This document shows positions 1 through 64,000 of a stretch of 64,000 nucleotides of DNA, piece by piece. This stretch comes from an uncultured delta proteobacterium (GTDB taxonomy: Bacteria > Desulfobacterota > Binatia > UBA9968). The stretch covers positions 128,001-192,000 of the forward strand of contig CAVYTU010000009.1 in assembly GCA_963771465.1 (NCBI GenBank), given 5' to 3'. A program made the position numbers and the translations under genes. Within the stretch, counting starts at the first letter, position 1. Each line of letters opens with the position of its first letter. Below the pieces are notes generated by a model, which ran no database searches, had not been told where the DNA came from, and worked only from the letters and a program-made list of their open reading frames with translations.

Positions 1-69
1 ATTGCTAAGCATCGAGTCGCTTTCATGGGATTGCTCCTTTTGACCAGCGCCTCATACATACGACGGAAA

Positions 70-1344
70 CTAGGATTTGCACAAGCCGCAAAGCTTGATT
101 GCAGTGAGGGCGTAGACCTGAGTCGCTTGCACGAGATCGGCGATCTTCATGGCCCGGTTGCCCGCGCCACTCAACGTTTCGCGTTGACGCGGCGGCCCGT
201 AACAGACAGACGGAATACCCACTTCGTTAAAAACATTCAGATCGCGCCACATGCTGGTTTCGGCGGACGGTGGCGCCGCGGGTTCGGAATTGAATATGTA
301 ACGGTGCGCTTCCGCAATCGCGTCGATGAGCGGCTCGGCATTCTTGGCGATGTAACCGCGCGAGTACTGGAACAGCGTCACCTCGCAATCGATGCCGAGC
401 GGCTTGATCGCCGCTTCGATGGCTTTTTTTACGTCGTTGGGATTTTTTCCCGGCACGATGCGCACGTCGATGAAAATATCGCAGAACGGATTGGGCCGGC
501 TGACCCGGCCGCTACCATGAACTTCGACGATCTGCGCCTTGGGAATGATCGTGCCGCCGGAAAATTTAAGGGTCTCGCGTTTTTCGTAGGCGACGGCCCA
601 TTCTTCGATGGCGCAAATTACCGGCGCGGCTTTGACAAAGGCATTGGGATTTTCCTGGATGGAATTTCCCCGCTCCAAACGCGGCGTATAAACTTCTCTC
701 CCCTTCACCCGAACCTTGTACCAGCCCGCGCCGCACTCCGCTTGAACGATGCCGAAGCCGGAAGTCTCCCCGACCAGCGCGTAATCGGCGACCACACCGC
801 GGTCGACGACCCACTTGGTGCCGAAACCCTCGCCGGGAAAATCGATTCCTTGCTGTTGACCTTCCGACGGGTCGCCGGTTTCGAATGCCACGGCGGTGAG
901 GGTGAGATCACCTTTGAGTTTGATCCCGCTTTGTTTGATCGCTCGCATGGCGATCATGAAAGCGCAAAGCTGCGCCTTGTCGTTGATCATCCCTTTGCCA
1001 AAAAGCATGTCACCCGTAACCCACGCGGTTTCCAGTTTCTTTTCGTCGTCAGTGGCATCGGGTCCGAGCTTCGGACCGGTATCCATATGAGCGTTCCAAA
1101 TAAGACTCTTGCCGTCACCTGTACCAGGCAAACTGGCCACCGCATTGACGCTTTCGCTGGTAATGAACTGTAGCTCGCCTGTAATTCCCGCTGTGCCGAG
1201 CCATTCGAGCACGGCCTCGCCGAGCTGTCGTTCCTGAGCGTGAAAACTGGGAGTGTTGCCGAGCTGTAGGCAAAGATCGACCAAATCGTTTTTCTGCTCG
1301 TCAATTAGTTTCATTACGGATTCGTAGGTCGAATTTTTCTCCAT
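70..1344 (-). CDS. M20/ArgE-DapE family metallopeptidase/deacylase
   Basis: 424-aa ORF; NAHMD, GKGMINDK, LVGETS motifs and dimerisation-domain layout of M20 enzymes. Confidence 0.85.
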   Translation of the reverse strand: MEKNSTYESVMKLIDEQKNDLVDLCLQLGNTPSFHAQERQLGEAVLEWLGTAGITGELQFITSESVNAVASLPGTGDGKSLIWNAHMDTGPKLGPDATDDEKKLETAWVTGDMLFGKGMINDKAQLCAFMIAMRAIKQSGIKLKGDLTLTAVAFETGDPSEGQQQGIDFPGEGFGTKWVVDRGVVADYALVGETSGFGIVQAECGAGWYKVRVKGREVYTPRLERGNSIQENPNAFVKAAPVICAIEEWAVAYEKRETLKFSGGTIIPKAQIVEVHGSGRVSRPNPFCDIFIDVRIVPGKNPNDVKKAIEAAIKPLGIDCEVTLFQYSRGYIAKNAEPLIDAIAEAHRYIFNSEPAAPPSAETSMWRDLNVFNEVGIPSVCYGPPRQRETLSGAGNRAMKIADLVQATQVYALTAIKLCGLCKS

Positions 1345-1345
1345 A

Positions 1346-3613
1346 TCAGCGACCTCGCTTTTGATCGCGCAGCGCCCGCCACACCCGCTCCGGCGTCAGT
1401 GGCAGCGTGCGAATGCGCACGCCCGTGGCGTTAAACAAAGCATTGCCGACCGCCGGTGCAACCGAAACGATGCCCGACTCGCCCATGCCTTTGGCGCCGT
1501 AGGGGCCGGGGCCGTCGCCGTTCTCGATTAGTGCAGTCTCGAAATGGTCTGGCAAGTCGGTGAAGCGTGGCACGCGATAGTCGACCAGATTCGCGTTGAG
1601 CGGCTGGCCGTTGTCATATTCAAGCGACTCAAACAGCGTATGGCCCAATCCCTGGAGCGCCGCTCCTTCATCTTGTCCTTCGGCTTGCCGTGGATTGATC
1701 GCCTTGCCGACGTCGGCGACGGTGACATAGCGATTTAGTTTTATCGCCCCGGTTTCAGCGTCGACGCTGATTTCCGCCGCGCCCATGCCAGTCTCCCAAA
1801 AAAGCGGCAAGGTTTTTCCGAGCGCGCCGTCGGGCTTCATGTAGCCGCGCCCGATCAGTTCACCCCCCGGCATGCCGAAGAACTTGCTGATAATTTGCCC
1901 ATAGTTCAACTGTTGAACGCCTGAGCGAGCTGCACCGTCTCTTAACGTGATCGTGTTCGGGCTCGTGGCAAAAGCTTCCGCGGCAGCTTGAATCAGCTGG
2001 CGGCGCAAATCTCCCGCCGCGGCTTTTACTGCGCTGCCCATGACGGTCGTCGAACGGCTGGCGCCGGTTGAACGATCAAACGGTGTGGCGCGCGTATCCG
2101 TGCCGCGCATCGTGACCCGTTCGACGGGAAGAAATAATTCCTCAGCGACGATCTGACAGAGAATCGTGCGCGCGCCTTGCCCGACTTCGGTGCTGCCCGC
2201 GAGTACAATCACACTGCCGTCGGCGAGCAAACGCACTAACGCAACCGATACAGGCATCGCCTCGGAATCCGACACGCCGACGGCGACGCCGATCCCATTG
2301 GCTTCGGTCCGCGATCGCTCATGCCAATTGAGCGCACGCACCGCCGCGTTGGTTCCTTGGCGCAGGTCAGCATCGATGGCCGTCGCGCCGAGCTTGAGTA
2401 CATCGCCGCGTTTGAGCAGATGGCGCATGCGAAACTCTAACGGCTCGATGCCGAGCCGGGCCGCGATCGTGTCCATGTGCGACTCCAAGGCCCAGATCGC
2501 TTGCGGCCCACCGATGGAGCGCATCGAACCCGCCGGCACCGTGTTGGTGTAAAGTGCCAGCACGTCGACATTGCAGTGATCCAGTTTATACGGGCCGATC
2601 ATTCGACTGATGACGCGCTTGGCGACGCGCGGACCATTGTCGGCATAGGCGCCGGTATCCATCAACACTTCCGCTTCCCGGGTAAGCAGAGTTCCGTCGC
2701 GCTTGACGCCGGTCTTGATACGCACGCGGGCCGAGTGACGACGCGTCGTCAGCATCGATTCCGCGACACTCTGCGCCAGGCGCACCGGCCGGCCGCCGGT
2801 CTTGCGCGCGATGGCGACCGCCAGCGGTTCGATTTTGAAATAGGACTTGCTGCCGTAGGCGCCGCCGACAAAGGGCACGATCACTTCGACCTTAGAATGC
2901 GGGTAGCCAAACATGTGCGCCAGCTCAGAGCGAACTAAAAACGGATGCGCCGACGAGCTCCAAAGCGTAATGCCGTCCGCGGTGACCCGCGCCACGGCGA
3001 TATGCGGCTCCATGGCGTACTGATAAATCATTGGAAACTCGAACGTCTCCTCAACGATCTCGTCCGCCTGACCGAAGGCTGATTCCGGATTACCTTTGAC
3101 GAACCGTTCGCGATGGCAAATATTGCCGCCGAAGAATTCACCGACACCCGCGACATCGTGAAACTCGCCGCTGGCCACCTGGCGTTCGTGCAATAACGGC
3201 GCGCCTTCAGCGAGCGCAGCGTCGATATCAGCCACACAGGGCAACTCTTGGTAGCTCACGTCGATGAGCGCCAATGCTGCTTCGGCGAGCAGTCCATCTG
3301 GCGCTGCTACCACAGCCACCGGTTCGCCGACGAAGCGCACGCGATCCGTGGCAACCACAGCACGGTCACGCAAACAATTGCCGTAATAAGGATCGATGTC
3401 TTTGAGGTCATCGCGGGTAAGGACGGCGACGACGCCGGGAAGAGATTCCGCTTTGCGGATGTCGATGGACTCGATCAGCGCGTGCGGTAGTGGACTGCGC
3501 AAAACCTTCGCTTCGAGTAGCTTAGGAAAACTGAGATCGCCGGTGAATTTAGCTGTTCCGGTGACTTTCTCAATGCCATCAATTCGGGCAACGTTGCTGC
3601 CGATTATCGTCAT
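1346..3613 (-). CDS. Xanthine dehydrogenase family molybdopterin-binding (large) subunit
   Basis: 755 aa; KVTGTAKF, VLRSPLPHA, GGAYGSK, GAKGMGE motifs. Confidence 0.93.
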   Translation of the reverse strand: MTIIGSNVARIDGIEKVTGTAKFTGDLSFPKLLEAKVLRSPLPHALIESIDIRKAESLPGVVAVLTRDDLKDIDPYYGNCLRDRAVVATDRVRFVGEPVAVVAAPDGLLAEAALALIDVSYQELPCVADIDAALAEGAPLLHERQVASGEFHDVAGVGEFFGGNICHRERFVKGNPESAFGQADEIVEETFEFPMIYQYAMEPHIAVARVTADGITLWSSSAHPFLVRSELAHMFGYPHSKVEVIVPFVGGAYGSKSYFKIEPLAVAIARKTGGRPVRLAQSVAESMLTTRRHSARVRIKTGVKRDGTLLTREAEVLMDTGAYADNGPRVAKRVISRMIGPYKLDHCNVDVLALYTNTVPAGSMRSIGGPQAIWALESHMDTIAARLGIEPLEFRMRHLLKRGDVLKLGATAIDADLRQGTNAAVRALNWHERSRTEANGIGVAVGVSDSEAMPVSVALVRLLADGSVIVLAGSTEVGQGARTILCQIVAEELFLPVERVTMRGTDTRATPFDRSTGASRSTTVMGSAVKAAAGDLRRQLIQAAAEAFATSPNTITLRDGAARSGVQQLNYGQIISKFFGMPGGELIGRGYMKPDGALGKTLPLFWETGMGAAEISVDAETGAIKLNRYVTVADVGKAINPRQAEGQDEGAALQGLGHTLFESLEYDNGQPLNANLVDYRVPRFTDLPDHFETALIENGDGPGPYGAKGMGESGIVSVAPAVGNALFNATGVRIRTLPLTPERVWRALRDQKRGR

Positions 3614-3690
3614 ACGGGCGGAAGATGGTTGAAGGCGATACAGCGACGCTAAGTCACATCCTGTTACCTTCGTGCGCTTTTTGTCCTAGG

Positions 3691-4722
3691 CTAGATCACC
3701 GACTGTTCCGGCAATATGGTTTTCAGCACGCGCGAGTAATTACCGCCCAAAATCATTCTGATCTCATCATCCTTGTAGCCATGGCGCTGCAGGCCGTCGA
3801 TCAAGTTGGGCAGGTCTTCTATTTCTTCGAAGCCTTTGATCAACGGATCCTTGTGCAACGGATGATGGCGGTCTTTGAGCGTGCGCGGGCCGTCATATTT
3901 AACGAAGTCCATGCCAAGGGCGAGATGCTCGATGCCGACGAGTTTGATCATGTAGTCCATGTGCTTGAGCATGTCCTCGACACCGACCTCGCCTTCGCCG
4001 ACGCGTTCCGGCAATGCGAGGATACCGACCAAGCCGCCCTGCTTGGCGATCGCTTTGATCTGTTCGTCGTCGAGATTGCGCGGATTTTTGAGCATGCCGC
4101 AAGCGTTGGCATGGCTCACCAGCAACGGTGCAGTGGCGACATCCAATGTCTGAAAAAAACCCTCGCGGTTCATGTGCGACAGATCGACGATCATGCCTAA
4201 ACGATTTGCCTCTTTAATCACCTGCACACCGAAATTCGTCAGGCCGCCACCGGTGCGGTTCTCCCAAACGCCGTCGCCGAGCTCGTTACGAAAATTCCAC
4301 ACCGGCTGGATCGAGCGCAAGCCCAAGCGATAGAAGTTACGCAGATTCTCGACGCTCCCACGCAGCGGCATGCAGCCTTCGAAATGGAGCAAAAATTTAA
4401 TGCTGCCGGCATCCGGCTTCTCGGGTAAATCGCCGCGCGTCTTGACCATCTGGATCATGCCCTCGGAGCGCGGCGCTTCTTCGAGAAACTGATCGATTTG
4501 TTCGAGGGCCGTTTCAAGATATCGCCCGGTATTTTGCGAATGCGAATAAGAATCGCCTGAGATCGCGTAAACTGTCATGTTGATGCCGTCGCGGATCAAG
4601 CGCGGCGCCACGCCATCGCGAATTGGCGCTTCTTCGCCGATCGATTTTCGATAGATTTGCTCGTAAACATCGCGATGCCCCTCGATCACAAGGCTACTCA
4701 TCAACAATTCCTTTGCGTCCAT
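3691..4722 (-). CDS. Membrane dipeptidase (peptidase M19) family protein
   Basis: GHRD, HFEG, VDLSH, SHAN, RNLDD, GMDF motifs. Confidence 0.9.
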   Translation of the reverse strand: MDAKELLMSSLVIEGHRDVYEQIYRKSIGEEAPIRDGVAPRLIRDGINMTVYAISGDSYSHSQNTGRYLETALEQIDQFLEEAPRSEGMIQMVKTRGDLPEKPDAGSIKFLLHFEGCMPLRGSVENLRNFYRLGLRSIQPVWNFRNELGDGVWENRTGGGLTNFGVQVIKEANRLGMIVDLSHMNREGFFQTLDVATAPLLVSHANACGMLKNPRNLDDEQIKAIAKQGGLVGILALPERVGEGEVGVEDMLKHMDYMIKLVGIEHLALGMDFVKYDGPRTLKDRHHPLHKDPLIKGFEEIEDLPNLIDGLQRHGYKDDEIRMILGGNYSRVLKTILPEQSVI

Positions 4723-4792
4723 CAGTCGCTTCTTTCTTGAAGGGGAAGTGGTATTGCGCTACTAATATCGGCTAACCCTTCCACAAGCAAGA

Positions 4793-6397
4793 ATGAATCG
4801 CCGCAACCCTTACCGCCATTTGATCAGCCTTGTCGCCATCAGCTTGGTGATGCTAGTCAGTGGCTGCAAGTCGGCGCCCAAAGGCGGCGGCGAAAATCAT
4901 TTCCGCGTCAATCTCGGCACCGAGCCGCCCAGTCTCGACTGGTCCATCGCCACCGATCACGTTTCGTTCAACGTCATTTCGAATCTCATGGTCGGCCTCA
5001 CCGAGTTCGACAAGGAGTTGAAGCCGGCGCCGGTGATCGCCAAGTCATGGGAGCTTCAAGACGGCGGCAAGAAGATCATCTTCAGTCTCCGCGATGACGT
5101 GCAATGGACCGACGGCAAAACAGTCCGCGCCCAGGATTTCGAATATTCGTGGAAACGTCTGCTCAATCCCAAGACCGCATCGCAATACGCCTACATCCTT
5201 TTCGACATCGCCAACGCTCAGGAATACGCCGAGGGAAAACTCAAAGACCCAGCCGCCGTCGGTGTCAAAGCCGAAAATGATCAGACCCTTGTGATCACAT
5301 TGCGCCATCCGGCGTCTTACTTCCTGGCGATTACGACTTTCGAAGTCACCTACCCGCAGCGCCAAGACGTGATCGAAAAATACGACACGCGTTGGACCGA
5401 ACCGGGAAATATCGTGACCAACGGCCCGTTTCGTCTGGCGTCTTGGAAGCATGAAAATCAGATCGAGCTCAACGCCAGTGCAAATTATTTCCGCGGCAAG
5501 CCGGCGATGGACAAAGTGACCATGTACATGGTCAATGAAAAAACCACTGCGATCACCATGTTCGAACAGGGTAACCTGGATTTCGTCGACGATCACAGCA
5601 TCGCGCCGCTCGACAAGCCACGCTTGTCGAAGCTGCCAGGTTACAAGCTGGTGCCGCAGCTGCGTGGCGAGTATTACGGCTTCGCCGTCGACCGTAAACC
5701 ATTCGACAATCCAAAACTGCGCAAAGCCTTCGCCCTTGCCATCGATCGCGAGGTATTTCCCAAGATCCTGCAAGGCGGACAAACACCCGCGACATCTTGG
5801 ATTCCGCCTGGCATGTTGGCGCACAATGCCAAAATCGGTTTGCCGTTTAATCCCAACGAAGCGCGCCGCTTGTTAAGTGAAGCGGGATATCCCGAAGGCA
5901 AAGGTTTGCCGACCATCGTTTTGGGCTACAATACTCAAGATGACCATAAACTCGTCGCCGAAGCGATTCAAAGCATGTGGCAAAAGCATTTGAACGTGGT
6001 GGTGCGCATCGAAAATCAGGAGTGGAAAGTCTATTTAAAAAAGCTCCAGAACGATCCCTTCGTGGTTCATCGCGCCGGCTGGGGCGCCGACTATCCCGAC
6101 CCGGATAACTTCATGAAGCTCTTCACGTCCAACAGCGGCAACAATCACGGCCGTTGGAAGAGCCCAAAGTTCGATCAAATGCTCGAGCTCGCCGCGCGCG
6201 AATCCGATAGCGCCAAGCGTACGCAGATTTACGACGAGGCGCAAAAACTTCTCACCGAAACTGACGCCGCCATTGCGCCGCTTTTCTGGAAAGCCGAAGC
6301 GACGATCTTGAGTCCCAAGTTTACCGGCCTGGAATACAATTCGATGGCGCGGATGGATTTGCGCAATGTAAAGCCCGTCGCACCGAGCGCGCGTTAA
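4793..6397 (+). CDS. oppA: Oligopeptide ABC transporter substrate-binding lipoprotein
   Basis: Lipobox LVSGC; EPPSLD, NGPFRL, WGADYPDP motifs of family-5 binding proteins. Confidence 0.9.
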   Translation: MNRRNPYRHLISLVAISLVMLVSGCKSAPKGGGENHFRVNLGTEPPSLDWSIATDHVSFNVISNLMVGLTEFDKELKPAPVIAKSWELQDGGKKIIFSLRDDVQWTDGKTVRAQDFEYSWKRLLNPKTASQYAYILFDIANAQEYAEGKLKDPAAVGVKAENDQTLVITLRHPASYFLAITTFEVTYPQRQDVIEKYDTRWTEPGNIVTNGPFRLASWKHENQIELNASANYFRGKPAMDKVTMYMVNEKTTAITMFEQGNLDFVDDHSIAPLDKPRLSKLPGYKLVPQLRGEYYGFAVDRKPFDNPKLRKAFALAIDREVFPKILQGGQTPATSWIPPGMLAHNAKIGLPFNPNEARRLLSEAGYPEGKGLPTIVLGYNTQDDHKLVAEAIQSMWQKHLNVVVRIENQEWKVYLKKLQNDPFVVHRAGWGADYPDPDNFMKLFTSNSGNNHGRWKSPKFDQMLELAARESDSAKRTQIYDEAQKLLTETDAAIAPLFWKAEATILSPKFTGLEYNSMARMDLRNVKPVAPSAR

Positions 6398-6517
6398 CTG
6401 TAAGAAACTTGTCTAAGCTTTGTTGCCATGGATTCGGAATTCATATAAGTCCCAAAGAGTTGCCGGCAAGCGCCGGCGATTGCTTAGCGAGTGAACGGCA
6501 GAGAGAAAGGCGAGGTC

Positions 6518-6997
6518 ATGGAACTCAGCGAAGATGATGTCTTGCATATTTTGAAATTGATCGATGAATCGAAGTTTGACTACTTTCAACTCGAAGTTGG
6601 CGAACTAAAAATAACCGTCAGCAAAGGCGACCCGATCCCCCTGGGAAATTCCGCGCAACCGGTGGCGATAAGCGCGACTCCGGCGGCTGCGCCACAGCCC
6701 GCGCCTGCACCCGTTGCCGCCGCCGCGGCGGCGCCCAAAGCCGCGGCGATTCCCGCTGGCCATCTTGCGGTCACGGCACCGATCCTCGGAACTTTCTATG
6801 TGGCGCCGGAGCCCGGCGCACCGCCATTTGTGACCGTCGGCCAGCAAGTCACTGAAGACACGACCTGCGGGCTCATCGAAGTCATGAAGGTCTTCAATAG
6901 CGTGCGCGCCGGCGTGAAAGGCACCATCGTCGAAGTCGTCGCCGCCAATGGCACCTTCGTCGAATTCGGCCAGACGCTGATCATCGTCAAACCTTAA
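6518..6997 (+). CDS. accB: Biotin carboxyl carrier protein
   Basis: EVMKVF biotinylation motif, Ala/Pro linker; ATG at 6518 after a GAGG RBS (ORF track starts at 6491). Confidence 0.88.
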   Translation: MELSEDDVLHILKLIDESKFDYFQLEVGELKITVSKGDPIPLGNSAQPVAISATPAAAPQPAPAPVAAAAAAPKAAAIPAGHLAVTAPILGTFYVAPEPGAPPFVTVGQQVTEDTTCGLIEVMKVFNSVRAGVKGTIVEVVAANGTFVEFGQTLIIVKP

Positions 6998-7011
6998 GCA
7001 TCGAGCTTATT

Positions 7012-7063
7012 GGGGACTGGCTACTTTTGTTTAAACAGAAGCGGCCTATTCCCTTGTTCATTT
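7012..7063. repeat. Degenerate inverted repeat, REP-like (AAGTAGCCNGTCCCC type)
   Basis: ggggactggctactt ... aagcggcctattccc in the accB-accC spacer. Confidence 0.4.
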
Positions 7064-7079
7064 CGATCCCGGAGCATCC

Positions 7080-8447
7080 ATGAGCGTTACCCGAGTATTG
7101 GTCGCCAACCGCGGCGAAATCGCGGTCCGGGTGATCCGCGCCTGTCAGAGTTTGGGAATCGAAACTGTCGCCGCGGTTTCCGATGCCGACCGCGAAAGCA
7201 TGGCGGCCAAAATGGCCAACCGCGCCGTGTGCATCGGTCCGGCGCGATCGACCGATAGTTATTTAAAAGTGGAAAATATCATCGCCGCGGCTCAGGGCAC
7301 CGGTTGCGACGCCATCCATCCCGGCTATGGTTTTCTATCCGAGCGCGCCGCGCTCGCCGAAGCTTGCGTCGACAACAAGATCACTTTCGTCGGCCCCAGC
7401 GCTGAAAACATTACGATGATGGGCGATAAACTTGAAGCGCGCAAAATCGCTCGTGATGCCGGAGTGCCGTTGGTGCCCGGTTCGGACCATGCGCGCAATC
7501 CGCACGAGGCCGCGCTGCTGGCCAAAGATATCGGCTTTCCGCTACTCCTCAAAGCCTCGGCGGGCGGCGGCGGGCGCGGCATCAAGCTGGTCTGGAACGG
7601 GCATGAGATCGAAGATACCTTTCGCACCGCCGCCGCCGAAGCGCGCGCCGCGTTCGGAAACGATACGCTTTACATGGAACGCTACATCGGCAACGCACGC
7701 CACATCGAAGTGCAGATTCTCGGCGATCAGCATGGCAACGTGATCCATCTCGGCGAACGCGACTGCTCGCTGCAACGGCGCCATCAAAAGATTGTCGAAG
7801 AAGCGCCCGCCTACGCGGTGGCGCCGGAGGTTCGCGCGCAAATGTGTCACGCGGCGGCGACTTTGGCACGCAGCATCGGATATCAAAGCGCCGGCACCAT
7901 CGAGTTTATTTATGACAACGACAGCGAAGATTATTATTTCCTCGAGATGAACACGCGCATCCAAGTCGAACACCCGGTCACTGAAATGATCACCGGCGTC
8001 GATTTAGTCGCGCAGCAATTACGCATCGCCCGCGGCGAGCCGCTGCCGTTTAAGCAATCCGACATAACCTTTACCGGCCATGCCATCGAATGCCGCATCA
8101 CCGCCGAGTCGCCGCAGCACGGCTTTCGCCCCTGCCCCGGCCTGATTGCCGAATGGCAGGGACCGGTAGGCCACGGCATCCGCCTCGACACCCACTGTTA
8201 CTCCGGCTACTTCGTGCCGCCATACTATGATTCATTGCTCGCGAAACTTATTGTCCACGCGGGCAGTCGAACTGAATCAGCGGATCGGACCAATCACGCC
8301 TTAGATAACTTTCACGTCACCGGCATCGACACACTGATCCCGTTTCTGAAAGTCGTCATCGCTGACGGAGAATATCGCGCCGGCAGGGTCAATACGCGCT
8401 GGCTGGAAAAGAAACTGGAAGACTACGCGGCCGCGCAGCCCCGCTAG
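7080..8447 (+). CDS. accC: Biotin carboxylase
   Basis: ANRGEIA, HPGYGFLSE, RDCSLQRRHQK, EMNTRIQVEHPVTE. Confidence 0.93.
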   Translation: MSVTRVLVANRGEIAVRVIRACQSLGIETVAAVSDADRESMAAKMANRAVCIGPARSTDSYLKVENIIAAAQGTGCDAIHPGYGFLSERAALAEACVDNKITFVGPSAENITMMGDKLEARKIARDAGVPLVPGSDHARNPHEAALLAKDIGFPLLLKASAGGGGRGIKLVWNGHEIEDTFRTAAAEARAAFGNDTLYMERYIGNARHIEVQILGDQHGNVIHLGERDCSLQRRHQKIVEEAPAYAVAPEVRAQMCHAAATLARSIGYQSAGTIEFIYDNDSEDYYFLEMNTRIQVEHPVTEMITGVDLVAQQLRIARGEPLPFKQSDITFTGHAIECRITAESPQHGFRPCPGLIAEWQGPVGHGIRLDTHCYSGYFVPPYYDSLLAKLIVHAGSRTESADRTNHALDNFHVTGIDTLIPFLKVVIADGEYRAGRVNTRWLEKKLEDYAAAQPR

Positions 8448-8514
8448 ACTCATCATCGAGAGTAAAAATATTTGGTCCGATACTCCAACGCTTTCATGCT
8501 ACATTTGTGCTTAG

Positions 8515-9432
8515 ATGGTATCGTTACTGTTTAAGCGATTTATTCACGGCCTTCTGGTTCTCTGGGTCGTTGCTACCTTGACCTTTCTCCTTCTCCGCCT
8601 CGCCCCCGGCGGTCCCTTCGACAGCGAGCGCAAGCTGCCCCCTGAAGTGATTGCTAACCTCGAAGCGAAGTATCATCTGAACGAACCCGTCTGGCAGCAG
8701 TACTTGCGCTATCTTGGCGCCATCGCGCAGGGTGATTTCGGACCGTCCTATAAATACTTGAACCGCGACGTCAGCGCCATCATCGCCGACACGTTGCCAA
8801 CCTCAACCCTGCTCGGTGCGCTGGCCATTGTATTCGCGCTGCTGACCGCTTTTCCCATTGGCTTACTCGCCGCATATTTTCGCAACTCCGCCATCGACCG
8901 CTTCTGCATGCTCATCGCCACTCTTGGAATTTCTTTACCGAATTTTATCTTGGGCGCGCTGCTGATCTGGGCGATCGCGTTGCAATTCGACTGGCTGCAA
9001 GCGGGACGATGGGACGACTGGTCAAGCGTGATTCTGCCGACTATTACCTTAGGCGCCGCACCAGCGTCCTACCTCACCGCCCTGCTGCGCTCGACCTTGA
9101 TCGAGACCTTCGGTGAAGACTTCGTCCGCACCGCGCGAGCCAAGGGGCTTACGGAACTTGTCGTCGTCGCCAAACATGCGCTCTGCCATTCGTTGATTCC
9201 GGTGCTAACCGTGATGGGACCGCTTACTGCAGCGTTGCTCACCGGATCGTTCGTGGTCGAATACGTCTTTGCTATTCCCGGCATGGGACGATTTTTCATC
9301 ACCGCCGTCACCGACCGCGATTATCCGCTGATCATGGGCGTCACGTTGGTCTACACGGCGTTACTCGTCTGCACGAACCTATTGGTCGATTTGCTCTACA
9401 GCTACGTCGATCCGCGGATCAGAACGGAGTGA
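8515..9432 (+). CDS. oppB: Oligopeptide ABC transporter permease
   Basis: PGGPFD, DFGPSY, TARAKGL EAA loop. Confidence 0.9.
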   Translation: MVSLLFKRFIHGLLVLWVVATLTFLLLRLAPGGPFDSERKLPPEVIANLEAKYHLNEPVWQQYLRYLGAIAQGDFGPSYKYLNRDVSAIIADTLPTSTLLGALAIVFALLTAFPIGLLAAYFRNSAIDRFCMLIATLGISLPNFILGALLIWAIALQFDWLQAGRWDDWSSVILPTITLGAAPASYLTALLRSTLIETFGEDFVRTARAKGLTELVVVAKHALCHSLIPVLTVMGPLTAALLTGSFVVEYVFAIPGMGRFFITAVTDRDYPLIMGVTLVYTALLVCTNLLVDLLYSYVDPRIRTE

Positions 9433-9438
9433 TCGGGC

Positions 9439-10290
9439 GTGCTCATGGATACCAACGCCACACGCAACCCGTTTCATGTCACGCCGCTGCTCGGTGCTAG
9501 CGCCGGCTTCATCGCTGTCATCGTAATGGTCGCCGTCTTCGCACCGTGGATTTCGCCCTATGCGATCGGCGGTCTAGACGAGAAACGTTTGCTCGAATCA
9601 CCGAGTTGGGCACACTGGTTGGGCACAGATGGACTCGGCCGCGATCTTTTCACGCGGGTACTGTACGGCGCCCGTGTTTCGCTCGCAGTCGGACTCGGAA
9701 CTTCGCTCATCGCATTGGTCATCGGCACGATTTACGGCCTCATCGCGGGCTTCAAAGGCGGCAACTGGGATCACGCCATGATGCGCGTCGTCGATATTTT
9801 TTACGGCCTGCCCGATATGCTGATTTTTATTTTGCTGTCGCTCTTGTTTGGCCGGAACATCGGCGGCTTGCTGATCGCACTCGGTCTGGTCAGTTGGGTG
9901 CGCTTCGCGCGCATCGTACGCGGCCAGGTGTTGCAAGCCAAAGAGTTTCTTTTCGTGGAAAGCGCCAGATCACTCGGCGCCTCGCGCCGCCGCATCGTAC
10001 TTTGCCACATCTTGCCGAACATCGTCGGGCCGATCATCGTCACGCTGACTTTTAGCATTCCGGCGGCGATCCTCGCCGAATCGACGCTTAGCTTCATCGG
10101 CATCGGCATCAACGATCCATACAGCACTTGGGGCACCAGTTGGGGCACGTTAGCGCAAGACGGCTATCGCGCCATGCGCAGCTATCCCCACGTGATCGCG
10201 TTCCCCGCGTCGGCGATATTTTTCACCATTCTCGCGTTTAACACGCTCGGCAACGGCGTGCGCGATTTGCTCGATCCAAAACAGAAATGA
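9439..10290 (+). CDS. oppC: Oligopeptide ABC transporter permease
   Basis: HWLGTDGLGRDLFTR, ESARSLGAS, LRDLLDP-like C-terminus. Confidence 0.9.
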   Translation: MLMDTNATRNPFHVTPLLGASAGFIAVIVMVAVFAPWISPYAIGGLDEKRLLESPSWAHWLGTDGLGRDLFTRVLYGARVSLAVGLGTSLIALVIGTIYGLIAGFKGGNWDHAMMRVVDIFYGLPDMLIFILLSLLFGRNIGGLLIALGLVSWVRFARIVRGQVLQAKEFLFVESARSLGASRRRIVLCHILPNIVGPIIVTLTFSIPAAILAESTLSFIGIGINDPYSTWGTSWGTLAQDGYRAMRSYPHVIAFPASAIFFTILAFNTLGNGVRDLLDPKQK

Positions 10291-10326
10291 CATGCGAAAT
10301 GGACGCGGGTAAAAGCGCGCGATTCG

Positions 10327-10355
10327 TTGACTTAGCGTGATATTCCCGTTATTAA
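10327..10355 (+). promoter_or_regulatory. Sigma70-type promoter of tRNA-Lys
   Basis: TTGACT-17 bp-TATTAA, 25 bp upstream of the tRNA. Confidence 0.7.
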
Positions 10356-10380
10356 AGAGTCTCGATTTTTTTCTGCCAGC

Positions 10381-10456
10381 GGGCCGTTAGCTCAGGCGGT
10401 AGAGCATCTGCCTTTTAAGCAGAGGGTCGCCGGTTCGAATCCGGCACGGCTCACCA
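10381..10456 (+). tRNA. tRNA-Lys (anticodon UUU)
   Basis: GGGCCGT acceptor stem, D arm, CT-TTT-AA anticodon loop, GGTTCGAATCC T arm, encoded CCA. Confidence 0.97.
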
Positions 10457-10512
10457 AAATTCCCCTGCATTTTCAAGCATCCGCTATCGACTCAGATAAC
10501 AGTTCGCGTCAT

Positions 10513-10542
10513 TGTCAGTGAATTGTCCGTGTTCTGTCCGTG
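10513..10542 (+). repeat. Putative integrase arm-type sites, TGTC(C/A)GTG x3
   Basis: Copies at 10513, 10524 and 10535 (11-bp period); related pairs at 15860/15871 and 16661/16672. Confidence 0.6.
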
Positions 10543-10545
10543 TTC

Positions 10546-10989
10546 TCATGCCTTAGCGCCTCCGGCCTTGGCGATCTTGCTCTCTTGGCTTGCGCTCAGA
10601 TGGTCTTGAGTTTTCTCCAGCGCTTCGCGAATTTCGTTTTCGTCGATGATCCGGTATCGGCGATACATGCTCGCGGTCATATGCCCTGTAATCTTCATGG
10701 CGACCACTTCCGATACTCCGGAGCGGCTCAAGTTTCTGGCTGCGCACCGGCGTAGGTCGTGAATGATCAAACCGACGTATTTTTTGCGCTGGCGTTTTTT
10801 CTTGGCGTCGCCTTCTGTCTGCTCTTTCTTCACGAACACGCCAAGGCCCGCAGCGACACACGCGGTTTGCCACGCCTTGCGAAAGTCGCCGATCTTCTTG
10901 CCGTCTAGCCATTTGAGTAGCGCGAAGAAAAGTATCGGATCGATCCGGTTGGTAGGCGTGGTGATCGGCGAGAGTTGATCGATGGTCAC
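10546..10989 (-). pseudogene. Tyrosine integrase C-terminal fragment
   Basis: HDLRR...ITGH...YRRY motifs; N-terminal and first catalytic Arg regions absent. Confidence 0.85.
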
Positions 10990-11262
10990 GTCGTGGCCTT
11001 TGCTTTGAGCCAGCGAGCAATGGTCGATTTTTCAAAGCGTCGAGCCTTCCTTGAAATCTTGATCGACGGCAGCGAAATAGTTACCACGCGCGGAGCGTAC
11101 GAATCACTTTTGTGCGCCAGTATTTTCTTGGCGCACTAAGACAAGATGAACGATCTCGCCTCACAGTTCCGCTAGAATAAGGCCGAGATTGATAACCTGC
11201 GATGGCAACTTGGTGTCGTGCGACGACCGATTCGACAACCACGACGACAGTCGCCTATCTCA

Positions 11263-11484
11263 TCACTTTTCCTTATGAAACATTGCCATCATTAGTGATC
11301 CAATACCTCCAAAAAAGACAAGTACACCAAAGCCAGGATCATTGTGAGCCACCAAACAAATGCCTCCCGTAACAAAAACGCCACCAAAAAAGGCATAAAG
11401 TATCGTTACAAATAATCGCATATTCATGGTCGGGATGTTGATCTGCATAGCTCTTATTAGATGGAAAATATTTAGGACTGTCAA
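11263..11484 (-). CDS. Small two-TM hypothetical protein
   Basis: Two hydrophobic stretches in an AT-rich ORF. Confidence 0.4.
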   Translation of the reverse strand: MTVLNIFHLIRAMQINIPTMNMRLFVTILYAFFGGVFVTGGICLVAHNDPGFGVLVFFGGIGSLMMAMFHKEK

Positions 11485-11603
11485 TGCGAAGTCATCCGGA
11501 GTTGTTAAACTTATAAAGTTGCGCTTATGAAAACTTGTTTGATATGTAGAAGCTGTCGTTTAATAAATCGATACCAGCGCATCGAATACTAGCGGTCATA
11601 ACG

Positions 11604-11903
11604 GTGGCTACCAATGGTGAGAATCTGGTTGCTCAAATCTGGAGAGGTGATGGAAAGCTCGCTGCCGAGAAACCGCTAGAATTTTGTTACGCGAGTTTAG
11701 GTCTCCGATTGCGACACCGACTTGACCACCAACCTCTGGTAATCGGCACCAAAGAAGACCCGCAGACCGCGCCGTCCCTTGGCTTGCGTTTCGCTGTGGT
11801 CGAAGTCACCGAGGATGATCCCGATCAACAAGGATGGCAAATCGGATACTACTTGTTGGACAAGGACGCGACAGAAGTTCGAAAACTTTTAGGAATTGAC
11901 TAA
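11604..11903 (+). CDS. Hypothetical protein
   Basis: 99-aa ORF, protein-like composition, no recognised motif. Confidence 0.5.
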   Translation: MATNGENLVAQIWRGDGKLAAEKPLEFCYASLGLRLRHRLDHQPLVIGTKEDPQTAPSLGLRFAVVEVTEDDPDQQGWQIGYYLLDKDATEVRKLLGID

Positions 11904-12037
11904 AGGTTACGGTTTCAGTGTTTACAAGACGGTTCAGGTCCACCGATTAGTTCGATCTTTGTTTGCTACCGTGACTTCGGCCCGACTTTTACTTGTTTGA
12001 GACGAATCAGTAGACCGAGTAACGCGTTCACGGGTGA

Positions 12038-12466
12038 TTAGACCGGGAGCAGACCTTCATGATCTGGCGCATCAAGCTTTGCTTGCCGCCTCTTGCGGCG
12101 CTGAACGCGCCAACGAGACGCGAATGCACCGCTGGCGACGGTATCGTAATGTACCGGCTGGTCCCGGCACGGTCGCATCAAAGCAGCGACGTTATCGAGC
12201 TGAGCCGGATTGTACTCGAAAAGATAGACGCCATTGTCGAGCGTTAAGCGCTTCAGGCTTACGCGAGCCAGCGCTTGCACGATGTCAAAAAGCTCGTCGT
12301 CGTCAGTACCGGCGCTAACGATAGCAACCAACGACCCATCGTCTATGCTGATCAGACCTTGTTGACAGACCACATCGCCGTCCGGCTTGCGGTCCCTGCG
12401 AGTATACGGACAGTACACGAATCGGTTCGTCTCGCACCAACTTTTCAGATGAAAACTCATGGTCAA
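12038..12466 (-). CDS. Hypothetical protein (mobile-element cargo)
   Basis: 142-aa ORF with an AAGGAAG RBS upstream. Confidence 0.5.
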   Translation of the reverse strand: MTMSFHLKSWCETNRFVYCPYTRRDRKPDGDVVCQQGLISIDDGSLVAIVSAGTDDDELFDIVQALARVSLKRLTLDNGVYLFEYNPAQLDNVAALMRPCRDQPVHYDTVASGAFASRWRVQRRKRRQAKLDAPDHEGLLPV

Positions 12467-13771
12467 TCTTCCTTTGTGGCTATGGCCTTATTTCGTAACG
12501 TTTGCGCCGGTTAATGGTAATGTGTCAGTTGCTCAGTTTTTGCCCAATTTCGTAACACGCGACTTCAATGAATTCGCGGCCTTGCAACATTCCTTGGCGA
12601 GCGCTTTCGACAGTCCGTGACTTGCTCTCTGATTTGCGTTTCCGGTAGGCTCTTTGCCGGTCGGCCTCGGTCTCATACATCGCCGTCGTCCCTCGTTTTG
12701 GCTCGTGCAATCTCAACATGCCCAAGACGATGCCCAGCGCTTCCAACCGCCGCGTCTCAGCCACAATAATCTCAACGTCCCCGCGACTCATCGTGATCCA
12801 TCTCTCTCTTGCCACCGCTTGCGCCAATCGCGACGAAATATTTTCGGAATTGTCTAATATTGGACAGAAACCGTAACGCATACTGCAATTATCTGGGAGC
12901 AGATGAGACTTGAAATCCGACGAGTTCCGGAGGGCCGAATTTTTGTCTGCGGGAACTCGCGAGACCGGAGAGCATATATGAATACAAGCACACTGCTGGC
13001 GCTGTTTTTTGTTTGCTTGTCCCTGATCTCGTTGCTTTCGGTGAAGCCGAATTGGGACACCTCTGAGTTGCAATTGGGCCACAATCCACCGAGGATTTCC
13101 GAGGTAGTCCTCCGCAGTAAGATGGGACGGTAGAGTATGCAAGACGCTGATCCCATCAGGCATGGGCTTATGCAACGTTGGAAGGTGAGAGAATGGCAAC
13201 CGTTGGAGGTTTTGATACTCATCGTGCTGGCGTTTGTCTTCTATTTACTCTCTGCGATTATGTTGGAGCGAGTGGGATAAGAAACATTTCGACGCGATCG
13301 CTGTACCCAAGGAAAAAAGGGTTGGCCAGGGGGACAATTCTTCCTGATTTCATAATAGCATCCCAACGGCTCACCCCGCCGGTTCTTTATATCAGAGGAA
13401 TGCCTATCGCCCGAGAACCGCCATCCGAAAAAATCCAGTATTCCAGTGAAATTGACGCTACCCGATTGAGCTTTCTGCTTCCGCGCAATCGCACTACCTT
13501 CTCAGGTTTTCGGAGGTCGCAAATCAGCGAGTGCCTGATAGTCACCGAGCGCCATCCAGGTTAGCCTCGCGAGAGTACACATGCCGTGGCAAGAGACGTT
13601 CCGTTTATCGCTATCAAGCGCCAATTGAAGTGCTGGCTTTAAATAATCCGAGCCTATGATTTATGCGCGACGACCACATGGCGAGTTAAGATTTAGTGAA
13701 GTGTCCATAGTGAACTGGCTTATGGATTTCACAAGCGTTACGCTCTTGCTGGTTATTTTGTCTCTGTAGGA

Positions 13772-14170
13772 ATGATTTCATATGGGTTCTCAAGAAGTGA
13801 TTGCAGTAGGCGGAGAGCAATTGTGAAGGTTCTGATAGAAATACCGCTAGAGCATTATCAGCTCTTCATCGCTGCGTGCGATACAACTTCTCGGGAGTAC
13901 ACTATCCTTAAAAATGCTATTATTCTCCTCTCTTCGGGAACTAACCCTAATCAACGTATCGTTCAATTCATGTGCGACGAAGACGAAGCTCATAAGCTCC
14001 TCCGCATCGCCGGACTGGTATGCCACGAAGTAACCGGTCCGATCAGCGCCGCGATTGATGTGCATGCACCAAGTCTAGTTCAAACTGCACCAGCGAGCGA
14101 AGATTCGCCGGCCAGGCGACCACGGAGGATTGGGAACGCCCTGCATCAGTTTCGGTCGGTCCGCCTATAG
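13772..14170 (+). CDS. Hypothetical protein
   Basis: ORF; likely GTG start near 13823 after GGAGAG. Confidence 0.45.
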   Translation: MISYGFSRSDCSRRRAIVKVLIEIPLEHYQLFIAACDTTSREYTILKNAIILLSSGTNPNQRIVQFMCDEDEAHKLLRIAGLVCHEVTGPISAAIDVHAPSLVQTAPASEDSPARRPRRIGNALHQFRSVRL

Positions 14171-14273
14171 TCGTTGGGGGGCGACGCCCCGGTTTCTACG
14201 TGACCGGGTGGCGCCAGCGACACTATTGACGAACTGATTGCGGCGTACCTATGGTCCTCTCTCCTTCAATTTT

Positions 14274-14513
14274 TTAACGTTCAACTCTCTCAAGCAACGC
14301 TTGCCACGTCTTGTCTTTGCCAATCGGTAGCAGCAACACAGCCGCTCTACGGATGATTGATGCTTTATTCCGACATTCGTCCGAGCAGTAGCGGCGCGGC
14401 TCAATCTTCAAGCCGGTCTGTGGAAAGCGAACCGAACATAACGGACTGTCGCAAACGATATCGGCGTCCTTCAAGAGTGACGTTTCTACAGCGTGTGAGC
14501 TTGCTAAAATCAA
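14274..14513 (-). CDS. Small zinc-finger-like protein
   Basis: CDSPLC...RRYCSDECR pattern common in phage/satellite genes. Confidence 0.45.
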   Translation of the reverse strand: MILASSHAVETSLLKDADIVCDSPLCSVRFPQTGLKIEPRRYCSDECRNKASIIRRAAVLLLPIGKDKTWQALLERVER

Positions 14514-14540
14514 CGATCTGCTCCAACCATGATGTTACCC

Positions 14541-14989
14541 CTAACAGAGCGCGGGGTTTCGTTTCCTCGTTTCTTCCGCCAGTCGCGTCGCAAGATCGAC
14601 CGGCGTCGGCCTGCTCAGCTCCAACGCTTCAACGCGGCGCGAGAACCTGGCGTCGATGGTATCGTACTGTGAATGGATTCCTGGCAGCTCTCGGCGTCTA
14701 CGATTGACGACCGTGAGCCGCTGGTTGCAATCGGCGATCAAAAAACTTTGCAAATGCAGGAGCCGGAAAAGATCGAAGCAGGCCAGCTTGATCTCGACCT
14801 TGACGGCATATGCACAGCTCCGCCCTTGGCTCTTAACGGATTATCGCGCCAGGCTAAGGCTTCGCGGCCTTCGGCAGTACGTCCGTCAATTCCGGCCAAA
14901 CCTCGCGCTCGCAAGCGTCCAGACCGCGTGTGATCGCCGTGCTTCTGGTACTCGCGACGGCTCTTTGGCTCTAGTGGTGCGTCGCTCAT
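14541..14989 (-). pseudogene. Frameshifted phage/satellite-type hypothetical (possibly small-terminase-like)
   Basis: KHG...IDGRTAEGREALAWRD N-part continues in another frame as ORF 14541-14753. Confidence 0.4.
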
Positions 14990-15355
14990 GCTAGTTCGCG
15001 AACCCGGACAATTGACGGACATACCGAAAATTCACTTTACGGCAAAGGACTTAGATAGGAACATCCGCTTTGTAGTCAGACGGACATTCGGCGTCTTTGG
15101 CGATAACGACTGTGGGCGCGGGTCGCTCACTCGTTTTTGACTTGCATTCGGCAGTTCGTCGTTTAGCATAGCGTACGTTTTAGCGAGGCATGGTTGCACT
15201 GACTTCTTGCCGGTCGGACTTTGTTTACGCGCAAATAGAAATATCAACGTGAAAAAAGAAAACGGCACCGACGTAGAAAAGATAACAAGCAAATAACGCA
15301 GCTAAACACGGTAGCAACCCGCCATAGAATATTTTCTCTATCGTGGACAGCCTTC

Positions 15356-15795
15356 GTGGCCTTTGCGGTAATTTTTGGCGTGATCCAGGGCGGTGCCGCG
15401 TTTGCACCGAAAGTTTCCGTCGCCCCATTATTGGCATTAGATCCGCTTGATCCATTCTCAACACCTTTTGTTCTTTCAAACGATGGCGTCCTATCCATCC
15501 ACTCCGTCGAGTACGCGTGTGTTATCAATCACGTAACACCGAAAGGGATAACACATACAAAAACGGCTTAATCAGCGGATGGTTTAGCGCAAGGAAACGC
15601 TTATATCCCTCTGAAAAGGACACCCTTCGATGTCCCTTTCCTTTCAAGTTCCCGCGACGGACGATGACCAGTGGCGATATCTCCTTGAGAATATCTCTTC
15701 GGCCTAGTTTCTTTATTTGGAAACGAGAGTGGTTATTTCGTTTCGTCACCATCAAAACAGCAACGAACCAATACTGTGGGTTCCGAAAAGTTTAG
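15356..15795 (+). pseudogene. Frameshifted membrane-anchored hypothetical protein
   Basis: Overlapping ORFs 15356-15571 and 15517-15795 read as one protein across a shift near 15560. Confidence 0.35.
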
Positions 15796-15983
15796 AATAA
15801 ATGCTTAATGCTACGGTCAATTCACGCTTTAAGAACCCATGCGGCGACATGGTGAAAATCGTCCGTCTTTTGTCCGTGAACTGCGCCGAAACCGCTTTGT
15901 CGGTGGTTGCTTGGCGGAGAGAGATAGCTTGAAAAGACTACGTAGTTAGTAAGGTGTGGTTCTTACTTTCCCGACTGCCGACA

Positions 15984-16028
15984 CTTTTAAGCAGAGGGTC
16001 GCCGGTTCGAATCCGGCACGGCTCACCA
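15984..16028 (+). repeat. att repeat: 3' 45 bp of tRNA-Lys
   Basis: Identical to 10412-10456. Confidence 0.95.
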
Positions 16029-16113
16029 CTTTCCCCCGTTTTGCAGTCAGACGTAAATTCCCCGCTTTCATGCTTGCAGCGATGATGCCTGCCGCGCTAT
16101 CGATATAGGTCAA

Positions 16114-16653
16114 ATGAAAACGTTTAGGGAAAACATCGTCAGGGTAGGTGCGGTAATGCTGGGGTTGCCGCTCGCTTATGCTGGGTGCTCTACCCGTCAA
16201 GAGCCTGTGCCGCAGTCTGGGCCACGCTTTGTGACGATGCGCACGAAGTTCGATTATTCGGAACATGAGTCCTACGCGAAAGCCGGCGATAATGGCATAC
16301 GCGGCCAAGCGTTTATCCGGCAGGAAAGAGATAGTCTCGCGACGTGTGCAGGGAACCGCGTTTTGTTGCTGCCGGCGACATCTTACTTTCGTGAAATGTT
16401 CTGGCACATGATCATCGCTGGCAGCGAACCTAACCCTCCGAAGACGCCCCATCCCAGTCTGAAAGGCATGATCAGGCGGACTGAGTGCGACGCAAAAGGC
16501 AATTTCTCGTTTGCGGAAATTCCGGACGGTACGTGGTTTGTATTGACCCAAGTAAATGCCAAACAGGACCGGGTATTGATAACGGAGATGACCCTGGCGA
16601 ATGGCGAGACGGCTCAAGTGCTACTCACTGATAAACACATCGTTCGTCGCTGA
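16114..16653 (+). CDS. Putative lipoprotein with carboxypeptidase-regulatory-like beta domain
   Basis: Lipobox-like AYAGC; CDAKGNFSFAEIPDGTWFV motif. Confidence 0.7.
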   Translation: MKTFRENIVRVGAVMLGLPLAYAGCSTRQEPVPQSGPRFVTMRTKFDYSEHESYAKAGDNGIRGQAFIRQERDSLATCAGNRVLLLPATSYFREMFWHMIIAGSEPNPPKTPHPSLKGMIRRTECDAKGNFSFAEIPDGTWFVLTQVNAKQDRVLITEMTLANGETAQVLLTDKHIVRR

Positions 16654-16771
16654 CTTTCGCTGTCTGTGTTTTGTCCGTGAACTGTCGCCGAAAGGGCTTC
16701 TCGGTGAGAGAAGCCTTGAAAAACCCACGTGGTTTAGTAAGGTGTGGTTCTTAATTTCCCTCTTGCCTACA

Positions 16772-16816
16772 CTTTTAAGCAGAGGGTCGCCGGTTCAAAT
16801 CCGGCACGGCTCACCA
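16772..16816 (+). repeat. att repeat: 3' 45 bp of tRNA-Lys (1 mismatch)
   Basis: TTCAAAT instead of TTCGAAT; lies 4 bp before tRNA-Glu, so probably the original tRNA-Lys 3' end. Confidence 0.93.
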
Positions 16817-16820
16817 ATAC

Positions 16821-16898
16821 GTCCCCGTCGTCTAGCTCGGCCCAGGACACCGGCCTTTCACGCCGATAACACGGGTTCAAATCCCGTCGGGGACGCCA
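16821..16898 (+). tRNA. tRNA-Glu (anticodon UUC)
   Basis: GTCCCCG acceptor stem, CT-TTC-AC anticodon loop, GGTTCAAATCC T arm, CCA. Confidence 0.96.
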
Positions 16899-17948
16899 AA
16901 TTTTTCCAGTAGTTAGAATTTGATCTAGAAAAGGTTCCGGCAAAGGTTCCGGTTTTCTGCTCTCTGGCGGATTGTTTCGGTTGTTCGACATAAGCTCTGA
17001 GCAGAGCGTCACCGTCGTCACGGATATACTTCCCGTAGTGTTCTTGAATCATGGCAATACTGGTTCCGGTCTGTTCCGCAATCCACTTTTGATTACAGCC
17101 TAACGTCAAGGCGATACTGATAAACGTGTGAGGTGTGCTGTAGAACGGTCGCGAACGAATCTTGAGAACGCGCAGCACGGGTTGAAAGCTGCAACGATTA
17201 AATTCCGATTGGTCTATGGGTTTGCCTTGTCCGTCTGTAAAAACGTAGCCGTTGGGCTCTACGCGCAGCGGGAGAATGGTTTTTAAAAGCTCTACGACGT
17301 TAGGCAGCAATGACACCGTTCGGCGACTTGCCCTAGTCTTGGTCGCGTTCCCGTCCAGAATCGGAAATAGACGAACGCATAAGCCGACGGCGGACGGTTA
17401 GCGCGATAGTAGGCTAGAATCGCGTCGCGTTCCTGCTCTGTATACGGATCGGGCTCTCTTTGTGGCAATCGCGGCCACCAATTAGCCGGCAGATCGTTGA
17501 AGGGGTTTCGGTCCAGACGTCGACCCGCGTCCCGAACCATCGCTCTTAAGGAACCGTCAATGATGTTCCGCGCAGTCTTTAGGGCTAAGCGCCGCTCATC
17601 GATCAAATGAATACGAAAACTCTCTAGCGTGTCCACGTCCAAGGTTTTTAATTCCTTGTCGCCCATGAATGGTAAAATATTCTTATTGAAGTTTTGCTGA
17701 TAGTCCCGTTGCAGACTTAACCTGACAAAGGGTGGTTTCTTTTTCTGAATCCACTCTTCGTAAAAGGCCCGAACGGTTTGCGGCTTGAGCTCAACAGGCT
17801 TGGTCTCAACGGGCTTGAACTCGTCCGCGCGGTTTCCGTTCGGGAACCATCGCAAATATTCAAACCGCCCCCCTTCGCCGCGAGTACTCAAGAACCGATG
17901 CCAAGGGTCGTATCTCGCTTCTGAAGACCATTTACGATACGTCATCAA
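16858..17948 (-). pseudogene. Tyrosine integrase with internal deletion/frameshift
   Basis: N-part ends at FWTGTRP; C-part has FYSTPHT (R replaced by P), QTGTS and EHYG; break near 17320-17340. Confidence 0.85.
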
Positions 17949-18076
17949 ACGCCCAGCTTCCTTTTGAAATTGCGAGCCTCGCGGTAAACGACGAACACGT
18001 AGAGGTCCGAGAATGGATCGCGTTAAACGGTAGATGGCTTGACTATAGCGAACGCCGTGACGAAAGCATCACCGAT

Positions 18077-19099
18077 GTGATTACTCCCTCGCAAAGAAAT
18101 CTGGAAGAGCAACTAAGACATGATACCGAACCGTTCGTTGGGGCACGACTCCGAGAAAATCCCACCGTCCACTTTGGTTGTCACTCACAACAATTTCAGA
18201 CCGCAACCCACATGGAGCGGCTCGCCACGATGTGTAATCCCCAGCTTTGGATTACGGACGCTTGCAGGTTGCTCGAAAAACTCTTCGACTACGAAAACAA
18301 CGAACTCGCGATCTCGCTTGAACAGCGCAAAGAACTGATCGCCGCCTTTCTCACCAACCACAAGCTAATCGCCCAACTGAAAGAGTGGACTGAGGGTACT
18401 GAGAGAAGAACTTTTACGTCAATTCTCTGGGACCTAGCGTCAAAATGGCCAAGGTCTCCTGAGTCGGAAGTAAGGCGAACCGTCAGACCGATCTTGATGC
18501 CTCACCATGTGTATGTTTATTTGCCGGCCGACGACGAAACCAAGGCGAGAGTATATCGGAAAGAGGATAATGCCCTTTGCAGGCAGTGGATTATTGAAGA
18601 TTATAGCCCAGAAGACGTTCAAACGATCGAACTCGGCAAGAAGGACAAAGACAAGTCTTGCCGTGAGCAAGCTCGACGTGTTTCTCAGAAACCAATAATG
18701 TCGGACGAAGATTATGACGAAAAGGAGAAGCAAGAATGGGCGGCAAAGGCAAAGTACCGCCAAGAGTTGATGACATTCTATACCCGCCTTGCGATAGCCC
18801 TAATCGTCGTCAAACTTTATTTCCCAGAATGGTCTAATGTCGCTTTGGGTGTCAGCATTGGATTGTCTGGAATCTTAATTCTTATATCTGTTTTTGAGCA
18901 TGTCGTCCGTAGATTTCAAAGAAAAAGAGAATGGACACAAAGCGCCATCGCGCAAGTGTATCTCGACGATAGTCTAGAAAAAGCTCGCGATTTATTGGAA
19001 AAGGGTCTGTCTCCACTCGTAATTTCGAAAGAAACAGGGCTTTCTCTAAAAATCCTTAAACGCGAGGGGGTAATAATTGACGAGTTTAAAAACCCATAA
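18077..19099 (+). CDS. Hypothetical protein with two C-proximal TM helices
   Basis: 340-aa ORF with a hydrophobic pair followed by a short HTH-like tail. Confidence 0.65.
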   Translation: MITPSQRNLEEQLRHDTEPFVGARLRENPTVHFGCHSQQFQTATHMERLATMCNPQLWITDACRLLEKLFDYENNELAISLEQRKELIAAFLTNHKLIAQLKEWTEGTERRTFTSILWDLASKWPRSPESEVRRTVRPILMPHHVYVYLPADDETKARVYRKEDNALCRQWIIEDYSPEDVQTIELGKKDKDKSCREQARRVSQKPIMSDEDYDEKEKQEWAAKAKYRQELMTFYTRLAIALIVVKLYFPEWSNVALGVSIGLSGILILISVFEHVVRRFQRKREWTQSAIAQVYLDDSLEKARDLLEKGLSPLVISKETGLSLKILKREGVIIDEFKNP

Positions 19100-19601
19100 A
19101 CGGACCGGCTTTTAATAATTGTTGCGATGAAACGCTGTAGGCACATTGATTAGGTGGATCGTCAGAGCAACGCGTGAGAGTGCGGAAATTGAGACCGCAA
19201 TAGCAGTGCCCGTTCGATTTTTTACCCCCTTCGTTATCGGCGGCGCCACTTTCCTTTTTATTAACGGTCAAAGAGCGTCAAGACGCTAACCCGCACCTCA
19301 CAACAATCGTGCGCGAAACGACCAGTGGTTAGCCGGCGCCCTTCCGTTACTCTCCACTCTCCGAGCTTCGCTTCGCTCCACTTCAGGGCCACGGCCGTTT
19401 ATTGATCTCCTACCCGCCCGCACGCGGAAGACTGTCTGCGCTTCTCTTCGACAGACATCCGCGCACCCGTTCGCCCACATGGACTCCCGGTGAGTCGACC
19501 GGCGTATCGGAGTTCGCCGCGAAGCTGAAACGAGAATTCTGTGACCTTTGTGAATTGCGTTATGAGTTTCTTCCTAGACGTGGGTGAGCGAATTTCTACC
19601 T

Positions 19602-19994
19602 TTAGGCAGCCAGCAAATGGGTCCGCAGGACATCACGTAGCAGCGGCAACTGAAACGGTCTGTACAAAATCTCTGCGGCGCCGGCATTAAGCGCACGATT
19701 GGCACGCTCTTCAACGTTGCAGTCCGTGGTCCAACCGCTAATTAAGACCAACGGGATATTGCGGGTAGACGTATTCCTCTTTAATTGGACTGTAACTTCA
19801 TCTCCATTTAGTCCGGGCAAACGTATATCCATCATGATCAGATCAGGATGGATGCTGAAAGCCTTGTCGAAGCCCTCTGGACCCGTGGTCGCTTCAAAAA
19901 CTTCATGGCCCAAACCAGTGAAAAATTCTCGAAGCGATTCTCTAAACTTTTCGTTGCTATCGACGATCAATATTTTCCTAGCCGTGTTCCGCAT
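19602..19994 (-). CDS. Single-domain response regulator
   Basis: KILIVDS...PDLIMMDIRLPGLNG; ATG at 19994; conserved Lys appears as Arg (YRP). Confidence 0.8.
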   Translation of the reverse strand: MRNTARKILIVDSNEKFRESLREFFTGLGHEVFEATTGPEGFDKAFSIHPDLIMMDIRLPGLNGDEVTVQLKRNTSTRNIPLVLISGWTTDCNVEERANRALNAGAAEILYRPFQLPLLRDVLRTHLLAA

Positions 19995-20323
19995 GGACGA
20001 CGGTATGAGCACAAGGCATGCCACGGCCTGCAAATGTCCGTGTTTGGGTATTTTATCGCCGTTAGCGTCTATGCAGAGATGTTTGCCGCTGCAAGGTGCT
20101 TGGAGAATGACTGTCACTTTGCCACAATTCGCCTGCCCCGCAACTAAGCGGTGGCTAGCGAAGTGAGTCAGGTCCCAACCTGGGACGAAGTACACCCTAA
20201 AGTTAAAAATTGTGGTGGGGATGATTCATAGTCCTGATCGAGATAAGCTGGCCCAGCTTCCAATCCTGGACTAGCAAGAACAAGAATAGGTAGGAAACCG
20301 AAGTGAAACCTAACCGGCACGGC

Positions 20324-21450
20324 TCAGTCGACGGTGAGATACGCGTCTCGATGCCCCTCCTGGCGCACCAACGACTGGCGCACTGCATCCGCCTCTTCTC
20401 GCGCGTTGAAATGTCCGACCCGCACTCGATAATAAGTTTGTCCCTTGACTTCGGCCTGGACCACATAGCCGTCGTAACCGTTAGCGTTTAATTTCTGCAC
20501 CAAAGTATCGGCAACATCTTTCGCCGGCGCCGCGGAAATCTGCACCGACCAATTTTTGCTCAATCTCCCGCCTTCCGCCGGGTGAGCGATGGGAGCTGTG
20601 TTCACTTGCACAGCTGCTCGCTCCGCGCCTGGACTTTTTGCGGCCAACGGTATCATGGTATTCGGGGTTGGGGCCGAGGCATGAACGTCCGGCTTTGCTG
20701 GTGCTGGTTCAGTCTTTTGTTTCGCGAGCTCGCTAGGCGTGTCGATCGAAGGCATATTCTGCGGTCTCAAGCCAATCTTCTCAGTCGAGGTCGGGTTCGC
20801 GCCATGGCCCGGTTGTGAATCGCATAATCCGCGGGCAGACCTAGAAAGAGGATGACCGCGGCGCTTGCGACTAAGATTGCCGTCAACGCGACAGCCAGCG
20901 TTCGTTTTAATTGGAAACGCCGGCGAACTTTCGGGCGCTCTTCACGCTCGTGCGCATGGAATTCCTGATGATCGGCTAACTTCCAATCACCCTGGTCCGT
21001 TTCGCTTAGCATCGATCCGTTTGACAGCGACCAGGCTTCGCTCAACGTCGCTCCAGTTTGCAGCACCGGGCGAAACCTTGTGATTAGCTCATCCGCTTTA
21101 GTCTTGCGTAATTCGGCCGCGCAAGGTTCAAAAGTAAAGCCCGTCGGCTTTAAGTGTTGAGATTGAAAATCGGTTTCATTTTCATGGCGTAGCAGCGCCT
21201 CCCGGATATTCGCCGACTCGCCGATGAAAATTTGGCAATCGAAGCCGAAGAGCCCATATACGCCGGATGTTGGCGGGGCGAAGCGTAGGATTGTCTCCCT
21301 AGTGAAACTGGTGCAACAACCGTCCGGTTGCCACGACAAGTTCCAGCTCATCGATTCTTTGTCAATCTCAGTAATAGCCGGCTTCAAGATCGGCACCCCA
21401 AACAATTTCATGGATCGCTCCGTATTCTGTTCAAAAGCGGAATAGATCAA
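20324..21450 (-). pseudogene. GIY-YIG-like - TM - SPOR domain protein, split by a 1-nt frameshift (~20806)
   Basis: SGVYGL...IFIGESANIR N-domain, TM AVALTAILVASAAVILFLG, C-terminal WSVQISA...YYRVRVGHF SPOR. Confidence 0.65.
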
Positions 21451-21564
21451 TACAAATGCGAATAGTTTAAGTGATTACGGCGGGTCTGTCACGACATAAT
21501 CAATCTATAACCCGGCACGTCATTCCAGGCGCAGGCCAGGGAGATTTTTAACGACCGTTGTGAG

Positions 21565-21999
21565 TCACTTAATGGGATTTAGAAAGAAACGACAGTCATG
21601 AACCCGTTTCTCTTCGAGCCTTGTCGATGCGAGCTCCGCGGGCAATAAAATACTTCGCCGCAACGTCTTATCAGACAAGATCGCGGTCAAGATCACGTAA
21701 GCTGCAAACGCCATAGAGGCAAATATCCAAAGTCCTGCTCCGAGGAGAATGATACCTAAAGTCAGGACGACATAAGGAACCAAAGGCTGCTTAGTCATCT
21801 TTTCCCGAGAACCATTGCGTTCGGTACTTGTCGAACCAAGAACAAACTCCTCCGACCTGCTCTCTAGAGCCTTTGCCGCTCCACCCAACATTCTATCCAT
21901 AGCCATCGTTCCTCCTTTGGAGAGGAGACAAACAGCAACCATTATGCCACCAGAACGGCGCTTCAGATTTTTGATGAAAGTCATTCCCGAAATTTTCAA
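21565..21999 (-). CDS. Hypothetical membrane protein
   Basis: Hydrophobic segment; likely start MAMDR near 21906 after AAAGGAGG. Confidence 0.4.
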   Translation of the reverse strand: MKISGMTFIKNLKRRSGGIMVAVCLLSKGGTMAMDRMLGGAAKALESRSEEFVLGSTSTERNGSREKMTKQPLVPYVVLTLGIILLGAGLWIFASMAFAAYVILTAILSDKTLRRSILLPAELASTRLEEKRVHDCRFFLNPIK

Positions 22000-22738
22000 T
22001 CGCCTGGGCTCTCAGGCTAACCCGGATAGCCGAGAAACAACCAGGAATCTGCTTAAGTTTTGATGGTGGGAGGTTTTTAGCCGCGCTCCCAACCTAGACA
22101 GTGATTTTCCGCGGCATAGATCAACGCCAATTCTGTCATCGTTGCCGTGTCGCGGCTGTGCCAAGGTGAGCAAACGCCGCCGTCCAACTTAATGTCTGGT
22201 CATCGAGTAGTCTTGACAGTCGGTCAACGGAGTGACGACAAATTTGACATGCGCCATCGGATCGCAAGAGAAATGTGCACTGTTTCTCGCAACTCCAGAT
22301 ACCCGCGCGCCGCAAACGATACGGCATTTTGATTGCTTTGAGCATTCTCCACCCCACGATAGAGAAGGAAAAGCGATGGCCATAATCATAAAAGAACCTT
22401 TTTCTCCTAAGCGACGTAATACATACAAGAGTGAATCTCTGATTAGTCTGATTGGGTGGTGGCGGGCTTTGTTGGGAGTCATTTCTCTGATTTTCTGGAA
22501 GGGTCAAAGCCAATAGGAACAATGTTTGATGGTTGCCGAGCCGCTCCTCCTACGATCGTTGTCCGAGGATATGACAGCGGAGATCTGTTTCGTAAAGATG
22601 CGCTCATTCGCATTCGAGAACTTGACCGAGAAATCGCCGAAGATATGAAACCTCTAAAATGATACTCTCATGGATTTGCGATAAACTTCTGAACTTTCGT
22701 GCGAACAATTCCGCCAAGTATTATTCTCCGGTGAGCAA

Positions 22739-23098
22739 ATGATTCTATTCGTCGATGATGACGCAGGAAGCCGACAAGCGTTCGCCAAGATCATTCGACT
22801 TCAAGGACACGAAGTCATGGAAGCGGCCAACGCAACTGAAGCATTAAAAATTCTGGATAGCTTTCACTTGGAGCTAGTGATCAGCGATTTCGTCATGCCC
22901 GATGTGAGTGGCTTTCAGCTTGCCGCGCACATTCGGCAAAAGTGGCCAGATATGCCGATACTCTTGACGTCGGGATACCTTTCACCGGAAATAGCCAAAG
23001 TCATTTCCGGATGGAGCGGAGCGGAATTTATTCCCAAGCCTATTGATGTACCGGCATTTCTAGCGGCAGTTGATAGGCTCGCATGTAGATCCAATTAA
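22739..23098 (+). CDS. Single-domain response regulator (CheY-like)
   Basis: LFVDDD, VISDFVMP, LTSG, FIPKP. Confidence 0.88.
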   Translation: MILFVDDDAGSRQAFAKIIRLQGHEVMEAANATEALKILDSFHLELVISDFVMPDVSGFQLAAHIRQKWPDMPILLTSGYLSPEIAKVISGWSGAEFIPKPIDVPAFLAAVDRLACRSN

Positions 23099-23694
23099 TT
23101 ATTCCCGAACTATTTCTCGCGCCTCTTTATCGTCGCGCAGCCCAACAAAACTGGCGTGCCTCAAATGCGCGTCCGGCGTCCATTCCGTGAACTCGATCTG
23201 GGCGACAAGCCGTGGCCTTGAGAACGCGAAAGTGTAGCCAACGCGTAACGAGGTTACATACGGTTAACCGCGCCCTTATAGAGGCCTCGGTTTTCTTTCG
23301 GGCAGTTAAACCCTCGTAGCGTCGCGCATCTCCTGAACAAAGTGGGAAACTACGGGTAAATTCAGGATAGTGGCTTATTCGTTGCTTTATGGGTAGAGCA
23401 AGAGCAACACAATTTCTGTGCAAAGGAGATACAAATGACCCCGGTAAAACTTTTAATATTTTTTGCTTTATCGTTCTGGATTGACGTCGGTGTGATGGTA
23501 TTGCTTCGCTCGATCTAGCTTCGACTCACACGGCGATCGCACCGCCCACTCGCGCCGCTGGTCTTCTAAACCAGTCTTCATGCTCGGGGACGCGTGTTGG
23601 CGTGTACCGTTTGAGCGCTTGACAACGATCCTAATGGCCATCGGAATTGGCATTATCTTCGTTGGGGCGATTGTCGAGGATGCGCAGGCCAGGT

Positions 23695-24087
23695 TCATAG
23701 ATTGATCCCTTCCGCCGGCCTGCGATAAATCAGTATGTCAAAAGCATAAAACTGAATATGCGTTCCGGCGCGGCTGTGCTGCAATGCATTGAAAGAAGCC
23801 CGTCCGTTCTCGTCGACTGCAACCACTTCGCCGTCGATTAGCGTGTTTGGCGGGAGATTCCCGCACGCTCTGGCGATACCAGGAAACCGGGTCGTGAATC
23901 CATTGCCCCGACGCGACCAGAGCGTAACTCCGCCGGAATACTTCGCCGCAAGGCAGCGGTAGCCATCGAGCTTTGCTTCATAGCTCCAGAGGTTGCCCTC
24001 CGGCAGCTCGCTAACGGCTCGGGCGTACATCGGTTCGATGAACGAGGGACGCAGTGCTGGCAATTTGGAAAGTTCTTTTGTGAGCAT
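23695..24087 (-). pseudogene. ATP-dependent DNA ligase (LigD-ligase type), N-terminal fragment
   Basis: FIEPM, YEAKLDGYR, IDGEVV, FYAFDIL, then abrupt truncation. Confidence 0.85.
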
Positions 24088-24390
24088 GATGGATTAATCA
24101 AATTACCGGGGACTAACGGGCATCTCAAGTGGAACGGCTGGCTAAACATGGCAACGCAAGCGATTAATGTCGCGTCAATGCTGATTGAGCTCGACGGAGT
24201 TCCCAAATGCTGTCGGCCAATGGGGACGAAGGAAAATCCTACAAGTCTGAAGACTTTCTCTTACATAATTCAGTTTTTTGCACGTGCGAAAGGTTAGAAT
24301 TTTCTAGCATTTACATTTTGGTACGGTGATTGCGTTTTCCCGCACAGGACGACGACGACCCGCTCCAGGCGCAATGACGGGAGGGACTGT

Positions 24391-24666
24391 ATGAACCTGA
24401 AAATCATTGGCCTCCAATCTCACGAAGACCATCAGAGTCTAGCTTATACTGTCATGTTCGATGACTTGGACCGTGGCCGGCGTATGGTAGCGCAAATATC
24501 AAAAGCCGCTCTTATCGATCCCGCTGCGCATCCACTTTGTGAAGGAATTGAGGTCGAGCCACAGGCGCGGCCAAAGATTCACTATGAGCAGTACGACACG
24601 GAAGCATTGGTTCGGGTCATCAAGAAATTCATTCGCGACGAAGCGAACCAGGAGCACTCGGAATAG
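24391..24666 (+). CDS. Small hypothetical protein, apparently paired upstream of SRAP
   Basis: GGAGGG RBS; followed by the first codons of a SRAP gene (ATGTGCAACCG). Confidence 0.6.
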   Translation: MNLKIIGLQSHEDHQSLAYTVMFDDLDRGRRMVAQISKAALIDPAAHPLCEGIEVEPQARPKIHYEQYDTEALVRVIKKFIRDEANQEHSE

Positions 24667-24997
24667 CTAATGTGCAACCGGACGGAGCGATTTCGTCTTA
24701 TCAGCATTTTATACCAGCCCCTTTCTTGGCACAGGTTGTCCAACTCTAATATCATGTGACAATAAAAATTACTTAATGTCGCCGATCTCTTTTTCGACCT
24801 CGTAGAACTGGTCTTTGGGGATGTCGAAGGTATTTAAGATGAGGTAGAGCTTCCCCATTGGATCGTCGTCGCCGGTCGCAGACGCCTTTGCGTTGTCCTC
24901 AAGCATCAGGGCGAGCGCCATGCAGAGACACTTGGACGCGCCGCTCTTCTGTCACTTCGGATAGTGTTCGCGCCACAGTCGGTCTATATCGCGGTCT

Positions 24998-25267
24998 TTA
25001 ATTTGATCCACTGTTACCGGCTATCACTCCGACCAAAGTATTTAAAGCGGTGGCGGGCGCGGTTGCGTCAGTGCTTTGCTTCATATAAAAAACGGAATCA
25101 TTACGTTTTTTAATCAATGTCTGTTGGCACGCGCAATGCTCTAACAGGTCGGTCAAATATACTAGCGACAATAGGCTACCACAATGCATGCATTTGAGTG
25201 CTGTCAGTTTGACCTGCTCTGAGCACTGCGGGCAAGATGTGTGTAATGCTCTGTTACAGATAATCAA
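24998..25267 (-). CDS. Zinc-ribbon hypothetical protein
   Basis: CPQC...CMHCG. Confidence 0.35.
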   Translation of the reverse strand: MIICNRALHTSCPQCSEQVKLTALKCMHCGSLLSLVYLTDLLEHCACQQTLIKKRNDSVFYMKQSTDATAPATALNTLVGVIAGNSGSN

Positions 25268-25578
25268 CCCCCGCTGCAGTCAAAACGATCCCAAAGACAC
25301 AGATCAAGCGCCCGCCCTCGACAGCAACATGCGACATGCCGCATAAACCGACCCCGAAAACCACCATGAGCAGACCGAGAATATTGGACAGGGTGCGCAT
25401 ACTTCACCTCATAACGACCATTGATCGTAAAAATGAACTGTACGATGGACGCCGCGGGTTTATCGCTAATGGGTTTGGATTGCAACCAGCGCAAAACACC
25501 GACGCCTGCAATTATATCTCTTGAAAACGACCCTGCATAGTGGAAACTTTTTTCTATCACAAGGAACGCGAGGGCTGA

Positions 25579-25706
25579 ATGAAACTGAAAATCGTTGGTC
25601 TCCAGACCCGTGGAAAGTTGTGCTCTGTGAAATACCCACCGAAGATGTGGTTCGGACTATCAAGAAATTCATCCGTGACGAAGAGAACCGGGAGCTCCGG
25701 GAATAG
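25579..25706 (+). pseudogene. Internally deleted paralog of 24391-24666
   Basis: MKLKIVGLQT vs MNLKIIGLQS at the start and IKKFIRDE at the end, in different frames. Confidence 0.65.
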
Positions 25707-25709
25707 CTA

Positions 25710-26420
25710 ATGTGCAACCGCGTGCGAGCCTCCTTCGAGTTTCGTGACATCAAGCTCCACTGGGATCTTGTCAACGACCTGCCGCAGTTTAAGCCTATCT
25801 ATAACGTCTCGCCCGGCCGCAAAGAAGCGGACGTGTTAGCCATCATACGCGGAGAGCGAGGTAACGAAGGCCGGCTCATGTACTGGCCGCTGATTCCGTC
25901 CCACGAAAAAAGCATGAAGCTTTCCTACAGCACGATGAATGCGAAGGTCGAACGGTTGCGCGAAAGCCGCACGTATCAAAGACTGCTGCAAAACCGCAGG
26001 TGTGTTATTCCGGTCGACGGCTTCTATGAGTTTGCGGGTGAAAAGGGATCAAAGATTCCGTGGTTTATCTATCTGAAATCCAAGGAGCCTTTTTCACTTG
26101 CCGGACTTTGGGATACCTGGAAAAAACCGGACGGCGGCATTCTCGATTCATTCACCATCATCACTTTGCCGGCCAACGACTTCATGCGGCCGATCCACGA
26201 TAGGATACCGGCGATCTTACATCCTGATGATGAAGAGACCTGGCTTAACTGCACGGGCAATCCTTTTGAAAAGGCCGAGCCTTTGCTTGTGCCGTTTCCC
26301 TCGGAAGAAATGGCGGCACATATCACGACCACGCGTGTCAACAACTCGAGATATAACGAACCGGATGCCGGCGCACCTATCGAGGATTTGAGCAGTTGGG
26401 TTCGCAAGGCCGGAGAGTAG
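25710..26420 (+). CDS. SOS response-associated peptidase (SRAP/YedK/HMCES family)
   Basis: N-terminal MCNR (catalytic Cys2), RRCVIPVDGFYE, AGLW, IHDRIP. Confidence 0.92.
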   Translation: MCNRVRASFEFRDIKLHWDLVNDLPQFKPIYNVSPGRKEADVLAIIRGERGNEGRLMYWPLIPSHEKSMKLSYSTMNAKVERLRESRTYQRLLQNRRCVIPVDGFYEFAGEKGSKIPWFIYLKSKEPFSLAGLWDTWKKPDGGILDSFTIITLPANDFMRPIHDRIPAILHPDDEETWLNCTGNPFEKAEPLLVPFPSEEMAAHITTTRVNNSRYNEPDAGAPIEDLSSWVRKAGE

Positions 26421-26423
26421 CCG

Positions 26424-26876
26424 ATGGATCCCGTCATTGTTAGTGCCTTGGCCGCCGTGCTTGGATCGCTTGTGGGCGGTTCCGCCACGTTCGCCACCGC
26501 GTGGGTTACGCAGAGGACGCTGAGCAAGCGTGAACTAATCGCTGGGGAGATCCGTACGCGTGAAATGCTTTACGGCGAGTTTATTCGCGCATGCTCCAAA
26601 CTCGTCGTCGACTCGTTCGAACGCGCACTAGACAAGCCGGAGACGTTGTTGCCGGCGTACGAGCTGCTCAATCGCATTCGGCTTTGCGCATCCGATGCGG
26701 TGCTTAGTCAGGCCGAGCAAGTGTTGCAGCGGATCACGGAACAATACTTCTCGCCCAATCTCTCGGTAGACGAAATCCGGGCCCTGGTTCTATCAGGAAA
26801 AACCGATGGCGATCCGCTCAAATCCTTTGGGGAGGCCTGCCGCCTGGAGATAAAATCCCTTCGCGCCAGGGCGTAG
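26424..26876 (+). CDS. Hypothetical protein with N-terminal TM anchor
   Basis: 150-aa ORF 3 bp after SRAP; GGAG RBS. Confidence 0.7.
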   Translation: MDPVIVSALAAVLGSLVGGSATFATAWVTQRTLSKRELIAGEIRTREMLYGEFIRACSKLVVDSFERALDKPETLLPAYELLNRIRLCASDAVLSQAEQVLQRITEQYFSPNLSVDEIRALVLSGKTDGDPLKSFGEACRLEIKSLRARA

Positions 26877-27146
26877 TCGTGATGCCAAACGCCTTATGTC
26901 GAGAAGAAACGTGCGAGTATTGGAAGCGCTCAGCATACTGGAAGCCGCGACCGTCACTTGCAAAAAGTATGAGCGACGACAAGCTAATTTGCAGCAGTCG
27001 GCCGCTGGTCCCTGCAGAACGCCGCAGGGTGCTTCGCTTTTTCCACTTCTATTCAAAGTGCAATGGCGCGGAGCGCGCCTGTGCAGCCAAGCTATTTAGA
27101 GTGATACGAGTTCGGTGGTTAAAATGCAGGGCTTGGGTCTCTAAAC

Positions 27147-28172
27147 CTACATACCTTTCACTTTCTCCCGCACCAGCCTGTGCGAAAAACACAGACTGGT
27201 AGTAGTGTCATCGAGGGTTTGGTTGCAAACGACGTCGGCCAGGATGTATTTGGGATTCCCGGTCTTATCAATAAATGTAGGTCTGATTTTGGCAAAATCA
27301 GTGATTCCCGTCGGATTATCCGGATCACAATTGCCACTACCACCGATCACCGGAACGATCCACCAGGTGTTAGGCCATCCGTTCGCTGAAAAAAAGTCCT
27401 CAGCTGTCTTCATAACAGTATTCACTTGTCCTTTATTTTGGCAAATTTGAGAACCTATCCCGAGCGTGCCGTTTAATGTATTGCCCGAGCAAGTTCCGGC
27501 GGTCTCGAAACCTGCCTTGATATCGGGTGCTCCCGATGAACAATCGAAAAAGGTCGTCCAGCAAGCGTTCTCGCCAGCGGGGTTCTCCCCATCCTTGGTC
27601 GGGTGTTGCATTTGTATCTTCACATTGTCTACTTGAGTGCTCCCATTGCAGATGCCTGACCACAACGCAATCGGGATCGCCGGCTTCGCTTGTATTGTCG
27701 CAACCGCACTAACGTTAACATCCTTAGTCCCCGCAGTAGTGATGCCCAGTAAATTCAGCAGCGGTGTTAAAAACACGGGGGTGGTTATTGCACTGTTATT
27801 GGTGGCTGTCTCCAGCGCTACTCGCACGCCGTTGGCCGTGTTTATGTTTTCCGCATAATTAGTGATCGTATTAGTGGCATAATCGTATTTAACGTAGCTG
27901 ACATTAGCGGCTTTAATCGGATTGGTTTGAATTTCGACGTAGTTATTTGTCGAATTGAAACCCATCGCTCGGTTTTCAACCTGCGCAGCGACGCGAGACG
28001 GCAACCCCGACACTGCGGCTAGCGCCGCAGCATCCACCGCGGCTTGGCCCTGATTTCGAACATACGTCAGCTGACCCGCGTCCAAACCGAGGCCGACGAT
28101 TATCATGAGAATGACAATCATTAGTGTCGCGAATATTAGAACTGCCCCCCGCTCATTTTTTATCGTTTGCAT
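27147..28172 (-). CDS. TadG-like pilus assembly protein (Tad domain)
   Basis: NERGAVLIF prepilin-like start, LDAGQ...QAAVDAAALAAV; AGGAG RBS. Confidence 0.8.
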   Translation of the reverse strand: MQTIKNERGAVLIFATLMIVILMIIVGLGLDAGQLTYVRNQGQAAVDAAALAAVSGLPSRVAAQVENRAMGFNSTNNYVEIQTNPIKAANVSYVKYDYATNTITNYAENINTANGVRVALETATNNSAITTPVFLTPLLNLLGITTAGTKDVNVSAVATIQAKPAIPIALWSGICNGSTQVDNVKIQMQHPTKDGENPAGENACWTTFFDCSSGAPDIKAGFETAGTCSGNTLNGTLGIGSQICQNKGQVNTVMKTAEDFFSANGWPNTWWIVPVIGGSGNCDPDNPTGITDFAKIRPTFIDKTGNPKYILADVVCNQTLDDTTTSLCFSHRLVREKVKGM

Positions 28173-28562
28173 ATAGTCTCCTGAATCAGCCCGTTGCGCC
28201 GGTCGATCAATATCGCTTGGGCATTAACAGCGAACAACAGTACAGCCAAGACGCCAAAGTTATGAGTTTCATGGCCCGTGCTTGTATTCAAAACAGGATT
28301 ATGTGTCAAGAGGCGGTATTTCGTGGTGTAAATTGACGCACTAAAGGCGAACGGCGCAACGAACGGGAAAGAAACCAACTTCGTGAAGCGCTGCGAGTGG
28401 CGACTCGAGGGATTCAGCAGGCATGCGCCGTGCTACTCGCCGATAAGATGAACGAGCTCGCCGGCGTTTCAGAGAGAACGAGGCCGAGATCGATCATCTG
28501 CGGTGGCAGCTTGACGTCGTGCGGCGACCGGTTCGATAAAATTACGGGTTGAATTTGGCGGC

Positions 28563-29072
28563 TTATTTCGATTCGTCGTCCTCACTGCCCCCTTTTGTAA
28601 TTGTAGCGGCGCGAAGCCCTTGATCTCCGCTTTCCTCCGCATTCACAATCAGCGCTGTGAGCGTCGCGATATTCGCTGTGCTCTGGCCCTCTAACAATCT
28701 CCGCTGCTGAAAGACTCGATCGACCAAGGCGATTGTCGGGATCATTTGGCTATCACCCTTGTCTATTAGCTCGTGCAGCCGATGCCGGCCTTTGGCGCCG
28801 AGTAAATAGAGATCGCTTAGCTCTTTCTCTTTGATCTTTTCGACCATCTCACTGAGTGCCGGGTCGTTGTAAACGTCGCTCTTCAGATACTTCAATACAG
28901 TGTTATGGCTCCGGTCCATCCGAGCGGCGATAGACGTTGGACTCTCTCCGAGTTCGTTCATAGCCTTCATTCGCGCCAGTTCTTTTTTGCTAGGTTTTTT
29001 TCCGGGCACGGGTGAGTAGTCCTTTTTGCTTGAAATGGGAATCGGAAGGGAGCTGCGCACCTCATCGCTCAT
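28563..29072 (-). CDS. HTH protein, phage small-terminase-like
   Basis: GESPTSIAARMDRSHNTVLKYL HTH; RLLEGQSTAN tail; lies at the element end. Confidence 0.55.
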   Translation of the reverse strand: MSDEVRSSLPIPISSKKDYSPVPGKKPSKKELARMKAMNELGESPTSIAARMDRSHNTVLKYLKSDVYNDPALSEMVEKIKEKELSDLYLLGAKGRHRLHELIDKGDSQMIPTIALVDRVFQQRRLLEGQSTANIATLTALIVNAEESGDQGLRAATITKGGSEDDESK

Positions 29073-29252
29073 CGGTTTCCCCCCGCCCCGCCTCGATTTT
29101 ACTGAACCGGAACCGTTCCGGTTTTTGCGGGAATTGTCGGGTAAAACGCGGGACTTTTCGGGATTCGGGATTCTACTCCCCTACTCTCTTTAACTTCGAA
29201 ATATCAATTACTTTAGGCTCTTCGCTGTTGTCATCAAAATTAACCGTTTCAA

Positions 29253-29278
29253 GTTCAAATCCCGTCGGGGACGCCAAA
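29253..29278 (+). repeat. att repeat: 3' end of tRNA-Glu
   Basis: GTTCAAATCCCGTCGGGGACGCCAAA identical to 16875-16900. Confidence 0.93.
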
Positions 29279-29281
29279 CAA

Positions 29282-29590
29282 TCAAGCAGTTACAGATTTT
29301 CCCGTTTCTTGCTGATTCTCTTCGGGACAATTTCGTGACAAAGCACGGAAGGCGTTCCTGAATTCGGCTTTTTGAAGGTTCTGATATTTTTTGTAACTGG
29401 CAACGCTCTTGTGCCCCGCTGCTAACATCGCCGCCGCAGTGGGAACATTAGCCGCCGCCCACCTAGAAATTGCGCAGTGTCTCAAGTCATGAAAGCGGGA
29501 GTTTTTGAGTCCCGCTTTCTTGCAAGCTGCGCGGAACCAGTATTCAAAAAGGTTCTTCGGTAAGCTGCGAGGAGATACTATGGCGTCCAT
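29282..29590 (-). pseudogene. Tyrosine integrase C-terminal fragment (element 4)
   Basis: FHDLRH...AAGH...YKKY, ending 3 bp from the att repeat. Confidence 0.85.
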
Positions 29591-30093
29591 TTTTTGTTAT
29601 AGAAAAGGCATAAAATTGGTAAAGCGCGCTTGGAAAGCGGTTGCTTTAGTTGAACTGGTGGTTGCAGCAGGTGCGCTACTTTTCATCTTTTCGCATTATT
29701 TTTCTTACTCCGTTTTCGTATCAAATCTCCGTCACCAGGCTAACGCTGCACACTTTGCCCAACCACGATAGTGGCGCCTGTTGATTAGTTGCTTGACTTT
29801 CTCCATGCCGCCTGCCTCCCTGCTCCTCTGATTATCACTTCTGCATGCTCAGGACTTTTCTCAAGTCACGTATCTGAGTTTCCAAGGCATCTAATGTTGC
29901 GGCGACACGATTCAATATTTGGGGGTTACGTTTCCATATCCTCCTTTGTAAAGGTAACGCGAGCGAGATAGTCGGCGTCTACCAGATCGCGCCCAAATGA
30001 GAGCTATCCAGAACTCTCCGCGGGAGCTTTTGTGTCCCTTGTTCGCATTTGCCTTGACCCTTTCGATAACCACTGCGGAAAAAATTACAGATG

Positions 30094-31101
30094 TTATCTT
30101 TTGGCGGTTGGGACGATTCTAGGCTGTTGATGTGCGGGCTTTACCTGCGCCTCCGTAAGAGGATCTAATTTAACATTGGTGAAGGATTTTGACAGCGGAG
30201 CCTTCAGCGATTGGCGAACAATTTCTGCCTGGATTGAAGACTTCTGGTCATTGACGTTGGTGATTTCAATCTTTGTTTCGGACTTTAACCCTCCCTCAAA
30301 CACATCAAACAGAGAGCGCGAACGGGCTGCGGCTATTTCGATGGTTTTCCGAATTATTTGGGCCGCTTCGATAACGGTCGAAGATCGCGTCATATCGCTC
30401 ACGATCAGTGCCGTGTAACCGTCGATGATACTTAGATCGTTATTTATATCGTGAGCTACGTCAGTCACAATCGCGCGTATCTTTTCAGACTGAGCTGTCA
30501 TTTCCGATGCGACAGCTCGTGCTTTCCACAATCGCCAGGAAGTCGAAGCGACCTCAGTTAAGGTCTTGAGGATGCGCACATCGTTTTGATCGAATTTGCG
30601 GCTCTCGTCGTGGGCAATGATCCAGAGAGTACCGATAGGGTTATTTTCAACTTGAAATGGGACGAGCAAGATTTCAACGATTGCTGGTTGAGATTTTAGT
30701 GCGGGGAAAGCCCGATCTACCCTACGCATGAGCAGGGCGGCGTTCTGATCGATTGCGGCGCCACAAGGACTTGTATCTCTAAGCATCGTGCTATTACGGC
30801 GATCACTAAACACTCCTGCGACCGCTTCCCAACGGATTACTTCCTGGCCATCCTTTTGTTCGAGTAAGCTAATTCCGGCAGAATCGGCGTGGCAAAGTTG
30901 CAAAGCGGTCTCGGCAAGCGATTGCCAAATTTGATCGGGGGAGCCCGCTAAAATCCGTGCGAGCGAAGTTAAAGACTTATTCTCGGCTTCATAATCAGGC
31001 AGTCTCGCAGGCCGACACAAAAGTTCGGAATTGATGATGACATCAGCTAATCCAGAAACTTGGTGTTCGGGATTATTCCCGCTGTCTTCGTAATTGACCA
31101 T
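30094..31101 (-). CDS. GAF-domain sensor with HisKA-like helix, no ATPase domain
   Basis: ADSAGISLL...LLVPF...IGTLWI GAF; VAHDINNDL H-box. Confidence 0.75.
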   Translation of the reverse strand: MVNYEDSGNNPEHQVSGLADVIINSELLCRPARLPDYEAENKSLTSLARILAGSPDQIWQSLAETALQLCHADSAGISLLEQKDGQEVIRWEAVAGVFSDRRNSTMLRDTSPCGAAIDQNAALLMRRVDRAFPALKSQPAIVEILLVPFQVENNPIGTLWIIAHDESRKFDQNDVRILKTLTEVASTSWRLWKARAVASEMTAQSEKIRAIVTDVAHDINNDLSIIDGYTALIVSDMTRSSTVIEAAQIIRKTIEIAAARSRSLFDVFEGGLKSETKIEITNVNDQKSSIQAEIVRQSLKAPLSKSFTNVKLDPLTEAQVKPAHQQPRIVPTAKR

Positions 31102-31909
31102 TCTTTTCCCGTCAGTCAGGTTTTATTTGGTAAGTTCCAGAGGCGCTGAGAATATAATATGAATGATCAAATGCAAGGATCATGTGCAAAGTGTAATTGT
31201 CACGCTTAAGGAAATACATCCACGAGAGTACGCTGCTGACGCCGAACCAAGCCGACACGTCCAGATCGCTGAGCTTCTTTTTCTGCAAACGCGAATCGAC
31301 AGTTTAACCTGATTTTGTAGGCGGTGACTTTTAGCAGGCAAAGTTGCCGTTCAATGGACGACGATGCAACTCCTCCAGTTGCATCTGATTCCACCATAAT
31401 TACCGAACCGTCCTTCGAAAATCAGGGTATGCTGCTTGCTCAAGTCTCCGGTGCCGGGGTGGGAAACCGCAACTGGAAATCACAGCTGGATTCTACATTA
31501 CACCTGGTCAAATTCCTGCCCCGGCACCAAATTTGGGAGGCGAGACAATGAAATCCAAAATGGACGATGGGTGTACATGCCCACGATGTCACGACCCAAT
31601 TCCTGCTCAGTTCTACTGCCGCACCTGCGGCTACCTGCCGGACTGGCGGCAGATGGCGCAGGAGAAGAACGAGGTATCCAGCGAGGCGGCATAGGCGTGA
31701 GCTAGTTAAGGAGCGTTGAAAATCTCTTGAGCTTCCATCGGTGGAGATGACGACCGCTGCAAGATCTCTACAAGCAAGCGAGTCTTGTCATCCCATCGTT
31801 CGGCTAACTCGGTGTTTGCCGTGATCGCGTCACTAACGCCGACTCATGCCGACTTATACTCAGGGACACCACCGAGCCGACAATCATAACATCCCTTGAT
31901 AAACGCGGA

Positions 31910-31990
31910 TTAATCGCTCAAACCGCGTTGTTGTTCCCGTGCCTCATGCTCAACCCGTCTAAACTCTTCCATTTGTGAAAACGGATAGGC
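31910..31990 (-). pseudogene. Thermonuclease (SNase) C-terminal relic
   Basis: YPFSQMEEFRRVEHEAREQQRGL matches the SNase C-terminal pattern. Confidence 0.5.
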
Positions 31991-32594
31991 CGTATTAAAC
32001 GTGTCCACCGTGGTTAAAGTATCGCGGTGGTGTAGAACTAGGCAGCAAATTGGCCTGCGTACCCGCATGGCTGATTGCGATGGGGCGGTATTAGTGATTG
32101 ACAAACAGCTGTAACGTGGGCAATAGACGCAACAAAATACGGAGCGATAGATCGTAAAAGATTATTCGCATGCCTGGCGCTTTTGCTGGGACTGACAAGC
32201 CCGCTTCTTGCTGACGACACCGATAAATGGAAGCTGCGCCAGCAGCAAGACGAGTTGCGTGAAGAGTACGACAAAATGCGCCGTCAACACGAAGAGCAGC
32301 TGCGCCAGTTTGAGGAACGACAAAGGCGGATCAAACAGCTTAGGCGGAATCGACGGCCGCGCGAGGGCACAAAAGGGCAAGGCGTGGAGTCCGGCTCGTA
32401 ATATCAAAAAATTTTATTGGGCTTGGAGCTTCACGCCGTTGGGTGGCATCCGATCGACGCGTGCCCCACACATCGCCCCCTTCTTACCCAGGCCTTTCCA
32501 GACCTCTAGCCTCCCACTATTCCCCCAAGCCTGTTTGGGCTAATGAGGTTGTGAAGCGACTACACTGCTGTCTCCCTCCCGTTTGGATCGCCCG

Positions 32595-33835
32595 CTACGG
32601 CCGCGACGCGGGGTGTTGGGTGACCGCGTTGGGAGCTTTACCGGGCACAAAGGCGCCTGATTTGTAGAAACATCCCTTGACCACGTTGGGCACGGGATCA
32701 CCCTGCTGAAAAAAATCTTGATTGCATTGAAAAGACCCGCTTAGGTTGTCGCGATAAACAAAGCCAGTGAGATTTCCAAACGCAACTCTAGAAACTCCCG
32801 CAGGCAGCACGCAGCGTGAATCCTGCCACGTACAAATCGTGTGTCCCGGTAACGCTGGCGGCGCGTAGGTCACCCCGATCGTGGCCTCTGTCGCAGTCAT
32901 GCCTTTATTTTCAAACCATATCGGCACGCGAGGCTCTTGCCAAATATCTTTGATAAAGCCCCAAAATTGCGAGCTGTTGGGATTGCTGAGCGCCGCCTGT
33001 TCGATGATCAGACCGACGGGCTTACCCGCCGACAAACCCGTACCGTTTCGATACGTGACGAAGTAAGTAAAGCCGTCGGCCTTGGATACCGTGAGTCCTT
33101 TAGCCCTGGATCCTGGGTGTCCATCGCCTTGATGGTGTGCGTGCCAGGGGCGACGACATCGGTAAGCGTCGGCTGTTTGCCGTTGTTGAGCCAGCCAGCG
33201 CGCAGCCGATTCCACGGACCGAACGGGCCCCCTGAGTTCCCCATCACTTCATTGGTGTTGCAATACTGAGAGCCACCGCCGACGCCCTGCGCGCAACCCG
33301 AATGATAAGCCCAAACAATACCGTGACCGATAAGTTCGTGGCCGACGACACCCCAACTGTAATCGCCGGTGAACGCCGCGCTTTGCGAAGGGTAAGTGCC
33401 CATCGATGAAGTGCCTCGGCCAAATGGACATTGAGATTGCGGCATCAAGGACATGAAGGCGTCGTACTGCGTAAGCGGACAACCTTGTGCCTCGGCTGTG
33501 GCTCTCCCTTGGGCATGAACCGTAGCCGGCTGACACGTTTGCGAGGTGAGCGTCGTGTTGACCACAATCACGTCACCGCCTGGCTGATTGGGATTCCTAA
33601 CGCCGACCAGCCACATACCGCCATAACTCGACTCGCGTGTGTTCTTGTCAATTTCGGCCCTCAAAGCGCGCGCCTGAGATTCATTCAACGCATTGGTCCT
33701 ATCCGTGTAGTTGGCGACGATCCACAAGACACGCTTGGGTCCGGTGACATTGCGAATCACCGGGACTTGGGCGTGGGCGTTCTTCGACAGGCTCAGGATG
33801 AGCGGCGATGCGATGAAAAGGGATAACAATAGCAA
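32595..33835 (-). pseudogene. Secreted zinc metallopeptidase (M11/M6-like) with small Cys-rich C-terminal domain; frameshift ~33100
   Basis: Signal peptide, GHELIGHG...H, EVMG Met-turn, RAGWL; C-terminal C..FG..C.N..F.GDP...K.C. Confidence 0.6.
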
Positions 33836-34688
33836 TGTGAGCGTGAATCGTGGTCGTGTTTGTCTCAGTGGTTTATGCCTTTAAGCACCCTCGCTTCCTT
33901 CATCCACCTGTATGTGCGAATCAGGTCCGCGTCGCGCATCGGTTGCTCGCCGATTCAGCTTAGCCGCTGACAGGTTTCGTCATCCATTCCTACCTCGCGG
34001 GGATGATGAGAAGTAAATATGCTGCGTTGCCGAGGCACGACGTCACGTTGCCACCGCCAATGATCGACGCCCTCTTCTCTCGGAAGTGAACGGCTAGATC
34101 ATTCATCTTGTCCACAGCACCGGGCCGCATGCCGCTTTCCTATCTATTTGGTCATGCAATGTTCCAAACTTTACCTTGTTCTCGATCCACTTTTAGTGAC
34201 ATAGCCCAACTATTATTAAATTCGGCGCCATCTTAGCCGACTTTTTGACCAAGTGTCGCGATACGTGGTTGCTCGAAGCGGCCATTTTGAAAAAGGCGGA
34301 CCTATTCTTCAAAAGATCCAATGTGTGCAACAACGGCGAATCGCGATACTCTGTGAAGACATCAGGCGCATAACCTCCTCGTCATAGCGCGACCGTTGAG
34401 GCTGCCAGTAGATCGCGATATAAGGAAGGTGCTTGGCTCGTCCCAGCCCTAGGACGGTCATTTGTTTCTCTGGTTTTTCCGCAACCATTGGACTTTAACG
34501 TGCAAAGCCAGGTGTTGATTCAATCTGAATCAATAATGAGGAATGTCAGCAACGGTCGGACGATTCTGAAAGGAAGGGAACCTTCTGAGAGTGGAATAAT
34601 TATATTTTTGTCTTGCCAGATTTGCTGAGCTTATTTTGGCGCTGTTTCTTCGACGCTTTGCGGACTTTTTTTGCTCCCCGGATCTTTT

Positions 34689-35417
34689 TCAATTCTTTTT
34701 GTCGAGCCATATCCTCGCCCTTCCGTTTTCATCACGGTCATCCATTCGCTCACTATTCGTTAGAAAATTATCCGTTTGAGTAGCGCGCATTTGCGCCAAT
34801 TTAAGATCCGTAATCATCGAGATATCGGCTTTAAGCACCTGCTGCATCAACATCAGCACCTCATGGGTGCGGTCATTGGACTCGGAGGCGATACAGTCGG
34901 ATGGAACGTAGATCCGGAAATTGCGCATATAGGCATCATTCTCGCTGAAGAGCACGCAAATATCCGCCGCCATTCCGGTAATAATAAGAGTTGTGACGCC
35001 GAGGTATCCTAGGAGAATTTCCAAGTTGGTCTGAAAAAAAGCGGAGTGCCTCGGCTTAAGAACGAAATAGTCATCCTCATCCGGCTGAAGCTGCAAGGCG
35101 ATCGGCCGGCCCCGAACGCCGCCCTGCAAGCAGTGGTTCACGAGTTTGGGGAAATCGGAACGCCAGCGGCCGAAATTATCATTTGCGTAAATGACCGGAA
35201 TGCCTTGCGCCTTGACGCGACGCTTAAGACTCGCCAACGCGGCGGCCATCGGCAGCGCGTGGGATAAAAGTTTTTCTCCGCCGTCAAATTCCAAATCGTT
35301 AATTACGTCGATCAGTAGAAGTCCCACATCGGAGCGATCTGGGGCAGGGTTAAGCGGGTCAGAATGGTGCGCAGCCCTACTCATAAAAATGCTCGGTAAT
35401 GAGGGCAGCCTTTCCAC
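34689..35417 (-). CDS. Isochorismatase/cysteine hydrolase family protein
   Basis: LLLIDVIND, LKPRHSAFF, GMAADICV. Confidence 0.9.
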   Translation of the reverse strand: MERLPSLPSIFMSRAAHHSDPLNPAPDRSDVGLLLIDVINDLEFDGGEKLLSHALPMAAALASLKRRVKAQGIPVIYANDNFGRWRSDFPKLVNHCLQGGVRGRPIALQLQPDEDDYFVLKPRHSAFFQTNLEILLGYLGVTTLIITGMAADICVLFSENDAYMRNFRIYVPSDCIASESNDRTHEVLMLMQQVLKADISMITDLKLAQMRATQTDNFLTNSERMDDRDENGRARIWLDKKN

Positions 35418-35431
35418 GGCCGCAGCGTTCT

Positions 35432-35665
35432 TTAAGAAACTCGATTCTCAAGATGGTCATCGATCCACGCTTTGGCTAGGTCGATTAGGTAGCCCTCTGC
35501 TTCACGCCAACTTCTGAAGTTTTGTAACGGGCTTTCTATCGCATGTATTCTTCGCTGTCCGTCAGCCAGGCAGAAGATTTCGACGACGGGAATCCAGCCT
35601 TTAGTAATTTTGTCGACTTGAGCGGAGACAACGATCAATTGATTTTTGTAGGAGAGGTTAGCCAT
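35432..35665 (-). CDS. Small hypothetical protein
   Basis: 77-aa ATG ORF co-oriented with neighbours. Confidence 0.5.
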   Translation of the reverse strand: MANLSYKNQLIVVSAQVDKITKGWIPVVEIFCLADGQRRIHAIESPLQNFRSWREAEGYLIDLAKAWIDDHLENRVS

Positions 35666-35923
35666 TGTTCGAGGTCTAGTGCCACGACCTTGCTCGGTCG
35701 CTCAGCGCTCGGGTGACAATTGCCCTCCTCTAGGAGAGAGCAATTTGAATGCCGAGTACAAACTTCTTACAACACTTGATGTCGGTGCCAACGCGAGGGA
35801 CGGCGAAAAACGTTGTTGAATTGTGGCTAACGATTAGTGCTGTTATGGCCTGGGTGAATTGCAAATTCTTGCTTTAGTCATTTGCGCACTAGTTGTGTGT
35901 TACTCTTAGGAAGAAAGAGTGTT

Positions 35924-36541
35924 TCATAGACCTACGGAGTCCGAAAAGCGCAACAGATTGGCGTCGCATCCCTGTGCCTTTTTTGGGACGTCAATGTAAG
36001 TGAGTTCCCGGTTGTCATTGACACAGCGCAGCAATAAGCCGCCGCGACTCATGTCGCCCCGACCGATAAACTCTGCGGGGACGCGTAGCCGACGTGCGAA
36101 TATCGGACTCAATAAATTCAAATATTTGCCTGTGGCGATACTTCCCAACAGCACCACTTCGCACTCGGACCCAATCGCGCTATCGAGCTGCTTCGCGCTG
36201 CATCGAAGTGAAGAACAATAGAGCTGGTTCCTAACGTCAATCGCGCCCCGACTGAATAGCCGCAGTGTCGATATTCGAATCAGCATATCGTGCGGTACGA
36301 GACCCATGGTCGGCGTAATGATAAAAATCCCAGCGCAATCGGCAGGCGGCCGCGCAAAAGTCTGTGCATAGGAGACCTTGCCACGAAAATACAGCGAGCT
36401 CACAAAACTAAAAACCTCTGACAGCGGAACACCCGACCCACGTAGGCGTTTCGCCAGCTTTGATGAGCTGGCTTTTGTGAGCAGGCAACGGGCGCGTACG
36501 CCATTACAATTCGCCGGCGAAAGCACAAAAACACGGTTCAT
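35924..36541 (-). CDS. Conserved hypothetical protein coupled to polX (possibly YaaA/DUF6884-like)
   Basis: ATGA overlap with polX stop; SSLYFRGK..YA...IITPTMGLVP pattern. Confidence 0.75.
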   Translation of the reverse strand: MNRVFVLSPANCNGVRARCLLTKASSSKLAKRLRGSGVPLSEVFSFVSSLYFRGKVSYAQTFARPPADCAGIFIITPTMGLVPHDMLIRISTLRLFSRGAIDVRNQLYCSSLRCSAKQLDSAIGSECEVVLLGSIATGKYLNLLSPIFARRLRVPAEFIGRGDMSRGGLLLRCVNDNRELTYIDVPKKAQGCDANLLRFSDSVGL

Positions 36542-38244
36542 GGATGAATGGCCCGCATGAAATCCTCTACACCGAGGGTATTCAAAACCTCTCCACGCAT
36601 GAGCCAGCCACGCCGGGCCATCGACACGCCAAAAGGCAAATTTGCCAAGCCAGCAATGGAATGTGCGTCCGTCGATACGATGAATTTAATGCCGCGATTG
36701 CGAGCCAGGCGAATCCAATGCGGCTCCAGATCGAGCCGGTGTGGGTCGCCGTTGACCTCGATAGCGCAGCGGGATTCAGCGACGGCGTCCAATACTTCTT
36801 CCAACCGGCAAGCAAACGGTGGCCGCGAGGGGATCAGTCGTCCGAGCGGATGACCCCAGACTTTGAAGATCGGCAATTTCAGCGCGCGCAATAGCCGCCG
36901 GGTCATTTGATCGGCATCCATCTTGTGTCGCGCGTGAATACTGGCGATGACGATATCGAATTGGTTTAACAAATAGTCGGGATAGTCCAGGGACCCGTCT
37001 TCGAGAATGTCCGATTCGGTGCCTTTCAATAGTCTGATACTCACGCGTTCCTGTACCCGAGCGATCTCGTCCCACTGCGCCCGCAATCGATCGATTCCTA
37101 GACCCCCTGCATAGGATGCGCTCTGCGAATGATCGGTAATCGTCAGATAGCTCATGCCCATGGCTTGGGCCGCCAACGCCATCTCTTCGATACTGTTGCG
37201 GCCATCGGAATAGTCCGTGTGGCAATGAGTCATACCCCGAATGTCTTCAAGCGCTAGCGGTTGGGGCAGCGTTCCATTACTAGCCGCCTCAACCTCACCT
37301 TCATCCTCGCGCAGCTCCGGCGGGATATATTGAAGTCCCAAGTGCTGATAGATTTCACTTTCGCTCCCCATACCGCGTTGTTTGCCGCCGCCACACTCGA
37401 CAAGATAAGGCAACTCGCGGGAGTGCGATATCTCTTGGAGTTTAGCGAGGTGCTTCGCCGAACCGGTCCGGGCGTGTAGTGTGGCGATATACGCGTCTGG
37501 CGATACCACTACGAGTTCCGTCTGCAAACCTCCCGCTAGGCGACCACGGCATCGTGTCTCGTCTAGCTCATCAGTGTGGGCCAGCGGGGGGAAGCCCAGA
37601 AATCGATCAATCACTGCTCTCGGTTGATCGCTGGCAGCCACGATACAAATCTGTCGTATGGTTTCTTGGCGCCGCCGGAGCGCTCCCGCAACCTGCGCAT
37701 CGATCAACTCTGAACATGTTCGCAAATGTTGCAGGATCTGCTCCGCTTGTTCCACAGCTTGATTGAGCAATAGGAAATTTTCGTCGCGGTTTTCCAGCTT
37801 TTCAATCCCTGCGAGTATCCTTGCCTGAGATTTCGTGCCGAATCCCTTCACGTTGCCCACCAGGCCTTCTTTACAAGCCGCTTTAAGATCAGCGACACTC
37901 TCAATCCGCAGGTCGTCGTACAGCGCGATAATTTTCTTGAGGCTTAGTCCAGGAACGTCGCTCAACTCGATGACTCCAGGCGGCAGCCCTTGGCAGAGCT
38001 GCTGAAGCATCCAACACTCACCCGTGCTGTAGATCTCTTCGATGATCGAAGAGAGCGCATTGCCAATGCCGGGAATTTCTCTTAGGCGCCGGTCTTTGAC
38101 GAGATCGTCAAGATCGCCCTCAAGACTTCCCAGGGCTTCCGCACCTCGAATGAATGCTAACGTTTTAAAACGATTTTCACCTTTTATTTCGAGCAGGCGG
38201 GCGATCGTCCTAAGATCTGCGGCGATATCGAACCTATCCTTCAT
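36538..38244 (-). CDS. polX: PolX/PHP protein with degenerate polymerase site
   Basis: KGENRFK, HhH motifs, AGALRRRQET, intact PHP motifs HCHTDYSDG, TDHS, GHP, STDAH. Confidence 0.9.
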   Translation of the reverse strand: MKDRFDIAADLRTIARLLEIKGENRFKTLAFIRGAEALGSLEGDLDDLVKDRRLREIPGIGNALSSIIEEIYSTGECWMLQQLCQGLPPGVIELSDVPGLSLKKIIALYDDLRIESVADLKAACKEGLVGNVKGFGTKSQARILAGIEKLENRDENFLLLNQAVEQAEQILQHLRTCSELIDAQVAGALRRRQETIRQICIVAASDQPRAVIDRFLGFPPLAHTDELDETRCRGRLAGGLQTELVVVSPDAYIATLHARTGSAKHLAKLQEISHSRELPYLVECGGGKQRGMGSESEIYQHLGLQYIPPELREDEGEVEAASNGTLPQPLALEDIRGMTHCHTDYSDGRNSIEEMALAAQAMGMSYLTITDHSQSASYAGGLGIDRLRAQWDEIARVQERVSIRLLKGTESDILEDGSLDYPDYLLNQFDIVIASIHARHKMDADQMTRRLLRALKLPIFKVWGHPLGRLIPSRPPFACRLEEVLDAVAESRCAIEVNGDPHRLDLEPHWIRLARNRGIKFIVSTDAHSIAGLANLPFGVSMARRGWLMRGEVLNTLGVEDFMRAIHP

Positions 38245-38262
38245 GGTCCTTGCTGCCGTTAA

Positions 38263-40861
38263 CTATCGTCTGTAACCTAGCTTTTTCATCATCGTTTTAG
38301 TTACGGATTGCCGTAGTGACATAAACTCTTTCCATGGATCACGCTTTAGCCGCTTTAACCGATCAGGAACATTCTTGACGTTAAAATAATCGTAGCGCAC
38401 GTCCCGAGCGATCTCCGCCCATTCAATCGGCGTCGAAACCGGCGCGTTGGCTTTCGCGCGAATCGAATAAGCTGCCACTGCCGTTGAGCCCTCTCCGTTG
38501 CGCAGGTAATCAATAAAAATCTTGCCGTGTCGAGACACTTTAAGAAGCTTGCTGGTGAAACGATCCGGAAAGGTTTGGACGAACAGTTCGGCAATCGTTT
38601 GGCTAAAACCTTTTATCTCCTCCCAGGGTAATGTGGGTGTGATTGGAATAACGACATGCAGGCCTTTGCCGCCCGTAGTTTTCAAAAATCCGCGCAGGCC
38701 TAGGCTGTCGAGCAGAGTCTTTAATAAATTCACTGCTTCGGTAATCTTCTCCCATTCGAGGGATTCGTCGGGATCAAAGTCGAAAACGATGCGGTCGGGG
38801 AAATCTAACTTAGGTTTGCGCGATCCCCATGGGTGCAGCTCCAGGGTTCCCATTTGCGTCAGCGCCACAAGCGCGCTTACAGAGTTAGCCATCATATACG
38901 AAGCAGGGCCTCCGCTATCATGAACAGCAACTCGATCGATGACTTCCGCCACGCTTTGATCGGCATGTTTTTGGTAAAAACACTCCTTATTCCACCCATT
39001 GGGACATCTCAGTAGTGTAAGCGGCCGATTTCGGAGGTGCGGAATTACCCAATCACCGATCGATTCATAATAAACCGCGAGATCTCGTTTCGTAATCGCG
39101 GCCTCCGGGTAAAGGACTTTGTCTGGGTTGGTCAGCTTGACGCCGGCGACAATATCGTGGGCCTTTCCCGCAATCGTTTTGATTTTCTTTCGCCGCGATA
39201 AACTCAACTCCGATGCCTGGGAAGGGTTTGAGGTAACATTTATAACCGGTTCTTCACGCACGATATCTCGCGCCCTTTTGTCTTTGCGCAGGCCTAGGAA
39301 AGACGGGTTGCGTAGGATTGCGTCAGAAGTCCATTCTGTAAATGCAACTTGGGCAACGAGTTCCGGCTTAACCCAATGGGCGCGCCGTCCTTCTATCCCC
39401 TTAGGCGGGTTTACAAATGATGGCCTATCCTGAATCAGCGAATCCAAAGTCTTCCGAAACTGCACGAGGAATGAATGATCGAATCCAGTGCCGACTTTAC
39501 CTGCATAACGCAATTTACCGACGGGGTCATAAACCCCGATCAAAAGAGCACCGAATCCTTGACGCGAGCCTTCCGGATCAGTGAATCCACCGACGACGAA
39601 TTCCTGCTGTTTTCCGCATTTTACTTTGAGCCAGGAGTCACTGCGCGAACCCGTATACTTCGAAGTCCGAAGTTTCGAAATCATTCCCTCGAGCCCAAGA
39701 TTGCGGACTTCGGCAAAAAACTTCGGCCCAGTCACGTTGAAATGGTCGCTATAGCGAATGCTGCTTGCCGTCGGTATAACGCGTTTTAACAACGCCTTTC
39801 GTTGCTCTAGACCGACCTCACGTAAGTCATAACCATTCAAATATGGCAGGTCGAATAAATAGTAGAGTTCCCCGCCCGTTGCTTTTGTCGAAAGCGCATT
39901 TTGCAATGCCTGGAAGCTGCTACGTCCTTGGGCGTCCAGACTCACAATTTCACCGTCGACCCAAGCGTTTTCTATGGGTAAGTCCAGCAATGCCTTTGCT
40001 ATGAGGGGAAATTCCGCAGTCCATTCTCGATGATTACGCGAATAGATGTGAACCGTATTCCCCTCAATTCGGCCCAGCATTCGATATCCGTCATATTTGA
40101 TTTCATGTACCCATCGGTCGCTTGTGGGAGCGCTGTCGGTCGATTTTGCGAGCTGTGGATTAATGAGATCTGGGAGCGCAGATTTTCGCGCTCCAACTAT
40201 ATTTGCTAAATCGATCCGCGCTCTCACCTTTCTACGAACACCGTTCTTGACGTTTTCTGAAACAGACTTGTTCGAGTGCCAAACCCGCGCTGGATCGGCG
40301 GCAATCTGTTTAAGGCTGCGATGGGTCGTAACGCTATCGGGTTGATCATCGACCACACGCGCATCGCTTCCCGTACGCGCGTATTCGTCATCCTCTTTGA
40401 AAAGGAGCCACGCATTATCGCCGTATTTGCCGCCGCGGCTCTTTACTAGAGTCCACCCACCCTGAAGTTTTTCGCCCTGTAAGCTCGAACTTGAGCTTGC
40501 CATTCTTATAGCCGGCGACAGGATCGCCCGTCGGCAACCAAGTGCCGCGATCCCAAAGCATCACCGTTCCCGCGCCATATTGTTTCGCTGGAATGATTCC
40601 CTCGAACTCGCCGTACTCGATGGGGTGATCTTCGACATGCATCGCGAGCCGTTTATCATTAGGATCAAGACTTGGCCCCTTTGGTACGGCCCAGCTGAGC
40701 AACACGCCGTTGAGCTCCAATCTGAAATCGTAGTGCAAGCGAGAGGCAGCGTGCTTCTGAATTACGAAGGTAAGCCTTCGACCTGTGGGCTTTCCCAGCT
40801 TGCCTCTTGGTTCCGGAGTGCGCTCGAAATCGCGTTTTTTGCGATACAGATCTAGGTCCAT
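38263..40861 (-). CDS. ligD: DNA ligase D (phosphoesterase-ligase-polymerase), one frameshift ~40483
   Basis: [38 protein letters not shown]; spans ORFs 40415-40876 and 38263-40503. Confidence 0.9.
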
Positions 40862-40904
40862 AGAATTAACGAGCAAAACAAACCGAGTGAGAGCTCGGTC
40901 CTGC

Positions 40905-41720
40905 CTATTTGCCCAAATAGAGATTGCGAGCAGTTCGAAGGTGGCTAAAGGCGTCTTTTTTCTTGCCTAGCGCATCGAGAATAAGTCCGAGATTGTAGTG
41001 GGCGTCTGCGAAAGCGGGATCGCGCTCAATCGCCGCCGCGTACGAGCGGGCAGCATCCGCCGGCCGTTTTAAATCTTCCAGAAGAACGCCCAAATTGAAG
41101 TGGGGAGTCGGATCAGCCGCATCGATTGCCAGCGCCGCTCGGTAATGCTTCTCGCTTTGCGCCAATTGCCCTGTCTTGTGGAATAGCCTGCCTAAATTGA
41201 CATGGGCGTCACTAATCGTAGGATCCAGTTCAAGCGCCCTGTGGTAAGCGTTAGTCGCCTCCGCTGGAGATGTTTCCTCTAGCTCGCAACCTTGGCTAAA
41301 CCAGTCTCTGGCAGCGAGGTTCCGTTTTACCGATTTACGCGAAGTCAATTCCGCGGCGCGTAGAACAATATGTGGATCGAAATCGAACAGAAACTGTCCC
41401 GTATCAGGTTGATACTTAACTGTACCGTCCCGAACCACGATACGTTGGCCATCGGCGTAAATTTTGAGTCGTGTCAACGATTCTTCATTGGGAATGCGCT
41501 TCTTCAACGACGACAGAACTCGAATTACTTTTTTTACTGGGACTTTGGCATCGAGGAGGCTCTTGGCAGTTTTCAAAAACAACAGGTCCCGAAAATTGAA
41601 TCGTAACGTTTTCCTATTGTTTCGTTCAGGCACAATAAAACCGGACCGCACGAACGAGCGAACCCGGCTATTCGGCAGATTCAGAATACTGGCCACTTCG
41701 TCGGTGGAAAACAATTTCAT
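40905..41720 (-). CDS. MerR-like HTH plus TPR-repeat protein
   Basis: [10 protein letters not shown]...RFNFRDL N-terminus; DAHVNLG, PHFNLG, DAHYNLG TPRs; ATGA overlap with ku. Confidence 0.85.
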
Positions 41721-42568
41721 TTCTTATTAGAAGACTGCGCTTTTTTCGGTGACATTTCAGTTGATTTCGCTCGAACTGCCGGTTTCCTTTCTTTGGGTAC
41801 GCTTCCTAGACTCTTTTTCAATGCCTCCATTAGGTCAATGACATTGCCTCGTTGCGGCGGAGTTTGAGAGATGGTGATCTCTTCGCCTTCCGCCTTTTTC
41901 TTTACTAAGTCCAACACGCGTTGCGCATACTCGTCCTCATATTTTTCGGGTTCGAAGGCGTCATTTGATAGCTCATCGATCAGACGCATCGCCAGCTTCG
42001 TCTCGGGAGCGGTAATTTTGACGGTTTCCCCTTTGCCAATCTCGTCGAAGCTGCGCACCTCATTGAAAAAATACATCGTATGCATTACCAGCCCTTTTTG
42101 CGCTGGACGAATTATGACGAGGTTCTCTTTACCTCTGAGAACAAATTTCGCAACCGCAACCTTGCCGGCCTGGACCATCGAATCGGTTAGGAGGCGATAC
42201 GCTTTTTCACCCCCTTTATCGGGCCCCAGATAGTAGCTTTTCTCAAAATAAATAGGATCTACTTTTGACAGGGGAACAAATTCCGAGATTTCGATAGCCT
42301 CTGAAGCTTGACCCTCGAGCGCCTTCAGTTCGTCATCCGTCAGTCTGACATATTGGTTCTTCTCGAATTCATATCCTTTCACTAATTCCTCACGTTCGAC
42401 GACTTCTTTGCAAACTGGACAAAAACGCTGCTGCTTGATCCGGCTGCCACATTTTGCGTGCAAAAGGTTAAAACTCGGTGATTCGGACGAAGCCGCTACG
42501 TAGAGATTTACTGGGATTGAAACGAGCCCGAATGAGATCGCGCCGGAGCCTATCGATCGTATTGCCAT
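41717..42568 (-). CDS. ku: Ku protein (NHEJ)
   Basis: GAISFGLVSIPV, KGYEFEK, YYLGP, NVIDLMEALKKS. Confidence 0.95.
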   Translation of the reverse strand: MAIRSIGSGAISFGLVSIPVNLYVAASSESPSFNLLHAKCGSRIKQQRFCPVCKEVVEREELVKGYEFEKNQYVRLTDDELKALEGQASEAIEISEFVPLSKVDPIYFEKSYYLGPDKGGEKAYRLLTDSMVQAGKVAVAKFVLRGKENLVIIRPAQKGLVMHTMYFFNEVRSFDEIGKGETVKITAPETKLAMRLIDELSNDAFEPEKYEDEYAQRVLDLVKKKAEGEEITISQTPPQRGNVIDLMEALKKSLGSVPKERKPAVRAKSTEMSPKKAQSSNKK

Positions 42569-42800
42569 AGAATTGTCCTCCTCAACTTTAGGTTACCAAA
42601 TCTTTTTTACGAATCTATATGCGATTTATGACCGAAAGAAAGTCGTACTATACAACGATTATTGCAAAAGCGACAGTTGGCTAGAATGCGATACCTAAGG
42701 CATATTGCAGACGTTGCGCGCGCTGATCGGTCCGAGAGCGCGCTCATCCTAAAGCAGATGACCTGCTGAGATGCGTCAAGTTAAGTGATATATTTACAGC

Positions 42801-43991
42801 ATGAAACGCTCCGGAGTCGCAGACCTTCCCCTCCACGGTGGGCGCGTGCCGCAATGGCTTGCCGATCGGATGACTAAACTGGGTGTCGCCATCACGGAAG
42901 CCATCGTTCATGATTACGGCACTGCAGTTTTCCTCTCGCGCCTGAGCGATCCTTTTTGGTTCCAGGCTTTGGGCGCGGTATTGGGCATGGACTGGCATTC
43001 TTCCGGCGTCACGACATCCGTCATGGGAGCCTTGAAACGCGGCCTGGCGCCGCGCGCGGATGAGCTCGGCATCTACATCTGCGGCGGTCGCGGCAGGTTC
43101 TCACGCAACACGCCACAGGAGTTGCGCGCGATCGCCGAGCGTCAGGGCTTCGATGGCGAAGCGTTGGTCCGGACCAGCAGGCTTACCGCACGGGTGGACA
43201 ACAACGCGATTGCCGACGGCTTTCAAATCTATCTTCATAACTTCGTCGTAACTGCGAAGAGTGAATGGGCTGTCGTCCAGCAAGGCATGAACGACTGGAG
43301 CGGAATGGCTCGCCGTTACCACTGGCACTCGGCATCGGTGCGCGATTTCGTCGCTGAACCTCACACTGGAATCGTCGGCGAGAACCAGGGCATGATCATG
43401 AATCTCGTCGATGCTCAGGCAAAGGCCGCGCAAACCGCGCTTCTCGACATTGCTCACGAAAAACCGGCGACGACTCTGGATGCCGCGCGTTATCTGCGCA
43501 TGCCGGCCTATCATGATGTGCGCGCCAGGAATGTCGACCTGAAACGTCTTGGCGCCGTGCTCGCGGTTGCCTACGAACGCGATTTGCGCGATTTCGCCGA
43601 ACTTCTGCTTTTGGAGAACCTCGGTCCACGCACACTTCAGTCGCTTGCTTTGATTGCCGAAGTTGTCCATGGCGCAGCGAGCCGCTTTTCCGATCCCGCA
43701 CGATTCTCATTCGCCTACGGCGGCAAGGATCGTCATCCATTTCCCGTCCCATTGAAGACCTACGACGAATCCCTCAACTACTTGCGAAGCTCGCTCGACG
43801 CAGCAAAGCTCGGCGACAGGGACAAGCTCGCCGGCTTTCGCCGTCTAGACAGCTTCGTTCGCGCGGTCGAAACTGAGCTCGAACCGAAAGCGGAATTTGA
43901 CGCGGTGGTGGCGCACGAAAAAGCAATCTCCCCTTCGCTCGATGGCCGCTCCGTTTTCGATGACAAGCCGAGGCAGCTCCGACTTTTTTGA
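42801..43991 (+). CDS. DUF763 domain protein
   Basis: ADLPLHGGRVPQWL, GMDWHSSG, GGKDRHPFPV. Confidence 0.9.
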   Translation: MKRSGVADLPLHGGRVPQWLADRMTKLGVAITEAIVHDYGTAVFLSRLSDPFWFQALGAVLGMDWHSSGVTTSVMGALKRGLAPRADELGIYICGGRGRFSRNTPQELRAIAERQGFDGEALVRTSRLTARVDNNAIADGFQIYLHNFVVTAKSEWAVVQQGMNDWSGMARRYHWHSASVRDFVAEPHTGIVGENQGMIMNLVDAQAKAAQTALLDIAHEKPATTLDAARYLRMPAYHDVRARNVDLKRLGAVLAVAYERDLRDFAELLLLENLGPRTLQSLALIAEVVHGAASRFSDPARFSFAYGGKDRHPFPVPLKTYDESLNYLRSSLDAAKLGDRDKLAGFRRLDSFVRAVETELEPKAEFDAVVAHEKAISPSLDGRSVFDDKPRQLRLF

Positions 43992-44360
43992 TCGCGGTGC
44001 GGAATTCCTACGCCACTCTGCATTTCTTGGTCAACAAGAAATCCCGCGCTTGTGATGCGCGCACAGCGTGAGCCCATGCGGGACCCGTGGAATGTGCCGG
44101 GTTAGAGACGTAGCGTCGTTTAATAGGAGCATACGAAGTAAAACGACGGAGTGCGAAAGGGGCCAATCATGCTCTGGGATAGCGGTTGCTGTGCAGCTTA
44201 ATAGGGCAGTTGAATAAACTAAACTCTGAGGAGGGTTTTATGAGCGTAATCGGCTGGATATCTTTGGACTCGTCGTCTTTGAACCGGCGGGCTTGCTCAA
44301 ATGATTCGCAGCGATCAGTCTTAGCTTATTCTTGCGTCGAAGAATGGCGCTGCGGCCGTG

Positions 44361-46052
44361 CTAGATCCTCTCTGCCTGTTTTGGTCGTTCAATCTCACTA
44401 CGTTTCAGCAAGTAATCGAGGCCACCGATCCGATACCAACGATAGCCGTAGGCATTGATCAGCAAGTGATGCTTTCCATCTTTTTCAGCGCGGCTATGTT
44501 CCTCGGTCAATAAGTTTATCAGTATGCGAGCCTCAGTACCTCGTAAGCCAGTAGCGAATGCTACCTCTCGGGGAATGGCATCCAAATTGTGGACAAACAG
44601 GACGGAATTGTTGCGCCAATCATAGCGGATTGCGAGCACCGCTGGATCTCGAGTCGAAAGCACTTCAAAGTCGCCCCAGCCGACTTCCGGAACTTCCTTG
44701 CGCATGCGGATGATGCGTTCTGTCCAGTTGAGCAGCGAATTCGGATCGCGCCTCTGCTCCGCGGCATTGACATGCTGGTAGCCGTAGGGTCCATCGCTGA
44801 TAACCGGCAAAATTGGCTTGTCCGATTTCGTGAATCCCGCATGAGGCTCCGTCGACCATTGCATCGGCGTGCGAGCGCAATTGCGCTCGGGCAGATTGAG
44901 ATCATCTCCCATCCCAATCTCGTCGCCATAGCGAACCACCGGCGTTCCGGGGAGCGTGAACATGAGGCTGTAGGCGAGCTCGATGCGCCGCCGATCGCCA
45001 TTGAGCATGGGCACGAGCCGGCGTCTGATGCCGCGATGATAGAGCTGCATCTCCTTTTCAGGTCCGAAGCATTCGAATACGCGCTGGCGTTGCTCCTCGG
45101 TCAAGCGGCCGAGATCGAGCTCGTCGTGATTGCGCAAAAACAAACCCCATTGCGCCGTCGCGGGCCGTGGTTTCGTCGCCTTGAGCGCCTGCACAAGCGG
45201 CCGACTGTCGGCGGCTGCCAATGCGTAAAATAAATTCTGATTGACCTGAAAATTGAACATCATGTGCATGCGATCGCCGTCTTGGCCGAAATACTGCATG
45301 TTGGTTTCAGGCAAGACATTTGCTTCGGCGAGAATAATGGCGTCGCCTTTGCGCCACTGAAGGAATTCTCGCAACCCACGCAGCATATCGTATTGCAGCA
45401 ACGGCTTTTTCACGCGCGGGCCCTTCGTCGAGATCACGAATGGTACGGCGTCCATGCGGAATCCCACCACTCCGAGCTGAATCCAGAAGCCCATGATCTT
45501 GAGGATCTCGGACTGGACGTACGGGTTCGAGGTGTTGAGATCGGGCTGGAAGTCATAGAATCGGTGGAAATACCAAGCGCGCGCGGTCTGGTCATAGGAC
45601 CAGGTCGACTTCTGTACTCCGGGAAAAACCATTCCTTTGTCGGCATGCGGCGGCTTCTTGTCGGACCAGATATACCAATCGCGGTATTTCGAGTCAGGAC
45701 TACTGCGCGCCTCTCGAAACCATGGATGCCGGTCGGAAGTGTGATTGACCACCAGATCCATGATGACGCGTATACCTCGCTGGTGCGCCCCGTGCGTAAA
45801 TTCGACGAAATCGCCCAGCGTGCCGTAGCGCGGATTCACCCCGTAATAGTCCGAGATATCATATCCATCGTCGCGGCCGGGCGACGGCTGAAACGGCATC
45901 AGCCAGATCGCCGTAATCCCGAGCCCGTGCAGATAGTCCAGACGGCGCACGAGCCCCTGGAAATCGCCGATTCCGTCCCCATTGGCATCCATAAAAGTGC
46001 CGACGGAAAGACAATAGATCACCGCGCTCTTATACCAAAGGTCATTGATCAT
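44361..46052 (-). CDS. GH13 alpha-amylase family protein, trehalose-synthase-like
   Basis: DGYDISDY, DLVVNHTS, FRMDAVP, LAEAN, LRNHDELDL. Confidence 0.88.
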   Translation of the reverse strand: MINDLWYKSAVIYCLSVGTFMDANGDGIGDFQGLVRRLDYLHGLGITAIWLMPFQPSPGRDDGYDISDYYGVNPRYGTLGDFVEFTHGAHQRGIRVIMDLVVNHTSDRHPWFREARSSPDSKYRDWYIWSDKKPPHADKGMVFPGVQKSTWSYDQTARAWYFHRFYDFQPDLNTSNPYVQSEILKIMGFWIQLGVVGFRMDAVPFVISTKGPRVKKPLLQYDMLRGLREFLQWRKGDAIILAEANVLPETNMQYFGQDGDRMHMMFNFQVNQNLFYALAAADSRPLVQALKATKPRPATAQWGLFLRNHDELDLGRLTEEQRQRVFECFGPEKEMQLYHRGIRRRLVPMLNGDRRRIELAYSLMFTLPGTPVVRYGDEIGMGDDLNLPERNCARTPMQWSTEPHAGFTKSDKPILPVISDGPYGYQHVNAAEQRRDPNSLLNWTERIIRMRKEVPEVGWGDFEVLSTRDPAVLAIRYDWRNNSVLFVHNLDAIPREVAFATGLRGTEARILINLLTEEHSRAEKDGKHHLLINAYGYRWYRIGGLDYLLKRSEIERPKQAERI

Positions 46053-46330
46053 AGAAGTCAGACCTCAGCCGCGCATGAGCCAATTTTAGCGCGCCGAACG
46101 CGATCGAACAGGTCACCGTTTGGAACAATGAATTCTGTGGAGACATGGAGTCTTTTCAGTAATTGTACGGCTGCGATGGCAACTGAGGAGCGAGAGAGCC
46201 GCCGATGCTTATATGCGAATCCATCGTGACTCCACTTTGCTTCCCTAAGCAAGTTAGCAACATCGGATAGGGATGCATGGCAAATCGAGCGGTGACAGAC
46301 CGAGTTGTTTTGGGCACTGATGATTTCATC

Positions 46331-47455
46331 TCATAGCGCGGCGCTCTCAGCATGCACGAGCGCGGGTTTTTCGACAGCCGGGCGATGCGTGGTTTGTTTA
46401 ATTGACGGCCTTTGCCTTTGCCGCACGGGTGCGATTTTCACCGGGCGCCGTCGTCTTGCCGAACGATAGAGCGCTTCTATTATGCGAACATCGGCGATAC
46501 CCTCCGTACCCGAAGGCTCCGGACGTTTGTTCTTCAAAATACAATCGGAAAAATGAATCAGTTCGGGAGCAAATTGATCTCGTTTCGCAAAAGTTTGCTT
46601 GCGGGTTTTCCCTTTGACCGTAGTGTAGAGATCAATTGGATACACGTACTCATAGGCCTGTTCGAGTCGCACATCGCCTTTCGTGCCCACCACGCGGTAA
46701 CTGGCGACGTCGGCCGCACCAAAGCTCGAAGTGAAAACCGCCAGACGATCGTTCGGAAAGCGCAAAATCGCGCTTGTCATTTCGTCGATTTCTCTGAAGC
46801 GGGCGTCCTTCTTGTTAGCGCTGCTGAATGCAAAAACTTCGATGGGTTCTGCGCCGAAAAGGTAGCGCGCGGCGTTGATACAGTAAATCCCGATGTCGTA
46901 AAGCGTTCCGCCGCCTTTTTCTTTATCGGTGCGAATATTGTCGGGGCGCACCTGCATGGAAAACGACGACGTGAACATGCGCGGGTTGCCGAGTTTTCCC
47001 GCGCGTACGATCTTCACGGCTGTCATATTAGATTCTTCAAAATGAAGCCGGTAAGCGACCATCAATTTGACGCCGGCGCGTTCTGCGGCGCGGATCATCG
47101 CCGAACACTCTTTCTCGGTAACGGCCATAGGTTTTTCGCACAAAACGTGAATTCCTGCCTGCGCGGCGCGAATGCTGTAGCGTGCGTGTAGATGGTTTGG
47201 TAAAGCAATATAAACCGCATCGACGATGCCGCTGCGTAAGCATTCGTCATATTCGCGGTAAGAAAACAGATGATCGACTTGATAACGGCGCCCTAGGGTC
47301 TTACGTTTTTGCACATCGTCGGAGACCAACGCGGTGAGTTGAGAATTTGCCCGCGCATGTGCGAATGCCGGCAGCACAGCGACCTGAGCGATATGCCCTA
47401 AGCCGACGACCGCGTACCGTATCTTACGACTCCGTTTAGAAGTAGTCATTTTCAT
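46331..47455 (-). CDS. Gfo/Idh/MocA oxidoreductase (glucose-fructose oxidoreductase-like)
   Basis: YAVVGLGHIA, VLCEKPM, LYDIGIYC. Confidence 0.9.
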   Translation of the reverse strand: MKMTTSKRSRKIRYAVVGLGHIAQVAVLPAFAHARANSQLTALVSDDVQKRKTLGRRYQVDHLFSYREYDECLRSGIVDAVYIALPNHLHARYSIRAAQAGIHVLCEKPMAVTEKECSAMIRAAERAGVKLMVAYRLHFEESNMTAVKIVRAGKLGNPRMFTSSFSMQVRPDNIRTDKEKGGGTLYDIGIYCINAARYLFGAEPIEVFAFSSANKKDARFREIDEMTSAILRFPNDRLAVFTSSFGAADVASYRVVGTKGDVRLEQAYEYVYPIDLYTTVKGKTRKQTFAKRDQFAPELIHFSDCILKNKRPEPSGTEGIADVRIIEALYRSARRRRPVKIAPVRQRQRPSIKQTTHRPAVEKPALVHAESAAL

Positions 47456-47793
47456 TTTCGCCTAATCGACCACGAACGTAGGGCAGACACAAAAGTGATG
47501 GAGTAGATTGGACGGAAGATCATGCCGTTGAAAATAAAAGTCGAAAAAATAAAGTGCAGTCGGCGATCGTGACAACGTAGTTTTACCCATGGATAAAGCA
47601 AAACTAGCGCCATTAATTACTATCAGGAACGATAGTCATTAAGTCGCGCCATCCGAGTTAATGTCCCAAAATCAAGAAACCGTATTCTGCGGCGTCCCGA
47701 GTCCGAGAGAGATGTGCGGGTATGGGACCAACGCTCCGGCATTGGTGCGTTGAGATTCTGAGCAAGGAGACAGCAGGTGTTTTATTTTTCGAC

Positions 47794-47968
47794 TTATAGG
47801 TTCCTTGGCCCAAGCAGCCATCGACCAATCATAATCGCGAGAAAGGCCAAGGCGACCTTGAATGTAACCTTTATCACCACGCTCAACGGCCCCAAACGAA
47901 CTGCTATCAAGAAGACAACGACACACACGACGAACAGGAAGAGGTAAAACTTGACTGCGACCGGCATG
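47794..47968 (-). CDS. Small membrane protein
   Basis: MPVAVKFYLF... with two hydrophobic segments. Confidence 0.35.
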
Positions 47969-48345
47969 AGTTCGCCTTTATCGCCGACGGGTTTGGATTG
48001 CCAAGACTTGGCCGTGACCAGCATTCGCGCTCGTCGCACTTACGGAGACTTCGCTCTCTACAAAGATCGGCGGTGAATACATAATCGCCCTTTTGTTGCC
48101 GTGGTCTCGGCGCGAATTCCCTCCCCTAGTCCCAACGCTGGGACTCGAGACGTCGAAGTGTTTCAGTATTACGACATTAATGTGCCGGCTTCGGCACAAA
48201 ATTGAATAAATTGACCATTTTTAGTGGCACAACTTCTGCTGTTTATTTAAAGGGATAGTAATCGCGAGACTCAACTTATTGACAGGTCATTATCGCTGCT
48301 GACTGCGCTGCTCGTATATAAGCAGGATCAGAAAATAATCCAACT

Positions 48346-48549
48346 ATGGTCGCTTCGCGCAAAACCTCTCCGGTGGGACACCATGCGACATATTGGCTCT
48401 CGCCGTTACTCGCGGTCTTTTCGATAATAGGTTTGAGCGGCTGCGAAATTATCGGCGACATTTTCCAAGCCGGTGTTTGGGTCGGAGTTCTTCTGGTTCT
48501 CGGCGTCTTCGCGCTCATCGTCTGGATCGTTTCCAAGACGAAAAGCTAG
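48346..48549 (+). CDS. Small lipoprotein-like membrane protein
   Basis: GLSGC lipobox, then EIIGDIFQAGVWVG and a TM helix. Confidence 0.65.
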   Translation: MVASRKTSPVGHHATYWLSPLLAVFSIIGLSGCEIIGDIFQAGVWVGVLLVLGVFALIVWIVSKTKS

Positions 48550-48654
48550 CGCGGACATGAATTCGAAGCCCAAGAACAATAATAGCGGTAAGGCAGAAGA
48601 CGGATGCAAGAATAGCAGCGTTAACCCCTGATGCTGCTCGGCTACCTTGATCTT

Positions 48655-49433
48655 ATGATTTCCGAATTAATAAACGATCTTAAGGCGCACACAAACAATT
48701 ATATTGATTGTAATCCGATCTTTACACGTCTTTCTTCCGGCGACATCACACTGTTTCACTACCTCGCCTACCTAAGAGAAAACGTATCACCTCGTAAAGC
48801 ATACGCCTAAATACTTGATGGTCGCCGCTAATCGAGTAGCGGAAAGCGATCAACGACTGTCCGCCTATTTTAGAAAATTTTCTTTTAGAAGAAACCGGAC
48901 AGTTGCTATGCATCAGGGACATTAATGCACTTGGAGAAAACGCGGAGCTTATCATATCTGGCGATCCCAACGCCGGAGCATGGGGAATAGTAACTCAATG
49001 TTATTTTTGGGCCGCCCAAGGCAATCCGGTCGCGCTCCTAGGCGATGCCTTCGCGACCGAAGAGCTTGGCGTCGCAAGGGGCATCGAAGTAGCGAGCCTT
49101 CTTGTGGCGAACTATGGTATTTCGCGTAAAGCAACCAATTTTTTGCGGGTTCATGGGAACGAAGACAATCAGCATCTGGAAGCGGCGGCCGGAGTAATCG
49201 AGTGGTACGCAGCAGATCGTAATCACTACGCTGACATAGATTATGCTACGAGAATGACATACCGATACTACGGCCAGTTATTCACGGATGTTTTGGAACT
49301 GGGCGACAGTTGGAGGCGGAGTTACTACGCAGCTGTCTTTCGCAGTATCGCCCAGGCGATCACGTGGCGCGACGCTACGAGCGTACCAATTCTCGCGGAA
49401 CAGGCAGAAAACCAAACTTCGAGTATTCAGTAA
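48655..49433 (+). pseudogene. Heme-oxygenase-like diiron (iron-containing redox) enzyme, two frameshifts
   Basis: Reconstructed YLAYLRE/TYHLVKHT...EETG...EE...FLRVHGNEDNQH; shifts in an A run (~48780) and a T run (~48885). Confidence 0.65.
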
Positions 49434-49671
49434 GGTTATGTAAACGATACCCTTAGATTTGAGAATGCGCTGGATCTCGCGGAAAGTTTTCTTTCGGTTG
49501 AAGCAGATGTTCGACAACACTGCTCTTCCATCACGCCGTAGGTACGTCGAATCCTAGACCGCGACTTGCATTACGCCGATGCGCTCGGCTCGACGCCCTA
49601 AATATCCCTACCCCGTTGCTTGGCACAATCTGCCATGGACATTCGCTTAACCTTGCGGTAGGTGGTTGATC

Positions 49672-50424
49672 ATGAAAACGGATGAATTTATCGAGGAACT
49701 TTGGGGCTACGCCGCTGAAGTACCGATGGAACAGCATCCATGGTTCGACGGCATCATCAAGCACCGCTGGAGCAAGGAGCAGATCATTCTCGGCGAAGTG
49801 CAGCATTATTTGCGCGTGCGCACCAATCCGATCTTCTTTGGCCATATGGCGATCAACGCGGTGTCGGCGAAGGAATATGCGGTCATGGCAACGGTGTTGG
49901 AAAACTTCATGGAAGAGCTCGGCGGCAAGCGCACGCACGTCGATATCATGCTGCAATTTCTCGAAGAAGGCGGCATCACCCGCAAGGAAGCGGATAACGC
50001 CGAGCCCGCGCCAGGAACTTTAGCCGCCATCGAAATGATCATCGGCTGTTGCCAGCGCCGCTCCGCCCTCGAAGGCGTCGCCATGCTCGCCTTCGTCGAA
50101 AGCCAACTCGGTGGCGAGGGAAAGATTTCGGAAAAAGTTTATCGCGAGCTTACCGGATACTACGGATTCACAGCGCGCGCCGCGGCAACCTACCAACTGC
50201 ACGCTGCCCAAGACGAAGGACACGGCAGCCGGCAAATCGATGCAATACGAATGCTCGCCACCGATACAACAAGCCAAAACAAGATTCGCGCCGCGGTAAA
50301 ACTTGGCCTGACGGCATTCACGTTAGAATGGGACGGTCATGTTCAGGCGATGACGGGGAAGCGGGAATTTTGGGGTGGCGTGGCCGATTTGAAACTACGT
50401 CAACCTAAAGTGAAACTGGCATAA
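49672..50424 (+). CDS. TenA/PqqC/CADD-like heme-oxygenase-fold oxidase
   Basis: QHPWF, ENFMEE...THVD, VESQ, YQLHAAQDEGH metal ligands. Confidence 0.85.
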   Translation: MKTDEFIEELWGYAAEVPMEQHPWFDGIIKHRWSKEQIILGEVQHYLRVRTNPIFFGHMAINAVSAKEYAVMATVLENFMEELGGKRTHVDIMLQFLEEGGITRKEADNAEPAPGTLAAIEMIIGCCQRRSALEGVAMLAFVESQLGGEGKISEKVYRELTGYYGFTARAAATYQLHAAQDEGHGSRQIDAIRMLATDTTSQNKIRAAVKLGLTAFTLEWDGHVQAMTGKREFWGGVADLKLRQPKVKLA

Positions 50425-50483
50425 AGACCGGAAGTCTCTGATCTCGCTGCTAAATCTTGAGCGGTGGAAACTCGAAAACTCTC

Positions 50484-50705
50484 TCAGATCGGCCACTCCT
50501 TCGGCAAATCTTTTCTAAGCGTCTTGTACTCCGGGTCGTTGCTGTGCTTAGCGCGCAAGCGCTTGAGCGCCGCGACGACTTCCTTCTGCTCTTTCTTCAC
50601 TGCGTTGGAGACCATACCCGTGGTCTCTTCGAAGCCGACGCCTCAATTGTTGTGTCAGCCGCGCATGCGTTTGAGAATGTAGAGATCGTCTTCCTTGGTT
50701 GCCAT
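50484..50705 (-). CDS. Candidate 73-aa selenoprotein with two in-frame UGA codons (U17, U21)
   Basis: MATKEDDLYILKRMRG-U-HNN-U-GVGFEETTGMVSNAVKKEQKEVVAALKRLRAKHSNDPEYKTLRKDLPKEWPI; starts 11 bp after the upstream stop; hairpin at 50608-50627. Confidence 0.55.
50608..50627 (-). promoter_or_regulatory. SECIS-like hairpin
   Basis: GAGACCA-CGGGUA-UGGUCUC, perfect 7-bp stem; loop begins 23 nt after the 2nd and 35 nt after the 1st UGA. Confidence 0.5.
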
Positions 50706-50716
50706 GCGAGATTCTT

Positions 50717-51136
50717 TCAACTCGAAATGCCGGAAAAACCTACTTTTTGGTTCGTAATTAATTCGGTCGCGGTCTCCGGCTCACCATCCGTCTTTACAGT
50801 CACGCGAATGCGAACGAAAATCCGCCAAGCGTCACCACGCCATTGGCAGTGAAAAATGACAAAAGCATTTTCAGTCACCGGTCCTGCCGGCTCCGCACAA
50901 TGCACGAGACTCTGGAACTGTTCGCTGCCGCCGCCCGACAATTCGAGCGGCGGCGTGAAACGTACCTCATCTGATTTGAATTGCCCATGGGGTAAGCGTG
51001 CGGAAAGAATATTCACTGTATCGCTGCCAAAATTTTCGACTTCCCAGCGAATATTCCAACCATTCGTCGCCGCATCGCGTGCTACCAAAAGCTGACGCAA
51101 GACGATTTTCGGTTCCGCTGGCGAAAGCGCCGCCAC
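50717..51136 (-). CDS. Hypothetical beta-rich protein
   Basis: 139-aa ORF starting 3 bp after the ABC binding-protein stop. Confidence 0.75.
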   Translation of the reverse strand: MAALSPAEPKIVLRQLLVARDAATNGWNIRWEVENFGSDTVNILSARLPHGQFKSDEVRFTPPLELSGGGSEQFQSLVHCAEPAGPVTENAFVIFHCQWRGDAWRIFVRIRVTVKTDGEPETATELITNQKVGFSGISS

Positions 51137-51139
51137 AGT

Positions 51140-52155
51140 TTACTTCAGCCTGCCTTCTGCGCGCAGTTCCTGCTGTGCGATCTTGAGAATCCGATCGTTG
51201 ACGACTCGATCGAGGGTAAAGTTCTTGTCCACCAGTCCGGCGCGAATATCTTCGTCGAGCATCTGCTGGAGTCCACCGGTTACGATCGACAGATCAGCCG
51301 TGAGACCCGGAGCATACAGATCGTAAGCCGCGTTGACGATATCCGTTTCGCCGCTGAGACCTGACTCGTAGCCCGCTTTGATCGCCTCGCGCTTGTTGAA
51401 TTTGGCCAACTGCATCCCTTGGATGTAAGCTTTGAGCACTCGTTTGCTCATCTCCGGAAATTTTTCCAAAACTTCGTTGCGCGTGACGATAATATTTTGC
51501 GGAATGCCCAGCGACTCGCTTAGATTACTGATCAGGGAATAACCGGCTTTGATGAGCCGAACGCCATCCTCCGGTGAGAACGGCGCCGCGGCGATTATCC
51601 CTTCTCGATGGCCGCCGCGCGCAATACGGTGCCGCCGATCGCTCGCAGCGTGACATCCTTGTCTGGGTTGATATTGTGTTTCTTGAGGAAAGCCTTCATG
51701 GCGAATTCTGAGTAGGTTCCGGCGCCGGTCACGCCGATCATCTTGCCTCTGAGGTCTTCCACCGTGCGCGTCTGCTTGTTGCCGAGCAAAATGTAATTGG
51801 TCGTGCTCGAAGTGCAACCGACTATCGATAAATCCAATCCCCGAGATCGGCTGCGAAAAACCGCCTGCGCGCCGCCGATGGCGGCGAAATCAACTTCTCC
51901 GGAAACCAGAGCGGCGATTGCCGCGGGCCCGCCGCGAATCAGGATCGGCTCGACGCTCAGCCCCTGCTGTTTGAAAAATCCACGCGCCAGCGCGACGCGA
52001 AAAGGAATCTCGCTATTCCAAGCGAGGCTGACGAATACCATGCGAACGTTCTTCTTTTCCTGCGCCAGGGGGAGTGTAGCGCTCAAGAGCACGGCAAGAA
52101 GGCAAATCCCGAATTGCGATAATCTTCGAATACCCATCACGCCAGTCCTCTTCAC
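51140..52155 (-). CDS. NMT1/TauA-type ABC substrate-binding protein, 1-nt frameshift ~51600
   Basis: Signal peptide, GFFKQQGL, ALVSGEVDF, DLRGKMIGV; AIEKG/IIAAAPF junction lacks one G in a G run. Confidence 0.85.
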
Positions 52156-52613
52156 CGTTTCGCGTACACCGTCATCTTGCCGTTCTTATCGAAGGTGAAA
52201 ACCGTATACGGCTCCGGCTTGCCGCCTTCCATGCCCGGCGAGCCCACCGGCATGCCTGGCACGGCGAGGCCGAGCACCGGCGGTTTCTCTTTTAACAATT
52301 TGTCGATCAAGTCCGCCGGCACGTGACCTTCTATGACGTAGCCGTCGATCACAGCGGTATGACAGGAACGCAGTTTCTCAGGGACATTGTGCTTAATTTT
52401 TACATCAACAAGCTTGCTGCTCATCACGTTCTTCTTGTCGACTTTGAATCCATTCGCTTGTAGGTGCCCGACCCACCCAGTGCAGCAGCCTCAGCCGGGG
52501 TCTTGATAGACGGTGATTGATTTGGCGGCGGGTTTAGTTTGAGCTTCCAGCCGTACTGCGACGAATGCGAAGCAGATTAAAAACCAAATGATGGCAAATT
52601 GGCGATGTCGCAT
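52152..52613 (-). CDS. DUF411/CopG-like periplasmic metal-binding protein with Sec (U41-G-C-C)
   Basis: GAGGAG RBS, signal peptide, VYQDPG-TGA-GCCTGWVGHL in frame with SCHTA, EGHVPA, GLAVPGMPVGSPGME. Confidence 0.85.
52461..52479 (-). promoter_or_regulatory. SECIS-like hairpin
   Basis: UGGGUG-GGUCGGG-CACCUA stem-loop after an 11-nt spacer from the UGA at 52491-52493; loop starts with G. Confidence 0.65.
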
Positions 52614-52788
52614 GTGAACTCCTCGCCCCATGCAATTTAGCAGATCGATCGACATAAAAGCGAGCCTGCGGCTGCACCACCGCTATGTTTTGCTCAGCTG
52701 CCACGCGTGAAATTGTCGCCGCTGCACTTGACAGAGAAGCCCCTTCACCTGTTAATTAGGAGCATTTCGAAAGAAAGATATACGAACC

Positions 52789-54000
52789 ATGGCCGAATCA
52801 AACGCAGATCGAAAACTCAAACTCGGCATCGTCGGCATCGGCGTCGGCGCGTCGGAAATCTTGCCGGCGATGGAGCAGATGGCCGAGTTCCAATTGGTCG
52901 CGGCGGCTGACGTCAACCCGCGCGTGTTGGAAACTTTTCGCCAGCGCTATGGCGCGAAGACCTATGACAGCGTCGAGAAGATGTGCGCCGACCCGGACGT
53001 CGAAGCAGTGTGGGTATCGACGCCGAATCGGTTCCATGCGCAACACACCATTACCGCCGCCAATGCCGGCAAACACGTCGTGGTCGAGAAGCCGATGGCG
53101 ATTTCGCTAGCCGAAGCGGAAAAAATGATCGAGGCTTCGGTCAAGAACAAGATCAAGCTGCTGTGCGGCCACACCCAAAGCTTCGGGCCCCATATTCGCA
53201 CCATGCGGAAAATCATCCGCTCCGGCGAACTTGGCCGGCTCTGCGCGCTGCATGTGTGGGCCTACACCGACTGGATGCTCCGGCCACGCACGCCGGATGA
53301 GCTCGACATCAATCAAGGCGGCGGCGTGCCTTATCGTCAGGGGCCGCACCAGATCGATACACTGAGGCTGCTCGGCGGCGGCCTCGTGCGGAGCGTGCGC
53401 GGCGCCACTGGCCAATGGTTCAAAGGCCGGCCGATTCCCGGCTACTATACCGGCTTCATGGAATTCGAAGATGGCACGCCGGCGACGCTGATGCATAACG
53501 GCTACGGCTATTTTCTTGCCTCAGAATTAGTTCCCTGGGGCGGACAGAATAGCCGTTACTCGGAAGCCGAGCGCGCCGCCGTGCGCAAAGCGTTGCTCGA
53601 CGGCACGCGCGACGAGAACGCCGACAAAGACGCCATGCGCATAGGCGGCGCCAACGAGAGTGAGATTCGCGACCGCAGCAAAGCAAAACCCTGGCTGCCC
53701 AATGACCTCGGCATCCTCGTCGCCACCTGCGAAAAAGGCGACATCCGCCAATCGCAACACGGCTTGTTCGTGCACAGCGACGAAGGGACCAAAGACGTAC
53801 CGCTGATGGGCGCTGGCGGGCCGTCGCGGCGCGGCGAGCTGATGGAACTGTATAACGCCGTGGTGCTCGACAAACCGATCCGTCACACCGGCCCCTGGGG
53901 TATGGCGACCTTAGAGGTTTGCCTGGCGATCATCGAATCGGCAAAGCACAGAAAAGAAATTTATCTAAAACACCAAGTGCCGGCGCCGGAGGAAGATTAA
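52789..54000 (+). CDS. Gfo/Idh/MocA oxidoreductase (phthalate dihydrodiol dehydrogenase-like)
   Basis: VVEKPM, YTDWMLRPR, GGGVPYRQGPHQID. Confidence 0.85.
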   Translation: MAESNADRKLKLGIVGIGVGASEILPAMEQMAEFQLVAAADVNPRVLETFRQRYGAKTYDSVEKMCADPDVEAVWVSTPNRFHAQHTITAANAGKHVVVEKPMAISLAEAEKMIEASVKNKIKLLCGHTQSFGPHIRTMRKIIRSGELGRLCALHVWAYTDWMLRPRTPDELDINQGGGVPYRQGPHQIDTLRLLGGGLVRSVRGATGQWFKGRPIPGYYTGFMEFEDGTPATLMHNGYGYFLASELVPWGGQNSRYSEAERAAVRKALLDGTRDENADKDAMRIGGANESEIRDRSKAKPWLPNDLGILVATCEKGDIRQSQHGLFVHSDEGTKDVPLMGAGGPSRRGELMELYNAVVLDKPIRHTGPWGMATLEVCLAIIESAKHRKEIYLKHQVPAPEED

Positions 54001-54016
54001 GAGCCATGTCGCTTCC

Positions 54017-54098
54017 GTCATTCCCGTGCAAGCGGGAATTCAGTTCTTATGTTCTTCTACGCTCTGACGAACCGGATGTCCGCTTGCGCGGGCATCAC
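54017..54098. repeat. REP-like inverted pair (GTCATTCCC...GGGAAT type)
   Basis: gtcattcccgtgcaagcgggaattcag ... ccggatgtccgcttgcgcgggcatcac. Confidence 0.6.
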
Positions 54099-54164
54099 GA
54101 TATGCGGGAGCGCGAACCGTTTAAAAATTTATAAACAACTACCATCAGCAATTTAGGAGGCATT

Positions 54165-55145
54165 ATGTTCAACAACCAAACCACTGTCGACGTTCACGGT
54201 CACATGACCACTCCCGCGGTTTTTCGCCAGTTCCTGGCCGAATGCGTATCGCAGAATACGCCGAATCGTAAACTGGACATGAGTGACGACCAGCTCGAGG
54301 CCGCACAACAACGCCATTTGAAATTCATGGACGATCGCGGCATCGACGTTCAGTTGATCGGTCCGCGGCCGATCGCCATGTGGCACTGGATGCGGCCGTT
54401 CCTGCAAGATTTCTGGGCCAAGACGACCAACGACGTGATCGCGCGCATCGTCAAGCTTCATCCCGACCGCTTCCGCGGTATGGCGCAGTTACCTCAGTCG
54501 AAAGAAAAAGACACACGCAACTGCTTGGCGGAATTCGAGCGCTGCATCAAAGAGCTCGGATTCGTCGGCGCGTATCTCAATCCCGACCCGGCCGGCGACA
54601 AGCAGGCACCGGGCGTGCACGAAGAATACTGGCATCCTCTCTACGACAAAGCCGTGCAACTGGACGTGCCGCTGATGGTGCATCCGTCGACGACCTACGA
54701 CAAGCGTTTGGAAGTGATTCCGGCCAACTACCAGATGAACAACTATCTGGAAGAGTTCGTGGCGATGAATCTCTACATGCACAGCAAGATCTTTCAGACC
54801 TTTCCCAAACTGAAAATCGTCATCTGCCACTGCGGCGGCGGACTCCATCGCTTCATAGCCAACGACCATCATGTCGGCCAGGGCGACTTCAGCAAAAATC
54901 TTTTCTATGATTCCTGTGTTTACGACGTGAACTATCTGGAAGCCGGCATTAAACAACGCGGGGTCGATCAAGTCCTTTTCGGCACCGAGTCGCCCGGTTC
55001 CGGTGGCGCTATTCGTCCCGACACCAACCGCGCCTCAGACGACATGATTCCGGTGATCGATAGCCTGGCTTTTCTAAGTGCGGAGGACAAGCTGAAGATT
55101 CTTCAAAAAAACCCGCTGAAGGTTTTTACCAAGGTGAAGATCTAA
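54165..55145 (+). CDS. Amidohydrolase-2 family protein (LigJ-like)
   Basis: VDVHGH, GMAQLPQS, YLNPDP, ICHCGG, LFGTE. Confidence 0.85.
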   Translation: MFNNQTTVDVHGHMTTPAVFRQFLAECVSQNTPNRKLDMSDDQLEAAQQRHLKFMDDRGIDVQLIGPRPIAMWHWMRPFLQDFWAKTTNDVIARIVKLHPDRFRGMAQLPQSKEKDTRNCLAEFERCIKELGFVGAYLNPDPAGDKQAPGVHEEYWHPLYDKAVQLDVPLMVHPSTTYDKRLEVIPANYQMNNYLEEFVAMNLYMHSKIFQTFPKLKIVICHCGGGLHRFIANDHHVGQGDFSKNLFYDSCVYDVNYLEAGIKQRGVDQVLFGTESPGSGGAIRPDTNRASDDMIPVIDSLAFLSAEDKLKILQKNPLKVFTKVKI

Positions 55146-55151
55146 AAAGGT

Positions 55152-55218
55152 CGAGGATCAATGATGTAGGATTTACGATCGAATCCGCTATCCTCGATCT
55201 TCCATCTTCTATCCTCTA
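55152..55218. repeat. Inverted heptamer arrays (..GAT)n / (ATC....)n
   Basis: cgaggat caatgat gtaggat ttacgat ... atcctcg atcttcc atcttct atcctct. Confidence 0.55.
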
Positions 55219-55270
55219 CGAAATACGCACAGACATTACAGCGGTGAAAACTAAGACAACGGAGAGCTAA

Positions 55271-57499
55271 ATGGCTTACAAGAGCGTCAACAAGTCAGTT
55301 CCCCGCATCGAAGGTGCAGACAAAGTCTCCGGCAAAATGCGCTATGCGGCGGACTTGGATTTTCCCAATGCGCTGGCGGCGAAGATTTTGCGCACCTCAT
55401 TGCCGCATGCAAAGATTGTCACCATCGATACCAGCAAAGCGTTAAAGCTCAGCGGCGTGCGCGCGGTCATTACCGGCGCCGATGTGGGCGGTGTGATGGT
55501 CGGTTTGCGCATGAAAGACATGCCGCTGCTTGCCACCGATCGCGTACGTTACGTCGGCGAACCCGTGGCCGCGGTGGCCGCCGACGACGATGATATCGCT
55601 GAAGAGGCTTTGAATTTGATCGATGTACAGTACCAAGAACTGCCCTACGTCACGGACCCGGTGAAAGCGATCGAACCCGGCGCGCCGGTGCTGCACGACA
55701 ATCCGATGGCGTATAAAAATGCCCCGGAGCGCGACACCGAGCTGCCCAACGTGCAATCCTACGGCAAGTGGTCCAATGGCGATCTCAAAGCTGGATTCGC
55801 CAAGGCGGCGCGTATCTTCGAGCATACCTTTCGCACGCCACTAGCCTTTCATGGGTACATCGAACCGCACGCTTGCACCGTGCAGATTCACGACGAGGGC
55901 CGCGTCGAAATCTGGGCATCGAACAAAGCGCCTTTCACGCTGCGCGCTCGTTTTGCACGCGATCTCGGTCTCGACGAAGCGAAAGTCAAAGTGCACATTC
56001 TGCCGGTGGGCGGCGACTTTGGCGGCAAGACTTCGGTTGTCGAGGCGCCGGTGTGTTATTTTCTCGCGCAGAAGACCAAGAAGCCCGTCAGGATGGTGCT
56101 CGAATACACCGAAGAGCTGACTGCGATCTCGCATCGCCATCCCGCGGTGATTACACTGCGCACGGGTGTCGATGCGGATAACAAACTCTGCGCCATGGCG
56201 GTGCGCGCTGTGTTCAGCGGCGGTGGCTATGCGGCGCTCAAAGCGAACGCCGAAGTCACGGTGCAAGGCCCGCGGCGCGCTGCGAGTTATTACCGCATCC
56301 CGGCGATCCAAGTCGAAACCCTGTGCGCCTACACCAACCAGGTGCCGTGCACTCAGACGCGCACGCCGGGCAGTCCGCAGACGACCTTTGCCGTGGAATC
56401 GCAGATCGATATCATCGCCCGTGAATTGGCCATGGACCCTGTGGAATTTCGCTTGAAGAATTTGCTCAACGCCGGGGACCCGACGCCGTTCGGGCAAAAA
56501 CTCCAAGGCATCGTCGTCAAAGAGACGCTGCAAAAAGCGCTCGAAGTGTCCGGCTGGAAAAAGCCGAAAGCGAAAAACATTGGCCGCGGGGTGGCGGTTT
56601 ACGAGCGCCCGTCCGGCGCGGGAAAATCCGGCGCGGCAATCACCATCGAAACCAACGGCAAGGTATCGGTGCATCTTGGTGTGCCCGATGTCGGCCCGGG
56701 CATACACACAGTCGTCCAACAAATCGTCAGCGAGGTGCTCGATCTTGCGCGCGAGCGCGTCAGTGTCCGCGTCGAAGATACCGACCACTCGCCTTTCGAC
56801 TCCGGCACCGGCGGCAGCAAGTCTACCAACAGCGTCGGCACCGCGGCGTATCAAGCCGTCAATGAAATCAAAGAAAAATTTATCGCTCTGGCAGCCACAG
56901 AGTTGGGCTGCAAGACCGAAGATCTAAAAGCGGAGAATGGCCGCTACATCGCGCCAGGCCACAAAGCGCTGTCATGCAGCGATCTGATGGCACTCGCAGT
57001 AAAGCGAAATAACGGCTCGCTCACGCATTTGAGCGTTTACGAGCCGGCGCGCGCGCCGATCACATCCTTTGCCGCCCAGGTTGCCGAAGTTGAAGTCGAT
57101 CCCGGCACCGGCCAAGTGAAAGTCAAAAAGCTCGCGACGGTGCACGATTCGGGAACCGTGTTGAATCATTTAAGCTACACCGGCCAGATCGACGGCGGTG
57201 TAATCACCGGCATCGGCTTCGCGCTGATGGAAGATAATTCGTTGGTCGACGGCAAGATGCCGACGGCAAATCTTGGTGAGTTCAAAATGGCGACGGTAGC
57301 CGACGTGCCCAAACTTACGACGGTGTTAATGGAAGCCCCAGCAGGGCCGATTCCCTATCACGGCAAAGCGATCGCCGAGATTCCCAACGTGCCGACCGCC
57401 GCCGCGATCGCCAACGCCGTCCACGACGCCATCGGACTGCGTATATATGATCTGCCGATTACAGCGGAGAAAGTCTATGCGGCGCTGAACAAGCGCTAA
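55271..57499 (+). CDS. Xanthine dehydrogenase family molybdopterin-binding subunit
   Basis: DKVSGKMRY, LPHA, GGDFGGK, GQIDGG, DLPITAEKV. Confidence 0.92.
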   Translation: MAYKSVNKSVPRIEGADKVSGKMRYAADLDFPNALAAKILRTSLPHAKIVTIDTSKALKLSGVRAVITGADVGGVMVGLRMKDMPLLATDRVRYVGEPVAAVAADDDDIAEEALNLIDVQYQELPYVTDPVKAIEPGAPVLHDNPMAYKNAPERDTELPNVQSYGKWSNGDLKAGFAKAARIFEHTFRTPLAFHGYIEPHACTVQIHDEGRVEIWASNKAPFTLRARFARDLGLDEAKVKVHILPVGGDFGGKTSVVEAPVCYFLAQKTKKPVRMVLEYTEELTAISHRHPAVITLRTGVDADNKLCAMAVRAVFSGGGYAALKANAEVTVQGPRRAASYYRIPAIQVETLCAYTNQVPCTQTRTPGSPQTTFAVESQIDIIARELAMDPVEFRLKNLLNAGDPTPFGQKLQGIVVKETLQKALEVSGWKKPKAKNIGRGVAVYERPSGAGKSGAAITIETNGKVSVHLGVPDVGPGIHTVVQQIVSEVLDLARERVSVRVEDTDHSPFDSGTGGSKSTNSVGTAAYQAVNEIKEKFIALAATELGCKTEDLKAENGRYIAPGHKALSCSDLMALAVKRNNGSLTHLSVYEPARAPITSFAAQVAEVEVDPGTGQVKVKKLATVHDSGTVLNHLSYTGQIDGGVITGIGFALMEDNSLVDGKMPTANLGEFKMATVADVPKLTTVLMEAPAGPIPYHGKAIAEIPNVPTAAAIANAVHDAIGLRIYDLPITAEKVYAALNKR

Positions 57500-57524
57500 C
57501 CTGCGGCACAGCTAGTTTTATTCC

Positions 57525-57548
57525 CATTCCGGTGAAAACCGGAATTCA
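57525..57548. repeat. REP-like palindrome / possible terminator
   Basis: cattccggtgaaaaccggaattca, related to the 54017 unit. Confidence 0.45.
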
Positions 57549-57716
57549 CGCTTCTGCCAACTGTTATCCCGCAGCGGTCTGCGTGATGATGCGTCCATTG
57601 TCACAAGCAGAGCGCGTGTTGCCCATCAACTCGATCAAGCAGCGAAATCCCGCCGATCCTTCGGCATTGACTCGCCCAATCGCATGATGCATTGATTTAC
57701 TCACCCACTGAGTCAC

Positions 57717-59570
57717 ATGAGCACAACGAAAGACTACGCCACTGCCGACATCGTCGCAACCGTAAAGCGCTACTGGGGTTACGGCGAGTTGCGGCCGCTC
57801 CAGGAGCAGGCGATTCGCGCCGGCTTGGAACAGCGCGACTCGCTGGTCGTGCTGCCCACCGGCGGCGGCAAATCGCTTTGCTATCAAGTCCCGGCGGCGT
57901 TGGCGGGCCGCACCGATATCGTTGTCTCGCCGCTGATTTCGCTGATGAAAGATCAAGTCGACGGCCTGCGCGAGTGCGGCTATCCCGCGGCGGCGCTCTA
58001 CAGCGGCATGGCGCCGCATGCCATCCACGAGACAGAGGAATACTTTACCGCCGGCCGTTATCGCTTGCTGTTCATCGCGCCGGAGCGTCTGCTCACGCCG
58101 CGTTTTTTGCAACTCGCCGAGAAAGTCAAAATTCACGCGTTTGCCATCGACGAAGCGCACTGCATCAGTCACTGGGGTCATGACTTTCGACCCGAATATC
58201 GGCGACTGGCGGAATTGAAAACGCATTTTCCCAAAGCCAGTATCCACGCCTACACCGCGACGGCGACCGAGCGAGTGCGCAGCGATATTGCACAGCAGTT
58301 AAAATTGCAAAATCCGGCCGTGCTGGTCGGCAACTTCGATCGTCCGAATCTTGTCTATCGAATTATTCCGCGCATCGACGCCCGCGCCCAGGCGCTGGAA
58401 ATTCTCCGCCGCCATCCCAAGCAGGCGGCCATCGTCTACTGCCTCAGCCGCAACGACACCGAGTCCATGGCCGGATGGCTTCAGACCAATGGCGTGCGCG
58501 CCGCCTTTTATCACGCCGGCATGGAAGCCGACGAGCGGCGCCGCACCCAAGACGACTTCGCCGCCGAAGCGCTCGACGTGGTCGCCGCCACGGTCGCCTT
58601 CGGCATGGGCATCGATCGCAGCGACGTACGCTGCGTCATCCACGCGGCGATGCCGAAATCGATCGAGCATTACCAGCAGGAAACCGGCCGCGCCGGACGC
58701 GATGGTTTGGAAGCCGAGTGCGTGTTGCTCTACTCCGCCGCTGACGTGATCCGCTGGGAATCGCTGATCGAAAAAAGCGCGCTCGACGCCAAGGAGCCCG
58801 CCGAAGTGATCCCTGCCGCGCGCGAGTTGCTCGAACACATGCGCCACCTGTGCAGCGCCGTCCATTGCCGGCACAAAAAGCTCAGCGAATACTTTGGCCA
58901 AAAATATTCGAAGCCCAACTGCGAGGCCTGCGATGCCTGTTTGAATGAAGTCGAAGGATTGGCCGACGCTACGGTCACCGCCCAGAAAATCCTCTCCTGC
59001 GTCGCCCGCGCGGGCGAACGCTTCGGCGCGGCGCATATCGTCGATGTACTTGCCGGCGCCAACACTGAACGGGTGCGTCGCTGGGGCCATGAGAAGCTCA
59101 GCACCCACGGCATCCTGAAGAACGTTGATCGCAAAACCTTAACCAACATGATCTACCAGCTTGTCGACGCAAGCCTGCTCGAGCGCACGGACGATGAATA
59201 TCCGGTGCTTCGCTTAAACGATGCCTCGCGCGAAGTCCTGCACGGCCAACGCGCCGTGCGCCTGGTCCAGCCCAAGGAGAAAATTCAAAAGGCCCGCATC
59301 GAAAAAAAATCTTGGGAGAAGGTCGACGAAGGACTGTTCGAAGCGCTGCGAGTCTTACGCCGAAGACTCGCCGACCAACGCGGCGTGCCAGCCTATGTAT
59401 TATTCAACGACGCCACGCTCCGCGACATGGCCCGCCTGCGCCCAAGCACACCGTCAGCCTTACTCGGCGTGCGCGGCGTCGGCGAAAAAAAACTCGCCGA
59501 CCTCGGGCAGCGCTTCATCGACGAGATCATGACTTACTGTCGGGAGAATCGGTTGCCGTTGGATGTGTAG
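57717..59570 (+). CDS. recQ: DNA helicase RecQ
   Basis: PTGGGKSLCYQ, DEAHCISHWGHDFRP, QETGRAGRDG, Zn/RQC and HRDC domains. Confidence 0.96.
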   Translation: MSTTKDYATADIVATVKRYWGYGELRPLQEQAIRAGLEQRDSLVVLPTGGGKSLCYQVPAALAGRTDIVVSPLISLMKDQVDGLRECGYPAAALYSGMAPHAIHETEEYFTAGRYRLLFIAPERLLTPRFLQLAEKVKIHAFAIDEAHCISHWGHDFRPEYRRLAELKTHFPKASIHAYTATATERVRSDIAQQLKLQNPAVLVGNFDRPNLVYRIIPRIDARAQALEILRRHPKQAAIVYCLSRNDTESMAGWLQTNGVRAAFYHAGMEADERRRTQDDFAAEALDVVAATVAFGMGIDRSDVRCVIHAAMPKSIEHYQQETGRAGRDGLEAECVLLYSAADVIRWESLIEKSALDAKEPAEVIPAARELLEHMRHLCSAVHCRHKKLSEYFGQKYSKPNCEACDACLNEVEGLADATVTAQKILSCVARAGERFGAAHIVDVLAGANTERVRRWGHEKLSTHGILKNVDRKTLTNMIYQLVDASLLERTDDEYPVLRLNDASREVLHGQRAVRLVQPKEKIQKARIEKKSWEKVDEGLFEALRVLRRRLADQRGVPAYVLFNDATLRDMARLRPSTPSALLGVRGVGEKKLADLGQRFIDEIMTYCRENRLPLDV

Positions 59571-59665
59571 AAAACTCTAGCGATAGAAAGAGCTTCTTTG
59601 TAAGTGACGTCATTTCTGTTTTGCAATACATGTCGGAAAATTTTTAACACGAAGGAGTCATAGCC

Positions 59666-60478
59666 ATGGCGGAATACAAAACCATCAAAGTCACCCGGCA
59701 GAACAGTTGCGCGACAATCGAATTCACCCCGCCGATGCTGGTCCACGACAAGAATGACGTGTCACCCAAGCCGGGCCGTCACCGGGAGCTTGGCATCGCG
59801 CTGGATGAGATCCGTTTCGATAATGAAATCCGTGTGGTCGTCATTACCGGGGAGGATGACATTTTTTGCATGACCGCGCCCAATCATCCGCACTTTCACG
59901 GCCATTCGCCGGACAAAACCTGGGACGGCCTGCAGGCGCTCCAGCACGTTTTCCAGCAGATTATCGAGATCGAAAAGCCGGTCATCGCCAAGGTCAACGG
60001 CGGGGTAAAAGGATGGGGATCCAGCCTGGTTTTTTCTTGTGACTTCATCCTCGCCCGCGAGGACGCGGTCTTCTGTGATCACCACCTCGGTATGGGCGAC
60101 GGCAATCCTCCCGTCGGCAGACCCGGTGCCGGCATCGTACCGGGGGATGGCGGCTCGATCTTCGTACCGCTGCACATGAGCCCGCCGCTCGCCCGCGAGT
60201 ACCTTTGGCTGGGTAAGCAATTGACCGGTAAGGAACTCTACGAGAGAGGCTGTATAAACGCCGCGGTCCCGGCGAGCGAGCTTGACGCGGTTTGCGATCG
60301 GATGGTCGACGCCCTCCTGCGCAGACCGCCCTATGCGTTGGCGTTTGCCAAGAGGCTGTTTAACCGCTTTTACGCGGAGCGGTTCAATTTGATGTTCGAC
60401 GTCGGCTACGCCTATGAAATGATGAATAAAGAACAGCATGAACGCTACAAGAGCGGCCGAGGAGAAGAGACGCTTTGA
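59666..60478 (+). CDS. Crotonase superfamily protein (6-oxocamphor-hydrolase-like motif)
   Basis: KPVIAKVNG, FCDHH...GIVPGDG. Confidence 0.85.
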   Translation: MAEYKTIKVTRQNSCATIEFTPPMLVHDKNDVSPKPGRHRELGIALDEIRFDNEIRVVVITGEDDIFCMTAPNHPHFHGHSPDKTWDGLQALQHVFQQIIEIEKPVIAKVNGGVKGWGSSLVFSCDFILAREDAVFCDHHLGMGDGNPPVGRPGAGIVPGDGGSIFVPLHMSPPLAREYLWLGKQLTGKELYERGCINAAVPASELDAVCDRMVDALLRRPPYALAFAKRLFNRFYAERFNLMFDVGYAYEMMNKEQHERYKSGRGEETL

Positions 60479-60744
60479 GTACTGCCTCGCGATTACCCGG
60501 CGGGAGCCACGTTCAAGCACGGGCACGTTGGCTTGGTTATAGAGGGAATCCGGCTCGAACTGCCGTCATATGTGGTCAATAGGGTGGAGTTAAAAAGTGT
60601 TTTCGGCGGGTTCACTGCCCGATCGTCCCGAATGAAGCGATGAATACCTGTTGAGATTGAGTAGAAGGAGAATTCAACGCAATCGTAGGTCGCCATAACG
60701 AACAGACTGAACAATTGAAATTCTACTGGGGTGCAACCCTATGG

Positions 60745-63567
60745 TTATTTGTCCTTGAGGTAATACGCTTCCAACGCTGGCTTGTACGACCGCGGCAGCC
60801 AGTAAGGTCGGCGCAGATTATCCGGTCCAGGTGCGGGCCGCGTTTTTAACATCCACTTTTTATACACCTCGTGCGACTTGTTGGTATCGACGAACACGTC
60901 GCCGTACTTATCGTCGGGGCCGGGTTTGGTGATGCGAACTTTTTGGTGCCAGCAATGCTGGCCGCTGATGAAGTCGGGCTGCACCGGAAACGTGAGGTTC
61001 TGGTGCACGCCGCCGTCTTGCCAAAAGATGCGGCTGGAATCCGGATCGTCGCTCTTGAATGGTTTGATGCCGTGAATCGTGCGCATCATCCACTTGCCTT
61101 CGCCCATTTGTTTGAGATCGACTAATGCCGTCGACCAACGTTCGCCTCCCTGCTCTTCGGCCAAACGCCAGCGGCCAAGATGGTGTGAGCAGGCGATGAC
61201 ACCGGGTTTAATGCCTTCGGTGACCCAGACTTTGTCGATGAAGTAACCGATCTCCGTGTGGACTTTAAGCAAGTCGCCGGTCTTCACGTCGAAGTTCTCG
61301 GCGTCCTTTGAATTGAGCCAGAGCGGATTGCGATTGGAAATCTCGTAGAGCCACTTGGCGTTACCCGAGCGCGTATGAATCAACGTCGGCAGACGAAAGG
61401 TCGGCAACAGCAGCATCTCGCCGGCGGTGAGATCGATATTGTCCGGATGCACGTGGCTCTTGATGTAGCCGGGGATCGAGTGTTCCGGCCACTTCCAGTC
61501 TTTGATCGTCTTGGAGAAAAACTCGAGCTTGCGCGACGGCGTCGGGAAACCGACACAGGCTTTGCCGTCGACCTCGACCCCAAGCACGGCGCCGTTGCTG
61601 GAAACAATTTTTGTTTGTGGATCGACGTCCGCGTCGGCGATATCGCCGGCCTTGAGCGCGGCTTCATGAACTTTGTAAACGTTGTCTTCGATCAGAAAGG
61701 CGCCGTACTTACGCATGTAGTCGAGCGCTGTTAGCCCTTGCTTCGCTGCCGCCGCCGGCAACCCTGGCACGCTATTCTCGAAAATCCAGCGATAGTAATC
61801 GTCGACGGTCATCTTTTTACCGGGCTCGTAGGGCGATTCGAAGTATTTGCGAATGCCCAGCGAGCCGTCGGGATCGACGCGCCAGGATAATTCAATCCAG
61901 AACTCATCTTCCTCCCACACTTGGCCGATGCCAGCGGCTTCGTGCGCCTCGTAGGTGGTGTTGAATTTCTTGCCTTGCTTCTCCAAAGCGACACGCAAGA
62001 TGGGCTGGCGAAAGCCGATCCAGCGCGCCGCCTGCGTCTCTTGGCTCATTAGATCATGGCGTTCCGAAGCATGGCCCATCGGCAAAACATAATCGGCGAA
62101 CCACGCCGTCTCGCTCCAGGTCGGCGTTAGACATGCGTGGCGTTCGACTTTGCTTTCATCGGAAAGCATTTCGATCCAACTCATGCCGTCGGGATTGGTC
62201 CACACCGGGTTGTAGACGCGAGTGAAATACATCGCCAGCTTGCCGCGCCCTTCTTTGAGGAAGTGCGGCAGCAAAAAACTCATCTCGAAAAAAGCCAGAG
62301 GAAACTCTTTCGGAATCAGCAGCTCATTCCAAATCTTCGCCGGCGGCGGCATCAACGGCGGCGCCGGAATATATTTATTCGCCGCGTTGGGCGCAGTACC
62401 GCCCACCGTGCCGACCGCACCGACGAGGACGACCAAGAACTGCAGCGCGCGCGCCACCTGCCAGCCGCCAAGATTGCCCGCCGCTGTGTTGCGCCAAACA
62501 TGAGATGAGAAAGCCGAGCCGGCATTGGCGATCTCGTGGGCGACTTCGACGATGACGCCCGGCTCGATGCCGGCTTCCTTGGCGGCGAACTCCGGCGTGA
62601 ACGAAGCGTAGGATGCCTTCAAGACCGCAACAAAAGTCTGAAACGTCTGCGGCTTGTCGCTGTGTTCCTCGCGCAGATATTGTTCCCAGTTAACCCAGTG
62701 GCGCAAAAAATCGCGATCGAAGAGATCTTCTTGCAGCAGCACATTGCACATGGCGAGCAAGATCGCCGCCTCACTGCCAGGCCAAGTCGACATCCAGTAA
62801 TCCGCCTTGGAGGCCGTGTTGGACAAGCGCGTGTCGATGACACAAATCTTCGTGCCCGCTTCCTTCGCCTCGATAATGCGCTGGGCGTGGGGATTGAAGT
62901 AGTGGCCGGACTCAAGATGCGAGCTTAACAACAAAATGAAGCGCGCGTTGGCGTGATCGGGGGATGGCCGGTCGATGCCGGACCAGAATGCGTAACCCGC
63001 GCGAGCGCCGGCAGAACAGACGTTGGTATGACTGTTGTGGCCGTCGATGCCCCAGGAGTGAAGAATACGCTGATGATAGAGCAGCTCATGGCCGGGCCGG
63101 CCAACGTGATACATGATTTCGTTCCGACGCTCTTCTGCGAGCGCCTTACGCACGCGGCCAGCGATGTCATCCAAAACTTCATCCCAGGAAACACGTTCCC
63201 ACTTACCCTCGCCGCGCTTGCCGACTCGCTTTAACGGATAACGAATGCGTTCGGGATCGGTGACTTGATTGAGCGTCGCCGGTCCCTTGGCGCAGTTGCG
63301 CCCGCGGCTGCCGGGATGTTCGGGATTGCCTTCGAAGCGGCGAATCTTATTGGTATCTTTTTCCACCACTGCGACCAGACCGCAGGCCGCTTCGCAGTTG
63401 AAACAAATCGTCGGAATGATCCGGCAATGCTTTTCGACTTTGCGCGGCCACTGCGCCGTATCGTACTCGACCCAGTCGTCCCATTTCTCCACCGGCGGAT
63501 AGCTGGCGAGCCCATTGGGTTCTAATTTGAGCGCGTCCGGATTTAGCGGGATGCGATGATCAGCCAT
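60745..63567 (-). CDS. Molybdopterin-dependent oxidoreductase (DMSO reductase family) catalytic subunit
   Basis: CFNCEAACG...NCAKG 4Fe-4S motif, SHTNVCS, ADYVLP; ATG at 63567 after AAGGA. Confidence 0.9.
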   Translation of the reverse strand: MADHRIPLNPDALKLEPNGLASYPPVEKWDDWVEYDTAQWPRKVEKHCRIIPTICFNCEAACGLVAVVEKDTNKIRRFEGNPEHPGSRGRNCAKGPATLNQVTDPERIRYPLKRVGKRGEGKWERVSWDEVLDDIAGRVRKALAEERRNEIMYHVGRPGHELLYHQRILHSWGIDGHNSHTNVCSAGARAGYAFWSGIDRPSPDHANARFILLLSSHLESGHYFNPHAQRIIEAKEAGTKICVIDTRLSNTASKADYWMSTWPGSEAAILLAMCNVLLQEDLFDRDFLRHWVNWEQYLREEHSDKPQTFQTFVAVLKASYASFTPEFAAKEAGIEPGVIVEVAHEIANAGSAFSSHVWRNTAAGNLGGWQVARALQFLVVLVGAVGTVGGTAPNAANKYIPAPPLMPPPAKIWNELLIPKEFPLAFFEMSFLLPHFLKEGRGKLAMYFTRVYNPVWTNPDGMSWIEMLSDESKVERHACLTPTWSETAWFADYVLPMGHASERHDLMSQETQAARWIGFRQPILRVALEKQGKKFNTTYEAHEAAGIGQVWEEDEFWIELSWRVDPDGSLGIRKYFESPYEPGKKMTVDDYYRWIFENSVPGLPAAAAKQGLTALDYMRKYGAFLIEDNVYKVHEAALKAGDIADADVDPQTKIVSSNGAVLGVEVDGKACVGFPTPSRKLEFFSKTIKDWKWPEHSIPGYIKSHVHPDNIDLTAGEMLLLPTFRLPTLIHTRSGNAKWLYEISNRNPLWLNSKDAENFDVKTGDLLKVHTEIGYFIDKVWVTEGIKPGVIACSHHLGRWRLAEEQGGERWSTALVDLKQMGEGKWMMRTIHGIKPFKSDDPDSSRIFWQDGGVHQNLTFPVQPDFISGQHCWHQKVRITKPGPDDKYGDVFVDTNKSHEVYKKWMLKTRPAPGPDNLRRPYWLPRSYKPALEAYYLKDK

Positions 63568-63578
63568 GAAAAATTCCT

Positions 63579-64000
63579 TTAACTCAGCGGCACAGCCTGG
63601 CCGGCTTTGATCCACAGATGCTCGTACATCCAGAGGCCGAACAAAACTAAAATCGCCGCGATGACGTTGGGCACGATGGAACTAATCGGCCAGAGCATCA
63701 GGATAATCGGCGCCACCGCGCCAAGTCCGATGGCGAAAAGCCAAAACGATTTCGCCAGCGGACCGGTGAGCAATAATTCACCGGCGCGGACCGCGTCTTC
63801 GGCGCCATGTTTCATAAACAACTCGCCGAAGATCATCGCCAGACTGGCGAGCAGCGCGATAACCAAGACCTGATTGAGCCAAGCGAACATCGCCGGCGAC
63901 ATCAGCGCGTAGGGCGTCAATGCCTCTATGCCGCGGAGCAAAATAAAAAACGCCGCGCCGGCAGCGAACGACTGGACGATCAAATGCCAAAACAACATCG
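63579..64000 (-). CDS. NrfD/PsrC-type membrane anchor, 3' part
   Basis: Multiple TM helices, C-terminal AGQAVPLS; directly upstream of the Mo subunit. Confidence 0.75.
   Translation of the reverse strand, partial: MLFWHLIVQSFAAGAAFFILLRGIEALTPYALMSPAMFAWLNQVLVIALLASLAMIFGELFMKHGAEDAVRAGELLLTGPLAKSFWLFAIGLGAVAPIILMLWPISSIVPNVIAAILVLFGLWMYEHLWIKAGQAVPLS

Follow-up and report, generated by a model that had tools for sequence, protein, structure and literature searches.

A small gene with two conserved in-frame UGA codons, probably encoding a di-selenocysteine protein, in genomes of uncultured soil bacteria

Introduction

Can a reading frame that meets UGA twice within its first 21 codons be a protein-coding gene, and what would be read at these two codons? 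The question is raised by a locus of an uncultured delta proteobacterium (Binatia, UBA9968; assembly GCA_963771465.1, contig CAVYTU010000009.1), of which one stretch of 64,000 nucleotides, here called the window, was analysed. A first-pass annotation made from the letters of the window had pointed to a hidden frame of 73 codons with two in-frame UGAs and had proposed a candidate di-selenocysteine microprotein.

The accessible text of a review of prokaryotic selenoproteins counts 119 families (PMC13188914). It includes families with two selenocysteines (Sec), namely the UxxU metal-binding protein NF041115, the FmdB-family UxxU protein TIGR02605, TsoB with UxxxxU (NF045694) and MbdU (NF045648), in which the two residues likewise lie close together and are thought to act in metal binding or redox reactions (PMC13188914). 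The motif "UxxxU" has no occurrence in the accessible text of that review, nor was it found in the accessible parts of the selenoprotein literature searched; BSepDB, deep-Sep and the full Table 1 of the review could name such a family otherwise.

Results

The coding sequence of the small protein (73 residues) lies on the minus strand at 50484..50705, as supported by the conservation of both TGA codons and by an AlphaFold2 model. Its ATG (50705-50703), 11 nt beyond the TGA of the upstream gene (50719-50717), opens a run of 16 sense codons. These are followed by UGA1 (codon 17, 50657-50655), the codons CAC AAC AAT, UGA2 (codon 21, 50645-50643) and 52 sense codons ending in PKEWPI, which are closed by the terminal TGA (50486-50484). 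If both internal UGAs are read as Sec, as we infer, the layout from 50705 to 50484 is M-15 aa-U-HNN-U-52 aa-stop. Every positional detail given for this frame in the first-pass annotation was found again in the sequence, and the ribosome-binding site before the first ATG is, as had been remarked, weak in the window's own copy; several other lineages carry GGAGG-type sites at the same start. The gene had also been said to escape the ORF track, and the table-11 ORF list of the window indeed holds the 43-aa tail alone (50484..50615). Most of the 558 database matches are likewise 43 aa long: standard annotation misses the gene, and hundreds of 43-residue stumps stand in the databases. Contigs from soil RNA libraries span 50300-50666, including both UGAs, and 50691-50841, including the start codon, and none of those listed covers 50667-50690 or 50842-50984; they are weak evidence of transcription, strand and level being unreadable from contigs.

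The full read-through protein has strong matches (E <= 2.3e-16) in 49 of 61 related genomes, and 48 of these matches are full-length with exactly two TGAs inside. Among 90 non-identical gene copies from Binatia-type, Chloroflexota and other MAGs, TGA stands at both codons in 88. Codon 17 is TGA in 88 copies and TGT or TGC in the remaining two, while codon 21 is TGA in 89 and TGT in one. A collection of species genomes held 216 loci encoding a relative, of which 80 were kept for codon reading; 77 of these are TGA/TGA, one is truncated where its contig stops, one (L095) is Cys/Cys and one (L115) is Cys/Sec. On these counts, conservation of the double TGA is far beyond chance. A phylum-wide sample of 400 genomes gave a strong match in the window's own genome alone; two further matches (E 0.003-0.009) lay inside giant ORFs and were taken as chance.

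The substitutions have the pattern of a coding sequence. In the 88 double-TGA copies, mean entropy over codons 5-16 is 0.86, 0.50 and 1.43 bits at positions 1, 2 and 3, and variation at the third position dominates in codons 35-73 as well. Codons 18-20, between the two UGAs, vary as whole codons and without indels in the same copies, and Asn20 is kept in 87 of the 88 by way of both AAT and AAC. Judged from this pattern, coding-type selection is acting in one frame on both sides of the UGAs. The first-pass annotation had named, as observations that would refute it, homologues that all start at Met31 or that carry Trp or other sense codons at the two positions. What was found is a conserved N-terminal peptide, opened by ATG or GTG at an unchanged position in 38 of 39 loci, and TGA or Cys at these positions in every locus readable at the DNA level.

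Cysteine at codons 17 and 21, which had been named as a sign to look for, was found in several relatives. In the L095 gene (TGT/TGT) both sites are Cys and the 73-aa protein is encoded without a break, and the L115 gene has TGC/TGA. In addition, about 20 distant homologues of 71-73 aa carry Cys-x3-Cys at the two UGA columns. In their alignment (A2), C15 and C19 are invariant and align with codons 17 and 21; the full set of invariant residues, C15, C19, F23, T26, M29, L45, R62, P66 and P70, corresponds to U17, U21, F25, T28, M31, L47, R64, P68 and P72 of the window protein, so that Met31 is an invariant internal residue of the Cys forms too. Their source labels are hypothetical proteins and Sulfolobaceae, Thermoplasmata, Marsarchaeota, Heimdallarchaeota and Hodarchaeales MAGs. 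The uncharacterised proteins from archaeal MAGs (among them MGA7861269.1, MEM0173867.1 and MCH8905931.1) belong to the same family by length and invariant residues and share the C-terminal LP..(W/F)P motif with the Sec form, but they have Cys in place of Sec and are all annotated as hypothetical.

Two tandem hairpins follow the UGAs in the RNAalifold consensus. Hairpin A (50630..50645, minus strand) has a stem of 6 bp with UGA2 itself at the start of the 5' arm (UGA2-GGC, a 4-nt loop and GCUUCG); it was absent from the first-pass annotation. Hairpin B is the perfect hairpin that had been described there, and it is confirmed at 50627-50608 (50608..50627, minus strand) as the 7-bp stem GAGACCA / CGGGUA / UGGUCUC with a family loop of CGGGNA. 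It starts 27 nt after UGA1 and 15 nt after UGA2, and its loop begins 35 and 23 nt past them. Across 81 sequences, 99.2% of cells pair in hairpin A; the figure is 99.8% for hairpin B and 99.5% for both together, versus 28-52% for slid partners. In hairpin A the loop varies (CUCG, GUCG, GCAA, GGAA, GCGA and GUAA, which include GNRA types) with an unchanged stem, and residue 24 alternates between Gly and Ser, yet the GC of the stem is retained. Synonymous entropy is 0 at codons 22, 24, 27, 28, 29 and 32 and 0.16 at codon 25, whereas equally conserved residues elsewhere show 0.7-2.2 bits (R64 2.23, L67 2.15, P68 1.23), and the third bases of codons 26, 30 (in the loop) and 33, which are unpaired, vary freely. 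Synonymous sites are frozen solely at the paired positions of the two hairpins, a pattern which indicates that the hairpins are under selection. None of the 13 pairs of the two hairpins shows a two-sided compensatory change, and three show one-sided changes (GU/AU or GC/GU). The covariation test is uninformative because the stems are nearly invariant, and the support for the hairpins therefore consists of the frozen synonymous sites and the one-sided GU/AU changes. Hairpin B is a likely candidate for the SelB-binding SECIS. No Rfam model matched 50300-50900 at E <= 10.

All four components of the Sec machinery that were to be checked, selA, selB, selC and selD, are present in the genome of the window. 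It contains a tRNA-Sec with the anticodon tca, selA (537 bits), selB (359 bits) and a selD which itself has an in-frame TGA. The fdhA gene of the same genome has a SECIS with a 7-bp stem and the loop GGUUU, 11 nt past its UGA. SelA was also found in three of three double-Sec genomes labelled Chloroflexota/Dormibacterota. Searches for SelA gave no match in the genome of the Cys/Cys locus (L095) or in that of the Cys/Sec locus (L115), whose completeness is not given. A strong SelA match is missing in 3 of the 49 carriers, G010 (60% complete), G028 (92%) and G030 (88%). Since SelA is nearly universal in the order, its profile across the relatives is non-discriminating.

The AlphaFold2 model of the 73-residue protein (pLDDT 89.7) is a four-helix bundle; helix 1 carries both Sec at its end, on the same face. 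The first-pass annotation recognised no family, and none emerged from Pfam, NCBIfam or Rfam. The read-through protein has no Pfam match, and NCBIfam release 20.0 at E <= 1 returned a chance match to pola alone (E 0.073, 11 bits), with no match to the double-Sec models NF041115, TIGR02605, NF045694 and NF045648; 12 Cys-form members matched no family either. Foldseek gave no match to the model at E <= 0.001, and the best score of a natural Cys form (P0193) in the ESM Atlas, 0.76, is under the noise level of the tool. The top match of VIA-align is a de novo designed protein (7dns, Z 8.8). The best natural matches are helix-turn-helix (HTH) domains (sigma-70 region 3/4, GerE, the LysR N-terminal domain and MntR; Z 5-6) with 45-61 residues aligned at an rmsd of 1.7-4, scores within the usual range of the tool for helical models, and these domains have no sequence-family match with the small protein in Pfam or NCBIfam. 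These generic helical or HTH-like matches gave no assignment.

The gene has two recurrent neighbours in the Sec-form loci. On the opposite strand and convergent with it lies the gene of a CADD-like heme-oxygenase-like dimetal oxidase (HDO) of 252 aa (49666..50424, plus strand; Pfam Haem_oxygenas_2 and TENA/THI-4/PQQC). The HDO adjoins the small gene in 83 of 91 Sec-form loci, with a median identity of 81%, and in all 56 Cys-form loci with at least 1 kb downstream, among them those of the archaeal MAGs. The arrangement differs between the two forms. In the Cys-form loci the HDO is co-oriented, directly downstream and equipped with an N-terminal zf-C2H2_9 domain, whereas in the Sec-form loci it is convergent. 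Across 61 relatives, 48 have both genes, 11 have neither and two, in fragmented assemblies, have one alone; from this distribution, the HDO and the small gene are gained and lost together. Adjacent genes also tend toward joint loss for trivial reasons. The convergent HDO of the bacterial loci is not co-transcribed with the small gene. A family profile run against 1.84 billion representatives found no version fused to the HDO; the single long match, the 1148-aa repeat protein P0231, is unrelated. Complex prediction for a natural Cys-form protein with its adjacent HDO (alignments A5 and A6) scored 0.01, which is evidence neither way.

The closest solved structures of the HDO are CT610 (1rcw) and a 4-aminobenzoate synthase (8va9; E about 2.5e-12), an overall likeness that concerns the neighbour and not the small protein. 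In the accessible text on CT610, Tyr27 is sacrificial and Lys152 is the amine donor (PMC11965152). In a HMMER alignment these residues face Phe27 and Val158 of the window HDO, so the HDO should not be filed as a self-sacrificing pABA synthase of the CADD type; its score against TIGR04305 is 58 bits, below the cut-off of 200.

Directly upstream of the small gene and co-oriented with it is the gene of a beta-sandwich protein of 139 aa, up139 (50717..51136, minus strand; model pLDDT 92.7), which occupies this place in 88 of 91 Sec-form loci. It matches nothing in Pfam or NCBIfam. Its best fold match is ApaG (1xvs; Z 9.6, rmsd 3.2 over 108 residues), slightly above many other beta-sandwiches. Cys-form loci gave no match to the up139 profile at E <= 1.

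Discussion

The di-selenocysteine microprotein proposed in the first-pass annotation is supported by the TGA/Cys conservation, the frozen hairpins and the Sec machinery of the genome. We put the probability at roughly four in five that this is a genuine selenoprotein gene with a coupled start, Sec at both UGAs, an intragenic recoding signal and the Sec pair as functional site. Decoding of both UGAs as Sec, taken by itself, is very probable on the comparative evidence. Initiation at the ATG at 50705 would probably be coupled to translation of the upstream gene, which ends 11 nt before it. SelB with tRNA-Sec would decode codons 17 and 21, giving a 73-residue four-helix protein whose Sec-x3-Sec pair lies on a single face where helix 1 ends. 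The signal for recoding would lie inside the coding sequence directly past the UGAs, with hairpin B as the ligand of SelB and hairpin A as a collapsible spacer. With hairpin A folded, hairpin B would effectively stand 11 nt (9 + 2) from UGA1; with hairpin A melted and UGA2 in the A site, its distance from UGA2 would be 15 nt. The proposed spacer would thus allow a single SECIS to serve both codons, as the first-pass annotation had suggested of one hairpin. In E. coli, recoding reaches 30-40% per UGA according to the accessible text of PMC4513850, and two successive UGAs should reduce the yield.

Other readings of the locus can be set against the same data. If UGA1 were a true stop, a 16-codon uORF and the hairpins would act together as a regulatory leader, sensing for instance selenium or translation, of a separate 43-residue protein starting at Met31. 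This is what gene callers list, both in the window and in most of the database matches, and the AUG of Met31 lies at the junction of the loop and the 3' arm of hairpin B with GAAGAG in front, where the hairpin could gate initiation. However, Met31 is internal and invariant in the continuous Cys-form proteins, whose N-terminal helix with Cys-x3-Cys is homologous to residues 5-21; the L095 product is a single uninterrupted protein, and across the 88 copies codons 18-20 change as codons and carry no indel, both parts being always in frame. A leader is thus very unlikely. A similarly small chance is left for decoding of the UGAs by a near-cognate Trp or Cys tRNA, or through a local change of the code, into a Cys or Trp protein. 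Read-through of UGA by tRNA-Trp occurs in bacteria, and some JGI protein calls, known as protein calls alone, show W at both positions. The terminal TGA is read as W as well in two of seven such calls (P0005 and P0007), which indicates code-4-style gene calling. Moreover, TGA is an ordinary stop in the genome, at the end of the upstream gene and of the small gene itself; TGG occurs at neither codon in the 90 DNA copies; the Sec machinery is present and a dedicated, conserved hairpin lies past the UGAs; and the single Cys/Cys genome is one in which SelA had no match.

In translational bypassing, a hop like that of T4 gene 60, the ribosome would leave the message at Gly16 (GGC), skip 15 nt and land at Gly22 (GGC). 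The GGC codons of the window do flank a 15-nt gap with a stop codon at each end and with hairpins after it, but 15 of the 88 copies have a codon 22 other than GGC (AGC in alignment A4), and at codon 16 there are 15 copies with GGT and three with GGG, so that take-off and landing sites are often mismatched. The codons that would be skipped are also under amino-acid selection, as seen at Asn20 with its two synonymous codons, and align with the Cys-x3-Cys of the homologues. Such a hop is highly improbable. The remaining reading, a decaying pseudogene or a non-coding RNA element whose frame is open by chance, draws on two neighbouring genes of the window that are broken by frame changes and on an in-frame TAG in one relative (L027/L084). 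It is close to refuted by the 88 distinct copies free of any further stop or indel, by the dominance of third-position variation outside the hairpins, and by the confident fold prediction together with the empty Rfam scan.

The selenoprotein reading agrees in several respects with the SelB/SECIS genes fdhA and selD of the same genome. In these, too, an in-frame UGA is followed by an intragenic GC-rich hairpin whose apical loop has G/U, homologues have Cys at the UGA, and the genome encodes the Sec machinery; the loops of the fdhA SECIS and of hairpin B both contain GGU. The small gene differs from them in the closeness of its two UGAs, which are 12 nt from each other, in its pair of tandem conserved hairpins, of which the first contains UGA2, in the distance from the UGAs to hairpin B, 27 and 15 nt in place of the 11 nt of fdhA, and in its very small product of 73 aa. 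From the listed double-Sec families it differs in its U-x3-U, placed on a helix of a four-helix bundle in the model. The comparisons indicate that it is almost certainly a previously unlisted bacterial selenoprotein family, present in many genomes of soil bacteria. It would add a very small two-Sec family, widespread in uncultured soil lineages, to the prokaryotic selenoproteome, and would provide a compact natural test case for the recoding of closely spaced UGAs.

The near-obligate pairing with the HDO, in bacteria with Sec and in archaeal-type loci with Cys, makes the small protein a candidate missing partner. Enzymes of the CADD type perform poorly in vitro, and the accessible discussion of PMC11965152 raises a missing protein partner or activating factor, as yet unknown, for the CADD-type enzyme. 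From the gene neighbourhood, the chances that the small protein is a functional partner of the HDO seem about even. The Sec/Cys pair would be a diselenol/diselenide with redox activity or a site for a soft metal. It would reduce the CADD-like HDO, donate metal to it or activate it, with the ApaG-like up139 protein as a further participant in bacteria. A specific role as reductant or metal donor is a tentative suggestion, on the unlikely side. Slightly more doubtful is the full combination, in which the di-Sec protein would be the dedicated partner of the HDO (reductant, Fe/Mn donor, activating factor or substrate) and would be made with a single SECIS by way of the collapsible spacer. If this dedicated partnership is true, an HDO system would for the first time have a selenoprotein among its components. 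In the substrate version of this proposal, the HDO would modify the Sec/Cys pair of the small protein.

Coding frame and distribution of the small gene

For the small gene, this study showed Sec/Cys pairs, a conserved and continuous frame, a selected RNA structure just 3' of the UGAs, a complete Sec machinery in the genome and tight gene linkage to HDO, a heme-oxygenase-like dimetal oxidase. The gene runs on the reverse strand from an ATG at 50705, 11 nt past the stop of the upstream gene. Sixteen sense codons lead to the first in-frame UGA (UGA1, codon 17, TGA 50657-50655), CAC AAC AAT separate it from the second (UGA2, codon 21, TGA 50645-50643), and 52 further sense codons precede the terminal TGA (50486-50484). 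A hairpin, GAGACCA/CGGGTA/TGGTCTC, lies at 50627-50608 on the same strand. The first-pass annotation had described the ATG, both TGAs, the codon counts, the hairpin and the omission from the ORF track, each correctly; the table-11 ORF list represents the gene solely by its final 43 codons.

The read-through protein was searched against six-frame translations, with stops read through, of 61 genomes, comprising that of the window and 60 relatives. In 49 of them (47 of 59 without two unpublished genomes, G005 and G035) a match reached E <= 2.3e-16, and 48 of the 49 matches were full length with exactly two internal TGAs. The remaining copy (L027/L084, G021:C559) opens at a contig end, which truncates the match, and an in-frame TAG interrupts it near codon 51, through either gene decay or a sequencing error. 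A one-genome-per-species scan yielded 216 loci encoding a relative. Among the 80 retained for codon reading, 77 were TGA/TGA, one was cut by a contig end, and L095 and L115 were Cys/Cys and Cys/Sec, respectively. The carriers are mostly labelled Candidatus Binatia, 'uncultured delta proteobacterium' or Syntrophobacter-type MAGs; further labels are Chloroflexota, Limnocylindria, Dormiibacterota, Verrucomicrobiia and Acidobacteria, and some of these further labels may be due to binning errors. An even sample of 400 genomes of the same phylum gave no strong match beyond the window's own genome, which places the family, within the phylum, mainly in this order.

For codon analysis, 116 loci were pooled (L003-L042 and L046-L125, minus L017, L027, L055 and L056). 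Merging those with the same sequence gave 91 genes, of which L084, whose start falls at a contig end, was dropped, leaving 90. Codons 17 and 21 were TGA/TGA in 88 copies, TGT/TGT in one and TGC/TGA in one. The first-pass annotation had proposed looking in related genomes for TGA or Cys at both codons and for a conserved N-terminus; both were borne out, the start codon being at the identical place in 38 of 39 loci. GGAGG-type sites precede the start codon in several lineages. In the 88 double-TGA copies, the entropy of codons 5-16 averaged 0.86 bits at the first codon position, 0.50 at the second and 1.43 at the third, and synonymous codons were used for the conserved Leu11 (CTC 30, CTG 19, CTT 14, TTG 6) and Arg13 (CGC 43, CGG 18). 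Between the UGAs, the three codons varied by whole-codon substitutions with zero indels, Asn20 being retained in 87 of 88 copies by AAT and AAC. The entropy pattern, the synonymous codons, the indel-free inter-UGA codons and the shared start thus indicate that selection at the protein level acts on a single frame, from the initial ATG across both UGAs to the terminal stop.

Of the 126 matches that a profile search retrieved from 1.84 billion representative proteins, the majority were 43-residue stumps. About 20 were complete, at 60-73 residues or as slightly longer calls, and carry Cys-x3-Cys at the Sec positions (the Cys form). These are annotated as hypothetical only and come from Sulfolobaceae, Thermoplasmata, Marsarchaeota, Heimdallarchaeota and Hodarchaeales MAGs; neither Pfam nor NCBIfam gave a match for the Sec form or the Cys form. 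The Cys-form invariants C15, C19, F23, T26 and M29 align with U17, U21, F25, T28 and M31 of the Sec form, and L45, R62, P66 and P70 with L47, R64, P68 and P72. Because of this exact alignment Met31, considered in the first-pass annotation as a possible start of the homologues, is an internal residue. Some JGI calls of 71-86 residues have W at both Sec sites, and in two of these calls, P0005 and P0007, the terminal TGA is likewise read as W; judging from the protein sequences, these W forms were taken as code-4-style gene calls. In three other proteins (P0009, P0035 and P0163) the UGA stretch is in the +1 frame ('CAVD.AIE.') before the normal C-terminal frame resumes. Judged from the protein sequences, these shifts would lie at base runs, and they are therefore likely to be sequencing errors, although they may also represent a natural route to loss of both Sec codons.

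RNA hairpins and Sec machinery

From Gly16 to Asn34 the nucleotide sequence hardly varies. Synonymous entropy was 0 at codons 22 (GGC), 24 (GGC), 27 (GAG), 28 (ACC), 29 (ACG) and 32 (GTC) and 0.16 at codon 25 (TTC), compared with 0.7-2.2 bits at equally conserved residues elsewhere in the gene; the third positions that vary freely, at codons 26, 30 and 33, are exactly the unpaired ones. The RNAalifold consensus consists of two tandem hairpins, hairpin A (50630-50645; UGA2-(G/A)GC / 4-nt loop / GCUUCG) and hairpin B (GAGACCA / CGGGNA / UGGUCUC). The first-pass annotation had looked to hairpin covariation for support. Among 81 distinct sequences pairing was kept in 99.5% of cells, versus 28-52% with the partners slid; no pair had changed on both sides, so that covariation gives no proof. 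The loop of hairpin A differs among lineages, including the GNRA types GCAA, GGAA, GCGA and GUAA, and residue 24 alternates between Gly and Ser while the GC of the stem is retained, which points to pairing in the RNA, and not to the protein, as the constraint on these bases. In L095 (Cys/Cys) hairpin A is lost and hairpin B is kept with one G.U pair; L115 (Cys/Sec) keeps both.

The window's genome has tRNA-Sec, selA, selB and selD, the genes whose presence the first-pass annotation had proposed to check. The selD gene has its own in-frame TGA; it is itself a selenoprotein gene (L208, G000:C14:200711-201637; AAG-U-AAKLG), and selA, selB and selD lie in a row on contig C14. A strong SelA match was found in 46 of 49 carrier genomes, the other three being 60%, 92% and 88% complete; since SelA is near-universal in the order, it is non-discriminating there. 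Outside the order, SelA was found in all three double-Sec genomes tested; no match was found in the Cys/Cys genome or in the genome with the Cys/Sec gene, which may be incomplete.

In the window's genome, the fdhA SECIS lies 11 nt past its UGA and has a 7-bp stem and the loop GGUUU; the UGA of selD falls within a small hairpin, behind which stands a GC-rich one. SelB would bind hairpin B. With the ribosome at UGA1, folded hairpin A would put hairpin B at an effective 9 + 2 = 11 nt, the UGA-SECIS spacing of fdhA; at UGA2, hairpin A would be melted and hairpin B 15 nt away. Soil RNA libraries yielded contigs over 50300-50666, including both UGAs, and 50691-50841, including the start codon. As the libraries may contain DNA and the contigs are strandless, they lend weak support, and to transcription only.

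Predicted structure, linked genes and possible role

The AlphaFold2 model, built from a 37-sequence alignment with Cys substituted for Sec, has a pLDDT of 89.7 and four helices (residues 4-21, 25-36, 40-54 and 58-65), with the Sec pair, four residues apart, on one face at the end of helix 1. Fold searches gave generic helical or HTH-like matches only (Z 5-6), topped by a de novo design (Z 8.8), and the modelled protein was assigned to no family.

The HDO gene (252 residues, 49666-50424, forward strand) is convergent downstream in 83 of 91 Sec-form loci, with a median identity of 81%. Its Pfam domains are Haem_oxygenas_2 and TENA/THI-4/PQQC; among solved structures, CT610/CADD and 4-aminobenzoate synthase come closest to it (E about 2.5e-12). 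In the alignment Phe and Val stand opposite Tyr27 and Lys152 of CT610, described as sacrificial residues in PMC11965152; HDO is therefore not classed as a pABA synthase. Across the 61 genomes, 48 had both the small gene and HDO, 11 neither and two a single one (fragmented assemblies), counts in which joint loss of adjacent genes is partly expected and related genomes are non-independent. The 11 genomes without both genes include assemblies of 1-10 contigs.

Eighty Cys-form metagenome loci (L126-L205) were picked by the pattern MGNC[FY][AE]AC and hence represent one related clade. Fifty-six of them have 1 kb or more of downstream sequence, and in every one the next gene, in the same orientation, encodes a protein of 298 residues with zf-C2H2_9, TENA/PQQC and Haem_oxygenas_2 domains. 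Its match to PDB 4lqx has E 5e-115, whereas that to CT610 is only weak. A small Cys-rich protein of the Ta0938 family comes after this oxidase in 22 of the loci, and ThyX genes lie upstream in 10 (examples at L176:4282-4614 and L176:2421-3158). The ThyX genes are a faint hint of a folate-related link.

The Sec pair may serve the oxidase either through redox chemistry, as a couple of low potential, or through binding of a soft metal; its part could be that of a reductant, a metal donor or an activating factor. It might instead be modified by the oxidase itself, or the small protein may be a redox- or metal-sensing regulator. The available text of PMC13188914, a review from 2026 that covers 119 families of prokaryotic selenoproteins, names UxxU, UxxxxU and CU as double-Sec families and has 0 occurrences of the string UxxxU. 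In the papers searched, outside supplementary family lists, we found no UxxxU in the selenoprotein sense and no paper joining selenoproteins with HDO terms, or selenoproteins or selenocysteine with Binatota or Binatia. As no NCBIfam model matches the small protein either, we rate it a new family of probable bacterial selenoproteins within this comparison. It is unusual in having two UGAs within 15 nt, in its tandem hairpins and in a dimetal-oxidase link that extends over both bacteria and archaeal-type loci.

Surrounding genes

A 139-residue gene (50717-51136) immediately precedes the small gene in the same orientation at 88 of 91 Sec-form loci; it was not found in the Cys-form loci. Its product has no sequence family match; the model is a beta-sandwich (pLDDT 92.7) whose best fold match is ApaG (Z 9.6, rmsd 3.2, 108 residues aligned). 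Further upstream, an NMT1-type binding-protein gene occurs in 27-30 and a DUF411 gene in 14 of the 91 loci. In the window, the NMT1/SsuA-like gene (51140-52155, reverse strand) is present as two ORFs that overlap (51595-52155 and 51140-51817), with a frame change near the junction of ...AAAIEKG and IIAAAPFSPEDG...; relatives have a single 336-aa protein, and the split means that the gene is a pseudogene or that the assembly has an indel here. The DUF411 gene (52152-52427, reverse strand) overlaps its start by 4 nt. We take the DUF411 family to be CopG-like and metal-binding, which would hint at a wider operon with a metal theme. A second, degenerate Haem_oxygenas_2 paralogue (48631-49433, forward strand), whose coding sequence is interrupted by a frame change and stops between 48810 and 48903, sits in a stretch of lower GC (0.45) and was matched in one of the 91 loci, its own.

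Follow-up and report, generated by a model that had tools for sequence, protein, structure and literature searches.

What does a TGA codon do in the middle of a gene that is otherwise open from start to stop? This question is raised by a DUF411/CopG-like coding sequence on the minus strand of a 64-kb stretch of DNA from an uncultured delta proteobacterium, the whole of which is referred to here as the window. The codon stands where CopG proteins carry the first Cys of their CxCC motif, and an earlier note on this DNA had proposed that it encodes selenocysteine (Sec) in an exported UxCC protein. The proposal has gained support from the presence of a TGA in the matching column of 18 among the 80 nearest related loci, a conserved reading frame, a SECIS-compatible hairpin and a CopG fold. 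The window gene is probably a genuine selenoprotein gene, encoding a CopG/DUF411 protein with Sec in place of the first Cys of CxCC.

The DUF411/CopG-like gene and its product

The gene occupies positions 52152..52613 of the minus strand and comprises 153 codons plus a stop when the TGA at codon 41 is read through. Its ATG lies at 52613..52611 and its terminal TGA at 52154..52152. A Shine-Dalgarno-like GAGGAG (52624..52619, minus strand), read directly in the sequence 5 nt ahead of the ATG, bears out the ribosome-binding site that had been claimed for the gene. The proposed Sec codon (52493..52491, minus strand) is in frame and falls on the first Cys column of CxCC. Reading it as U yields 153 residues, containing ...ITVYQDPG-U-GCCTGWVGHL... 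with U at codon 41. Genetic table 11 instead breaks the gene into a 54-aa piece ending in ...ITVYQDPG and a 91-aa piece. At the N-terminus, the basic MRHRQ is followed by the hydrophobic FAIIWFLICFAFVAV and then by RLEA, a pattern read by eye that points to a probable signal peptide spanning residues 1 to about 24 (52542..52613, minus strand). Comparable hydrophobic N-termini are present in the relatives inspected. Based on homology and on this reading of the N-terminus, the protein is predicted to be exported.

The read-through protein scores 96 bits against the Pfam family DUF411 (PF04214; cut-off 27, E=1e-27), and the matched region, residues 81-128 (52230..52373, minus strand), holds C84, H85, H97, M121 and M128. 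The sole solved relative is CopG of P. aeruginosa (6WIS/6WJE), found by phmmer in the PDB through 6WIS with E=1e-30 over residues 32-151. In this alignment the U-G-C-C of the window protein (52482..52493, minus strand), counterpart of the copper-binding CxCC, stands opposite the C-G-C-C of CopG. Moreover, an AlphaFold model built from a 21-sequence alignment has a mean pLDDT of 91, and Foldseek superposes it on 6WIS with a TM-score of 0.90 on the target, an rmsd of 1.6 Å and 46% identity. Thioredoxins and glutaredoxins appear as distant structural matches of the model. The earlier assignment to DUF411/CopG is thus upheld, as is the claim that VYQDPG-TGA-GCCTGW runs in frame with the DUF411 core, both being parts of a single 153-residue read-through frame. 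Going by the model and these matches, fold and family membership can be confidently assigned to CopG/DUF411.

In the model, strand 1 covers residues 31-37 and helix 1 residues 42-53, and U41 caps the latter at its N-terminal end. This is also the place of the attacking Cys in thioredoxin-fold CxxC proteins. The signal-peptide region contains a separate helix, residues 3-22, whose pLDDT is lower, at 68-76. The window protein resembles CopG in sequence, in fold and in the positions of xCC, C84/H85, H97, M121 and M128; alignment A2 shows no variation at C43, C44, C84, H85, H97, M121 and M128, all of which the window protein possesses. The difference lies in the first Cys of CxCC, which is encoded by TGA in the window protein, so the motif is chemically equivalent to that of CopG only if the residue is Sec. 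Passages of a review (PMC7558416) describe CopG as a periplasmic, thioredoxin-like protein which carries a tetranuclear Cu cluster bound by CxCC and two Met, plays a part in copper resistance under anaerobic conditions, and has been proposed to oxidize Cu(I) and to hand copper over to other cuproproteins.

The gene further differs from CopG in having no cop, cus or multicopper-oxidase neighbours, and no copper export, oxidase or cuproenzyme genes flank it within the 64-kb window. Directly downstream lies an NMT1-like periplasmic binding protein gene (51140..52155, minus strand), which is possibly co-transcribed with the DUF411 gene. It is frameshifted in the window by the loss of one base from a run of G, possibly through a sequencing error. 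On the other flank is a divergent GFO/IDH/MocA oxidoreductase gene. The same order of oxidoreductase, DUF411 and NMT1-like genes is found in the nearest genomic relative, locus L001. Linkage to copper genes is common in the DUF411/CopG family, and it is not required. Among the 18 related TGA loci, only three have copper-related neighbours, namely a P-type ATPase with a two-component system (L058), a cytochrome oxidase with CtaG (L011), and a NosD-like gene with an ABC-2 permease (L012). The 18 loci are heterogeneous and share no conserved neighbourhood in the 94 of 149 ORFs that were scanned.

Exchange of TGA and cysteine codons among relatives

Relatives were collected by a scan of one genome per species; at least 468 were confirmed, and the 80 best of them were compared. 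The codon at the motif column is TGA in 18 of these loci, TGC in 46 and TGT in 16, giving 62 Cys forms in total; the 80 loci are the nearest relatives of the query, and 18/80 is therefore not a family-wide frequency. The TGA loci are distributed over Gemmatimonadota (six: L006, L012, L016, L017, L034 and L048), Chloroflexota (five: L011, L058, L059, L062 and L072), Acidobacteriota (three: L022, L068 and L080), Methylomirabilota/Rokubacteria (two: L020 and L037) and Binatia (L003), with one more, L001, in a record titled 'delta proteobacterium'. All 18 have an upstream open frame of 44-152 codons with start codons, and their printed upstream translations show hydrophobic leaders and a conserved TVYxxPx strand. 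L001 shares 70% protein identity and synteny with the window gene and keeps the TGA amid synonymous changes. The earlier note had called for a look at Cys/TGA interchange in this column, and had named a TGA unique to this assembly, or Cys in all close relatives, as grounds for giving up the idea. The interchange exists at the first Cys of CxCC (18 TGA versus 62 TGC/TGT), the TGA recurs in 18 loci outside the assembly, and L001 is joined by 17 further relatives in carrying it.

On a maximum-likelihood gene tree, the TGA label needs 12 changes, compared to a mean of 17.1 after shuffling (0/500 shuffles as low); the tree is a quick and poorly resolved one, built on 121 columns with SH-aLRT support only. 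Its well-supported branches force at least two changes between TGA and Cys, which implies more than one origin or loss of the TGA form. Only Cys forms occur in one half of the tree, whose 35 rows are mainly Pseudomonadota and Cyanobacteriota.

The coding frame is preserved throughout. Between 30 codons upstream and the true stop, the 81 genes are free of any further in-frame stop, and none of them contains a frameshift. In the eight codons upstream of the TGA, the TGA forms have a third-position entropy of 1.33 bits versus 0.69 and 0.69 for the other two positions. Downstream of the TGA, the values are 1.22 bits versus 0.60 and 0.75. The pattern on both sides is like that of the Cys forms, and coding constraint is kept on both sides of the TGA. 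The signal beyond chance is a comparative one, consisting of the recurrence of TGA at one column and the lack of any other in-frame stop.

Public annotation appears to carry the trace of the same codon. Of the 120 best matches in the protein database, 96 have a length of 90-131 aa and cover 59-70% of the query. All ten of the matches inspected begin past the CC of the motif, as would result from a gene caller halting at the TGA. The NCBI record of a close relative is such a truncation, of 106 aa, named only 'DUF411 domain-containing protein'. Additionally, three metagenome proteins have W at the motif column, which may reflect a gene caller using a table with TGA as Trp.

The hairpin behind the TGA and the Sec machinery

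The prototype of the bacterial SECIS is that of E. coli fdhF. A hairpin with a G-starting loop after an 11-nt spacer had been described for the window gene, and it is indeed there. The core (52461..52479, minus strand) has a 6-bp stem and the 7-nt loop GGUCGGG and begins 11 nt past the UGA. Counted from the U of UGA, U15-G20 pair with C28-A33, and positions 4-14 form the spacer. A constrained fold adds a 4-bp outer stem, giving an extended element at 52455..52487 (minus strand). In our own simplified implementation of four published bSECIS constraints, taken from the legend of Fig. 2 of PMC13188914, the window element falls within all four, with a 17-nt spacing between UGA and loop, G in the first two loop positions, a 6-bp upper stem and -10.7 kcal/mol. 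In these values and in its 7-nt loop starting GG, it resembles the bSECIS consensus of the bSECISearch model. However, it differs from that consensus in that its stem is largely dictated by the W-V-x-H-L codons and that the Rfam SECIS families give no match in the window, where only two tRNAs reach the gathering score. At E up to 10, Rfam returns only chance snoRNA fragments around the TGA.

Comparison between forms is more telling than the single fold. The bSECIS constraints are passed by 17 of 19 TGA forms versus 32 of 62 Cys forms (Fisher p=0.003), in a simplified test whose specificity is low, 52% of the Cys forms passing it. When stems are required to be perfect and to place their loop at positions 19-31, the longest one has a median length of 7 bp among the 19 TGA forms and of 4 bp among the 62 Cys forms (p=0.0002). 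In the consensus helix, formed by columns 16-24 and 28-36, the share of cells that pair is 71.9% in register and 34-48% once the partner is slid, and double-sided changes number 13 cells versus 4.6 in shuffles (0/500). The inner pairs of the hairpin follow from the conserved W-V-x-H-L codons and also form in Cys forms, and the pairs added mainly in TGA forms are 18-34, 21-31 and 24-28. Within the same amino-acid context, TGA forms make 7.2 of nine pairs versus 5.8 in Cys forms, a modest gap (p=0.019). Four Chloroflexota TGA forms have stems of only 3-4 bp at the consensus position; the bSECIS test rejects two of these and accepts the other two only by virtue of a loop lying further downstream. 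All these hairpin statistics ignore shared ancestry between the sequences. Overall folding energy was also considered as SECIS evidence and turned out to be uninformative. The 66-nt fold of the window has -13.8 kcal/mol and z=+1.01, with 173 of 200 shuffles folding at least as well, and TGA and Cys forms do not differ in their 48-nt minimum free energy (p=0.88). Taken as a whole, the hairpin evidence is consistent with a SECIS and enriched in TGA forms, yet it is not decisive. The SECIS signal appears to be built by tightening a hairpin half provided by the conserved W-V-x-H-L codons.

The search for Sec machinery gave no positive result in the DNA covered. No selA, selB, selD or tRNA-Sec occurs within the 64-kb window, and no tRNA-Sec in the 18 TGA loci. 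Likewise, a second selenoprotein did not emerge in the window from Pfam searches of 60 of the 69 TGA-containing extended ORFs, none of which has a domain spanning the TGA; the other nine were either the DUF411 gene itself or ORFs already complete, with only a short read-through tail. Filtering reduced the 814 candidates in the TGA-locus flanks to 87, and the 23 of these scanned by Pfam contain no TGA-spanning domain. NCBIfam gives no selenoprotein or DUF411 model match, only a sub-threshold glutaredoxin-like one (E=0.007). Reassignment of the genetic code is ruled out, as TGA is an ordinary stop that ends nine of the 29 Pfam-supported ORFs, the DUF411 gene's own end included. Elsewhere, passages of published reports give 63 predicted selenoprotein genes for a Methylomirabilota MAG (PMC13188914), 46-49 for Chloroflexota (Dehalococcoidia) MAGs (PMC13326102), and three known selenoprotein genes for an Acidobacteriota isolate (PMC12013277). 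By these passages, Sec use is thus reported in some of the phyla that carry the TGA form, namely Methylomirabilota, Chloroflexota and Acidobacteriota.

Competing readings and the probable place of the protein among selenoproteins

A stop codon inside a gene also admits readings in which selenium plays no part. The UGA might be read through by a near-cognate tRNA inserting Cys or Trp at low efficiency, or serve as a leaky regulatory stop, and the full-length protein would then be selenium-free. This would suit the lack of Sec machinery in the 64-kb window and the TGA-locus flanks examined, the thermodynamically ordinary hairpin, and the W at the motif column in three metagenome proteins. However, TGA acts as a normal stop in 9/29 supported ORFs, and, as in known selenoproteins, the internal stop is confined to a Cys column with redox and metal activity. 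Together with the enrichment of the SECIS-compatible hairpin in TGA forms and the reports, in the passages cited, of Sec use in Methylomirabilota, Chloroflexota and Acidobacteriota (PMC13188914, PMC13326102, PMC12013277), these points make Sec-free read-through quite unlikely. It is very unlikely that only the part behind the TGA is made, starting from the 91-aa ORF at 52427 or from a GTG near the W-V codons, as the public annotation of most close relatives has it (96 of 120 best matches at 90-131 aa). The product would be a cytoplasmic fragment without signal peptide or CxCC motif, lacking strand 1, the metal motif and, depending on the start, part or all of helix 1, whereas the eight codons upstream of the TGA and the signal-peptide region are in frame and constrained in 19/19 TGA forms.

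The remaining readings take the TGA as damage, either of the gene or of its record. The adjoining NMT1-like gene is frameshifted, and the stretch is hence not free of lesions, a point in favour of a nonsense pseudogene that is dead in the window genome. Against such decay, 18 other loci, spread over at least five phyla, have the identical codon lesion; the 81 genes contain no additional stop or frameshift, and their coding constraint is kept; and the syntenic L001, with 70% protein identity, has retained the TGA among synonymous changes. A pseudogene is accordingly very improbable. The one-base deletion in the G run next door could itself be a sequencing error, and a further error might have turned TGC or TGT into TGA. 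The neighbouring lesion is an indel and not a substitution, however, and TGA is found in 18 independent assemblies and implied by the truncation of 96 of 120 best matches, so an error at this codon is extremely improbable.

For the selenoprotein reading, we infer a course that comprises Sec insertion, export, copper binding and a chemical advantage of selenium. Translation would start at the ATG at 52613. The UGA at codon 41 would be recoded as Sec, with SelB and Sec-tRNA(Sec) binding the hairpin that begins 11 nt downstream. The 153-residue precursor would then be exported with the removal of about 24 N-terminal residues. In the mature thioredoxin-fold protein, helix 1 would have U41 at its N-terminus, next to C43 and C44 and with C84/H85, H97, M121 and M128 close by. 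By analogy with P. aeruginosa CopG, this site may hold a multinuclear copper cluster and interconvert or pass on Cu(I)/Cu(II), with U41 as a putative ligand or redox centre. As ligand or redox centre, the selenolate would be softer, a better nucleophile and more tolerant of oxidation.

Two groups of known selenoproteins come close to this protein. Table 1 of the 2026 review PMC13188914 lists Trx, Grx, DsbA-like, DsbG-like and thiol:disulfide interchange proteins as UxxC families. The window protein shares with such thioredoxin-fold families the replacement of the motif's N-terminal Cys by a predicted Sec at the start of helix 1. It differs from them in that its motif is UxCC, with one-residue spacing in place of UxxC, and in that theirs is a simple dithiol whereas a CopG-type site is a metal cluster. 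Among metal-handling proteins, the review includes the SO_0444 family Cu/Zn efflux transporter (UxC), a cation-transporting E1-E2 ATPase (UxxC), a YHS-domain protein, a CopZ-family 2Fe-2S protein and a MerT-like protein (PMC13188914). These resemble the window protein in having a predicted Sec in a metal-binding motif, but their folds are unrelated and none belongs to DUF411/PF04214.

Both DUF411/PF04214 and the UxCC motif are absent from that table, which covers 119 prokaryotic families and subfamilies. No paper joining DUF411 with selenocysteine was found in full-text literature. As far as the listed entries go, the literature on COG3019 contains no evident selenoprotein link, and the titles listed for CopG with selenoprotein all concern eukaryotic topics. 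Selenocysteine combined with CopG and copper resistance leads, by title and the start of the abstract, to one Pseudomonas genome paper only. None of the papers listed for four lineage names contains 'selenoprotein'. Neither DUF411 nor CopG is named in the main text of the GOS paper, the deep-Sep paper or BSepDB, or in the part of the BSepDB supplement examined, outside which Table S2 perhaps lies. Apparently, the Sec form of CopG/DUF411 is unrecorded and systematically mis-annotated. The recoding mechanism is probably conventional Sec insertion and the fold the known CopG fold, the new element being the Sec form.

A broader proposal can be advanced only tentatively. The TGA forms may make up a widespread family, as yet uncatalogued, of exported selenoproteins with a UxCC motif in phyla of soil and groundwater (Binatia, Gemmatimonadota, Acidobacteriota, Chloroflexota and Methylomirabilota). 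In this family, Sec would coordinate directly to a multinuclear copper cluster in the periplasm, and would have been interchanged with Cys more than once. Mo/W-Se and Ni-Se sites occur in formate dehydrogenases and hydrogenases. A Cu-Se(Cys) site, if real, would be to our knowledge the first natural one.

If confirmed, DUF411/CopG would be an added prokaryotic selenoprotein family. It would also expose an annotation error, the closest database entries being fragments without the signal peptide and the metal motif. Furthermore, it would tie selenium use to extracytoplasmic copper handling in abundant and poorly studied soil phyla. The coexisting Sec and Cys forms would offer a natural experiment on the role of selenium in a copper cluster, and a comparison of U41 with U41C would bear on the Cu(I)/Cu(II) role proposed for CopG.

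Gene order and spacing around the DUF411 gene

The DUF411 gene (52152..52613, minus strand) and its nearest relative at L001, a genomic locus from a record titled 'delta proteobacterium', share one gene order: a GFO/IDH/MocA oxidoreductase and an amidohydrolase, then DUF411 and the NMT1-like protein. In the window, the NMT1-like gene may start at a GTG that shares bases with the stop codon TGA of DUF411, the two together reading GTGA (52152..52155, minus strand); at L001 a gap of about 40 nt (10392..10433) separates the two.

The NMT1-like periplasmic binding-protein gene of the window (51140..52155, minus strand), located directly 3' of DUF411, is read in two overlapping frames with a break near 51598..51605 (minus strand). 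Its counterpart at L001 is intact (338 aa), and the two window pieces align to this protein with 79% and 80% identity, meeting at ...AAIEKG | IIAAAPF. Because a GGG run lies at the same place as the break, the frameshift is either genuine or a sequencing error in the homopolymer. Further along, at 48903..50424 (plus strand), two neighbouring ORFs, one of 176 aa and one of 252 aa, belong by sequence match to the Haem_oxygenas_2 / TENA-PQQC-like family, of which L001 carries a single 251-aa homologue close by; the 176-aa ORF may be a paralogue or a remnant.

Other gene groups of the window

Xanthine-dehydrogenase-type molybdopterin-binding subunits are encoded at 1346..3613 (minus strand) and 55271..57499 (plus strand). 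A molybdopterin oxidoreductase of 956 aa (60745..63615, minus strand) has no in-frame stop over its reading frame and is therefore ruled out as a Sec-type formate dehydrogenase.

A long region with few Pfam matches (about 10381..34000) adjoins genes for tRNA-Lys (10381..10456) and tRNA-Glu (16821..16898), the latter immediately followed by a phage-integrase SAM-like fragment (17292..17948); the region is thus a possible genomic island or other element that has integrated here. The window also carries a non-homologous end-joining cluster (36538..42568, minus strand). Its genes encode Ku (41717..42568), a MerR/TPR protein (40905..41720), a LigD that has both ligase and primase-polymerase domains (38263..40503), and a polymerase of the PolX/PHP type (36538..38244).

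The Sec column and copper-related neighbours in relatives

Among four protein-database relatives (P0003, P0004, P0005 and P0007), the column of the proposed Sec codon, i.e., the first Cys of CxCC, is occupied by W in three full-length metagenome proteins and by S in one. The source contigs of the three W-bearing proteins are about 1 kb long, and the W may reflect the gene caller's choice of a TGA=Trp table on short contigs.

Copper-related genes adjoin some of the TGA-form DUF411 genes. At the Gemmatimonadota locus L012, the neighbours are a NosD-like gene and an ABC-2 permease (12567..15699). Of two Chloroflexota loci, L011 carries CtaG, COX3, COX4 and COX1 (10104..13671), and L058 has genes for a P-type ATPase, a histidine kinase and a response regulator immediately upstream of DUF411 (5692..9960).
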